Positions 1 through 64,000 of a stretch of DNA of 64,000 nt are shown here, piece after piece. The number at the start of each line of letters is the position of its first letter. The stretch's first letter is position 1. This DNA is from Microbotryum violaceum (lineage: Eukaryota). The notes under the pieces were generated by a model, which was given only the letters and a program-made list of their open reading frames with translations, made no database searches and was not told where the DNA came from. Made by a program: the position numbers and the translations under genes. The stretch lies in assembly GCA_001244265.2 (NCBI GenBank), contig LN717261.1, positions 1,565,591 through 1,629,590 on the forward strand. The letters are read 5' to 3'.

Positions 1-1463
1 GGACATTCTATGAGCCAGGTTTAAACCGAGGCGCAGGCTTCTCCGTCTTTCTCCCTCCTGCTCTTCACCCCTGACCCATGGCACCTCATCCCAACGCCAC
101 CTTGAGCTTGCGACATCTGAAGCGGTCGTCGTGGAAGCTCTGCAACGAATACGGGATCAAGAAGTGCTTGCCGCATGCAACATAGCTACGAATTCGAGTA
201 AGTAACTTCATGAACTGTGCTCTTGGTGTGGGATTGTTCAGAAGCTAATGGGTTACTACCAAGCAGAAACTCCCTTCAACACGTCCTCTTCGAGTGTCAA
301 CCCTCGAGTTGTTTCTTCACCGTCAGCTGGTGACACTGCATGCGTGAGTTATCTATTGACATGGCTGTGCAGTCTTAGATATGACGGAAAACTGACACGA
401 GAAACAGACATTGCACGTCAGTGAAACAGCGGAAGGATTGACTTCGTACGGTTGAGGATCCGCCGGGTCATTGGGACACTAAATGTGAGTCTTCACTGAC
501 ATTGCTACAAATGGACAATAGCAAGAATACTGTTAGTTCTAAAGGACGAATCACGCAAAAAAAAACAGGTTTCGTGAATTGCGGTTCACCATCTGTGGCA
601 GATCCTCAGCGGCTCCGTTCAGTGGAGTGACCGTCGTGTTGGCAGGTATGTGCCAATCTTTCAAGAGCAAAGTGCAGGGCAGCATGATTAACTGACCGGT
701 TCGACTGTAACATCACAGGAGAACCGAAGCAATGCCTTCCCGTTATTCCACGGCTCGGTTCAGTGGAGTGACCGTCGTGTTGGCAGGTATGTGCCAATCT
801 TTCAAGAGCAAAGTGCAGGGCAGCATGATTAACTGACCGGTTCGACTGTAACATCACAGGAGAACCGAAGCAATGCCTTCCCATTATTCCCAAGTCATCG
901 TCTACACAAATCGTCGATTTCCTTGATGCTCCGGGAGGGACAGGCAAAACGTTCTTGGAAGAAACGGTCCTTGCTCGGATTCGGTCAGAGGGAACATACG
1001 CTCTTGCCGTTGCATCATCGGATATTGCCGTGCGACTGGCAGTCGCCAACTTGGTTTCACTATGCGCCGGCTCCAATTCCCGCTTCGCGTTGCCTTGGCC
1101 ATGACGATCAACAAAGTCCAAGGTCAATCACTCGATCGTGTTGGCGTCGATCTCTCCCTACATCCCGTCTTCACTCATGGGCAGCTGTATGTGGCATTGT
1201 CTCGAGCCATGAGTGTTGATCGAATCAAGGTGCTACTGCCCTCTCGCGACCCCGCCGATGATGACGACGGCCTACAAGCCCGTTGATCGAGCGGAAGCCG
1301 CAGCCACCGCGACCCCAAACCCAGTATTCCGCTCTGTTCTCAGAGCAATGAATGGGGAATAGTTTTGAAGCTGTCCTTTGTATTGTGTGTTTTACCTTCA
1401 ACTGAGATCACGTTTCTGCTATTTAATTTTCATCCTCCCGTTGATTTAACGGGTTCCCACTGG
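1..1463 (+). mobile_element. Helitron-derived mosaic (scrambled PIF1-like helicase fragments) ending in a Helitron 3' terminus
   Basis: Fragments [12 protein letters not shown] (~925), [11 protein letters not shown], [34 protein letters not shown] (1062-1286). Hairpin CCCGTT-gattt-AACGGG, then CTGG (1460-1463), then T. 1-~1030 is a direct copy of ~25532-26400. Confidence 0.85.
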
Positions 1464-4065
1464 TAAATAGTAAAAAAAAAGTGTCGATCCGCGACCATGT
1501 ACCTAAAATCGCTGTTTTTGACTGTGTTGCGGCCCTCTGGGCCGCCTATAGTGAATGTACAAGTACAGTATTGCGTCTGCCGCACCTGCCTGTGATATTG
1601 GCGTCCCGACCAGAAGTCATGTACGACCCTTTTCGCATTTTCTGCACCATAAAAGTCGAGCTACAGTCCGAGGATTTTTTTTGTTGATTTTTGACGGGGT
1701 GCCCAACTATTGAGCAGTTTGTGTGGGATTTAATATATAGCAAGCGCGTGGGTTTGCATGACACTTCTTCTAAGGAGCTCAGGCGTGGTCTCGCTGTCGT
1801 TGACGCGCGGACGCGGGCGTCACTAATAAGCTGCGCGATGCCCCGTCGATCACGTGACGTATTTCTGGCATCCCGATACCGGTTTTAGGGGCTCAACAAC
1901 AACATGAGGTTCCAGGCGCTGTGAATACTCCTGTAAATACTCCCGCGCTACTCTCTCCAATTTTCGCCTTTTCCCTCCCACTCTCATCGAATTTGCGTGA
2001 CAACCGCGCCGAGTCTTTGGCGCGAGGGTAGCGCCGTACGATAGCGTACCGCGCCTTACCATGGGAGACAAATGGACCCGCTGGGCGCCCCGCTCATCTC
2101 CTCTCCTCTTCGTCCCGCTCCGATCAACAGGATCAGCTCCCCGCGCGTAATGACAACAATCAACCGATCTTGGTATTGCGACCCGTATAAGCGTCCGCCG
2201 TACAGCTTTGTAGAACGGACAGCGTGGTCAGCGCGAGGGCCCGATGGTCGATCCGACGCTGAGCTCGCCCCACCACCACCTCTTCCTGCGCAGAGCAAGT
2301 GCACAGGCCTCGAACCGCGCTCAAACCACTCAAGCCCCACGTTCCTATCCGCGACTACCTCGGCCCCAGATGGCCGTGTGTATCCACTTCAAGACTCGAC
2401 ACTGGGAGTGCGAAAGGTCGAAGTCGACCGGACACTTCAGCACGTGCTGCTCGCAGGGTAAGGTGCAGCTACCTCCCCCTCCCAGCCCGATCCCAAGTAT
2501 CGAAATCTACTTGAAGGATAGCGGTCAGTTGCTCCGTCCAACAACATCCGTCTACAGTAGACCCGCATGCTGAACTGTGCAACCCACCTACACAGGAGCT
2601 CAAGCATTCCGCGAAAACGCCCGGTCGCACAACAACGCGCCGTCTTTCACTTCGACCAGACACGGCTGGGCACTCTAGGACTACCCGTGTTTCGCGTCTT
2701 CGGTCGCCGCTGTCATCGACTTTGCGCCCTGATCCCTGCCGTGAATCAACGCCCAGCCTTTGCCCAAACACGGCTCATCGACCCGGCCGAGGCCACTGAC
2801 ACTCTACTTGGACCCGACAGCCCAGACAGTCGCATACAAAGATCTACGTTGACCAAGCTCGAGTTCAAGTTGGTACCAACAATCGCTTTGTGAGCCTGTT
2901 TGCATTGACCAAGCTCGCGCAGGTTGGGATACGGCCAAAGAGTGGATCCTGCGCCTCTGCCTCCCGCCAGGCCGAGACTGACACACCCACATCCTTCCTA
3001 CGTCAAGCACGGAAATGGCGATACTTATTCCGACACCAACACGGGAGATCGTGGACCGCAAAAGATCGTATTCCCCAGGTGCACGGTGATCGATGTCCCG
3101 ATGGTCGACCCAAGTACCAAATCTTTAGCTCGCTCCATCCGTCTGCGATGCCTCTCCGGTAGCCACTACTATTTCCTGCAGGGGAAGACAGAAACCGAGA
3201 GCAGATTGGCAAAGGTGTCCAATCGCGCGAGGTACTTGCCGGTCTCGGTCTTGCTGACGAAGGCGAAGAGGAGGAGGAAGATTGTGACGATGAGGATGAA
3301 GACGGCGGGGGACTAAAAGAATGGTGATGGTGAACGTACGCGTCTTCGGCTCTTTCTCGTCTCGGATGCTCCATTCTGTTCAAGGCGCAAGCACAGACTG
3401 ACATTGAACTTTTGAACACCTAGGACGAAGGCCAAGTAAAGGGGTCGAGGTGGTGAGTCTCGCGTTCACAATTCTTTGCGCACTAATTGCCAAACGCGAC
3501 GAGTACTTCTCAATCCCGCATTGCACCCAGCGTCCCTTCCTGGAGTTTGTGATTTACGGATATACTCCCAAGTCGAGACCGATTGACTCAACACATCCGG
3601 TTGCATCAAAAGAACCTACGCCTCACCACGACCCAAGGCATCAACGGCTTGACCCCAAACCCAATTGGACGTTTGATGACTTTGGGCTCGACGTTCGAGA
3701 ATAGACCGTGCGACATCACGCAGCGATACCAGGATGCGATGGCGTGCGTTGTCAAACATGGAAAGCCTCCGCTGCTCATCACGATGACGTACGACCCCGA
3801 AGCACCGGAAATCAAGGCTGCACTGGGGCTGAATGACAAAGCATGCACCCGTCCGGATCTCATTGCACAAGTGTTTGAAGCCAAATCCGGCAACAAGCGA
3901 CATGCAGGCTGTTTCGGCGATGAATGTAGGATGAATGGATTTGTTTCTTTGCTGTACTTCGTAGGGTGTTTTCTTAACCTCTGCGCTGAGATCATGTAGA
4001 CTGTTCGATTATCCTGCTTTTCTTTTGAATCTGATCCTCCCGTTAATTTAACGGGTTCCCACTGG
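1464..4065 (+). mobile_element. Non-autonomous Helitron carrying the degenerate N-terminal part of RepHel
   Basis: C..HF..RHWECERSKSTGHFSTCCSQGKVQLP Zn-finger, HPSAMPLR, YQDAMACVVKHGKPPLLITMT..RPDLIAQVF. 3' hairpin and CTGG|T at 4062-4066. 5' boundary approximate. Confidence 0.8.
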
Positions 4066-4087
4066 TCTTATCTAATGGGGAACCCTG

Positions 4088-4270
4088 AAGCGAATGTGAG
4101 GCAACAAACTTAATCTGCTCGGTCCATGATAAGTGTACTGTACTTGTTCGCCATGTTGGCAAGAGCGACTGCCTCTTGTCAAGCCAAGCTCCGAGATGCT
4201 GTCTAATGACTCGGCGTCGGGAGGCACAACTATGACACGTGAACTGGGAGAGATCGACATCGCCGCAGGG
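4088..4270. repeat. Dispersed repeat shared with ~53170-53347
   Basis: Near-identical aagcgaatgtgaggcaacaaac...cgacatcgccgcaggg at both sites. Confidence 0.8.
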
Positions 4271-6954
4271 CGCGGCCCTGCGGTCCCGCCTCGACCCATC
4301 TCTGGCGGGTCCCTCTTCCATCTTCATCCGCCTGCGCAAAGTGCGAGCATCCGACCTGATCCCTTCGCTCACGGTCAACGATGTTGTTCATTCCGACCCT
4401 GATTCGATGCTTGGAGCGGCCAGCGACTACTTCGAGCGGGTCTATGAGGACCGCCCCATCGATGACGCGGCCCCGAAGGCGATCATCAACGGCCTCGCTT
4501 CAACTCGCCTCTCCCCCGCGGACTCACTCAAGCTCGAGGAAGCGTACCCGTTGGAGGAGATGACAAAGGCTCAAGCGGCGTGTAAGTCGAACTCTTCGCC
4601 AGGGCCTGACGGCCTCCCGGTTGAGTTTTATTGTGCTACGTGGCCGGCCACTGGCCCGATTCTTCGAGACGTCATCAACTCGATCCCCACCAAGGCCCGT
4701 CAGCCTGGACCTCTTCCCCGCAACACCGCCCACATCCATCTCATCCACAAACGCGACGAGAGGGATCAGCTTTCGAACAAACGCCCCATATTGCTCATCA
4801 ATGCGGACGAGCGCATTATCTCGCAAGCCCACAACCAGCGCCTCGCTCCCTTGCTCGAGTCCCTGATCGGCCCAACCCAACGTGGCTTTGTTCCGAACCG
4901 TTGGATCGGCACGAACATCGCTGAGGTCCAATGTCTCATGGACCCTGGACTTCCGGGCTCAACACCCGTGTCTGGCATGCTAGCGGTGATGGACTTTGAA
5001 AAGGCTTACGGTCGTCTTTCCCACCCGTACCTTGATGCAGTCCTCTGCGCCGTTGGCCTCGGCCCCAAAGCCCGCCAATGGTACCGAGCGGCCTACACCA
5101 ACCAATCTGCCTCGATCTTCCTCAACGGTTGGCTCTCTGCCACTTTCGACATCCTGTCGGGCGTTCGGCAAGGTGATCCTTTGGCTCCGTCTCTCTTCGT
5201 CCTGGCGATCGAAGGTTTTGCCTGTTAGATTCGATTGAGAGTCAAGGGCATCGATATTGCGGGCCTCCAAAACGTTCGCGAACTCCTTTTTGCCGACGAC
5301 GCTTGCTGCGCACTCCACAACCTCTCGGACCTCGACCACCTCAATCAGGCGATCGAGCTTTACGAACGGGCAAGTGCCAGCAAGCTCAGCATCGTCAAAT
5401 CTTTCCTCTACCCCCTTGGAGCTTTTCGGAATCGGTCGATCGCCCCAGATCTCGGGACCTGGCGTCTCAGTGATTCGCAGTTTCGCGACCTTGGTATTCA
5501 GGTCGGGCTGGGAAGATGTCAAGGCCCCGACCATCGCTCGGATACGCTCAGTTTCGATGTACGATCTCCCATATGCAGCCAAGTGTTCGATCATCAACAT
5601 CTACTGCTACACAAAGATCTTGTACTACAGCCGATTCCTTCCCGCCCCCAAGAGCGTTGTCAAGGAGATCGAGGAGGCCGCCATGCTCGCCATTCATGGT
5701 CGAGCTTCGGATGGTACTCAGCGACGTCCGAAGGTCTCCCGGTCGCGCCTCTGCACCCCTCTCGATCACGGCGGCTTCGGTTTGATTGATCTGCCTCGGC
5801 GTCTAGCAATCGATCACGCGAAGTGGGTCTTCCAGCTACGGGCCCCGGACGGCTGCTTCACACACCACCTCTTCGACATCCGCATCCGCCTCCAGGCACC
5901 AAACGAACCAACCCCTTTCACCTTGTCCAGACCGGCCCCCAACCGGCATCGTTGCCCTTGGATTCTGGTGGGCATACTTTTGCCATCCTCCCCCAAAGTG
6001 GGACCATGCGGTGAGAAAAATGACAAAACTTCTTCCTGCTCGTTGGGTCCGATACTTCGAAGCCTGGGCGTTGGTGACCACGCTCAATCCCCCGGAACTC
6101 TCCAAGAGCCAGAACCTCGAGCAATGGGCGACGCACGTACTCTATTTCCCAGCGGGCCACGGAATACAACTCTCGGTAAACCCGACGCTTTTTCGAGGGC
6201 CCGATGGCGAGGTGATGACCTCGTCTTCGTTTGTGAACGTGTCCAAACGCCACCAAGTCTTCATCTTCCCCCTATTTTCCCCAAGGGACACCAGAAGGTA
6301 TTCAATCTGCCTGAGCAACGCTGGAACGCTTGGTGGAAGGCTTTGCGCAAGGTTCGCCGGGTTCACTCGGACGCCGAGGATACCGGCCACCTTGTCTCCC
6401 TGGGGTCCCTCCATCCGGGAAGCCAAGTTGCCTCCCCAACCAGCCCACATCCCAACAATTGATCTACCTCCTGTGTGATGTGCCTCTCGGAAGCACCCGA
6501 GTGCCTGGTTCACCTCGCGGTCGGCTGCCCATTTGCCCGGCGCCTCTGGTCTGCTCTGTCTTTGACCCCCCACCCAGTCTTTGTGGACTTTGTATGCCCG
6601 GTCGTGTCTCGCTCGGAACGTCGACTTGTCGAACTACGAGTCCTCTTCTTTCACTCGATCTGGAAGCTCTGTCGCCGTCGTCGATTCTCGTCGGATCTTT
6701 TGGAACCGATCACCGAAAAGGAGTTCGAGGGGCTTCGAGCCTCTATCCAGGAGTCCAAGGGTCGCCTAGTGTCTCTGTAAGACACCAAAGGGGGTTTTAG
6801 TGGGTATGGTTGATCCTGGTTCAGGGTCAATGAGTCCTACACTACTGGCTTCTGCCAGTGTGCGTAACAGCATTCCCTCCGACTTTTCCGAAGATTTCTA
6901 GGTATTGATATAATTATGCTGTTAATGAAGTCTATCCAATAAATAAATAAAAAA
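4271..6954 (+). mobile_element. 5'-truncated non-LTR retrotransposon (L1/Tx1-like LINE) with disrupted ORF2
   Basis: RT motifs SPGPDG, DFEKAY, GVRQGDPLAPSLF, LFADD. C-terminal C-x2-C...H..C (zf-RVT-like) ending at 6780. 3' UTR with (TAAA)n/A tail at ~6938-6954. Stops and frameshifts present. Confidence 0.9.
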
Positions 6955-7593
6955 TCCTCGAGTTGCCTTTTTGGGCTGACTTCGGCGTTCTAACCTTGCG
7001 CTGCCGCTTTGCTGGAGCTGTTATCTACTGGAGGTCCTCGACGTTTCTTTACCCCGAGTACACACCTCTTTGTTTCCTCCCGCCCACCTACCGCTATATC
7101 TGAGATCTCATCAAACCGCGCCAACTTCATCGTTCACCTCCCCTCCTCCCCTTACCCCCAGCAACCCACCCAACCACCTATCAAGATACGATGCAGTCTG
7201 TTCAACTTATCAGTCTCATCGATACTGCAAAGATCCACGCCAAGGTGGACACTTGCCCAGCAACACTGAACGATCCCAAGGCACCGTGTGTCAAGGCTCA
7301 ACCATTCTGCATCGTGTCGTGAGATCATCCCTGGTTAAGTCGCGTTTGCGAGACCATTCATCTACGGACAAGAGCCCACCTCAGTAGCTCATATTACTTA
7401 CTCCTATATTTGTCCTTATTGTACAGCTCATCCGTGGCGCTGGACCGGCACCTGACGTAGTTCGAGCATGCCAAACAGGAGCTCAGATGGAAGATTGTCA
7501 CCGTTGCGGCAGCAGGGCGAGCAGGCAGACCGCTGACAATAAGGGTGCGGTGGAGAGGGTCAAGGCCTTTCGTACGCATTTTACTGTGTAATA

Positions 7594-10500
7594 TCAGTGG
7601 GAACCCGTTAAATTAACGGGAGGATCAAATTCAAAAAATAGCAAGATAATCGAGCAATCTACATGATTTCAGCTCAGAGATTAAGAGAACACAATACGAA
7701 GTACAGCAAAGAAACTGAATTCATTCATCCTACATTCATCGCCAAAACAGCCTGCATGTCGCTTGTTGCCGGATTGGCTTCAAACACTTGTGCAATGAGA
7801 TCCGGACGGTTGCATGCTTTGTCATTCGGCCCCAGTGCAGCCTTGATTTCCGGTGAGTCGGGGTCGTACATCATTGTAATGAGCAGCAGAGGCTTTCCAT
7901 GTTTGACAACGCACGCCATCGCATCCTGGTATCGCTGCGTGATGTCGCGCGGTCTATTCTTGATCATCGAACGTCCAATTTGGTTCGGGTCAAGCCGTTG
8001 ATGCCTTGGGTCGTGGTGAGGCGTAGGTTCTCTTGATGCAACCGGATGTGTTGAGTCAATCGGTCTCGACTTGGGAGTATATCCGTAAATCACAAACTCC
8101 AGGAAGGGACGCTGGGTGCAATGCGGGATTGAGAAGTACTCGTCGCGTTTGGCAATTAGTGCGCAAAGAATTGTGAACGCGAGACTCACCACCTCGACCC
8201 CTTTACTTGGCCTTCGTCCTAGGTGTTCAAAAGTTCAATGTCAGTCTGTGCTTGCGCCTTAGACAGAATGGAACATCAGAGAAAGAGCCGAAGACGCGTA
8301 CGTTCGCCATCACCATCCTCTTCGGCCGCTTCCTCGCCGTCTTCATCCTCATCGTCGCGGTCTTTGTCCTCCTCTTCGCCTCCGTCATCAAGACCGAGAC
8401 CGGCAAGTACCTCGCGCGATTAGACACCATTGTCGATCTGCTCTCAGTTTCTGGCGATTGGCGGCCTGGCTTGGTGTAACCCCGCAAAGAGGAAAGTTGG
8501 GGTGGAAGCCATCTTCCCCTGCGGGGAAGAGTAGTGAGTACCGGAGGCATCGCAGACGGATGGAGCGAGCTGATGACTTGGTACTTGGGCCGACCCTCGG
8601 GACATCGATCACCGTGCACCTGGAGAATAAGGTTTTGACGTCCACGATCTCCCGTTTCGGTGTCGGAATCGCATATGAGCATCGCCATTTCCGTGCTCGA
8701 CGTAGGAAGGTTGTGGGTGCGTCGGTCTCGGCCTGGACGGAGGCAGAGGCGCAGGATCCACTCTTTGGCCGTATCCCAACCTGCGCGAGCCTTGGGCGAT
8801 GCGAACTCCCTCACAAAGCGATTGCCGGTGCGCAGAATGGACTCGAGCTTGTCAAAGTAGATCGTTGCATGTGACTGTCTGCGCCGTCGGGTCCAAGTCG
8901 AGTGTCGGTGGCCTCGGCCGGGTCGATCAGCCATGTTTGAGTAAAGGCTGGGCGTTGATTCACGGCAGGAATCAGGGCGCCGAGTCGATGGTAGAGGCGA
9001 CCAAACACGCGAAACACGGGGGGTCCTAGCGTGCCCACTTGAGTTTGGTCCCAGTGGGCAGCGAGCGAAGTAAACGGCACCGCGTTGTTGTACGATCGGG
9101 CGTTCTCGCGGAACGCTTTTGCTTCTGTGTGCGTGGGAAGATTGTCGTGGAATTGTCGTCGCACAGTTCAACATGTGGGTCTACTGCAGACGAATGTTGT
9201 TGGACGGAGCAACTGACCGCTATCCGAGCCTTCAAGAAGCTGCCGATACTCGAGATTGGGCTGGGGAGGGGAAGGCAACTGCACCTTGCCCTGCGAGCAG
9301 ATCCTCGAGTCGCGACAAAGAGCCTATGACCTCATCAGCACGTGCTGAAGTGTCCGGTCGACTTCGACCTTTCGCACTCCAAGTGCCAAGCCTTGCAGTG
9401 GGTGCACACGGCCACCTGCGGGGCGAGGTCATCGCGGATCGAAACGTGGGGCTTGAGGGGTTTGAGCGCGATTTGAGGCCTGTGCACTTGCTTTGCGCAG
9501 GAAGAGGTGGCGGTGGGGCGAGCTCAGCGTCGGATCAGCCATCGGGCCCTCGCGCTGACCACGCTGTCCGTTCTACAAAGCTGTACGGCGGACGCTTATA
9601 CGGGTCGCAATACCAAGATCGGTTGGTTGTTGTCATTACGCGCGGGGAGCTGACCTTGTTTTGATCGGAGCCGGACCAAGAGGAGAGGAGAGGAGCGTGG
9701 CGCCCAGCGGGCCCATGGTCTCCCCATGTTCCCGCGGTACGCTATAGGACGCCCGAAAGCCCGGCCTGAGGCGCGTAGCGCCCGACTGGACAAATTTGGG
9801 GCCTCAGATGGGCCAAAATTGCCAAGGCGCGTAGTCGGGGGTGGACAAATCATGGTGCGCCGGTGTGGGTGGGGTCCTAGGCCCGTAGGTTTCAGTGGAC
9901 AAATCGGGACCCATTTCGGCCACGTTCGGCTTGGAAAGCCAAAGTTTGCCGACCCTCAAGAGCAGCGTGAGCGCGCGCGAAACATTCCGGGCTGTACCGA
10001 ATTCACAACAACGGCCTCCTCTAATTGATGGATATTTTGCACTTCCAACGTTTATTCTTACAAATCTACAATTAATTTAATCGACTTGCTTTTAACCTTC
10101 GGTTTCATGAATTATAACCTCTTGGCTAGTTGAACGAAGCGTTTGAAAATTTGAACGTTTGAGTGCGCGCGTCTCTTGCCTTCCCCGCCATGTTGCGTCG
10201 ACGTCGTCTGTGCCATCATCGCCAATATCATACATTCTCGGCACGGCTTGCTTTGACGAAACGTAGAGGTCCGGATATCGATCTCTTTGACAATGATTTT
10301 GAGCGAATGGCACCCCTCTTGGACGTGAGGGTGTCTAAGCTTTTCGCCTCCAGCTTTGACAAACCAGCCAATGCACCCGGATTCAGCTTAAACAGCTTTC
10401 ATGGTCGACAGACGAGCCTCTCGAGTTTGAATCCCTTGCTAGGCCGCTCGATGCTTTGAGGGACAAGTTGAAGATCGTGGAGCAATCCTTGCGGCACGTA

Positions 10501-11703
10501 GGCAAGGCCACCCGTCTATCATTATCGGCTGCCTTTCGACGTCGAATCTGGCGGCATATGCCTCACGCTGAGCGCATGCGTTCGGTTGTTCTCAGTCGCT
10601 AAGAGTTGGTGAAGTTATCCGCGTGTCGGCATCGAAGATCAACGTCCCTTCGTTAGAGCTCTGGAAGTGATGCCGTCACTGCTCGTTGAGGAGCAATTAC
10701 CCCCCTCAATGAACCTGGGGGTTTGTAGATCTCACTGTAGCTAGCTTACTGCTTCGCAGAGTGACTGAAATCGATCTTACCTCTCGCGGTTCGTCACATG
10801 TATACTATGGCCACGTTAAATCATAGGCAAAGAGGCAGGCAGTAAGTGCAGGTGGGGAGCCCTCGGCGAAGCAGAAGTGAAACGGTTGACGCGCGCGCGG
10901 GCTCCGCCGATTCGGCCCGAGCGAAAAACGTCCGGACGGCGTTTTCGCGATTTTTGAAGATGTTTTAGAGCATTTGAAGCAATTCTAGAGCTATTTTTTG
11001 AGGCGCGTAGATGGACTGGACATTTTGGGGACATTTTGGGACCAAAATTCCAAAAAATGGTGGACAAATGAGGTCCAAAATCGGCGATTTTCCCGGATTT
11101 TACCTACGCGCCTCAGGCTGGGCTTTCATGGGTCCTTACGCTATCGTACGGCGCTACCCTCGCGCCAAAGACTCGGCGCTGTTGTCACGAAAATTCGATG
11201 AGAGGGGGAGGGAAAAGGTGAAAATTAGAGAGAGCAGCGCGGGAGTTTTTACAGCGCCTGGAACCTCATGTTGTTGTTGAGCCCCTAAAACCGGTGTCGG
11301 AATGCAAAGAATACGTCACGTGATCGACGGGGCATCCCGTAGCGTAGCCGCGCCTGCGCCCGCGCATCAACGCGTCAACGACGGCGAGACCACCCCGGAG
11401 CTCTGTAGAAGAAGTGTCATGCAAACCCACCCGCTTGCTATACATTAAGTCCCACACAAACTGCTTAATAGTTGGGCACCCCGCCAAAAATCAACAAAAG
11501 TTTTCCTCGGGCTGTAGCTCGACTTTTATGGTGCAGAAAATGCGAAAAGGGTCGTACATGACTTCTGGTCGGGACGCCAATACCACAGGCAGATGCGGCA
11601 GACCCAATACTGTACTGGAACATTCACTATAGGCGGCCAACGCAGTCAAAAATAGCGATTTTAGGTACATGGTCGCGGATCGACCTTTTTATATATCCTT
11701 AAA
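7594..11703 (-). mobile_element. Non-autonomous Helitron (same family as 1464-4065), interrupted by a TIR element at 9746-11136
   Basis: Reverse-complement match to 1480-4065. FRENARSYNNA.FTSL and LLFPAGEDGFHPN motifs. 3' hairpin and CTGA|T at 7597-7593. Confidence 0.85.
9746..11136 (+). mobile_element. Non-autonomous TIR DNA transposon of the P-like AGGAC family, 1391 bp
   Basis: Imperfect ~33-bp TIRs (AGGACGCCCGAAAGCCCGGCCTGAGGCGCGTAG and rc AGGACCCATGAAAGCCCAGCCTGAGGCGCGTAG). Perfect 8-bp TSD TACGCTAT at 9738-9745 and 11137-11144. The empty site is visible in the paralogous Helitron at ~2035-2050. Confidence 0.92.
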
Positions 11704-11998
11704 CCAGTGGGAACCCGTTAAATTAACAGGAGGACGAAATTCAAAAAATAGCAGGATAATCGAACAGTCTACATGATATTAGCGCAGAGGTTAACAAAAC
11801 ACAACACGAAGTACAGCAAAGAAACAAAATCCATTCATCTTACCGGCAGGCAATGAGTGTAAGATGAATGGATTTTGTTTCTTTGCTGTATTTCGTATTG
11901 TGTTTTGCTAACCTCTGCGCTGATATCATGTAGACTGTTCGATTATCCTGCTATTTTTTGAATTTCATCCTCCCGTTAATTTAATGGGTTCCCACTGG
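11704..11998. repeat. 295-bp foldback formed by two inverted Helitron 3' termini
   Basis: Arms 11704-11843 and 11859-11998 are near-perfect reverse complements with a 15-nt spacer; each ends in hairpin+CTGG. Confidence 0.9.
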
Positions 11999-12148
11999 TT
12001 ACCCTTTACTACCTCTATACTAGTGCGGTGGCGCGCTTTGCGAGCCATGACGTCATGCCACGTGGTTTGTCTCGTTCTAGAATGTTCTTTACCTCGACGG
12101 CCTATTTTATTATATAGTTTTAAGGATTCATTGCCGACACAGCCTGCA

Positions 12149-17611
<5,463 letters not shown>

Positions 17612-17622
17612 ACCCGGGGTGA

Positions 17623-18425
<803 letters not shown>

Positions 18426-18969
18426 GACAGCTCTCGGTCTAGCGCGTCCCCAGAATTAGCTAGCGCTGATTCCGCATCGGCGACACCGCTTCGTCTACCT
18501 TTGCCGAGGTTCCTTTCAATAGCACGTGACTCTCTCTGTTCCGAAGCAGACTGTTTCGCGTGTCCACCACGTCGACGTCAAAGAACGTCAGAGAACGGGA
18601 GACAGACCACGTGGCAACAGACCGTTTTGTCCATGTTCGCCAAGGTTCCATTTCCCATCCAAGCAGCCTGGCACGTGACCCTCTGCTTTGGGCTTCACTC
18701 CACGACGCTCCGTGGCCTTCTGCTGTATAACATTCTTCATGGAGAGCAGAGCCCCCAGGGGCAGCCGACGGCTCGCCGATGCGCCGTCCGCAAGGCTGCT
18801 TCGCCAAAAGCATCAATCCAGAACTCGCGCGCAATGACAGTAAAAAACTGGAATGTGTGGTCCATGCATGAAAGCCGTTGCAGGGACCCCCTGCCTTCCC
18901 GCTCCTCCACTCAACCCGACCTCCGCTCTAATCTAGATGCCGCCGCCAACAACCTCTGCAACTGCCAAA

Positions 18970-21900
18970 ATGTCAGATAACTTTCACCTTCCGTCTCTTC
19001 AACAACAACCTTCACGGAGAGCACAGGGGCAGCAGAGGTGTCGGCAACGTGAGCAAGCTGAGCGCGCCGTTCGCGAGGCTGCAGGCGCCCCTCCGCACAA
19101 CCCGACTCCTGCTCTAATCGCACAGACGCTGCCACCAATCGATCAACACGACGACGCACAAAATGGATTGTCGAGTCGATCTGCACAGGCAGCCAGCAGT
19201 CCCAGTGTGGCCCGGCAAATGCGACGGGCCCGCAGTCCTTCACCTCGGGGCTTGAGATTCGTTCGTCCACGCATGGAAGCGGTTTCAAGCCTTTCTCGCG
19301 TCGCCGGTTCAAGTACGGAAGCAACTGCCACTTCAGCCACTACTGTCGTCGATCAGCAATCTGCGGGCAGCGTCAACAACAACAACGCGCAAGAGAGCCA
19401 TCGGGCCAGACCGTCCCAACAGCGCTGCTACCGTTGCCAGAAGGGCCTTTTCCCCGACACGATCTTGGATCAATGACGTTGCAATGTCCGATCTGTTCGG
19501 CTCTACACTGGGAGTTCGAAAAATCACCGACCCCAGGCGGCGCCACACCGTTCAAACTCTGTTGCGCGGACGGCAAAGTTTGATTGTCCGGGATCGAAAA
19601 GCCCCCGCCCGAGCTGCTCAAGCTCCTGACTGGCGAAGGCCCAGGTTAGTACACATCGATTCGTTCAATTTGCTAAAATGAGTACAGCAGACTAACAGCC
19701 TCGCTGACTATCCGTGAAACAGTTGAGAAAATCTTTCGGGACCGCATCCTTGCATTCAATGAAAGCTTTGCTATGGCATCATTCGGCACGAGCAAAGGTC
19801 ATGGCATCATCAGCGGCTCCGGACCGCCATCCTTCTATCATAGCAGAGCCGTCTTTCACCGTATCGGTACGCTGGCCCCAGGCCCAGCAGACGACCCCGT
19901 GTTTGCCCAAATTCTATTCTTGGCTCCGACCGAACGCATTGAAGCCCGATGAAGATTCAACGGACCGCCGGAAAAAGTTTGACGTCTGGACTCGGCTTAT
20001 CAGCAGATTGTTCCTGTACTCGACGGCATGCTGCGACTCCACAACAGTCACGTCAAACCGTTCTTGACGGCACAAGAGTTCATGAACAGCGAAGCGTCTC
20101 ACATGTACCAGCTCCGCTTACTTGCACCGCGCAATCAAGACCCGAGAACGTACAACTTGCCGACGCAAGAAGAGGTGGCCGTCATACTACCCGGAGACGA
20201 CACGGAGTACCGATCTTCAAGAAGACAGATTGTCGTTCGGTTACGTCACCCGCCAAACAATGACAGCAGCAGAATTCAGCTCATTCACGATGGTCACCCT
20301 GCACTCATGGCACTCACATACCCGCTATCGTTACTGCATGGCGAGGACTGGTACCACGACAGAATCCCCCCAAACGCTATCGCAGCAGAGGCAGCTCGGT
20401 GTGTGCGAGACGAAAACGGTGTATTCCAACGCACAACAGATAACACCAACGCCAACCCACAAACCGGAACGACCGGATCCAAACATGTGACACAGAGCCA
20501 ATTCAACACATATTACTTCCATATTCGTCCTCACAATATCAGTTACCCGACGCTGTTCCTAGGGGGGGCGGTTGTTCCAGAAATTTGTCGCGGACACCTG
20601 GGCAATGACTGAACAAGAACGGCTATATTGGATGAGAGCAAACCAGAAAAAGCTCAGAGCCAAAGAGTATTCGTCCCTTCAAGCAAGCCTGGCTGAAGGA
20701 CTTGATCCCGCGCAGATTGGCAAAAGAGTCATTCTACCGTCCTCACACACCGGATCACCATGCCAAATGATCCAACTTTACCAAGATGCTATGGCCATTG
20801 TTCGTGTTTTTGGTGCTCCGGACATATTCATCACGATGACATGCAACCCTGCCTGGTCGGAAATCGTGAACGCGTTGCTTCCGGGCCAAACCGCATCCGA
20901 CCGTCCCAACATAGTAACACGGGTCTTTCACGGAAAATTGAAAGCACTTCTTGCGGTATTAGGTGTTGGTCGTGCGCCGGGAGTCTTTGGAAAGGTATGT
21001 CATTGGCGCGGTCAATCCTTAAAATATAAAATGAATGGAATGCTCACGAGTCTCAATTCTTTGCACAGGTCATCGCATATGTCTATGTTGTCAAATTTCA
21101 AAAGCGCGGACTGCCTCACGCCCACATCCTTTTGATCATGGACCCAGAAGACAAACCAAAAACAAACAATGACTATGACAAGATAGTCACCGCAGAAATA
21201 CCGGACCGCAACGCAACAAATTTCCCGCATTGTTTGAGACCATCACAAACTCCATGCTACACCGGAGATGCAATGGTTCCGGCAACCATACCTGCCACGA
21301 CAAACATGGAAAATGTACCAAACAGTTTTCTAAGCGACTCCAACCACGCACGACCAGCAAAGACGGTGGTTATTCACACTACCGGTGTCGCGGCATACAC
21401 CAATATGTCAAATTCCCGGGCACAGTGCAAGAAGAAGTTTATACGGATGCAAATGTTGTTCCAAAAAATCCGTTCCTTGCATCCAAGTACAACTGTCATG
21501 TCAACGTAGAAATTGCAAGCGGCGTTGCTGCAATCAAGTACCTGTACAAGTACGTTTACAAGGGCCACGACCGTACTTCATTCACAATCGACGAACCCGA
21601 AGCTCAAGACGAAATTAACAACTTCCTTGACGCTCGATATGTTTGTGCCCCCAAAGCCATTCACCGGATATTTCGATTCGGGATGCACGATTGGGATCCC
21701 GCAGTGGCCAGACTTGCGCTGCACCTGCCGAATGAGCAACAAGTTTGGTTCGACCCAGATCACGGAGCACCGGATTTGTCAGCGCCACCAGAAACAACGT
21801 TAACCGCCTTCATCAAGTTGTGCGCCAAGACACCTCCTGATTTCAACGCGCAAGGATTGCTCTACGCCAACGTGCCGACCCAATCCAGGTGGAACAGCGA

Positions 21901-24072
21901 AGATTGAGCTTGGGTGCCACGGAAAAGGGACAACCGGACAATTGGAAGAATCTTTTTTTGTGGTCCTGAAGGCGGTGAGCGGTACTACCTGAGACTGCTT
22001 CTTCTCAAGGTTCCTTCACCGACAACATTTGCGCACCTGAGGACGTTCAACGGTGTTGAGTTTTGAACCTTCCGGGAAGCCTGTGTCCAACGGGGACTCC
22101 TACGCGACGACATTGAAGCCGACAGATGTCTGACCAAAGCGGTGATCTTCCGCACTGGGCACGAGCTGCGGCACCTATTTGCCATGCTGTTAACGGCCGA
22201 TGATGGAGTGACAAACGTGGCGCAGTTGTAGACGAGGCACTATGACAACCTCACCCAGGACGTCGAGTACCACCTCCAAAACCAAAGGCAACAGATGATG
22301 ATCACGCCCGAGCATGTCGCTAATTGGGGGCTGCTTCAGCTCAACAATATTCTCCAACGGCTCAACTCCTCATTAGCAGACCATGGTCTGCCGTTGCCAA
22401 CAATCCATTTCGATGACGAGGCTGCAACAAACCGTCTTATACTGGAGGAATCAGCAACACTAGCGGAACTTCACGAAATGGATGCGCTCTGGAGAAAGAA
22501 TATTGAGTCGTGCAACACCAAACAACGCGTTGTTGTTGAAACCATTCTTGACTCAATCCTGAACAACCGCGGACAGGTCTTCTTCATCGATGCTCCAGGA
22601 GGGACAGGAAAAACTTTCTTGGAAAATACGATCCTTGCTCAAATTCGGTCCGAGGGAAAATACGCTCTTGCCGTTGCATCATCGGGTATTGCTGCACTGT
22701 TGTTGTCAAAGGGCAGAACAGCACACTCACGGTTCAAGATCCCGATCGACATCTGTGACGAGTCTACGTGCAACGTTCCGAAGCAAGGGCAACTCGCCGA
22801 GCTTTTTCAAATGTGCGACTTGATCGTCTGGGACGAAGCACCAATGCAGCACCGTCGATGTTTCCAGCTGGTGGACAGGATGTTGCAAGATGTGCGATCC
22901 TCAACGGCTCGATTTGGTGGAGTGACCGTCATGTTGGCAGGTGTGTTCCATTCCCTCTAAAGACAGCGCAGGGCAGAACTGACCAGCTCTGCTGTCACCT
23001 CACAGGCGATCCGAAGCAATGCCTTCCCGTTATCCCCAAGGCATCCCCTGCACAGATTGTCGACACTTGCATCATGAATGCTGACTTCTGGGGAGAAGTC
23101 CAAGTACTGCGTCTCTCTGTCAGTGGAGACTCCTTACCTGCCTTTGAAACCCCTATACTGACAGCCTCCAGTGCGAGCTCAGACAAACATGCGTCTTCTA
23201 GCCGCTGCAGATCGCATGACCAAAACGGAACGGACAAAGGCACAGGGCTTTGCAAATTGGCTCTTAGGAGTCGGAGACGGCTTGGCAAACAAGACAGAGG
23301 ACACCATTGCGCTCCCATCCGATCTTCTCCTACCGGCTGCTTCGAGAAACAGATCCGGATTGATCAAATATGTTTACCCCGTTCCCGTGCTTGTGCTGGA
23401 CAACATGTGTACAGACGAAAAGTTGCCTACTTCAGCAATCGAGCAATTCTGGCGCCGAAAAACTCAGAAGTGGATCAGATCAACGACATGGTGCTCGACC
23501 TGCTACCGGGCGAAGCTCAAACGTTTTACAGCGCGGATTCGGTCAAAGACGAAGACGAGTCACTGTTCTCGATCGAGTACCTTCAGAGTCTCAACATTGC
23601 AGGGATGCCGTTGCATGCTTCAAAATTCAAAGTAGGATGTCCCGTTTTGCTCCTCCGGAACTTGGATCCGGCTGCGGGGCTGTGCAACGGCACAAGACTA
23701 TTGTTAACGCGGTTACACGCCCGCGTCCTCGAGGCAATCATCCTCACCGGCGATCATGCTGGGCAGCCCGTCTTATTGCCGCGCATCACGCTGAAAACAG
23801 GATTATCAGCTGGTCTTCCGTTCACTCTGCACCGGACCCAGTTTCCTATTCGGCTGGCAATGGCTATGACCATCAACAAGTCGCAGGGGCAGTCACTTGC
23901 GCAGGTAGGGGTGTGTCTGGAAACACCCGTTTTTTCTCACGGCCAACTGTACGTCGCGTTGTCCCGGACAACAAGTGTGGACGGTGTGAAAGTTTTGCTT
24001 CACCCTACTGAGGATGGGGAAGCAGATAATGTAACAGAAAACATAGTTTTTAGAGTGGTTTTGAGTTGCTGA
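18970..24072 (+). pseudogene. Helitron Rep/helicase (RepHel), intron-containing, with stops and frameshifts
   Basis: YNLPT..EVAV, ILPSSHTGS, YQDAMAIV..G.PDIFITMTCNP, HUH motif V(K)FQKRGLPHAHIL (~21090-21135), YLYKYVYKG, PIF1 motifs [52 protein letters not shown]. Confidence 0.93.
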
Positions 24073-24138
24073 AATGAAGATTGTGTCAAAGCTCCAACTG
24101 AAGCTCCGCAGATTCCAATTCCAATTAACAGGGGAGGC

Positions 24139-24345
24139 ATGGATGTCCGGGTGACTCCTAACTGCTGGGAGCGCTAGAAACGGTGGCACCTTGACTAATT
24201 TCCCAACGGCGAAAGTGGCTGTGGCCTGACTGAGCAGATCATATGTCCGGGTGAATCCTCTGATTCCCCAACGGCAACAGTGGCTGTGACCTCACTGAGT
24301 GGATCATGGATTTCCGGGTGACTCCTCTAATTCCCCAGCGGCGAC
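24139..24345. repeat. Degenerate minisatellite downstream of RepHel
   Basis: Three copies of catggatgtccgggtgactcc-like and ttcccaacggc..agtggctgtg-like motifs. Confidence 0.6.
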
Positions 24346-24359
24346 ATCACTCCACATCG

Positions 24360-28439
<4,080 letters not shown>

Positions 28440-28984
28440 TAGACCAAATTTACAACAGTTTGAGCTTGGTAGACACACGTTTGGACGTGAGGAGCTGTTT
28501 GCCTTCTCGACGGCCTCGAGTAGATGATAACGTCGAGTACTGGGTGAGCTCGTCTTTGGACAACTCGATGCGAAGAGGCACGACGGCGGGAGCGACGTCG
28601 AAGGCGAGGAGCTCGGCGATTGTCATGTTGGCGAGCGGCGATGATCAATCGAAGTCATCGTTCAAATAGTAGGCCTGCATGGGATCATGTTGTTGTGCTA
28701 TGCTCCAATCTCAGACCGAAGTGAAGCGAAACCCAGTGCGCCCCTTCAATATTGGCAGCAGTGGGAACTATTGGTACCTAATCGGCCTATTCCTAACAGC
28801 CACTAATGGTCTTTTCGGCTTTTGCTGCAAGATTCTTGTGCTCGGGCAAGCACCTATAGCAGTGAGGTTTATAACCGAGCTTAGGTCATTTGCTAGTTGC
28901 AAACTTTACATCCACAACCTAATTTGACTTCGCGTCGAATTGAATCTTTCCCATTCCACCGAAAGGAGTCTCACCTTTTTAAAA

Positions 28985-29489
28985 CCTCCCCAACCAGCCC
29001 ACATCCCAACAATCGATCTACCTCCTGTGTGATGTGCCTCTCGGAAGCACCCGAGTGCCTGGTTCACCTTGCGGTCGGCTGCCCATTTGCCCGGCGCCTC
29101 TGGTCTGCTCTGTCTTCGACCCCCCACCCAGTCTTTGTGGACTTTGTATGCCCGGTCGTGTCTCGCTCGGAACGTCGACTTGTCGAACTACGAGTCCTCT
29201 TCTTTCACTCGATCTGGAAGCTCTGTCGCCGTCGTCGATTCTCGTCGGATCTTTTGGAACCGATCACCGAAACGGAGTTCGAGGGGCTTCAAGCCTCTAT
29301 CCAGGAGTCCAAGGGTCGCCTAGTGTCTCTGTAAGACACCAAAGGGGGTTTTAGTGGGTATGGTTGATCCTGGTTCAGGGTCAATGAGTCCTACACTAGT
29401 GGCTTCTGCCAGTGTGCGTAACAGCATTCCCTCCGACTTTTCCGAAGATTTCTAGGTATTAATATAATTATGCTGTTAATGAAGTCTAT

Positions 29490-29524
<35 letters not shown>
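28985..29524 (+). mobile_element. Heavily 5'-truncated LINE copy with a long poly(A) tail
   Basis: Near-identical to 6431-6936; pure A run at 29491-29524. Confidence 0.92.
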
Positions 29525-29528
<4 letters not shown>

Positions 29529-29709
29529 GACGCGGAGGCCAAAGCGCGCGCTACCCCAAGTCCCCGCTCGACCCAATTTTGGCCTACCCTGAGCAGCCTT
29601 CGGCATGACTTTGGGCCCGTTCGCCTTCGCCTCGAGACGCGCTTCGCGTTGCTCGCGCTTGAACAAGTAGTCAATAGCCACTTCTATCGATTTCTGTAAT
29701 TACTTGAGT

Positions 29710-30707
29710 TCGACTCCTTCGTAGAGCGCGCGAGCGGAGCTGAGTTAGCCGGTGAAGCCAGTCAAGTTGCAGTTTGGGCTGAACCCGGCATCCCGTAACA
29801 AACATCATGGGGTGATGTGCTACCAGGATGAGCCAGAGATGTAACCAAGAAGATAAAAGAAAACAAAAAAGAAAAGAATATAGAAAGGGAAACCAACAAG
29901 GAAGGTTTTTTTAGTTTTTTAGATTTTGGGTGGGCGGGAGGAGCTCAGAAAATGTAACGGCTTTGCTTGGAAAGCGCGGTTCCTATCAGTATCTAGGATT
30001 ACTGCAAATGACTGGGAAGACTTGGCATACCTTTGCTTGGAAGCGCGTCGCGTACGAACAGAGATGATCGACCCGGAACGCTGGCACGTTGGGTGATGAG
30101 GATTGTCTGCGTAGCGAGGTAGCCAAGTAAGTCGCCCAACAAGGACAACTGTGAGTAGGAGTACCCTGGGGCAGAGCCCGGGAGAGGAAGGGCGATGTAC
30201 CTTAGCTCTAGGAGCGAGACGCGGTACTCAATGGCAAGAGGTACAGCTACGCTTGGCAGGCGTAGGGCGTGGGCTGCATACAAGGGTATGAGCAGTTAGT
30301 CAACCATCCAACAAGGAGAGTTGAGGAAGCAGCGTACATAGAGGGCAGTTGTCCCAGCAGTCTGGTAGAGACTGATGCGGGTGCGTCTGTGATCGCTGGG
30401 GAAGGTCCTGTGTGAGACTCGGAACCTGTCAGCCTGAGGCATAGTGGCAGGAAGAGTTCAAGGACGGACACCAACCTTGGCAGGAGGGTGGCAGAGGTAC
30501 ACAGCGATGAACTGGTACAGCAGCGGCAAGCAGTGCCGAACTGACAAGGCTGAAGGAGCAGGCTTGGGTAGAAATTCCTGCGCGGGGGGCGGCTTATGGA
30601 CCAAGGCTCAAAGGGCAGGCGTGAAGGCACGGCTTATAGCGGAGAGAGGGAATGCGTGCGGGCACGGCTTACAGCAGGGGGAGGAATGCGTGCGAGCACG
30701 GCTTACA
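29710..30707 (-). repeat. ~1 kb dispersed repeat (LTR or long 5' leader of Copia-like elements) with tandem GCGTGCGRGCACGGCTTAC units
   Basis: Colinear similarity to 34550-35530, 50288-50460 and 51660-52100. Confidence 0.65.
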
Positions 30708-30709
30708 CC

Positions 30710-30865
30710 CACGGGAAAAATGTCAAAATCTGCAAAGGCGCCTCGGTGGCAAAACGTGTGTTTCTTCCCAAAATGTCAATTTTTTGCAATGCGCGATTTT
30801 CAGGATTTTGGGTCCTCAAAATGTCAAAAAAAAAAAGAGCCTCCGGCTGGGCTTTCGGGGGTCCT
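30710..30865. mobile_element. Terminal remnant of an AGGAC-family TIR element just upstream of the FGGY gene
   Basis: gcctccggctgggctttcgggggtcct is the reverse complement of the family TIR. Left boundary approximate. Confidence 0.7.
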
Positions 30866-30958
30866 CTGTTTGGCCGCCGTACGCCTCCCCCGGCCACAAC
30901 CGCAAATGCCTCCCTCCGCCCTTCTTGCTCCTACCCAATCTTCGAGATCGAACAAGCC

Positions 30959-33636
30959 ATGAGTTACTACATTGGCGTTGACGTGTAAGTGGGTTTATGA
31001 TCTTCTATGTTGGGTTTTCCAAACCGTGCTTCTATCCACACGAACTGCATCGTGCCAATACTCATCTTCTTCCTGTCATTTGGCTCTGCGGTGCTTGCCG
31101 ATGACGTAGTGGGACAGGTTCCGCTCGGGCCGCGCTTGTTGACGAACAAGGCGCCGTTGTCGCCGAATCGGCCTACAACACAACCTCATTCCGCGACGCT
31201 AAAGATGCCAACATTTTTGAACAGTCCACTGACGAAAGTGAGTATGACTTTATCGCCAGACCGGACTCTTGCAGACCTCCGGACGCTCGACGTGGCCCGT
31301 AGTCCATTGAACTTGGCTCACCAGTCGGATGCTGCCATATCTCTGCCAGTCTGGAGTTGCGTCTCCAAGGCGTGTCAAGACGTTCTGAAGAGCTCAAAAG
31401 TGTCCAATGCCACTGTCAAAGGCATTGGGTTCGATGCGACCTGCTCACTCGCCGTTTGTAACCTCGAGGATGGTAGCCCCGTCCCCGTTAACCCTTCCGC
31501 GTGGTCTGGCGAGCACCACTCCGGAGGTCCCGAAGGGGAACCAGTGCACGACATCATTTTGTGGGCCGATCATCGAGCGTACAAGGAAGCTAAAGACATC
31601 AACGCTACCGGAAGTATGGTGCTTAAGTTCGTCGGAGGCACAGTCTCGTTGGAGATGGAATTACCCAAGGTGGGGCAATTCCTCAGGTGCAACACCTCTC
31701 ACCGCTCGAATGTCCGCGCTTACCGTATCCTCCTGGATCTCTATCTAATTATTCGACAGATATTGTGGTTGAAGCGTCACATGCCCGCCGCGCTCTTCCA
31801 GCAGTGCATGTTCTTCGACCTGCCTGACTTCCTCACTTACCGCGCGACTGGCGACTTGGCGCGCAGCAACTGCTCGTTGGCATGCAAGTGCTCCTATGTG
31901 CCGCCGGGAGTGGAGGGCAGTAAAGGCTGGAACGACGAACTTTTTCAGGCTATTGGCCTAGATGACTTTGTGCGCTTTAGGGCAGGCTGTCCTATTAGGG
32001 GGCCAATCAGGGACGCTCGGGCTGATGCACTGCTCATTTGCTCCCTTGGTCCAGGTCAAGAACGAGTTCAAGCAGATTGGTGGTACGCCTGGAAAGTCGG
32101 GTCTTATTTTGACTGCTGGGCAACCAGTGGGACGAGGTCTTTCCACGAAAGCTGCAGCAGAACTCGGGTTGCTGGAGGGTACGGCGGTCGGTTCAGGGGT
32201 CATCGATGCGTACGCCGGGTGGATTGGGACAGTTGCGGCACCTATGGAAGGCCAGAAGTACACCTCTTTGGACGACAGTAAACACCGGCTTGCAGCTATC
32301 GCTGGAACAAGTACTGTCAGTCGAGCCGCTAAGTCAATGGACCCTACGGTTCTTGTCGTTGACCCAATCTTCGTTTTTGGCAGTGCCATATTGTTCAGAG
32401 TGAGGAAGCAGTTTTTGTCCCCGGAGTCTGGGGACCCTACAAGCATGCAATCTTCCCTGGTTGTACGTGTTAGCTGAGTGTTTTCACTGTGTTCTTGTTC
32501 TTGTTGGGTCACTCAAACCGCTTCAGGACGGACCCGGGTCCATTTTGTGCAGATTGGATAAATGAAGGCGGGCAGTCGTCTACGGGTCAGCTTCTCGACT
32601 TCATGATAGACACCCACCCTGCCTCAGAGAAGCTCAAAGCGCTTGCAAAGGAGCAAGGCACGAACCACTTCTCACTGTTGACTGAGCTTCTGGACGCCAT
32701 GGCGAAAGATAAGGGCGTGCCTTTCATCTCTGCCTTGACGCAGAATGTCCAGCTCTATCCAGATCTCCACGGTACGTCTTCTCTTTTGGGCCCAATTCCG
32801 ATCCCCAGTTGAGCATGTTTTGGTAATGTCCAGGCAACCGCTCTCCCCTTGCCGATAATGAGATGCGTGGCATGCTCATTGGTATGGCCCTCGACAAGAA
32901 CATCTCGGACCTTGCGCTGCGTTATTACGCAACCGGGGAGGCGATTGCGCTGCAGACTCGTCAAATTATTGATGAGATGAACCAACATGGTCATGAGATT
33001 CGCTCCATCTTCATGAGCGGAGGGTGAGTTGAAGGCTCTTGCCTGGCAGGTGCGTACCAGCAAGAGATGTTGACCCTATCCTCATGCTTCTGCAATCCCC
33101 ACAGACTTGTGAAGAACCGATTCCTCATGAGGTGAGGACCTGATGGATCTGGCTCGAGTCTTGTCGCCACTTGGCTCATTTACCTCGCCTCCCTGCCTCT
33201 TCGCCTTCGCAGCCTCATCGCCGATGTGTGCAATATTCCTGTACAACTCCCACATTCACACTCTGCAAGTGTGGTGATTGGGTCTGCTATGCTTGGTGCT
33301 GCGGCGGCGGCGGAGGCAAAGACAGCCGAATCCGGCCTCACTACGCAAGAAGAGGCTGAAACGGGCAGTCACGGCATGAAGGAACGCCTGTGGGACATCA
33401 TGGTCTGTTTTCCTTGTGCTCTTCTCTAGATAATAGATCTACTCGGGACCCTTCAGCTGAACTCGCCCCCGCTTGGCTTGCAGGTTCGCATGAGCAAACC
33501 CGGAACAACGGTGAAACCTTCGGCTTCGAATCAAGAGTTGCGTTTGCTCAAGGTCAAGTATGAGATCTTCAAGGAGTGTATTGTGTTGCAGCGCAAGTGG
33601 AGGTCAGTCACGGCCGAAGCCATGGCTTCTGATTGA
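30959..33636 (+). CDS. FGGY-family carbohydrate kinase (D-ribulokinase/YDR109C-like), multi-exon
   Basis: MSYYIGVDV|GTGS, GIGFDATCSL, ILWADHRA, SLEMELPK, FFDLPDFLTYRATG, GVIDAYAGWIG, AIAGTST, EGGQSSTGQLLD, YPDLHG|NRSP, IFMSGG. GT-AG introns; TGA at 33634-33636. Confidence 0.92.
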
Positions 33637-33663
33637 TAGGTTGTGTTTATCTGAGATAGAACA

Positions 33664-34110
33664 CCAGTGAGATCCCGTTGCATTAACGGGAGTATAAAAT
33701 CCATGACGAAAGACAGCAGAAAACCTCTTCTTCATTCATTGTTCTGAGAACAAACCGGTGTTCTGGGTTTGGGGTCCCAGTAGTTGCGGCGGCTGCCGAG
33801 CGATCGACAGCCTCGTGATGAACAGTGAAGGCTTTCCTTGTTTGCTTTGACGACGCACCCCACCGCAACCTGGTAACGCTGCGTGCGGCCTATTCGTGAC
33901 CGTCGAGGCCACGCTCGATTTGCTCCGGGGTCAAGCTGCTGGCAACCTGAGCGTCGGAGATGCAGTGCTTTGGGCCGTGGTGAAGCGCTAGCTTCCTTGG
34001 TGCAACTGGATGTAGTTAGACGATCGGTGTCGGCTTGGAAGTTTCCATCAATCACGGACTTGGGGAAGGGACGCTGGGTGCAATGCGAGAAACGCGAGAC
34101 TGGGCCCGGG
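33664..34110 (-). mobile_element. Diverged non-autonomous Helitron 3' portion
   Basis: Reverse complement reads CCCGTT-aatgc-AACGGG-atctca-CTGG|T. Degenerate TQRYQVAVGCVVK and HCTQRPF segments. Far boundary approximate. Confidence 0.7.
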
Positions 34111-34549
34111 TTGATCCACTCGACGCCTTCTCCTTGACCTTCGTGCTGGATGTTCAAACATTCTATGTCAGTATTGTTAAGTTGTGACCGGGGGTCGCTG
34201 AAGATTCGTGAGGCGGCACGAGCCGGATCGTTTCGAGGAGGTTGCGAGGCAGGACGGCGTGGCAAGGTGCTCCCGAGATCGAGAAGTGGCGAGGCGGAGC
34301 GGACGCACTCGGGCGGACGACCGCGGCGTAGCCGAGCGATCTGTTCTCTAACGAATCTCAGCAGTCCGAATAGGCGAGTGAAACGATGATGCGATTGCAA
34401 CGGACCTGTTCTCTACGGAATCTCAGCTGTCTGAATAGGCCAGTGAAACGATAGAGAAGAGGGAGAGAGGCGCGAGAGTGCGCGAGTCGGGCACTGCCGC
34501 TACCCATGTCCAGGGAGTTGCCGGCGAAGCGGGTCGGGCGCGAGTCCGG

Positions 34550-35597
34550 GTCGACTCTTTCGTAGAAGCGCGGCTAGGTAGCGGGATTTGAGTCGAGTTG
34601 CAGTATCAGGCATGAAACCCGGCATCCCGGGAATGGGTTGAAAGAAAGTCCCCACAAGACGAGAGACCCAGAGATCAGAAGAGAGATAATAAAAAGGAAA
34701 GAAAAGATACCAGCAAGGACTTTTTTTTTTTTTTTTTTAGAAGGGTGGGCGGGAGGAGCTCAAAAACAGGACACTTTGCTTGGAAAGCGTGGATCCTATT
34801 AGTACTCATAAATACTGCAAAGACTGGGAGGCTTGGCATACCTTTGCTTGGACAGCGTGACACACTTGAAAGGAGGGAACCGACCCTGAACGCTGGCACG
34901 TTGGGTGGCAAGTGTAGTCTGTAGCGGAAGGTAGCCAAGTAAGCCAACATGCCCAACAAGGACAGTTGTGAGCAGGAGTACCAAAAGGTAGAGCCTGATG
35001 CGGGGAGTGATGTACCTTAGCTCCGGGAGCGTGACTCGGTACTCAGGAAAATAAGGTGCGGCTACACTGGCAGGTGTAGGGCAGAAACGGCTGCATACAG
35101 GGTATGAACAGTCAGTCAACAATCCAACAAGGAAGGTTGAGAAGAAGAGGCGTACGCAGTGGGCAGCTGTCCGTCGTAGTCTGGCAGGGCAGAAGACTGG
35201 GAGGCAGTTGCGTGTTTGTATCGCTGGGGAGGTCCTGTGAGATGCTCGGAACCTGTCAGCCAGAAGGCGTGAGGGCAGGAAGAGATCTAGGACGGCAACC
35301 AACCTTGGCAGGAGGTGGCAAAGGTACGCAGCGAATACTGGTACGGCAACAGCAGGCAGTGCGGAACTGACCCAGTGCGGCGGGAGCGTGCTTGGGGAGA
35401 TTCCTGCGCGGGTGCGGCTTACGGGCCAAGGCTTATGCTCGAGGCAGGCGTGCGAGCACGGCTTACTGCGGGAGGCCTGCGTGCGGGCACGGCTTACAGC
35501 GAGAGGCCTGCGTGCGGGCACGGCTTACGGCTGCGGGTGTTGAAGTCGCGCGCGCTAAAGTCCTCAGCGTCAAACTCTTGCAGCAAAAGCCGAAAAG
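34550..35597 (-). repeat. ~1 kb dispersed repeat (Copia-associated LTR/leader family)
   Basis: Similar to 29710-30707. 34550-34720 is nearly identical to the region upstream of Copia gag (50288-50455). Confidence 0.65.
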
Positions 35598-35636
35598 CGA
35601 CTGGGGTCGGGCGTAAGTCGGGTGATGGGGTCGGGC

Positions 35637-35929
35637 TAAGCTCGACGCCCCTCCCTTTGGGAAGGGCTTGTGAGTTATCGGCGCGTTTGGCCCAGTTGCC
35701 CTCCGAAATTTTGGCCCTGAAAAGTGCCCCATTGCTGTAGCATGGCATATATTGGTGCTATCTGAAAACTGGAGGAATAAGTATTTACTTCATCATTAGT
35801 GATGATGCTTCACCGAAGCTTGAAGTCTAGGAACGCTTGATCATCTCGCTACAGCAGCTTGAATCAACTGATTCCGAACGAGACGCCGGTCGGCGCACGG
35901 ACCAGTCGTAGTCCAGTCCGCGTCGAAGG
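35637..35929. mobile_element. Detached terminal part (TIR) of the AcademH-like element at 53638-55770
   Basis: 35637-35711 matches 53638-53714. Ends in GTCGAAGG, the reverse complement of CCTTCGAC at 55763-55770. Confidence 0.7.
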
Positions 35930-38900
35930 AGGACCCATGAAAGCCCAGCCTGAGGCGCATAGGTAAAATCCGGGAAAATCGCCGTTTTTGGACCTCATTT
36001 GTCCACTATTTTTTGGGATTTTCGGCCAAAAAGGTCCCCAAAATGTCCAGTCCATCTACGCGCCTCGAAAAATAGCTCTAGAATTGCTTCAAATGCTCTG
36101 CAACATCTTCAAAAATCACGAAAACGGCGTCCGGACGTTTTTCGCTCGGGCCGAATCGGCGGAGCCCGCGCGCGTGTCAGCCGGTTTGGTTCTGCTTCGA
36201 CGAGGGCTCCTCATCTGCACTTGCTGCCTTCCTTTTTGACCCTACATCTTTCACGCCCTTCATTTGATTACTCAAGGACACAGAAGCGTTCCGTAATCCG
36301 TTGTAGCGTCGAAGAAAACAGAACCTGGCCTCAGCCTGCTGGCTTAAGTCGAAGACACGCTCCCCGAGGTATGCAACTGAATCCTGGGGTGCGAGAGTGA
36401 GGGCGGGCGTTGAGGATGATTCCAAGGATTGAATAATTTGTCGAGCATCAAGTCCGAAGAAGCGAGTCGTGCCGTCAATCATATGCGTTGAATAACGGCC
36501 CTTGCTCACAACTCGTAATTCTTGGAGGACGACATTCGAGAGTAATGCGAGGGAGTCGGTCTCCGCTCTGTCACAATGATTTGACGTGGCCTTGGCATAC
36601 ATGTAACGTACTACGAGAAGCAAAATCGACGTCAGTCAGTCTGCAAAGCATTAAGCTAGCTACAGTGAGATGCACAAACCAAGTCCAATGGACAATTGTT
36701 CTTCTCCTATGTTGCTGGCGTCACAACTGACAGGTATGATGCCTCGTTTCAATCCGAAGCAGACAAGAGAGCCGATTTTCAAAGGCATGGCTGACGTGAC
36801 GTTTCCGTCAATCGACCCAAACGTTGGGATCTTGGCGGATACCGTGTATTGCCTTGCTCGCAATTGCATCCGTACCTGGGCAAGAATGAACATTATTGAT
36901 GAGCACTCTCTGGGCGATATGTGCACAGCACACGATTGTAGCTCACTTCTTTACGTCCCTCTTCGATGTATCCTATGTTGTCTGTCTCGTTTGCGGTCGA
37001 AAAGCGACTGAAGGTCCCTTGTCCTGTCCAATGAATGGACCTCGCAACTCCTGACACAGCTTCGAGACGGGCTGCACCCATTGATTGCACTAAGCCTCGG
37101 AGGACACTGGAGTGCACTTCACCATGCTCGGACAATTGCGCTTTTGATGTGGGATCGAAATCTTGGGCAGTCGAGGTGGGGGCGCCGTGCCTTCCCTTGA
37201 GTAGGACAGCCTTGAGGTGGGCATATTGATGGGCCCGACGGTGCTCAATCAAGCTTTTCAGATCAAGCACTACCTGACAAGTGACGTGACGCAGAAGAGA
37301 TGGGAGCCGAAGAATTTGAGCCTGTGAAAGAGTGCTGGTTCTGTTTAGTCGTTCTGCAAGAAGACAGTCGCTGCTTAAATGAACCTACACGACCTGGCAA
37401 GCTTTCATTTGCTGTCTCAATGGCGCCGAGTAGAAAGCGTTCCTCTGCTTGAGCATTGGCCTCATCATAGGCCTGCTGAACGGCAAGCCTAGAATTGAAA
37501 GAGACGTATCATCAGTTCGGATGAGGCTGGTACAGGTCTCAAGCACTCAACTTACAGTGCAGCATCATTGTCAAGGCCAAGAGCAGCTAAAGAGCGAACA
37601 GCATTTTCAACTGACTTTCGCTCTTTCGGGTCCAGCACGACGAGACCTTGGCACGTTTTAGTTCGGATCCCATTGAGGGTCCGATCTAGGTCAGCGAGGT
37701 ACGAAACCGGATTAGTGTCCTCGGGCTCGAAATGCCAAGGTTCACTACCTGTAAGGGGCGGCATCAAATAGCTTTGCTCAAAACGAAGCCACAAGCTTGC
37801 GACACCCACCATTGACCGGTATCTCTTCCTCTACCTGGTTGGACTTCTGATAATGTATGGTATCCCACATTTGAAGACCAAGAAGGAGCTCTTCTGCAAG
37901 TCCTGCAGCAACCAAGCTTGTGGATCGAATCTCTTCATCATTTGGATAAGTCCGCATTGCGACAAGGTCGAGATCGTCGAGCCTGTCATACGTGGTAGCC
38001 TTGCCGCAAGCCTGCGGTCTCTGTTTTGAGCTTTCGCATCAATCCTAGGAGCGCAGTAACTTTGCTTGCCGACTAAAGGCCCAGAAATATAAGCTTTACA
38101 AGCAGTAGCTCATGTGAAACCCCGAAAGAAAAGATGACTTACCTGCAGGAATCCTAAAGCATCAAATTCTTGCACGACTTTGCGCAAACCGCCAAAAAAG
38201 TGCTCGACCATCTCCGTACCATGTCGCCAAGGTATGAACGCTTCTTCCGGCCAAAAGTCGCGGTAGTTCCGAATAAGGGCGATGTTTGTATCGACGACCT
38301 TTCGCATACCATCTAGGGTCTCCTTGGCTACAAAGGACTGCGCGTTGTACCCGGGACGATTGCGCATGAAGGTCAACCAGCCCGCAAATGTATAACGAAC
38401 CGTTAATAGCATCTTGATACGTTCAATCGGCTGCAATGACCTATTTTGTATCGCGTCATGAAGCTCGCCGCAGAGAAAGAGGAAGACGATGGCATTGGCA
38501 TCGACTTTGCCGTCCTCGTGAAGTCGGCAAGCAAGCGAGAGAGTAGCTTCGGAGAACTCTCAATGCGTCGCATTGTCATCTTGACGATCACGTCCAATCA
38601 CATCGCGTAGATACAAGGTCTTTGCCGACTCTTCGACGTCGAGCAGCGTCAACAGGTCACGATATCCGATGCATCCGGTGCCGCCGTATATTGCCCTGGC
38701 GCCTGAATCGCACGCGCTGCGGAGATTTTTGCTCAAGTGCTTTTCGTCCGGATCGAAGCACGTTGGAGTGTTGCCCACTTGAACGGATGCCAGTCGAATG
38801 GCTGGGAAGACTTTGTTGGGACCTGGAGATGGAATGACATGTGCAAGCTCTCGCCGACGGTTCCCCTCTCCGGTATACCCCTCATCGCCGCCAAGTCGCT

Positions 38901-39838
38901 CTGCCATGACGCGCTGCAAGAGGCCTTCGCTTGCCGCCCCATCCGCCGAGATGGAGGCAAGAAGATGACCTAGCCCAGCGTCGACAAGGAATTGAACAAC
39001 TGATTCAAATTCATCCGCAGCCTCGGATGAGCTTGTCAAGTCGCCAATCACGAATGCGGCAAGGTATTGAGCTGGGCAAGAGACATCGTTTGGTGCAAGC
39101 ATGTACACTCGAACCTATTCACAGAAGCGCCAGCAAATGAGCAACCAATCAAAGCACCATGCAGACATAGTCATTGACCTTGGTGCCAGCGATCGGAGGG
39201 TTCGGTCCCCGAAAGATACCCTCGAGCTCCCGCATGGTTTCATACACGATTGGCGGGCCAACCATGCCAATGAGCTTGTGACGAAAGATTTTCTGGCCGC
39301 GCAGGCGATCTTCCGCCTCCTTGTCCTTCGAATAACTCCGTGTTGTCCTGATTACTTGTCGCAGTTCCGTGTCGTCGACATGCACGTTGGAGGTCTTTCC
39401 ATCCGAAAGGATCTTTTGGACAACGCGCTGCATGTGGGGCTCATCTAAGCCGAACCTAGCTTTTCAAATGTGGCTCGGTGTTGTCTGAGAGGTTTGTAAT
39501 TGTCAGTAGCTTGAAGGAGTAACGGATAGCAGGTCTGAAATTGACTGAAGTGTGCGCATTGAGATTCCTCCAATTGTTTTTTGCACCACACGCAAGGCCG
39601 TGGGAGATGCCAGAGCCAGCGCGTGTTCAAAGTCGAGCAAAGCTTCGTCTTGCACATAGCCTCTCATGTCCTTGCCTTGTGCGTTTTGCCTATGCGTGAT
39701 CACGGCAACTTTTGCCATACCTTTCAGAATATTTGCTCCAGCAAGCTCGCCGACAATTAAACCTTGGGCGTAACAAAGATAGATCTTGCCATCCTTGGTC
39801 CCCAAGAGTATTAGAACCTAAAGCCGAGGCACGAGATA
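35930..39838 (-). mobile_element. P-element-like TIR transposon (AGGAC family) with an intron-containing DDE transposase; 5' part lost or displaced by Copia
   Basis: TIR AGGACCCATGAAAGCCCAGCCTGAGGCGC at 35930. Subterminal region matches the rc of 10880-11136. Motifs VDDT, SADG, DEKHLSKNLR, DRQDDNA, GTEMVEHFFGGLR. Confidence 0.75.
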
Positions 39839-42800
39839 TGTTTAGTACGAGAGCCAAGGATGATAGTAAAGACAGTTGGAGAAAGAAGGAAAGCGCAGAT
39901 GTAAGGCTCGGTTGCCTTACGCTATTTAACTACCCTTCTGATTTCAATATGCATCTATTGAAATTGTCAGTCTTTTGGACTGTGTAACCTAGTCGTGAAG
40001 GGCCTGGGGTATTACAACAGAGTAGGAGCGTGCAAGGCAAGCAATAGCCGCGCGAGGCGACTAATATCAACAACTAGTAACTAATCATGATCGGTAATAG
40101 AAGTGGGATGAAACAGCAATATACACTCTGACACCCCCCCGTGCTGTCATACCACTGCACCTCGTAAGCCCAAGTTTGTCCAATGGAAGATGAAGGGCTT
40201 GGGACCCAAGGCCTTGGTGAAGATGTTGGCAAACATGTTGCCAGTGGTGATGTAGCGGACCTCAATCTCTTTGTCAGCAACCCTCTCGCGGACGTAGTGT
40301 TCCGAGATGTGAACGTGACAAGATCCCTGATGGTTGGTTGGGTGTTGTGCCATAGCAAGCAAACATTCGTTGTCACCATAGAGCACGACTGGACCGGAAA
40401 CCGGAGCGCCGAGTTCGCTCAGGTGAATGGCGTCCCCGCTAGCATACGAAAGAGAGAGGTATTCCGCATCGGTAGTAGACTTGGTGACCCTGTGCTCCCG
40501 TTTGGAACACCAAGCAATGGCGGCTCCGGACAAGATGAATGCGTAGCCCATGGTCAATCGCGAGGTTGTCAGGCAGGCTCCCCAGTTTGCATCCAAGTAG
40601 CCATGGAGCGGTTGGTTGGTCTTGCGGTAGGTGAGCCCCAAGTCCAGCGTGCCTTTGATGTAGCGGAGGACTTGCTTGATGGCTGTCCAATCCTCCGGGC
40701 CGGATTGCTGCGAGAAGTGCGCGAGGTAGCTGACCACAAAAGCGAGGTCCGGACAAGTGCCAACTGCCGCGCACATTAACGAACCAATGGCCTGCAAGTA
40801 GCAAGTGCGATCCTCAGGGGTAGCAGACGAGTTCTCGAAATCGAGGACGACACCGGGTTGCATGGGGACGCTTGCCAGCTTGGCATCGGCGAATTGGAAC
40901 CTGGCCAAGATATCTCGAAGGTAGCGCTCTTGGGAAAGTGTGATGGACCCGTTGTGCCCGCGTTTGACTTGGATGCCAAGGATGTATTTGGCAGGCCCGA
41001 GACATTTGATACCATATGCGAGTTCCAACGCGTCAAGAACCTTATCAATCTCGGCGGTAGAGGGCCCAACCAACAGCAAGTTGTCAACGTACAAGGCAAT
41101 GTAATGAGAGTGCCCGTCGTGTTTGCGGCAGTAGATGCAGATGTCTGATTGGGTGGGCACGTATCCGAGGGAGCGCAAAGTCGAGTCAATCTCTGCGTTC
41201 CAGATGGTGCCCGCTTGGCGAAGTCCGTAGATGGATTTGGACAGCCTGAGGATCTTGCCAGGCATGTTGATGCCTTGTGGAACGCGCATGTAGAGAGGCT
41301 TGTCAAGTTTGCCATGGAGGTACGCCTTGTTGACGTCGGCTTGATGGACATGGTAGCCGTTGGCCGCGGCGAGGGCGATGAGAGCCCGAATGGACGTGAA
41401 CTTGACGACTGGGGCATAGTTCTGCTCGAAGTCAATGCCAGGGCGTTGGGCACAACCATGGGCAACGAGACGAGCCTTGCAATCGGTGATGTCCCCATGC
41501 TGGTTGCGTTTAGTTTGGAACACCCAGCCCGACTGTAAGAGGATCTCACCCGCGGGGAGCTCACAGGATTCAATGACTTCGAACATCTCATATTCATTGA
41601 GAAGTGATTCGAATTTGTTGTGTGCCGGGCCACCCCACGTGTCCTGTTGTCCCGATTGGATGACATTGCCCCAATTGGCTGGATCTCGGACAACAGATAA
41701 GTTGTGCTCCGCAAAGCCGGCTTTGGTGGACGCGAAGGCACGGAGCATGCCCTGGAAGGCGGGAGTGGGTCCATCAGGTCCGCCAACAAGGTCTTCCCAC
41801 ATGATGAGGGTGGGAACAAGTGGGCGGCGAGTCCGGGGGCCAGCAATGATGTTCCGAGCGTTGATTTCACCGTACTTCCCTGGATTGGGACCAACCTTGG
41901 CAACATTGCCGTACTCCCAAGTGGGCTTGACTTTGGCAAGTGGAGTTGGCTCCGGTGGTGCTGGTTCCGGAGGATGCTGCCGCAGGTGGATTGAAGAAGT
42001 GGCATCGTCGTCAAGCGAAGGCGGCTGGGTGGGTTCGACAAGCACGGGAGGTAACAGCGTTGCCGGAGCGTCGGCAGGTGGAGGACGGGGATAGAAACCC
42101 GGAACAGAAGGCGGTGTGATGCGGGCGGGAACGGTAACAAAGGGGAACTCGGTTTTGAGGAACATCACATTCCGGCTCAAACTCACGCGCATTGAGGAGG
42201 GATTGAGAAGGCGCCAGGCTTTCGCGTGTCGATCGTAACCCACAAAGACCAGCGGAATCCCTTTTGGGTCGAGTTTGTCCCGATGATGAGCCGGCACGGT
42301 GGCCCAGGCGCGACAACCAAACGCTCGAAGCGCTCCCACGGTCAGGGGGGCGCCTGACCAGCGACAATTTGGTACACCTCCCTTGAGAGCTGCATGAGGC
42401 GAAAGGTTCTTGGTGTGGATGTAATACATGGCAGCCTTGTCCCAGCACGTACGTGGGAGTCCTGAGTCAATCAGTAAAGCCAGGGTGCCCTCCACAATAG
42501 ATTGGTTGAGCCGCTCGGCTCAACCGTTTTGCTTGGGCGTGTACAGTATGGTCAATTCGCGACGGATCCCACGAGTCACGCAAAAACCATTGAAGGCGGT
42601 AGAGACGTGTTCACCGCCGTTGTCTGAGCGGAGCGTGTTGACCCTGCGACCTGTCTCGTTTTCGATCTCCATAAGCCAGTCCTTAAACGTCTGAAGGACC
42701 TCGCTCTTGTGCCCAATGGGGTAGACCCAAGTTTTCCTCGAGAAGTTGTCGACGAATGTGACGAGGTACCGTTTGTGGCTGAACGACTCCTCTGGAAAGG

Positions 42801-43030
42801 ACAAGACATCCGAGTGGACCAGTGCTAGCGGCTCCGAGGCGTGGAATGACAAAGGGGGGAACGGCAAACGATGGGCTTTGGATGCGAGGCGCGCATTGCA
42901 GGTGAAGTCTACACACTCGAGGTCACTATAGGTCCAATCCAAACCCTCCACCTGGCCAGAGGCCGCCAGTTTTTTAAGTGTCTGGACAGAGGCATGACCG
43001 TAGCGACAGTGAAGGGTAAGTAAAGGGATC
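39839..43030 (-). mobile_element. Ty1/Copia element A, 5'-truncated (GAG-pre-IN, IN, RT, RNase H, probable 3' LTR 39839-40133)
   Basis: [41 protein letters not shown](N), A(N)IFTKAL. G7 polypurine tract followed by TGTCAG at 40133. Confidence 0.9.
39900..40016. mobile_element. 117-bp TGTAA..TTACA mini element (solo-LTR/TRIM-like) inside the Copia A LTR
   Basis: 5-bp terminal inverted repeat; flanks GCAGA/ACAGA (4/5 match); second copy at 49366-49480. Confidence 0.8.
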
Positions 43031-43077
43031 CCATGGGACTTGGTGATCTCTTGGACGACAACCCCTTACCTCCTCAG

Positions 43078-43993
43078 TGCTTACGGCAAGATCAACCACA
43101 TCGCCAACAACGCTGGCTTCACATTTGACGAGATGCTCCACACCATGACCAACGACGCTTTTGAGCTGATCCTCAAGGTGCACCTCTCAGCCCCCTTCCG
43201 CATTGTCCGAGAGGCCGCCCCGTACCTGCGCGCCAAGGACCCCAAGGTCATTGCGACCAACCGAGCCATCGTCAACATCTCGTCGATCGCCGGTCTCCAC
43301 GGAAACGTCGGCCAGACCAACTACGCTACGGCCAAGTCCGGTATTCTTGGCTTCACCAAGACCGTTGCCAAGGAGTGGGGTATGTGATTCCTCTAGCCTC
43401 CTCGAAGAGCTCACTCGTCTGCTGACATCGCCCATGTTGACATCGCCCATGTTGCATAACCCACCCACAGGTGCGTTTAACGTCCGCTGCAACGCCGTTG
43501 CCTTTGGCTACATTCTCTCGCGATTGACCCGTGAGTCTAAAGACTCAATCTCAAGACAGGACATGGAGTGCTGAACATGGCTTGTTTTGCCGCTTCTCTG
43601 CTGCAGAGGCCAAGGAACTCGGCGAGACGATTGAAGTCGCCGGACAGAATATTTCCCTTGGTATTCCGACTGGCGGCAAGAAGCAAGAAGGGCCGGTTCC
43701 AGGGTGCATCTGAGTGAAGTCGATCTCCTAAAGAGAATTTGGCCCCTGACGACCTCCCTCCCAACTCCTTTTGCAGGATTCCTCTTGGTCGACCCGGAAC
43801 GGCCCAAGAGGCAGCGAACGGTGTCCTTTTTCTCATCTCCCCCTTGGCTTCGTACGCCATGGGTCACACACTTGAGGTGAGTGTCTTGAGTCGCCGACCA
43901 CTCTTGTTCCAATTTGTTCCACCTGTACGCGGAACTAATGATGTGGCTGTTTGATGGCTTGTGTTCCAGGTCACCGCCGGTAATGGTATCTAG
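43078..43993 (+). pseudogene. Short-chain dehydrogenase/reductase (FabG-like), 5'-truncated
   Basis: NNAG, IVNISS, YATAK (YxxxK), VRCNAVAFG, IPLGRPG, LEV|TAG. Introns retained. No N-terminal TGxxxGxG exon; it abuts Copia A. Confidence 0.85.
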
Positions 43994-45545
43994 CGAGGGT
44001 ACTTACCCGGCAGTATGAGGTTATACCGATCGAGCGGGAGTGGCCCGGCCCCAATAGGAGGTGATTTTCGCGATTTTTTTTTCTAGCCCGCAAAGAGAGT
44101 TATTCTGGCTGTCACAAGTGGAGGCCACTAGTGCTAGCCTCAATTACATGAAAGCTGGTTGGGGAAGAAGAACCTACTGCTGAGCTTGATATAAGCTGGG
44201 CTAAGCTGTAGCGGAGCATTTAGTCCGGCCAGTTACCAGGGCGCGCTTACCCCCCAGTCGAGCATAGCAAAAAGGCGGATATTTTGAGGATGGCTTTGGG
44301 ACGGGGTCGGGACGGCCATGGGATGCCCGAGGGATGGTTGCCATCCTGGGATGACCGTGGACGATCACGGAGCACTACCAGAGTTGGGCACCCCAACTCT
44401 GCGACCATCCCGGGACCGTCCCCTGACGGTCCCCGCGACAGGCACACCAATGCTGGGACCGTCCGGGGACCATCCCGGAATAAGAGATTGACGAGCGTGT
44501 AATCCAACCGTCATTTAACTGCATGCCGAAAGTGGCTGTGAAGCTAAATACCTGACGAGCGTGTAATCCAACCGTGGAGAGAAGACAACGGTTGGTGTGC
44601 ATCGCTAGGCTTCACTAAACAGACGAGCGCTTCTAAACAGATTACCAATGAACGCGCCATTCCTAACCCTCATTCCCAACACACCAACTCGCCCCTTCAC
44701 GCGATGAAGCAATAAGCCCAATCCCGTGTACAAACTGATAGTGCTTCTGAGTTCCGAGCCCTTTGGTGAGGACGTCCGCAGCCATGGTGCCTGTGGGCAC
44801 CCAGACCATCTCAATTGTGCCTTCCGCAATGTGATCTTGGATGAAGTGGAAATGGATCCCGATGTGTTTGGTGCGAGCATGGAAAGCCGGGTGTTTGGGT
44901 GTTTGGCCAGAGTGATAGCCGATTGGTTGTCACCCCTCAGACGAGTCGGCGATGTCTGCTCAAAACCAAGATTGGCCAGCAGCCGACGCAACCAGATCCC
45001 CTTACGAGCGGCGTACAACATGGCCACATATCTGGCCTCAGTGCTCGACAGAGTGACAAGAGTCTGATGTTTGGCTATCCAGGAGATTGCCCTGCCAGCG
45101 CACGTGAAGACATAACCCGAGACGCTGCGGCGGGTCACAGGGTCGGCACCATGGTCCGCGTCGACAAAACCTTCCAAAATGGCCAACATCGGCTGATGGG
45201 TTTTCTGGTATCGAATGCCAAAGTTACGAGTGCCGACAAGGTACCGGAGAATGTGTTTGAGCACCTCCCAATGTTCCGCCTCGAAGTTGTTACAGAAACG
45301 AGCAGCCTTGGACACGGCGAAAGCGATGTCGGGCCGAGTAGTGCCAGACAGATACAGAAGCTTGCCGACAATGGCACGGTACGGTATGGAAGCGGGGTCG
45401 AAATCAGAGTTCACACGGTTCCTCAGGGTCGACGGTGCCGCAAGCGGGGTGGGACGCGGGGAGGCGTTGGCCATGTTGTATTCCTCAAGAAGTGCATCCA
45501 CAAAATGAGATTGAGTAGCGATGGCCGCACCCGTTTTGCCCTCAC

Positions 45546-46346
45546 CTCGAGTGTGCGTTCCGAGATTGGGAGTACGCCGCAGGGAAGCGAGGCCCCTGCG
45601 GAAGGTATACCCCGCCCCTTGTCTCCAGCCGCGCGCCGGTGTTGTCGGCCACCCGCCCGCGCTGCAGACCGAGGTGTGTCCAATGGACTGTCACATGCTC
45701 CGTGACTTTCCCCGGAAATCTCTGGAATGTGTGTTTTTGTGCGAAGTAGGCCTGTTTCGCAGTTGCAGTCATTGAATAGGGGTGATCTGGGGTCGTGCGG
45801 TCGCGAGGGGGGGGGCCAACTTCGGTAACCGAAAAGGGGTTTGGAATCCGCGGTGGAGATCCAGCGCAGACGGGTACAAGGGGTATGTGATTGCTGCGGT
45901 CGCAGGGGGTTACATTCCCCTTTTGGACCACGTGAATCATTCGGATTGAGCGGGATGTTTGTGCCATCAGAGGCCTTGTTCGACGCGTCTCAAAGAATTA
46001 AGGGCCTCAAGGAGTATGGCAGTCTCAGGGGGGTCTGAAGTCAAACTGTACAACTATGATCGGATTCACCTGTACAACACATGTACCACCACCAACATTT
46101 CTTCCATCGTTTCCAGATTCCCCGTGTATTATCTTCAATCTTCCTTTCATTCGTCTCTGGGAGGGAGCAACCGTGGGTGGGGGGGACTTGAACTCGGATG
46201 TATTGGGTTGGTCTGTTCTGCTAGTTACAACGCATCGAGCGGCGGTTGTGGTCATCAACGTGCATACTGGGCAACATCACCTTTAGTTCCGTAGGGGGGT
46301 TTCTCGTCTTGCAAATTAGCGATGAGTTTCATTCCAAAAAAAAAAA
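45546..46346 (+). mobile_element. 5'-truncated non-LTR retroelement (second LINE-like family) inserted in Copia B RT
   Basis: A11 tail at 46336-46346. 6-bp TSD CCTCAC at 45540-45545 and 46347-46352. Removal restores [12 protein letters not shown]. Cys/His-rich remnant inside. Confidence 0.85.
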
Positions 46347-46750
46347 CCTCACGCATTATACTCTGACCCAGGAAGAAAGACACCTTGCCCGTGCTGCGGG
46401 CCTCAAAACGCGCCTTGAGCTGAGTGAGAACGCCGTCGAGGTCGCCGTCACCCGTGAGCAGTCCGTCGTCGACATGAATGGAAAGGAAACAGCGCTTATC
46501 CCCTTCCCTGCAAATGAAGACGGCATGATCACTGTCGGTACGCTTGAAGCTGATCAACAAAATCCACTCGGTGAAGACTTTGTACCACTCCCTACCCGCC
46601 TGGACGAGTCCGTACAGCGCGCACTGAAGGTGCACAACTTGCCCACTGGGCAGACGCATGTAGATCTCCGTTCCACCGAGATTGCCATTGAGGTATGCCG
46701 ACAAGACATCAAATTGCCAGGTCTCCCACTGTGCCGCCTCCCATCGCCTG

Positions 46751-46991
46751 TGAAAGGCACGAGATCGCTCTCGAGCCTCACTGGCGACCTAAGCTGACAG
46801 GTACAAGTTATATCGATTGCAACTAGCTTCTGGTGTCAGCCCAATCATCTACGACGAGAGTGCTGAGATATGGAACACCAGTACTCACCTAGCTTCTGCT
46901 GTCAGCCCCATGAGGAGGGAACTGAAGAATCTAGGTGCGCGTGATCTCTATTTCTAGTGCCTGTGGCCCGTAGTAAGGTGCGCGCCTTACA
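46751..46991. mobile_element. 241-bp solo LTR inserted in Copia B RT
   Basis: TGAAAGGC...GCCTTACA termini. 5-bp TSD GCCTG at 46746-46750 and 46992-46996. Confidence 0.88.
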
Positions 46992-49365
46992 GCCTGCTGG
47001 GCCAGTAGGCGAGAACGAGTCAATTTGCTCACCCCGACGCCTCTGCATGTCCCCATGCACAACGAGCCGAGCTTTGTACTTTATGGTTTTGCCCTCGGCG
47101 TCACGCTTCACCATGAGGACCCACATACTGCCAATCATGATAGCCCCGCAAGGGGGACAAAGCAGTTTGGAAAATGTTTGCTTCGCCACCAGTGCGCCCT
47201 CCTTGGTCGCCATGGCCACCAGCCAGTAGTTGCGGAACGGACCAGCGAGTGCCGCGCAAACGGAAGGGGTGTTGTCCTTGTCAACTTTGGCAAGAAAGGC
47301 AGTCGCTTCCTTGTACGAGTACAGCTGGACTTTGGGATCGTCCTCATCAAAGTCCTTGATCAAGACGGAGGCGTGCACGGCGAACTCCAAGTCATGAGCC
47401 GCGCGGGCGAAACCCAGATAGTCAGGGGGGCGACGAGCACGAGTGGAAAGATCACCCACCGGAGGGGCGTTCGCCGGACCCGGGTTGGAGAACACGAGGG
47501 AGGGCGGGACAGGTGGGGCCACAATGTCGACCGGACCAGCCGCAGGCAGGACAGCAATGGCGGGGGCAACAGCGGGAGCGACCGCAACGGCGGGTGCAAC
47601 ACCCGCAGGATTGACAGTATTGTCGTCGTCAGGGGGAAAGTTGGGCGAAGGAACTCTGCGCGGGATGGACGGATAGGACAGAACGGCGGGGGCAACAACA
47701 GTAGGTACAGGGTTTGCCGCGGCGGGGAAGAAGCGATCTTCAAAGAACTTGGCCTGAGATGACTCGAAGATCTTGTTGCCAACCAGGTCGTAGAAGCGGC
47801 AGGCCTTAGAGCGCAAAGAGTACCCAACAAAGTAGCACAGGCGCAAACGCGGAGCCAACTTGTTGGAACGTTGTTTGGGAGCAAACGGTACCTGGGCGGC
47901 GCAGCCCCAGGTTTTGACACGATCGATGCGGGGATGACGGGTGGACGTAACGGGACTTGCAGTGGCGTGAAGAACGGCATCAGGGGTGCGCTGCTGCAGA
48001 GGCGACAACGGGAGGAGGTTGATAACGTAGATGGCCGCCTGCGCAGCCTCTTCCCACAGCGATGACGGCAGTCCCGAACAATGAAGCCACGCCCGAACAG
48101 AGTTGAAAATCGTACGCCAACTCCGCTCCTGTATGCCCATCTGACCGCGCTTGTATGCCGCGGATAGCTCGTGAAAGATGCCCCGCTCAGCAAGCCAATC
48201 CCGGAGGTCGTTGTTGACGAACTCACTTCCCCTATCCATGCGCAAGGTCGCCACTCCCGGGCCAGCCAACATCGCAACGAAGCCATTGAGTGCGGACGAA
48301 GCCTCGCTCTTGAGCCGAATGCCGCGAGCCCAGCGGAAACGCGAGTATTCATCCGTGACACCGCACAGATATCGGACGCCGGAGAGAGCAGGGACAGGGG
48401 AAGGCCCCCACACGTCGGCAAAGACCCGAACGAAAGGTGCGTTGGCCGGGTGGTGGGCAGCCTCACGACTGGGGGCAGACACGGCCTTGCCGGAGCAGCA
48501 GGCATCGCACTGATCAAGGAGACGAAGTTGATCCCATATTACTGCAGAGATGTCGAGGGAAATGTCGCCCGACTTAGCAAGTTCTACCAAATGACCCAAA
48601 CGCTGATTCCAAAGCACTACATCTGTAGGCAAGGAGGTAGCTGTCAGCGCTTGGTGATCCGCCAGAGGTGGTGACGCCGGACTCGCCTGGAGACCGTAGT
48701 GGTTGCGATCAAGAGCAAAGGTGAGACTCGAAGCCAGACCCGAGACGGTGAGACCAGAGTGTTCGCCCGCGGTGTCACAAATCCCAGACAGCTAGTACCC
48801 ATCCTTCATGAGACTGGCAATAAAAATGAGCTCGGCGGACAGACCCGGGACAAGAAGGACGTTGCGGAGCTCGAGAGGTGCGCCGTTGGCATCAAAGCGA
48901 AGGGTGCCCTTGCGGACAGCCATGGCGCTGGACTTGAATGCGCTGACTACGCGCACCCACTCCGTCGTGAAAGGCTGGAAGTTGACCAAGAGATCCCGAC
49001 AAGTGGTCATGTGGCGTGTCGCCCCCGAGTCGAGGAGGCAGCGGGGACCGTCGTGCAAGTACAGTGCAGAGATTTCGGTGTCAAGGGCGACCTCGGCAAA
49101 ATAGTTCTCGTAAGAGTTGTCGTCAACCGATGAGTCGCGACCGTACTCAGCCACGAGCGCCATTGCGTCGGCCACGCCGATGGAGATGTTGTGCTTGGCC
49201 AAGACGGCAACCCGACGACGGGACAGTTAGGTCGAGGGGACGGTACATTCGTCGCCAAGACGACTCTGCTCGTAGCATTTCCGACACTGCGACGGGCCCA
49301 GCCTCAGGCGACCGTTCTGCGCAACGCCGTGCGGTGTCCACGAGACCCGGTCCCTTCGAAGCCGA

Positions 49366-49480
49366 TAAGGCTCGGTTGCCTTACGCTATTTAACTAGCCT
49401 TCTGATTTCAATATGCATCTATTGAAATCGTCAGTCTTTTGGTCCGTGTAACCTAGTCGTGAAGGGCCTGGGGTTTTACA
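49366..49480. mobile_element. Second copy of the 117-bp mini element, in Copia B gag
   Basis: Near-identical to 39902-40016, lacking the first TG; CCGA on both flanks. Confidence 0.82.
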
Positions 49481-51054
49481 CCGAGAGAAAACTGGACTTC
49501 GGTTTGCCTGACAAACGAGCGGGGCGCCTGCGACGACCCTGAGTCTTCGCCGCGAGGGCTTCGGCGACGTCGGTGCCGGAAGAGCGAAACATCGCCGCGC
49601 GACGAATCGCGCCCTCCACATCACTGAGCGACGGATAGGGCCAAGGGCGTCGATAACCGTGACAATAGGCCGTGGCATCCCCGCCTTCAAGAGGTCCATG
49701 CGGATGCCTTCCGACAACGCAGGCGGCGGAACCCACTTGTCAAACTCAGCTTGCGTGTACTTGACCCCGTCAATCTTGGCGCGCTGGTAGACCTTGTCGC
49801 GGGAAACATGCGCGGCGTTGAGATCAATGAACAGCCGGTTGAAGCGCGACAAACAAGGTTCGAGAGGGTCTCCATCGACGTAGGGTTGGTATTGGAAAAG
49901 AGCATCGAGTTTCTCCGACCGCGCGAAGTCGTGGGATGCGGCGCCGAGATCCTTATCGAGGGCCGCCCACAGCTCGTGCGTTGGCTGGTCTGCGATACGC
50001 GCGAACGTGGCCTCACCCAGGCACACGAACAAGATGTTGTGGGCCTGCGCCAAGGCTTGATCGAGGTCGTCGACGTCATGACGGTAATTCCGATGTTGTG
50101 TACGGAACGTGGCTACGTCGGCCACAGTGGAGCCACCCAGCGAACGGGTGAACTCGGACTGTTCGGGCTCGGGGCCAACACTGAGTTCGGTCGTGACATG
50201 CTTGAACCGGCCATCGCCCTCCAACACCCGTTGGAGCACCTCAGGCATGCCCAAAGGTACACGCCCGGTAGCGGCGCGAAGCGCGCTCGACTCTTTCGTA
50301 GAAGCGCGGCTAGGTAGCGGGGTATAAGTCGAGTTGCAGTATCAGGCATGAAACCCGGCATCCCGTAACAAACGGAATGGGTTGAAAGAAAGTACCCACA
50401 AGACTAAAGATCAGAAGAAAGATAATAAAAGAAAGAAAAAGATACCAACAAGGATTTATTTATTTATTTTATTTTTATTAACGCACCGCGGAGCGGCGAC
50501 CAGTCCCTGAACCTCCAGTGATCCAGTGCCGTCGATAAAGTCACACTACCATCCATGGCCCGAGGATAGGCAGTACCTCCTACTTAGCTGAAAGCGAATA
50601 ACCACCTCAAGACAAGGCTAGAAACTCTAACGACAAATCACAACTCCACATTTCATTCAATTTCGAGTCCATTTCGACTTTTCTTATCATCATCATCCAG
50701 ATATATCTATCTCTTTCGGTTTATCAAGCACGAGCCTTCCCCATCCTGCGGCTGGACCCAGCCGCGCGTCCCGAAGAGACTTCACGATCCTTGTCAGCGG
50801 CCTCTTCTCCGAAGTCATCGACTGCGTCGCGTGAGTCGGACTTCTTCTTGTTGTCAGTGACTGCAAAACCCCAAGAAATGAGCCGGCATAAAAGACGACG
50901 ACCCTGCGGAGCGTGATCCGCCACTACCTCCTGACGATGGTCACGAGTACCGGCCTTATCGTGTCGGTCGCACCCCGGGCCTGCTCGAGAACATTAACGA
51001 GGGCAACACTACCGGTTCGAACGCGAGCTCAGCGTCGCGTCGCCGCCCTCAGTA

Positions 51055-51420
51055 TTGTGTCCACAACCAGAGCTCATCGCTTTGGTTTCCACTCGTCATC
51101 CACCGCTTCCCAAGACCTCCAAGGCTGCGATGGCTTCGCCCGAGGCCGAGTCCTGGTACACTGCGTCGGTCAAGGAACTTAACTCCATGGGCTTGCACAA
51201 GGTGTTCAAGCTTTCGAGTCCACCTACTGGGGCTCGTGCCTTGGGCTATCGTTGGGTGTTTACTCGAAAGGAAGACGCCGAGGCCAACATCATCAGCTAC
51301 AAGGCTCAGCTAGTCGTCCAAGGCTTTGCTCCACGACTGGGGATCGACTACATCAAGACGCTTGCTCTTGTCTAGTCGATCACGACGATCTTGTTCATCG
51401 TCCGCCTTTGTTCCGCTCGT
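51055..51420 (+). pseudogene. Copia RT N-terminal fragment
   Basis: ALGYRWVFTRKED...YKAQLVVQGF..RLGIDY. Confidence 0.85.
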
Positions 51421-51659
51421 GGACTGGTCCTGACTTCTCGGCGTCACTGCCTCTCTTCTATCAGAAGTCTATCTTCCGCGCTCGCATGTTTTCTGCGATA
51501 GTTGTCAGTGACTGTAAAGCGCAAGAAACCGGAGGGTCTTCGGGCACGAGGCACAGTGGGTTGCGAAGAGCGTCGACTCCTCCATAATGCGCGCTGTTTG
51601 TGGCGTTTGTTTTAGGATGGAAGAACAAACGGAGGGTTTTGTAAACAGGAGTTATGAAC

Positions 51660-52400
51660 AAGTAGGGTGGGAGGGAGGAGCCCAAAAAACAAATAAATGG
51701 TCGATCGGCTTTGCTCAAAGAGCGCAGGTCCGATTAGTACCTAAACACTGCAACTGAACTGGGGGATAGGGCATACCTTTGCTCGAAAAGCGCAGGGCGA
51801 TGGCAGGGGAGGAAGGCGACGCGGTAGGTAGACGCGGCCAAACGAGGTCTGTATACAAGGTAGCCCCATGAGTCAACTTGCCCAACAAGGACAAGGAATT
51901 TGGCAACATGCCCAACAAGGACAGTCGTGATCCGGAATGCGAACCTTAGCTAGAAACAGCGAGCCGCGATAGTGCGAGTCTCGAAAAGTTCGCCCTTGCT
52001 CTACTAAGCAGTGGGTGCGATACGACCTTGCAAAGCAGCGGGTACGGCGGCTGCTTACAACGTAGTGGCAGGCTAGCTCATCAGTCCAACTGTCCAACAA
52101 GGGCAGAGGGCTTACGAGGGATGTTACCCACTTTGAGTGAGTAGAGACTGGCAGGGGGGTGCCGGAACCACATCACGAAACGCTGAGGCGTGCGGGACGA
52201 CGAGGGAGAGGGAGAGGAAGGGCCCGCGCGCGCCAGCAGGTGAGCAAGGCGGGAGGCCCAAGGGGGCCGGGAAGAGTGCGTGCTGGCACAGGGTCCAAAG
52301 AATGCGTGTTCGAAGAGTGGAGCGCGAGCGGGCCCCGTTAGGCCGAGACCAGCGCGCTTGAGCTGTCCGTGTCAAAATCTTGCAGCAAAGGCCGAAAAGA
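51660..52400 (-). repeat. Diverged member of the ~1 kb Copia-associated repeat family
   Basis: Shared blocks gggtgggagggaggagc, ggcatacctttgct, gcccaacaaggaca, tcttgcagcaaa.gccgaaaag. Confidence 0.6.
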
Positions 52401-54039
52401 CTATTCTCAAGTGCAGAGATCGCGGCATTCTGGAGGTGCTCACAGATGTTCATTTGCGCTCTGACTTGCGGCCTACAACGTATGATTCGAGGAATGGCGT
52501 GCTGCAATCATTGATCCGCGTGGTCTACATCGGCGGAACGACCTAGAGGGCCAGCCCATCTACTTCGCCACGGATGAGTCCTCCGTCCAGTGTTCGCTTT
52601 GCCCCGGCTGTTATCAAAGTCTCTTTACCTGAAAGCTGCGCCTATTAAGCCCGCTTGTTCATTGAGTAATCGTCTTTACCGGGCCATCGATCATCTGCCT
52701 CCGGATGTCAAGGGTTGTTTCTCAGGTGCAAGTCAGCTCGAACTGAGCCGTGTGTCGTCGTCAGCGCGGCTGCAGTGTCATTGTTGGTCGCCGCTCGTCG
52801 TCTGTTCTGAGTCATATTCTCTGTCAATGACCTTTCCTCTCGTTCACAAATCTCGTTGCTCAGTTCTGCTTGACACGACTCCAATGTTTTGTGCCGGTAG
52901 ACCGTGTGGCGGGGTACGCAATGCCGTCTGGGGACCAGAATGTCATTGGCTGTGCTTCGTTTGAAGATGTAGCCGCTCTCACATGCTGGACAACTCTCAG
53001 TGCGTGAAGACAATAGAATACGCAAAAACAGTTCTCTAGCCCTTGATCGCCGAATAGAGTAGCCTTGCAAGTTGTGAGTCTGACAAAGAATCTGCAGTTG
53101 TTCCAAACGAAGTTTGACGTTGGACAAGACGAGCTGTCGCAATGAGCACCTGATCACTAGATCGTCGTCAAGCGAATGTGAGGCAACAAACCTGTTCGGT
53201 CCATGATGAGTGTACTGTACTTGTTTGCCATGTTGGCAAGAGCGAATGCCTCTGGTCAAGCCAAGCTCCGAGATGCTGTCTAATGACTCGGCGTCGGGAG
53301 GCACGACTATGACACGTGAACTGGGAGAGATCGACATCGCCGCAGGGTGGGTGGACACAAATGCCACTTGATACCAATGACTAGTGTGTCGGACCGACTG
53401 AGCACCGTTCGTGACTGATGTACTACTCCACGGTGGAGGAGGGCTGTACCATGAGCTACTGAGATGTTGATGTTCGCACACAGCTATCAGACGGGCCGAA
53501 ACGCACGCCTAGTACAGGACTTTGCACTCCGTGCCATTCGCCGCCGTTCCGCGCCGGTCTGTGCAGGTCTGTGCTGGCTTTTGCCGGCTGGCTGTAATGT
53601 TGAGACCGTCGTCAATTTCCCAAACTCGCCGCCCCTCTAAGCTCAACTAAGCCCTCCCTCTGGGAGGGGCTTACGAGTTATCGGCGCGCTTGGCCCAGTT
53701 GCCCTCCGAAATTTCAGGGTCATTTTGGGGTGATTCTCTGTATCTTGGCAACTAGGCGCATTCGTGCAAAAGTGAGGAATAATTTTCTTTTTGTTCTCTA
53801 AAAATGACATACCCCAACTGGCGATATCTTTCATAAGCTGCGGGTGGAGCTACAACGATCCGAAGTTTGCGATTTTGGTCGATCGGGCCTCAAATGGTCC
53901 GAGCGCATCGTGTAATTGTCGCTCTCATCATCGGCGAGCCTACTCCGTTCGGCTTGATCACCTTGCGTACGCTTCGCTGTTCTCCTCTTTTCGCGATCAC
54001 CGTCGTCCACGTCAAGCGCGACAATATTTAAAACCAAAA

Positions 54040-55170
54040 ATGACCCGAACAAGCAGACACCATACCTCGTCAACTCGCCAGAACACCCGCCGCGAGGCGG
54101 ATCTGTTCGCTGAATTTCGTAGCCGCGATCTTTCGCTGTGTCAGTACCTGTCGTGGTACTTCAGCCCTTCCACACGCTTTGAAGGCGTTTAAATACACCG
54201 ACCAAAGCTGTTCAACAGCAACTGCTCCAGCCTCAAGCGTGTGCTTGATCTGATTCTACGACTTGCACGTGAGGATGGCGCCGAGTCAAGCAGCCGAATC
54301 AATGACTGGATCGCCGAGCAGGTGGGCAACACTTCGTACTTCTCGGATTGATTCTCCAAATTCGAAAAAGCTCCTGAATACTTGCCTTATCCGCGTGCAG
54401 GCCGACTCGATCATCATTAAAGAGATGAAGCGAACCAAGTCCGCCTTCGTCGCTAGTCATGACTTGACTCCCGAAGTCCACGCATCCGATTACATCGACG
54501 CCCGGCTCGATGCAATCGCCGAAGACAACTGTTTTATCAGCGGACGGATTCGTAACTTGCTATCACAATGCGGAGACCCACCACCGGCTGAGCCAATCAA
54601 TTGCGACAAGGACCCAACAGCCTCCACTGATATCGAGATGGAAGAAGCCACCCCGGAGAATGGTTCCGATCCAGAGCAAGAGCAAGAGCAAGAGCCTGGT
54701 CACGAAAAAAGGCGTATCGAGTTTGTGAGAGTTTCTGACCCTAGCTCGGCTGGGTATCGCAGCGAACTGACACCAAAGATCAACACGCTGGCCGCAGCTT
54801 TACCGCAGTGTCATGGGTCAGATCGCATTCGCTTGTAACCGAAGGAACAACGCCATGCAGCATCGCAACGGTCTCGTGACTTTCGCATGTGGAGCGAACG
54901 ACCGATTGACAACATTTCTGTAGGATTGCGGCTTGACGACATCTCGCTGGGCGACTCTCCAGGCAGCTGCGAGCTTGACGAAGGCGAATTCGACGAAACT
55001 GAAGGAGATTGGCTCGAACAAGTACTTCCATGTGACCGTCGACAACATTGGCGTCACACATCACGTTAACGATCAGCAATTAGATCGACGAACCGAGTTG
55101 CTTCATGGAACTTTTGGTTACGCCCACATTCAGAACGGAAATATTGCCGGCGCTGGAAATCAGCACGGAT
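54040..55170 (+). pseudogene. Putative Academ/DUF6589-like transposase N-terminal fragment
   Basis: RNNAMQHRNGLVTFACGANDRLTTFL*DCGLTTSR...YFHVTVDNIG pattern, recognised from memory only. Confidence 0.5.
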
Positions 55171-55189
55171 GTCGGTTCAGCAAGCCCAG

Positions 55190-55659
55190 TCGGCAGAAAA
55201 ACTCACCTGATGATTGCTCAGTGCATTCAGTGGACTGACAACAATGGTGACGGCCCGGCGTCCATAAATGAGATACATTGCTTCGAAAATCACACTTTTG
55301 CCTGAACCTGTTGGCGCTGTGACGAACACAGCGTCATATCGATCCCGGTTCGCAAATTGATCGAGTTCGAAAAGTGCAGCAATGGCCTCGATCTGCACAG
55401 GCCGGGGGGTAGAGTCCTCGTCAAGACTTTCGCCCAGAATAACTTTAATCTTCTTGCGTGATTCGCTGGAATCTCGTCGGTCCTCCTGAGTTAAACGTGG
55501 CCCCCAGTGACCGAGAACCGTTGTCGGTTTGGTTGAATGATTCGGTGCTGGGGTCGCAGGACTGGCCCTTGAAGCTGATCCCAAGGGAGACGCCCTGAAC
55601 TCAATTGACGGATGTTGACGGGGCGGTCCCCTTACCGGCCTGGGTGTTTGTACCGACAT
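55190..55659 (-). pseudogene. RecQ-like SF2 helicase N-terminal fragment
   Basis: PRPVQIEAI (Q motif), TAPTGSGKS (motif I), IVVSPLNAL (motif Ia); truncated afterwards. Confidence 0.8.
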
Positions 55660-56088
55660 GGCTCATGATGAGGGGAGGTGATGAGGGGAGGTGCGATGTT
55701 GAGTGGAGGAGAGAGAGGATGCGTGAGCCGCGGCCGGGCTTGAGTGACCTGGATCTATGCAGCCTTCGACAGGACCCCGAAAGCCCGGCCTGAGGCGCGT
55801 AGTGCCCGACTGGACAAAATGTGGGCCTCAGATGGGCCAAAATCGCGAAGGCGCGTAGTCGGAGGTGGACAAATCAGGGTGCGCCGTGTGGGTGGGGTCC
55901 TAGGCCCATAGGTGCCAGTGGACAAATCTGGGCCCATTTCAGCCACGTTCGGCTTGGTACGCCAGAGTTTGCCGACCCTCAAGAACGTGCGGAGCGCGCG
56001 CGAAACACTCTGGCCTGTACCGAATTCACAACAAGGGCTCTAATGGCTCAATTTTGCAATTATAAGCCTCTTGGCTGGTTGAACGAGG

Positions 56089-56376
56089 TGTAAGGGTTTG
56101 ATCCCTCAAGGGTCGCGAGAACTGCTACAATCGACTGTTGACGTGTTCGGTTCGTTTCAGGTTGATCTTATGAGGAACAGCGCAGTGAGCAAACGAAGAT
56201 GCCGAGTAGAAGAGGATAGGGAACGTTAAGGCAAAAGAGAGGGAGAGCCGCGCTAGTCGCTGCCTCGGGTAATCTAAGTCAGAATCTAAAGAGGTCCGAG
56301 CGCGCCCGAGTTCCCATCCCCAATCTCCGTATGCTGGAGTTGAGAGCGCCCCTGCAATGTAGTGTACACGTTGACA
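56089..56376. mobile_element. Possible LTR (TGTAAG...TTGACA) nested in the TIR element
   Basis: Homology to the 9746 copy stops at TGTAAGG; TG..CA termini; no TSD found. Confidence 0.4.
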
Positions 56377-56411
56377 GATCTCGTCTAAGTCGTCTAAGTT
56401 GTCTAAAGGAA

Positions 56412-59080
56412 CCAGTGGGAACCCGTTAAATTAGCGGAGGATGAAATTCAAAAAATAGCAGGATAATCGAACAGTCTACATGATATCAGCGCAGAGGTTA
56501 AGAAAACACAATACGAAATACAGCAAAGAAACAAAATCCATTCATCTTACATTCATTGCCGAAACAGCCTGCATGTCGCTTGTTGCTGGACTTGGCTTCA
56601 AACACTCGTGCAATGAGATCCGGACGGTTGCATGCTTTATCGGCCCCAGTGCAGCCTTGATTTCCGGTGAGTCGGGGTCGTACGTCATCGTGATGAGCAG
56701 CGGAGGCTTTCCATGTTTGACAACGCACGCCATCGCATCCTGGTATCGCTGCGTGATGTCGCGATTTGGTTCGGGGTCAAGCCGTTGATGCCTTGGGTCG
56801 TGGTGAGGCGTAGGTTCTCTTGATGTAACCGGATGCGTTGAGTCAATCGGTCTTGACTTGGGAGTACATCCGTAATTCACGAACTCCAGGAAGGGACGTT
56901 GGGTGCAATGCGTGATTGAGAAGTACTCGTCGCGTTTGGCAAGTAGTGCGCAAAGAATGGTGAACGCGAGACTCGCCACCTCGACCCCTTTACTTGACCT
57001 TCGTCCTAGGTGTTCAAAAGTTCAATGTCAGTCTGTGCTTGCGCCTTCGGCAGAATGGAACATCAGAGAAAGAGCCGAAGACGCGTACGTTCGCCATCAC
57101 CATCCTCTTCGTCCCCTTCCTCGCCGTCTTCATCCTCATTGTCGCGGTCTTCGTCCTCCTGTTCGTCTTCGTCATCTGGACCAAGGCTGTCAAGTAGCTC
57201 GCGCAATTGGACACCATTGTCGATCTGCTCTCGGTTTCTGGCGATGGGCGGCCCAGCTTGGTTGAAACCGCAAAGAGGAATGTTGGGGTGGAAGCCATCT
57301 TCCCCTGCAGGAAAAAGTAGTGTGTAACGGAGAGGCATCGCGGACGGATGGAGCGAGCTAACGATTTGGTACTTGGGCCGACCATCGGGACATCGATCAC
57401 TGTGCACCTGGAGAATACGGTCTTAAGGTCCACGATCTCCCATGTTGGTGTCGGAATCGCAGATAAGCATCGCCACTTCCGTGCTTGACGTAGGAAGGTT
57501 GTGGGTAGGTCGGTCCCGGCTTGGCGGGAGGCAGAGGCGCAGGATCCACTCTTTGGCCGTATCCCAACCTGCGCGAGCTTTGGCCGATGCGAACTCCCTC
57601 ACAAAGTGATTGCCGGTGCGCAGAATGGACTCGAGCTTGGTCAAAGTAGATCGTTGCATGTGACTGTCTGCGCCGTCGGGTCCAAGTCGAGTGTCGGTGG
57701 CCTCGGCCGGGTCGATCAGCCATGTTTGAGCAAAGGTTGGGCGTTGAGTCACGGCAGGGATCAGGGCGCCGAGTCGATGGTAGAGGCGACCAAACACGCG
57801 AAACACGGGGGGTCCTAGCGTGCCCACTTGAGTTTGGTCCCAGAGGGCAGCGAGCGAAGTGAACGACAATGCGTTGTTGTACGACCGGGCATTCTCGCGG
57901 AATGCTTTAGCTTCTGTGTGGGTGGGTAGAACAGTTCAGCATGTGGGTCTACTGCAGACGAACGTTGTTGGACGGAGCAACTGACCGCTATCCGAGCCTT
58001 GAAGAAGCTGCCGATACTCGAGATTGGGCTGGGGAGGGGGAGGTAGCCGCACCTTGCCCTGCGAGCAGCACGCGCTGAAGTGTCTGGTCGACTTCGACCT
58101 TTCGCACTCCCAGTGCCGAGCCTTGCAGTGGGTGCACACGGCCGTCTGGGGGCCGAGGTCGTCGCGGATCGAAACGTGGGCTTGAGGGGTCTGAGCGCGA
58201 TTCGAGCCCGGCGCACTCGCCTTTGCGGAGGTGGTTGGTGGGGCGAGCCCAGCGTCGAGTTGGCCATCGCGCTGACCACGCTGTCCGTTCTGCACAGCTG
58301 CACGGCGGGGTCGTATACGTGTCGCAATGCCAAGATCGGTTGAATTGTTGTCATGACGCGCCGGGGGGCTGATTCTGTTGATCGGAGCGGGACGAAGAGG
58401 AGGGTCGAGCCGCGGGGCGCTCAGGCAGGCCCATGGTAGCCCATGGTACGGCGCTACCCTCGCGCCCAAGACTTGGCGAGGTTGCGATGGCCCTCCCTGA
58501 GTCCCTGGCGACCTTGGGACCGGGACATAGCAGCGAGGGTTTGTTCTTGAATGAGTATCACTAAAATTGGATGAGAGTGAGAGGGAGAAAGGAAAGGTTC
58601 GAGGGAGTGGCGCAGGATTATCTACGTGGTTTGATTTGTTGTTCAGCCCCTAATGCCGCTGGTCGACTGCCGGAATGACACTCCACCGCCGGCGCACCGC
58701 ATCACGTGACAAACGCCAGCCCTCGCCTCGCACGTCAGGCAGAGCTCTGCTGTAGAAGCAATATCATGCAAAGCCACGCACTTGCGGTTCATTAAATGCA
58801 ATATGAGTGGAAGCATTGTTTTATGTCAGCAAAAAAAAGAAGGAAAATACTGGGAGCGTTGTAGCTTCGTTGGAACGGCGCGGAAAATACAAAAGTCACC
58901 ACAGGGCTTGTACATGACTTCTGATCGGAACCCCAACACCACAGGCAGGTGCGGTAGACACAACAGTATGCTGGTACATCCACCACAGGCGGCCCTCCAG
59001 GCCGCAACCCAGTTAAAAACAGTGATTTTAGGTTCATTCCTTAACTCACCTTTTTATTTATTTATAGAGGTAGTAAGAAA
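56412..59080 (-). mobile_element. Non-autonomous Helitron (family of 1464-4065)
   Basis: Colinear with 7594-9720. 3' CTGG|T at 56415-56411. 5' portion diverged; boundary approximate. Confidence 0.85.
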
Positions 59081-60573
59081 GACTATCCAAAGGTACTGTG
59101 ACAAATCTATTCAAACGAGAGGAGAGCAAATTGTCTCAGTTGTGGGCAAGGCCCGTGGGAGGGGCGCACCCCTCACACGAGGCGTCTTGTCCGAGTGCGC
59201 CGTCTCTTGCCTCCCCCGCCGCGTCGCGTCGTCTATGCCATCATCGTCATTATCCTACGTTCTCGCTTCAGCCAGCTTCGACGAAAGTATCTAGATGCTC
59301 CGGATATCGAGCTCCTTGACGATGATTTCGAGCGAATGGCACCCTTCTTGGACGTGAGGGTGTCTTGAGCTTCTCGCCTTCCGCTTCGACAACCCACTGC
59401 AGACACCCAGATAACCCAGATACAGCTTTCGTGGTCGACAGACGAGCCTCTCGAGTGTGATACTCTTCCTAGGCCGCTCGATGCTTGGAGGGACAAGTTC
59501 AAGGATCGTGGAGCAATTACTGCGGCGCGTAAGCAAGGTTACCGCGCGTGTCAGGAGTTGCGAGGCGAGGTCCATTCGTTGGACAGGACAAGGCACCTTC
59601 AGTCGCTTTTCGACCGCAAACGAGACGAAAAACATAGGATACATCGAAGACGGACGTAAAGAAGTGAGCTGCAATTGTGTGCTCTGCACATATGGCCCAG
59701 AGAGTGCTCATCAATAATGTTCATTCTTGCCCAGGTACGGATGCAATTGCGAGCAAAGCAATACACGGCAATCGCCAAGATCCCACCGTTTGGGTCGATC
59801 GACGGAAACGCCACGTCAGCTGCGCCTTTGAAAATCGGCTCTCTTGTCTGCTTTGTATTGAAACGAGGCCTAATACCTGTCAGTTGTGACGCCAGCAACA
59901 TAGGAGAAGAACAACTGTCGATTGGATTTGGTTTGAATATCTCACGGTAGCTAGCTTACTGCTTCGCAGAGTGACTGCAATCGATCTACCTCTTGTGGTA
60001 CGTTACATGTATACCATGGCCATGTTAAATCATAGGCAAAGAGGCAGGCAGTAAGTGCAGGTGAGGAGCCCTCGGCGAAGCAGAACCGAAACGGCTAGCG
60101 CGCGCGCGGGCTCCGGCGATTCTGTCCGGGCGAAAAACGTCCGGACGGCGTTTTCGCGATTTTTGGAGATGTTTTAGAGCATTTGAAGCAATTCTAGAGC
60201 TATTCTTTGAGGCGCGTAGATGGACTGGACATTTTGGGGACATTTTTGGGCGAAAATTCCAAAAAATGGTGGACAACGGGCTTCAGCTTCTCTTGCAGCG
60301 ATGATCGCCACCACGGCTACCCATTTGGACAACGGCAAACGCCACAGTTCCGCGCCTCCTTCTTTCCACACTCTGCACACCTCGTTTGTCTAGTACGAAC
60401 CACATAGCTCATCATCAACCCGCACAGGCTCGATCTAGCGCGCCACTAGCAGCTGCAGGGCGTATCGGCTAGGCTATCAGCACGCTTGCACTCTGCCAAG
60501 ACCTTTACGCTTTGTCGACAGCTTCGTAACATCGGTACGCCGTGTCGGGTCCGCATTTGTATGGTCATTCGCC

Positions 60574-62414
60574 ATGGTGAGCCTTCGGACTCGTCGTCCT
60601 CTGGAGTCTCCCCTCCGCCCCCGCTACTGCTTCTCCCTCCACCGCCGTAGTAGACACCAGAATCCTCACAGTGGCCCGACACTTGCTGTTGCAGCGCGAC
60701 TTCAATCCCGACCTGTACATTTCTCAACTGCGCCAATGCCGACATCTTCCCGAATCCGTAATGAAGCAGCTGTGCAACATTGTGCGCGCGCTGCTGATGG
60801 AGGAGTCGAATGTCCAGCCCGTGTCCTCCCCCGTGACCGTCTGCGGCGACATCCATGGACAGTTGTGGGACCTGCTCGAGCTACTCCGGGTGGGAGGGGA
60901 TTGTCCTTCGACATCCTATATCTTCATGGTAAGTGGTGTACGACTTGCTCGTACAAAAACCGCCGTAAGCGTCTGACAGTCCCTCTTATTTTCAATTTTC
61001 GGGGCATCCCCCCCGAGAAGGGCGATTTCGTTGACCGGGGGTACTACAGTCTAGAGACGCTCTCACTGTTGCTAACGTTGAAGGCCAAGTGAGTCGCTCT
61101 CCTTGGAGCTGGTTCATACCTATTCGACCTCGATCGACTTCAAATGCTGGCAGTGTTCCCATACGTGGCTTTCGTATTCGGGCAGGTACCCGGACCGCGT
61201 GACATTACTCAGGGGCAACCACGAGTCCCGACAAATCACGCAAGTGTATGGCTTTTATGGTCCGTCTCCTCGCCATATTTCGCTCATCAGGCGTGCAGTA
61301 CGAGCTGAAAATGGGTGCGGATCGAACCCCTGCGCCGTGCGCAGACGAGTGCCTACAAAAGTACGGCAATGCCAACGTATGGAAGGCGTGTTGCTCGGTC
61401 TTCGATTACCTGAATCTCGCAGCTGTAAGCATGTTTAACGATCGATAGAGGGAGGTCCGCCGGACTGACCAATTGAGCCTTTGGCCTTGTGGATGTCTAG
61501 GTCGTGGATGGGTCCATATTGTGTGTACACGGCGGTCTCTCTCCTGAGCTCCGTACTTTGGACCAAATACGAGTTATCGCGCGGGCCCAGGAGATTCCCC
61601 ACGAAGGCGCATTCTGCGGTACGCCTTTGAATGCGAGATAGAACTCGGTCCGCATCTACGCTTCATGCACTTACGTTTCGAAATGGTCGTCCTTTATCTA
61701 GATCTGATGTGGTCCGACCCAGACGAGGTCGAGACATGGTCCATATCACCTCGAGGTGCCGGGTGGCTGTTCGGGGCGCGCGTGACCAATGAGGCAAGAT
61801 TTCCCGCAACTCGAGCGAACCCCACACATTCTCAGGGCTGACGTCGCATTCTGCTATGTTGTCGGGTTTATCAAAAGTTCAATCTTGTGAACCAGCTCAC
61901 CTTGATTGCGCGGGCCCACCAACTGGTCCAGGAAGGCTACAAGTTCATGTTCGCGCCCGAGAACAACCTCGTGACCGTCTGGTCAGCCCCGAATTATTGC
62001 TACTGCTGTGGCAACGTCGCGAGCGTGATGCAAGTACGTGAGGGCACAGTCGTCGACAGGGATAGCTTCAAGATCTTTGAAGCAGGTGCGCATTTTCCTG
62101 TCAAAGCCAAGACCCGAAACCAAGGGCTTTTCTTGTGTAGAGACTTAGCCTCCCGCTAATGTCGGTCTCCCTCTGGCCGCCACTAAATTTCGCTTTTTCG
62201 CGTCATGCCGTACAATACCGTATCCACCGATCCTCACCCACCTGTCTCACTGCACTCTCGTATCACTATGCTGCTTTTCTGGCCACAGTGCCCAATCAGG
62301 ACAAAAGTAATCCAAATCGGTCTGCAGCCTCGGTAAGTGGGAGCTTCGAAAAGCACAGCTGCAATAGTGGCTGACGACCTTCCACATGCTGTGAATCAGA
62401 GCTATTTCTTGTGA
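60574..62414 (+). CDS. PPP-family Ser/Thr phosphatase catalytic subunit, PP6/Sit4/Ppe1-like, multi-exon
   Basis: [56 protein letters not shown]-terminal YFL*. Confidence 0.92.
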
Positions 62415-62470
62415 TTCGAGAATGTGCACATCATCCCGTTGCGGAAACAGAACACATCTGCGGAACCACA

Positions 62471-63279
62471 CTACGCAAATGGATTGGCGATCTCTTCGGA
62501 CCTGTGATGATAGAGTGCAAGGACGTCAAGAACCCGGGTGATCATGCAGTAAAGAGACTTGATAACCGCAGCAGAACTTACCCGTCAAGTGGGTTTAGAA
62601 CAATCAGGCTGGTGCCGCGGATGACGGCGAGCCCGAGTGAGCGTGTTCTCCTCGGTGCGAGCAGGAGACCGGTGGTGGGATCTGCGAGATCCGACAGAAG
62701 CCAGTGGTCAGATTCGAACAAGAGCGTAATAAAGTCGGCTGTGCACTTCGCGAGAGCAGTCCCGATGCATTCGATCCGACGGGCCTCGTACCTCGTAGTG
62801 CTTCTTCGATATCGTCCATGACGAGATTGAGCAATTGATCGTACCCTTTCAGCGTGCCAGTGACTGCAGAGTGGAGATCATGCACGAGGCGTCCTCGGCG
62901 AAGGCGAGGAGCACAGGGTCAGATCCGAACCGACCACACTGCAAAAAAGGGAGTAGGGCCGCACCCTCGCGACCTCCTGTGAACTTAACACGGATCTGCT
63001 TGTCAATGAACTTGCTCAGATCCAGTATCGCTTCGCGGCGAGGTTTGTCGTCGCGAGACCCGGGCGTGGACCGTGCGCCTCGGGCCGCACCACTGCCACG
63101 GCCCCGACCACCTCGACCCTGCAATTGCACCGAGAAGGGTGGTCATCGTCAGTACAAGAAGCGAGTCAGCCAGCCCAAGAGCTTTGCGAGGCGCGCGGGT
63201 CGGGGGCGTCGAGAGGAGCTCAGCGCTCAGGGCCGAGGAAGAGACTTGCTGGACCATCACGTACTAGATTGTCGCTCAT
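62471..63279 (-). CDS. LSM7: U6 snRNA-associated Sm-like protein LSm7, multi-exon
   Basis: KPRREAILDLSKFIDKQIRVKFTGGRE|VTGTLKGYDQLLNLVMDD..RSLGLAVIRG..SEEIANPFA*. Start exon (MSDNL) inferred. Confidence 0.9.
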
Positions 63280-63877
63280 TCGAAAGGAAGATGGTCTCGA
63301 CAAGAGCGAAAGCGGTCGTCTCCTCTCGTTTCGTCTAATCTTGCCCCGCTCGTTTGTTCGAATCGGGCCTGTCTGTGATGAAGGCGGGGTGCCTGCCGCT
63401 GACGTGGACGAGGTAAGGCAGCGAAGAACGTGGCTTACTGCATACTACTGCATCTGGCGCCTCCACCTGGCTCCGCGCGCGCTACTCGCGCGCTCACCCA
63501 TGATTAGGAACTACTACCGGAGGTGGATTAGTCAGCACCTAGTCATCGATTAAGCGGTTCATAATAATCTGCACACCACTGGCGCATCCTTCCCAACTCT
63601 GCTCGATCGAGCTGTATCGCGGCGCGTATTGCTCCTTTGCCCTCGTTCGCCGGTTTGCCCTCTCTCCCTAGTCTCATCGTACCTGCTTACCTAGCACTTG
63701 CTTCGCCGCAGCGCCTGTCGACTGTCAGCAGCCGTTTGCCTGTTTGCGCGCAGTTTGCCTCGCATAGCTAGGCCCGCCCGCATCGCCTGCCCTTTTCACG
63801 GTGCACGCGCTCGCGCTTCTCCGACCACTCAACACGACTACGACGCGCTAGCGCTCATCAGTCGGCCCACGGCGCCG

Positions 63878-63925
63878 CTCACCTCGCCTCGCCTCACCTC
63901 GCCTCGCCTCACCTCGCCTCGCCTC
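63878..63925. repeat. (CCTCG/CCTCA)n pentanucleotide microsatellite directly upstream of an ATG
   Basis: About 9-10 tandem units. Confidence 0.9.
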
Positions 63926-63929
63926 CGCC

Positions 63930-64000
63930 ATGGACGCCTCGACACTCTTGGCTGCGACCTTGTCGCCGAATGCGCAGGAACGCGAGAATGCGACCGTTCA
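63930..64000 (+). CDS. Probable importin beta-family N-terminus (runs off the window)
   Basis: GCCATGG context; MDASTLLAATLSPNAQERENATV resembles the IBN_N start of fungal Kap95. Confidence 0.6.
   Translation, partial: MDASTLLAATLSPNAQERENATV

Follow-up and report, generated by a model that had tools for sequence, protein, structure and literature searches.

The window analysed here, 64 kb of eukaryotic DNA, is a nest of repeats in which Ty3-type and Copia-type polyproteins and a Pif1-type helicase were recognized by Pfam searches. An FGGY kinase at 31.0-33.1 kb was the one host-like gene found in the window with Pfam, and, among named proteins, those closest to the transposon proteins came from Microbotryum species (anther-smut fungi). 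The window also holds a 115-bp pair (39902-40016 and 49366-49480), each copy of which is skipped separately by contigs; an origin as the LTRs of one retroelement was considered and is unclear.

Copies of the AGGAC element family and the sequences nested in or related to them

The following features belong to the transposable element family with AGGAC termini, or to repeat X, which is associated with it.
2041-2048, minus strand: empty site of the small copy, where a paralogue of repeat X without the insertion carries TACGCTAT once
9738-11144, plus strand: small reference copy (9746-11136), flanked on either side by TACGCTAT
35930-39808, minus strand: copy A, autonomous type, reversed, with its right end at 35930 and its body extending rightward
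36534-39808, minus strand: pseudogene of the copy A transposase, aligning collinearly with an 862-aa Microbotryum protein (residues 14-854)
55771-60276, plus strand: copy B, non-autonomous type, with its left end at 55771-56038 and its right part at 59193-60276
56404-59064, plus strand: repeat X nested in copy B, right terminal repeat missing

An earlier note on this DNA had stated that the family makes 8-bp target-site duplications (TSDs). The sequence agreed with this: TACGCTAT flanks the small copy at 9746-11136 and occurs at the empty paralogous site at 2041-2048. Copy A, copy B and the small reference copy were 90-93% alike in pairwise comparisons. In the mutations that distinguish them transitions barely exceeded transversions and few were at CpG; this pattern gives no hint of an intense point-mutation process by which the copies could be dated.

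Copy A showed 77% identity to the 862-aa Microbotryum protein in a collinear alignment running from 39808 to 36534, and its transposase reading frame was interrupted by three in-frame stops within 37552-39114. The AGGAC terminal motif occurred five times in the window (0.03 expected), and three of these ends were unpaired. This motif scan found no left end of copy A anywhere in the window, none of the five occurrences lying between 36 and 55.7 kb. The left part was likewise not found when the small copy and the segment 39700-40200 were compared by BLAST with copy B and with the whole window, and the first 13-30 residues of the transposase P0002 matched the window only at 39808.

Copies A and B have approximately 0.7-1.1 kb in common at 89-90% identity and lie in opposite orientation. 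Their likeness ends at 37057/59548, and because copy A continues beyond this point to 39808, this limit was interpreted as the edge of the internal deletion carried by non-autonomous copies. Position 37057 was therefore rejected as a candidate breakpoint. Copy B follows the small reference copy collinearly and ends 69 bp before the right terminus. The missing right terminal repeat of the nested repeat X points to a discontinuity near 59064. The idea of a single element split by a further breakpoint within X, near 59064, was also considered and found unsupported, no X-like sequence being present at the right edge of copy A.

Several searches were directed at the class of the transposase. Pfam recognized no family in the transposase P0002 (0 families), and one relative gave Tnp_P_element with an E value of 0.078, below the cut-off. 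A profile search of PDB with the AGGAC transposase gave no match, and the AF2 model was poor (pLDDT 45, too low for use). In the ESM Atlas all of the ten best named clusters carried TNP-like/THAP9 families (score up to 0.96, TM 0.46-0.61). P elements generate TSDs of 7-8 bp. Terminal inverted repeats combined with a TSD of 7-8 bp are a trait of the P superfamily, and the AGGAC family has termini of approximately 33 bp, an 8-bp TSD and an empty site. For Galileo a TSD of 7 bp is given in the part of the published account used here (PMC2775673). The AGGAC family is a cut-and-paste element that looks P-element/THAP9-like; the P superfamily is the best lead for its assignment, not a proof of it.

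Mirrored octamers and the divided element H

The two AGGAC ends that face the proposed junctions are bordered by an octamer and by the parts of another element, named H. A further repeat, U, lies nearby.
34537-35597, plus strand: repeat U, adjoining the right end of H
50273-52399 (with an insert) and 29710-30715: other copies of repeat U
35636-35921, minus strand: right part of H, inverted relative to the left part
35922-35929: putative half of a swapped 8-bp TSD, GTCGAAGG, directly before AGGACCCATG... at 35930
53637-55762, plus strand: left part of the multi-copy element H, ending at the target site
55180-55659, minus strand: helicase N-terminal fragment (DEAD motif I region) within H
55763-55770: putative other half of the duplication, CCTTCGAC, directly before AGGACCCCG... 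at 55771

The earlier note had described a right-type end at 35930 and a left-type end at 55771, preceded by octamers that are reverse complements of each other, and this description was confirmed. GTCGAAGG and CCTTCGAC are exact reverse complements at 8 of 8 bases, and the ninth base differs. In alignments with the reference copy, the end at 35930 corresponded to the right end (11136, reverse complement) and the end at 55771 to the left end (9746). Approximately 33 bp were common to the ends, and the termini at 35930 and 55771 were both intact to the last base. Since AGGAC reads on the plus strand at both positions, both element bodies lie to the right.

The octamer occurred four times on both strands of the 64 kb. 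From the counts of motif and octamer the probability of a mirror match by chance was calculated as approximately 3e-5 per comparison and 1e-4 over the few possible pairings. Nothing beyond the bare possibility speaks for such a coincidence, and with a probability of about 1e-4 and the independent finding of the joined form described below, we consider it exceedingly improbable.

At the outer borders of the two parts of H a direct repeat of 75 bp was detected (35636-35711 and 53637-53714), which was 87% alike over 78 columns, with 68 of 76 compared bases identical. The direct repeat reported before at 35637-35711 and 53638-53714 is thus real. It has a sharp outer edge, and a weaker likeness extends inwards to 35805/53807 (125 of 167 bases overall), whereas 35806-35921 and 53808-55762 show no likeness whichever way they are oriented. 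The flanks of H at 53637 and 35636 agreed at 6 of 10 bases, in C-rich surroundings; no convincing TSD, and none of 9-10 bp, was found at the two termini. No second copy of either half of H was present within the window.

Each terminus of H is preceded by a repeat U copy of the same orientation, 38 bp away in one case and 1237 bp in the other (the copies at 34537-35597 and 50273-52399, respectively), so the restored arrangement would put H between inverted U copies. This placement of U is an unexplained point and a caveat on the 75-bp direct repeat.

When the 12 reading frames in the 53.8-55.7 kb region were searched for known domains, the first exon-like ORF matched DEAD (E value 4.5e-06; score 26.9 bits, cut-off 26) and the remaining 11 gave no match. 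The coding content of H amounts to approximately 150 residues of the N-terminus of a DEAD-type helicase, without a transposase. Seven proteins related to the helicase ORF were found, six of them short Microbotryum predictions located on different contigs (53-95% identity). These relatives aligned only at 55659-55186 and with two short pieces, and one also matched 54136-53834.

The split element had been called AcademH-like. H resembles AcademH in being a repeated element with a helicase-like coding sequence in a basidiomycete. However, AcademH elements have both a transposase and a full helicase, whereas H contains the helicase N-terminal fragment alone. It also differs in having no TSD of 9-10 bp, the length given for AcademH in the part of PMC10045372 drawn on here, and its terminal likeness is limited to 75-170 bp at 75-89%. 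The evidence does not bear out the label.

The copy number of H and the structure of the target were followed in public sequencing data. Of 21 listed runs, the contigs of four (X1, X2, X8 and X20) were compared with 35790-55789. In all four the summed depth over 53.8-55.8 kb was several-fold above that of long contigs; H is a multi-copy element. Among the matches listed, position 35929 was joined to 55762 on opposite strands with eight shared letters in one contig of X8 (shorter side 20 letters) and in one contig of X20 (side 31), and position 35928 was joined to 55763 with seven shared letters in another X20 contig (side 31). A bar of 31 letters for the shorter side was reached by the two X20 contigs only, again among the matches listed. 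No contig of the joined form was among the matches listed for X1 and X2, which is not evidence of absence in these runs. The X20 joined contigs had depths of 240 and 584, compared with 224 for a 12.5-kb contig. Judged by depth, the joined contigs look like one to a few copies in X20 and several in X8. Metagenome scans gave no matches with a 20-mer at the target or with a 25-mer of the H terminus.

These short joined contigs may represent paralogous H copies and not the ancestral allele. Nevertheless, the joining of the flanks in contigs of two of the four runs indicates that the two flanks were once one sequence, which was part of a multi-copy element. The uninterrupted form of the two flanks (53637-55770 and the reverse complement of 35636-35921), whose absence would have counted against the earlier note, was thus seen in three contigs from two of four runs among the matches listed, and the note's own refuting condition did not hold. 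Together with the mirrored octamers this supports its view of 35930 and 55771 as the two sides of one insertion event.

A candidate inversion of 35930-55762 and its possible origin

If both TSD junctions are breakpoints, the segment inverted is
35930-55762, approximately 19.8 kb.
Because the flanks form one repeated element elsewhere, and because contiguity of H requires a flip between the two junctions, an inversion is the simplest reading. An inversion of some kind, of approximately 19.8 kb, is in our judgement the most economical account and probably the correct one, and the swapped octamers, 20 kb apart, most likely mark a transposon-made inversion of a known kind. The inversion put forward in the earlier note was thus upheld by the mirrored octamers and the joined flanks. 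Its breakpoints inside the copies, at about 36-39 and 56-60 kb, were not, 37057 being a deletion edge.

Apart from chance, two explanations dispense with an inversion. Two opposed copies of H could each have received an AGGAC insertion in the same relative orientation at a shared hotspot octamer, with later deletion of the far halves. Such a history would fit the high depth of H in all four runs, the six related Microbotryum proteins on different contigs and the missing far ends of both A and B. It would, however, require that site and orientation agree and that two deletions followed, and no remnant of the other H halves was found in the window; we consider it improbable. A wrong joining or orientation of a repeat-rich stretch by the assembler is conceivable in a nest of repeats such as this one, but A and B, approximately 90% alike over less than 1.1 kb, are too different to mislead an assembler, and the junction sequences are unique. 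Such an error appears even less probable than two insertions.

In the part of PMC2775673 used here, two routes are described that leave mirrored TSD halves beside a right and a left element end, namely ectopic recombination and aberrant transposition. In the first, which the earlier note had proposed, an AGGAC copy inserted at CCTTCGAC in H would have recombined with an opposed copy approximately 20 kb away (non-allelic homologous recombination), and the crossover would have flipped the intervening segment and swapped the flanks. This route gives the identical scar, and exchanged TSDs have demonstrated it for the P-superfamily element Galileo (PMC2775673). Two opposed copies, A reversed and B forward, are indeed present at the breakpoints and share the 0.7-1.1 kb of sequence at 89-90% identity described above. 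However, after ectopic recombination two complete copies, both chimeric, and a second TSD pair with exchanged members would be expected. One exchanged pair was seen; the left end of A and the right terminus of B, where the second pair would be, are absent, no left-type end occurring between 36 and 55.7 kb (five motif occurrences in all) and copy B stopping 69 bp short of the right terminus. With A lacking its left end and B its right terminus, two further losses have to be assumed. The present identity of approximately 90% is also low for recombination, though the divergence may be later. We regard ectopic recombination as a serious but less than even possibility.

The alternative is an aberrant, 'reversed-ends' transposition through the AGGAC ends. 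Copies A and B would at first have stood side by side in the same orientation, and the transposase would have brought A's right end and B's left end together as a pair. Both ends would then have been cut free, with loss of the piece between A and B, and the pair of ends would have inserted into CCTTCGAC within an H copy approximately 20 kb away. This single insertion step would have flipped everything between the target and A, leaving a copy of the 8-bp duplication at each junction, in mirror orientation. That the AGGAC family was active at the time is an assumption, copy A being now a pseudogene. The locus has the predicted structure: one TSD copy is present at each junction, and the adjoining left and right ends come from different copies, A being of the autonomous and B of the non-autonomous type. 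This model does without the two ends that are absent, the left one of A and the right one of B. Because no further breakpoint or loss is required, reversed-ends transposition is slightly preferred to ectopic recombination as the tentative mechanism, though it too stays below even odds. The lost inter-element piece would leave no trace and the scar is the same by both routes, so the window alone does not separate them.

Comparison with known systems and implications

Reversed-ends and hybrid-element forms of alternative transposition, in which ends of different copies are inserted together, occur with maize Ac/Ds and with the Drosophila P element, and they yield inversions with one TSD copy at each new junction. 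In maize and Drosophila the events were observed in pedigrees, where the parental allele was known. The junction pattern at 35930-55762 is the same, whereas here the event is deduced from a single old and decayed fungal locus. The P superfamily is cited for hybrid-element and reversed-ends rearrangements in the part of PMC2775673 used here, where the inversions 2j, 2q7 and 2z3 of Drosophila buzzatii are described as Galileo-mediated. These inversions resemble the present case in that a P-superfamily transposon with terminal inverted repeats lies at both breakpoints in opposite orientation and the event is read from mirrored short TSDs. For the Galileo inversions the same account shows an exchange at both TSD pairs and chimeric copies, and the non-inverted chromosome is available for comparison. 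At 35930-55762, in contrast, there is one exchanged pair and the standard arrangement at the locus was not seen; the nearest counterpart is the uninterrupted form of the target in three contigs from two of four runs (among the matches listed), which may derive from paralogues or from the locus itself. Events of this kind are therefore already known.

The segment 35930-55762 consists of transposon and retrotransposon sequence only, and Pfam searches revealed no host gene touched by the rearrangement. Since the inversion flips repeats only, with no host gene seen, its direct effect is probably nil. In the literature portions drawn on here, rearrangements and the build-up of repeats in anther-smut fungi have been studied in connection with the suppression of recombination. 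A case resolved at the level of breakpoints would supply a concrete mechanism for small inversions in these fungi and name a family to be sought at other breakpoints, P-like, with an 8-bp TSD and AGGAC termini. If the preferred reversed-ends reading is true, the locus would be a natural, one-step inversion of this type by a P-superfamily element in a basidiomycete, readable from one window because its junctions hold the halves of a single TSD, and cut-and-paste transposase activity, besides homologous recombination, would be a force that reshapes repeat-rich regions of fungal chromosomes.

Repeat X and other duplicated sequences

Repeat X, which is about 3 kb long and carries terminal inverted repeats of about 150 bp, was found in three copies:

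7595-11997, repeat X
1416-4066, repeat X, reversed
56404-59064, repeat X

One of these copies contains the small copy of the AGGAC family of cut-and-paste transposons, and another is itself nested in copy B, a non-autonomous member of the same family. The segment 11702-12000 is a foldback of the repeat X terminus. Two further features of the window were recorded:

1-1100 and 25532-26470, duplicated block, copies about 25.5 kb apart
12148-17921, Ty3-type LTR retrotransposon

The first 248 bp of the block are 100% identical between the copies and further on identity is 84-94%; repeats at a spacing of 141 bp lie inside it. The LTRs of the retrotransposon (about 300-375 bp) are 98% alike, and a third LTR copy is present in reversed orientation at 28037-28410.

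Repeat U and neighbouring termini

Repeat U occurs in three direct copies, which share 64-82% identity and have common left and right edges:

34537-35597, repeat U
50273-52399, repeat U
29710-30715, repeat U

The copy at 34.5 kb has similar G-rich 20-mers on its flanks. In one contig of the public sequencing run X1 the end of U was joined to a U start, therefore the repeat may occur in tandem elsewhere.

The copy 29710-30715 adjoins a terminal part (about 150 bp, 30716-30865) of a second AGGAC-like family, related to the AGGAC family. Its terminal motif has two mismatches, and subterminal motifs of the AAAATGTCAA type are repeated. An FGGY kinase gene lies directly downstream of the end at 30865.

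Both termini of the split element H contain a putative hairpin-forming palindrome (53640-53670 and 35645-35670; stem of about 10 bp), located a few bases inside the outer edge of the element.

The TG...CA unit

A unit of about 118 bp, bounded by TG and CA, is present twice, and its copies are 95.7% alike across 115 bp:

39900-40017, TG...CA unit
49364-49481, TG...CA unit

Because contigs of other runs lack each copy separately, the two units may represent either small insertions that arose independently of each other or solo LTRs.

Follow-up and report, generated by a model that had tools for sequence, protein, structure and literature searches.

The window analysed here, a stretch of 64,000 nucleotides of Microbotryum violaceum contig LN717261.1, contains pieces of a cut-and-paste transposon that can be assigned, with a probability of roughly 0.7, to the P superfamily in fungi, outside the canonical THAP-bearing P family and with ends apparently cut 2 nt deep. 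The first-pass annotation of this DNA had proposed a P-like DDE transposase, and structure comparison, Foldseek and ESM Atlas neighbours bear this out. It had also linked the transposase to its own termini and to non-autonomous derivatives; both links hold, the first through AGG ends and duplications of an 8-bp target site (TSDs), the second through copies such as the 1391-bp one at 9746-11136. A protease domain, the breadth of the lineage, 2-nt excision scars and an inversion, all described below, had not been noticed in that annotation.

All four pieces said to bear terminal inverted repeats (TIRs), at 9746-11136, ~30865, 35930 and 55771, are present (Table 1), and the TIRs are imperfect as described, the match extending about 33 nt. 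The piece at 35930 had been taken to run to 39838; its start stands, but similarity to full copies stops at 39809. The motifs VDDT, SADG, DEKHLSKNLR, DRQDD and TEMVEHFFGGLR were all located in its minus-strand exons, and GT..AG joints of the C-terminal exons are present in one public run (type unrecorded), while no RNA source was listed for the element. Because this copy lacks the 5' 2.6 kb, where the Ulp1 and zinc-finger exons lie, and has a premature TGA (38560-38562) within the catalytic exon, it is not autonomous; it is dead, and it has been split by an inversion. The CCTTCGAC 8-mer adjoins both the 35930 and the 55771 ends and is single in empty host copies: the two ends share one target site, now inverted, and the idea that 55771 is an unrelated piece was rejected on this ground. 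The 55771 copy is internally deleted, and a 3.1-kb insertion separates its left end from its continuation. The 30865 piece was likewise considered as a member of the same family as 35930, but the catalytic exon is only ~67-69% identical, and it was placed in a family B. The 8-bp TSD with a visible empty site is found at 9746-11136, which has TACGCTAT on both sides; because another copy of the host repeat has TACGCTAT only once, that copy represents the empty site.

Table 1. Transposon features in the window (position 1 is the first nucleotide of the 64,000)
Feature	Positions	Strand	Remarks
Other host-repeat copy, empty at the 9746 insertion site	~2035..2050	-	TACGCTAT once
Complete 1391-bp non-autonomous family-A copy	9746..11136	+	TSD TACGCTAT at 9738-9745 and 11137-11144
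Further family-B fragments	29568-29683, 28535-28732, 28460-28522
Family-B left end	30707..30865	-	TIR common with family A, other interior
Target-site copy (8 bp) adjoining the element's right end	35922..35929	-	CCTTCGAC read on minus strand
Right (3') TIR	35930..35962	+	~33 bp, AGG start
Family-A autonomous-type element, 3' 3.9 kb	35930..39809	-	Positions 2580-6464 of the 6466-bp copy L097, 96% identity
C-terminal transposase exons, approximate boundaries	36180..38072	-	tblastn of P0001
Main catalytic exon	38143..39114	-	Second Asp (SADG, 38941-38943), DxxH-xxK-xxR, helical insertion with DRQDD, catalytic Glu 38203-38205
Transposase exons: HTH region and first catalytic Asp, short intron inside	39164..39808	-	VDDT, codon 39374-39376; tblastn of P0001, ORFs
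Partner copy of the CCTTCGAC target site	55763..55770	+	Inverted relative to 35922-35929
Family-A left end	55771..56086	+	TIR and element positions 1-317
Excision-scar allele CCCATGGT-AG-CCCATGGT	58430..58447	+	At an insertion hot spot, within a CAGTG-ended repeat
Continuation of the 55771 copy	59189..60276	+	Element positions 321-675, 5339-5820, 6158-6397; last ~67 bp absent

The termini are well defined in the genome at large. A degenerate 26-nt TIR pattern has 281 matches in the 33-Mb genome and none in the reversed control, so the TIR signal is not due to chance. An exact 8-bp TSD flanks 33 of 47 facing TIR pairs (36 with at most one mismatch), with none at 4-7 or 9-12 bp; in some of the other 14 pairs, which lack an exact one, flanks have been exchanged. 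Other copies of the family thus share the 8-bp duplication on which the first-pass annotation had relied. Element ends read AGG…CCT. Borders at GG or CAGG were tried and rejected, since an exact duplication results only from AGG borders and a length of 8 bp, and the base ahead of AGG is not constant (C 63, G 46, A 18 and T 17 among 144 ends); the end finder demanded A[GA]G, and a separate AGG-blind test was made. The AGG(A/C)C ends are common to distant Basidiomycota-like and Glomeromycota-like relatives, and an 8-bp TSD accompanies 8 of 17 metagenomic TIR pairs. Drosophila P and THAP9 are alike in having short TIRs (31 bp there, about 33 here) and an 8-bp TSD. Canonical P element ends start with CA, whereas the TSD fixes the border here at AGG..CCT. 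Short TIRs with a TSD of this length agree with the P superfamily, for which the accessible part of PMC3698922 gives a range of 7-9 bp.

The strongest resemblance of the transposase is to P transposase itself. In the structure comparison, 6p5a was matched with Z 27.3 (rmsd 3.4, 375 aligned residues), followed by HzTransib at Z 11.8 and Hermes at Z 9.1 or less with rmsd 7-8.5; Foldseek gave E 5.6e-14 for P transposase versus 2.8e-4 for RAG1, and the ESM Atlas neighbours are P/THAP9 clusters with TM 0.71-0.79. The best match is therefore not to a described non-P superfamily. Drosophila P and THAP9 (6p5a, 6pe2) share with the fungal protein an HTH, a split RNase H with helical insertion, the DDE residues and the D(2)H motif, as this motif is defined in the available text of PMC3698922; the fungal protein is over twice as long, and the structural match comes with only 13-14% sequence identity. 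Conservation in alignment A2 is high at D138 (109/110 rows with a residue), D261 (126/127), D326 (125/128), H329 (128/128) and E507 (115/120), and the protein has the insertion domain, in highly conserved form. At the sequence level the signal is faint: P transposase was never among the PDB matches, whether single proteins or profiles were the query, a Pfam scan of the window's own exons and catalytic exon matched no transposase family, and PF12017 and PF21787 matches are weak yet recurrent among homologues, three of the 28 long ones exceeding the PF12017 gathering score.

These results also weigh on a rival placement of the element, as a divergent member of hAT, Merlin, Kolobok or KDZ/Zisupton. 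Duplications of 8 bp occur in hAT, Merlin and Zisupton as well, Zisupton carries Ulp1, and an insertion hot spot described below sits in a repeat whose CAGTG ends resemble those of hAT. However, the Z score of Hermes is 9.1 against 27.3 for P, neither structure comparison nor Pfam revealed a hAT-type fold with dimerisation domain, and the proteins scanned had no Pfam match to hAT, Merlin, Kolobok or KDZ. Membership in one of these groups is largely refuted and highly improbable.

Full copies are about 6.5 kb long and are predicted to encode a single spliced protein of roughly 1700-1800 aa. Its domains run in the order Ulp1/C48 protease-like domain, Cys/His zinc-finger motifs, HTH and a DDE core of split RNase H type that contains a helical insertion as in P. 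The Pfam Ulp1 family PF02902 is matched at E 6e-6 in family B and 0.0035 in family A, and at E<=0.01 in 19 of 28 long homologues; a family profile of the domain matches SENP1 and Ulp1 at E 1e-17, and one protein, as modelled, matches both Ulp1 and P transposase. The protease His, Gln and Cys are each at least 90% conserved in alignment A5, in keeping with a C48 fold with His-Asp/Asn-Cys plus Gln. The second triad position is apparently Asn, not Asp, in families A and B. Of 16 full metagenomic elements, 13 have the domain between their TIRs. Judged from sequence, the Microbotryum and Agaricomycete-type transposases bear this N-terminal Ulp1/C48 protease domain, but it is not essential to the lineage, because five rust proteins and 12 Glomeromycota proteins do without it. 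The DNA transposons MULE, CACTA, Zisupton and Ginger can also carry Ulp1; the likeness is a C48 cysteine protease inside a DNA transposon, here fused to a P-type transposase. C48 protease is listed as an accessory domain of transposable elements in the accessible part of PMC5751038. Most likely, though speculatively, the protease would act on the transposase or on chromatin proteins at the element, stripping them of SUMO or of a different ubiquitin-like tag. In Drosophila P and THAP9 the N-terminus carries a THAP (C2CH) domain; Pfam scans of 10, 28, 57 and 19 proteins (some overlapping) gave no THAP match, and the Ulp1-like domain and a CxxC..H..C motif are found there instead. The zinc-finger region had only scores <0.8 in ESM Atlas and no listed match in the N-terminal model, which excludes no fold.

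Excision of the element has left characteristic scars. Vacated sites consist of two copies of the TSD separated by AG or CT, at times by ACT or AGT. Flanks of 60 nt at 152 distinct ends contain 23 AG or CT scars (10 and 13), every other dinucleotide occurring 0-4 times, and the shuffled control has a mean of 0.06 and a maximum of 1; the same flanks contain four AGT/ACT spacers and no AGG/CCT. Empty, filled and scarred alleles were found at two sites. Genome-wide, 79 alleles of one hot-spot site were counted as 32 empty, 28 AG, 17 CT, one ACT and one other, and there are filled alleles with the same 8-mer as TSD; because the host repeat has multiplied them, these counts are not independent and represent at least three events (AG, CT and ACT). 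At the window's own CCTTCGAC target, the 2-nt gap foreseen from the coordinates turned out to be CT. Scars were seen in the Microbotryum genome only, the 45-nt flanks of the 59 candidate ends listed at metagenomic loci having none. Another transposon or slippage could be invoked for the AG/CT duplications, but this idea fares as poorly as the hAT-like readings: the spacers are the element's own terminal bases, the duplicated 8-mer is the family TSD at two sites, and tandem 8-mers with period 10 account for 20 events as against only 0-4 at periods 8, 9 and 11-14.

The scars suggest that the ends are cut 2 bases deep, compared with 17 in fruit-fly P, the stagger here being deduced solely from repair products. 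The transposase would pair the AGG ends, cut at the border on the transferred strand and 2 nt inwards on the other, and insert with an 8-bp stagger. The donor break would then have two non-complementary 3' AG overhangs, and end joining could yield TSD-AG-TSD or TSD-CT-TSD by full overlap and AGT or ACT by one-base overlap. Scars would accumulate beside present copies because good targets are reused. Tc1/mariner footprints are of this type, with 2-3 terminal bases from either end between TSDs, and arise via short non-complementary 3' overhangs; the transposase architecture is unrelated and the target there is TA, making this a likeness of mechanism, not of membership.

The same scars might instead be produced if the element cut as Drosophila P does, leaving long 3' overhangs that host end joining trims almost fully to 2-nt remnants. 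Trimming at DNA breaks is common, and the fungal fold, insertion domain included, is very near that of P transposase. A 17-nt stagger is established for Drosophila P in the available text of PMC7776569, which also states that the manner of strand cleavage is unknown. However, trimming should generate remnants of varied length, some of them combining left and right ends, whereas a sharp 2-nt class from either end is observed, with 3-nt classes as expected if two AG overhangs overlap by one base. AG and CT have no microhomology to each other, AGG/CCT is absent beside the 152 ends, and TIR remnants at least 5 nt long were not found between duplicated 8-mers at the genome loci examined, where three AGG-type and three four-nt spacers occur in all. 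A gapped TIR-remnant pattern had one match, without TSD, versus seven in the control; a loose pattern, with 814 versus 773, was uninformative. Extensive trimming is accordingly unlikely, and a 2-nt cut is the preferred explanation.

The first-pass annotation had called the lineage possibly unclassified, which is now doubtful. The rusts Melampsora larici-populina and Puccinia striiformis have clear homologues, with profile E values from 1e-138 to 1e-87 and, pairwise, 24% identity at E 3e-33, and Repbase has P entries from these species, P-1_PSt, P-1_MLP, P-2_MLP, P-N1_MLP and P-N2_MLP, with an 8-bp TSD (PMC3164196, accessible part). The annotation class 'P-Fungi' is also in use, having been given to a rust and to Pleurotus in the available portions of PMC12387193 and PMC6136362. 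The accessible text on these rust entries and on 'P-Fungi' gives neither termini nor domain structure nor footprints. The element most likely represents this rust P or 'P-Fungi' lineage, a match made by species overlap and TSD and not by sequence. Both have a P-type transposase, an 8-bp TSD, autonomous and non-autonomous copies, and Pucciniomycotina and Agaricomycete hosts; the Ulp1 domain of Microbotryum elements is absent from the five rust proteins examined. Literature searches, with most subscription papers and Repbase Reports outside their coverage, returned nothing relevant on fungal P footprints or on AGG(A/C)C termini, and no paper on Ulp1 fused to a P-type transposase.

A profile search recovered 3472 clusters at E<=0.001 and 748 at 1e-30, compared with only 11 fungal P copies in a Pfam-domain survey (PMC5751038, accessible part), which argues that P-type elements are probably common and under-annotated in basidiomycete and arbuscular-mycorrhizal genomes. 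These thousands of unnamed homologues, together with the family's own terminal signature, its different scars, the undetected THAP and the failure to match P at the sequence level, could also mean that it is a separate P-related superfamily, distinct from what Repbase and RepeatMasker call P or P-Fungi and due its own name. Such a separation seems improbable, given homologues in the very species behind the Repbase fungal P entries with 8-bp TSDs, the use of 'P-Fungi' in Pleurotus, an Agaricomycete, the recurrent if weak PF12017 and PF21787 matches, and a structure far nearer P than any other listed transposase.

Placement within the P superfamily leaves the fungal elements, on a slight balance of the evidence, as a large and old sister branch of animal P, with a P fold, a 2-nt cut, an AGG(A/C)CCC terminus across Basidiomycota and Glomeromycota, non-THAP zinc fingers and, in Microbotryum and Agaricomycetes, a putative de-SUMOylase of their own. 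This branch of the P-element family is little studied, and the Microbotryum element is abundant. The conserved terminus is a simple handle for annotation, and many basidiomycete and arbuscular-mycorrhizal 'ubiquitin-like protease' annotations are probably transposases. The family also rearranges its host genome, one inversion being seen in the window. Drosophila P is set apart from other cut-and-paste transposases by its 17-nt cut and its GTP cofactor, which is contacted by D528, K385, K400, V401, S409, F443, D444 and N447 (PMC7776569, accessible part). A natural homologue of the same fold that leaves 2-nt scars offers a direct comparison with it. If the sister-branch view is correct, the P fold as such would not bring with it the 17-nt cut and looped end DNA held to be P hallmarks, and through that comparison the role of GTP would become open to direct testing.

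The four pieces with terminal inverted repeats (TIRs) picked out by the first-pass annotation (9746-11136, about 30865, 35930 and 55771) are all present in the window, and a degenerate TIR pattern has 281 matches in the 33-Mb genome, versus 0 for the reversed pattern. Of these, at least 100 fall on C1 and C2 of G000, the largest contigs among those seen (together 7.5 of 33.2 Mb). Full copies in this genome measure 5.9-7.1 kb, mostly about 6.5 kb. Copies of the window's family A are 91-97% identical to each other and those of family B 96-98%, with about 67% identity between the two families in the catalytic exon. The TIR is also common to further families; loci L002, L057 and L141 represent a further family with ends AGGACCCGGGAAAGCTC. 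At six loci (L024, L027, L050, L057, L117 and L146), a copy is inserted within or right next to a TIR belonging to a different copy of this superfamily.

The piece at 35930 corresponds to positions 2580-6464 in a full copy from family A, and a TGA interrupts it at 38560-38562. With only this portion matched and the TGA present, the copy is 5'-truncated and dead. The span originally assigned to it, 35930..39838, keeps its start, but similarity to the full copy stops at 39809. Among named proteins the closest come from Microbotryum silenes-dioicae and M. lychnidis-dioicae (94% across the catalytic exon), which makes the host a fungus of Microbotryum type.

Facing ends were paired in 71 fetched loci, a subset of copies drawn from top BLAST matches and from the 281 pattern matches, of which the first 100 were considered. 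An exact 8-bp duplication abuts the AGG..CCT border in 33 of 47 pairs (36 with at most one mismatch), and exact duplications of 4-7 or 9-12 bp were found in none of the 47, so that the 8-bp target-site duplication (TSD) proposed from the window holds up when lengths are tabulated. The TSDs are 68% G+C, and a strict consensus is absent. Pairs with no exact TSD include copies with exchanged flanks; in the family-B copies L112, L121 and L132, exchanged flanks and absence of the TSD suggest recombination or conversion between copies. A search blind to AGG, run on the 34 longer of 80 metagenomic loci, returned 17 inverted-repeat pairs beginning with AGG (two loci being one element), 8 of them with an exact 8-bp TSD. 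Positions A1, G2, G3, C5 and C7 are invariant across 21 aligned ends. Three metagenomic elements are low in G+C and have Rhizophagus proteins as their nearest relatives; the nearest proteins of the others are Agaricomycete or unnamed.

Pfam and PDB sequence searches with the catalytic exon gave no match. With a 10-sequence profile, 3472 representatives reached E<=0.001, and 748 did so at 1e-30; of ten checked by name, nine proved to be Agaricomycete hypothetical proteins and the tenth is unnamed, and homologues from Glomeromycota, Melampsora and Puccinia come after the Agaricomycete ones. The predicted model of transposase P0002 (mean pLDDT 73.7) matches Drosophila P transposase with Z 27.3 and rmsd 3.4 over 375 residues, versus 11.8 for HzTransib, the next match, followed by Tn5, RAG1 and Hermes (9.1). 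Foldseek agrees on this fold match and the ESM Atlas neighbours are P/THAP9 clusters, and the structure comparison thus upholds the earlier assignment to P-like DDE transposases. Residues D138, D261, D326-x-x-H329 and E507 are near invariant in the alignment. Weak support for splicing and for empty sites comes from public runs: one, its type unrecorded, has GT..AG joints where introns are predicted, and three have a joint with 8 shared letters spanning the whole of the full family-A copy L097.

Full copies also encode a Ulp1/C48 protease domain upstream of the transposase core. The domain is present in 19 of 28 long homologues, its family profile matches SENP1 and Ulp1 (E 1e-17), and one modelled Microbotryum protein matches Ulp1 as well as P transposase. 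An HMM of the domain, built from these proteins, locates it between the TIRs in 13 of the 16 full metagenomic elements and has no match in the 3 Glomeromycota-like elements, 12 Glomeromycota proteins and 5 rust proteins; its 78/78 matches in long proteins are partly circular. In copy L091 (element positions ~1750-1850), an in-frame acidic tandem repeat of DDDCTT units, with protease and zinc-finger regions on either side, varies in copy number from element to element.

Vacated sites carry short scars. In the 45 nt next to each of 152 distinct ends, exact 8-mer duplications number 20 at period 10, and periods 8, 9 and 11-14 have 1, 1, 4, 0, 2 and 2 of them respectively; farther from the ends there are 5 duplications in 30,500 nt. 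By eye, an AG or CT spacer, corresponding to the first or last two bases of the element, fits 15 of the 20. In 60-nt flanks, the spacer between duplicated 8-mers is AG 10 times and CT 13 times, versus 0-4 for every other dinucleotide; it is AGT/ACT 4 times and AGG/CCT 0 times (shuffled mean 0.06). In the genome loci examined, with a single TIR variant as template, no remnant of 5 nt or more was found; there are three AGG-type and three 4-nt remnants. A genome-wide gapped remnant pattern gave 1 match, lacking a TSD, versus 7 for the control, and the short flanks of metagenomic ends contain no AG/CT scars.

Two sites show all allele states (empty, filled and scarred). At the hot-spot site in the CAGTG-end repeat, a manual count of 79 genomic matches gave 32 empty, 28 AG, 17 CT, 1 ACT and 1 other, numbers that are inflated by multiplication of the host repeat and represent at least three events; the TSD of filled alleles is the same 8-mer. 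The abundant repeat with CAGTGGGAAC ends, which we take to be hAT-like, has 233 first-look candidates and carries an insertion hot spot for at least three families of P-like element, one hot-spot flank being common to 8 of 144 ends and the other to 5 of 144. For the target inside the window, both flanks meet with the 8-bp overlap in 19 of 29 other host copies, and one copy has a 2-nt gap in place of the overlap, with CT as spacer. Locus L094 has three copies of one 8-mer, spaced by AG and CT and followed by the element; such sites indicate that one target has been used more than once.

Beyond the anatomy of the element and its scars, which are observed, we infer the cut positions from the scars. 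The transferred strand would be cut at the border and the other strand 2 nt inside the element, leaving two 3' AG overhangs unable to pair. By the overlap logic of short-overhang repair, modelled on Tc1/mariner footprints, full overlap would give AG or CT and a one-base overlap AGT or ACT, matching the observed classes. Drosophila P is cut 17 nt inside, according to excerpts of PMC7776569 and PMC10983969. Possibly the host trims long overhangs down to short scars, but trimming would not predict so sharp a scar class.

At 35930 (right end) and 55771 (left end) the element is bordered by one and the same target 8-mer, oppositely oriented, and empty host copies reveal that the flanks of these ends were formerly contiguous. 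They are therefore the two ends of one insertion, which an inversion of at most ~20 kb has probably moved apart. This arrangement fits ectopic recombination between copies lying in opposite orientations, the route described for BuT5 (excerpt of PMC3698922), and also fits alternative transposition; the other two ends, which bear on these routes, are lost. Within the probable inversion (35930-55770) lie a region resembling an LTR retrotransposon and further repeats.

Other features of the window
Feature	Position	Remark
Repeat with CAGTGGGAAC ends	7595-9745 and 11137-12008; 1416-4066 (minus); 56413-58484	
524-bp repeat	6431-6954 and 28985-29508	98% identical; Cys/His-rich ORF fragment; also inserted in family-B copy L107
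375-bp direct repeats, LTR-like	12148-17996	5.5 kb apart; strong negative GC skew inside
Third copy of 375-bp repeat	28037-28410	inverted
850-bp repeat pair	29889-30706 and 34706-35528	flanks FGGY-like gene
Host gene, ORFs resembling FGGY-family carbohydrate kinase	31001-33429	by-eye reading
Copia-like retroelement	39902-49480	integrase + RT-like ORF at 40147-42519 (minus)
115-bp direct repeat of Copia-like retroelement	39902-40016 and 49366-49480	

The element is like a P element in its fold, its TSD and the length of its TIRs and, judging from the scars, apparently resembles Tc1/mariner in cut depth. It falls outside the canonical THAP-bearing P family: its ends are not CA, and no Pfam scan of these proteins matched a THAP domain. 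Most likely it belongs to the fungal P branch, since homologues are present in both Melampsora and Puccinia, genera with reported P elements that have 8-bp TSDs (excerpt of PMC3164196); of the proposed "divergent, possibly unclassified fungal P-like lineage", P-like thus stands and unclassified is doubtful. Excerpted annotation tables for Phakopsora and Pleurotus use the label "P-Fungi", and an excerpt of PMC5751038 treats P elements as rare in fungi, counting 11 copies that have a Pfam domain. Excerpts of PMC10502011, PMC12210899 and PMC12730594 contain no description of this family, and literature searches at the level of result lists and abstract openings gave no account of AGG termini, a Ulp1-P fusion or the scars; accounts of these may stand in Repbase Reports or in supplements.

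The element is real. Its classification alone adds little that is new; specialists would find more of interest in the conserved AGG terminus, in the protease fusion and, chiefly, in 2-nt scars associated with an enzyme of P fold, all of them open to direct testing.
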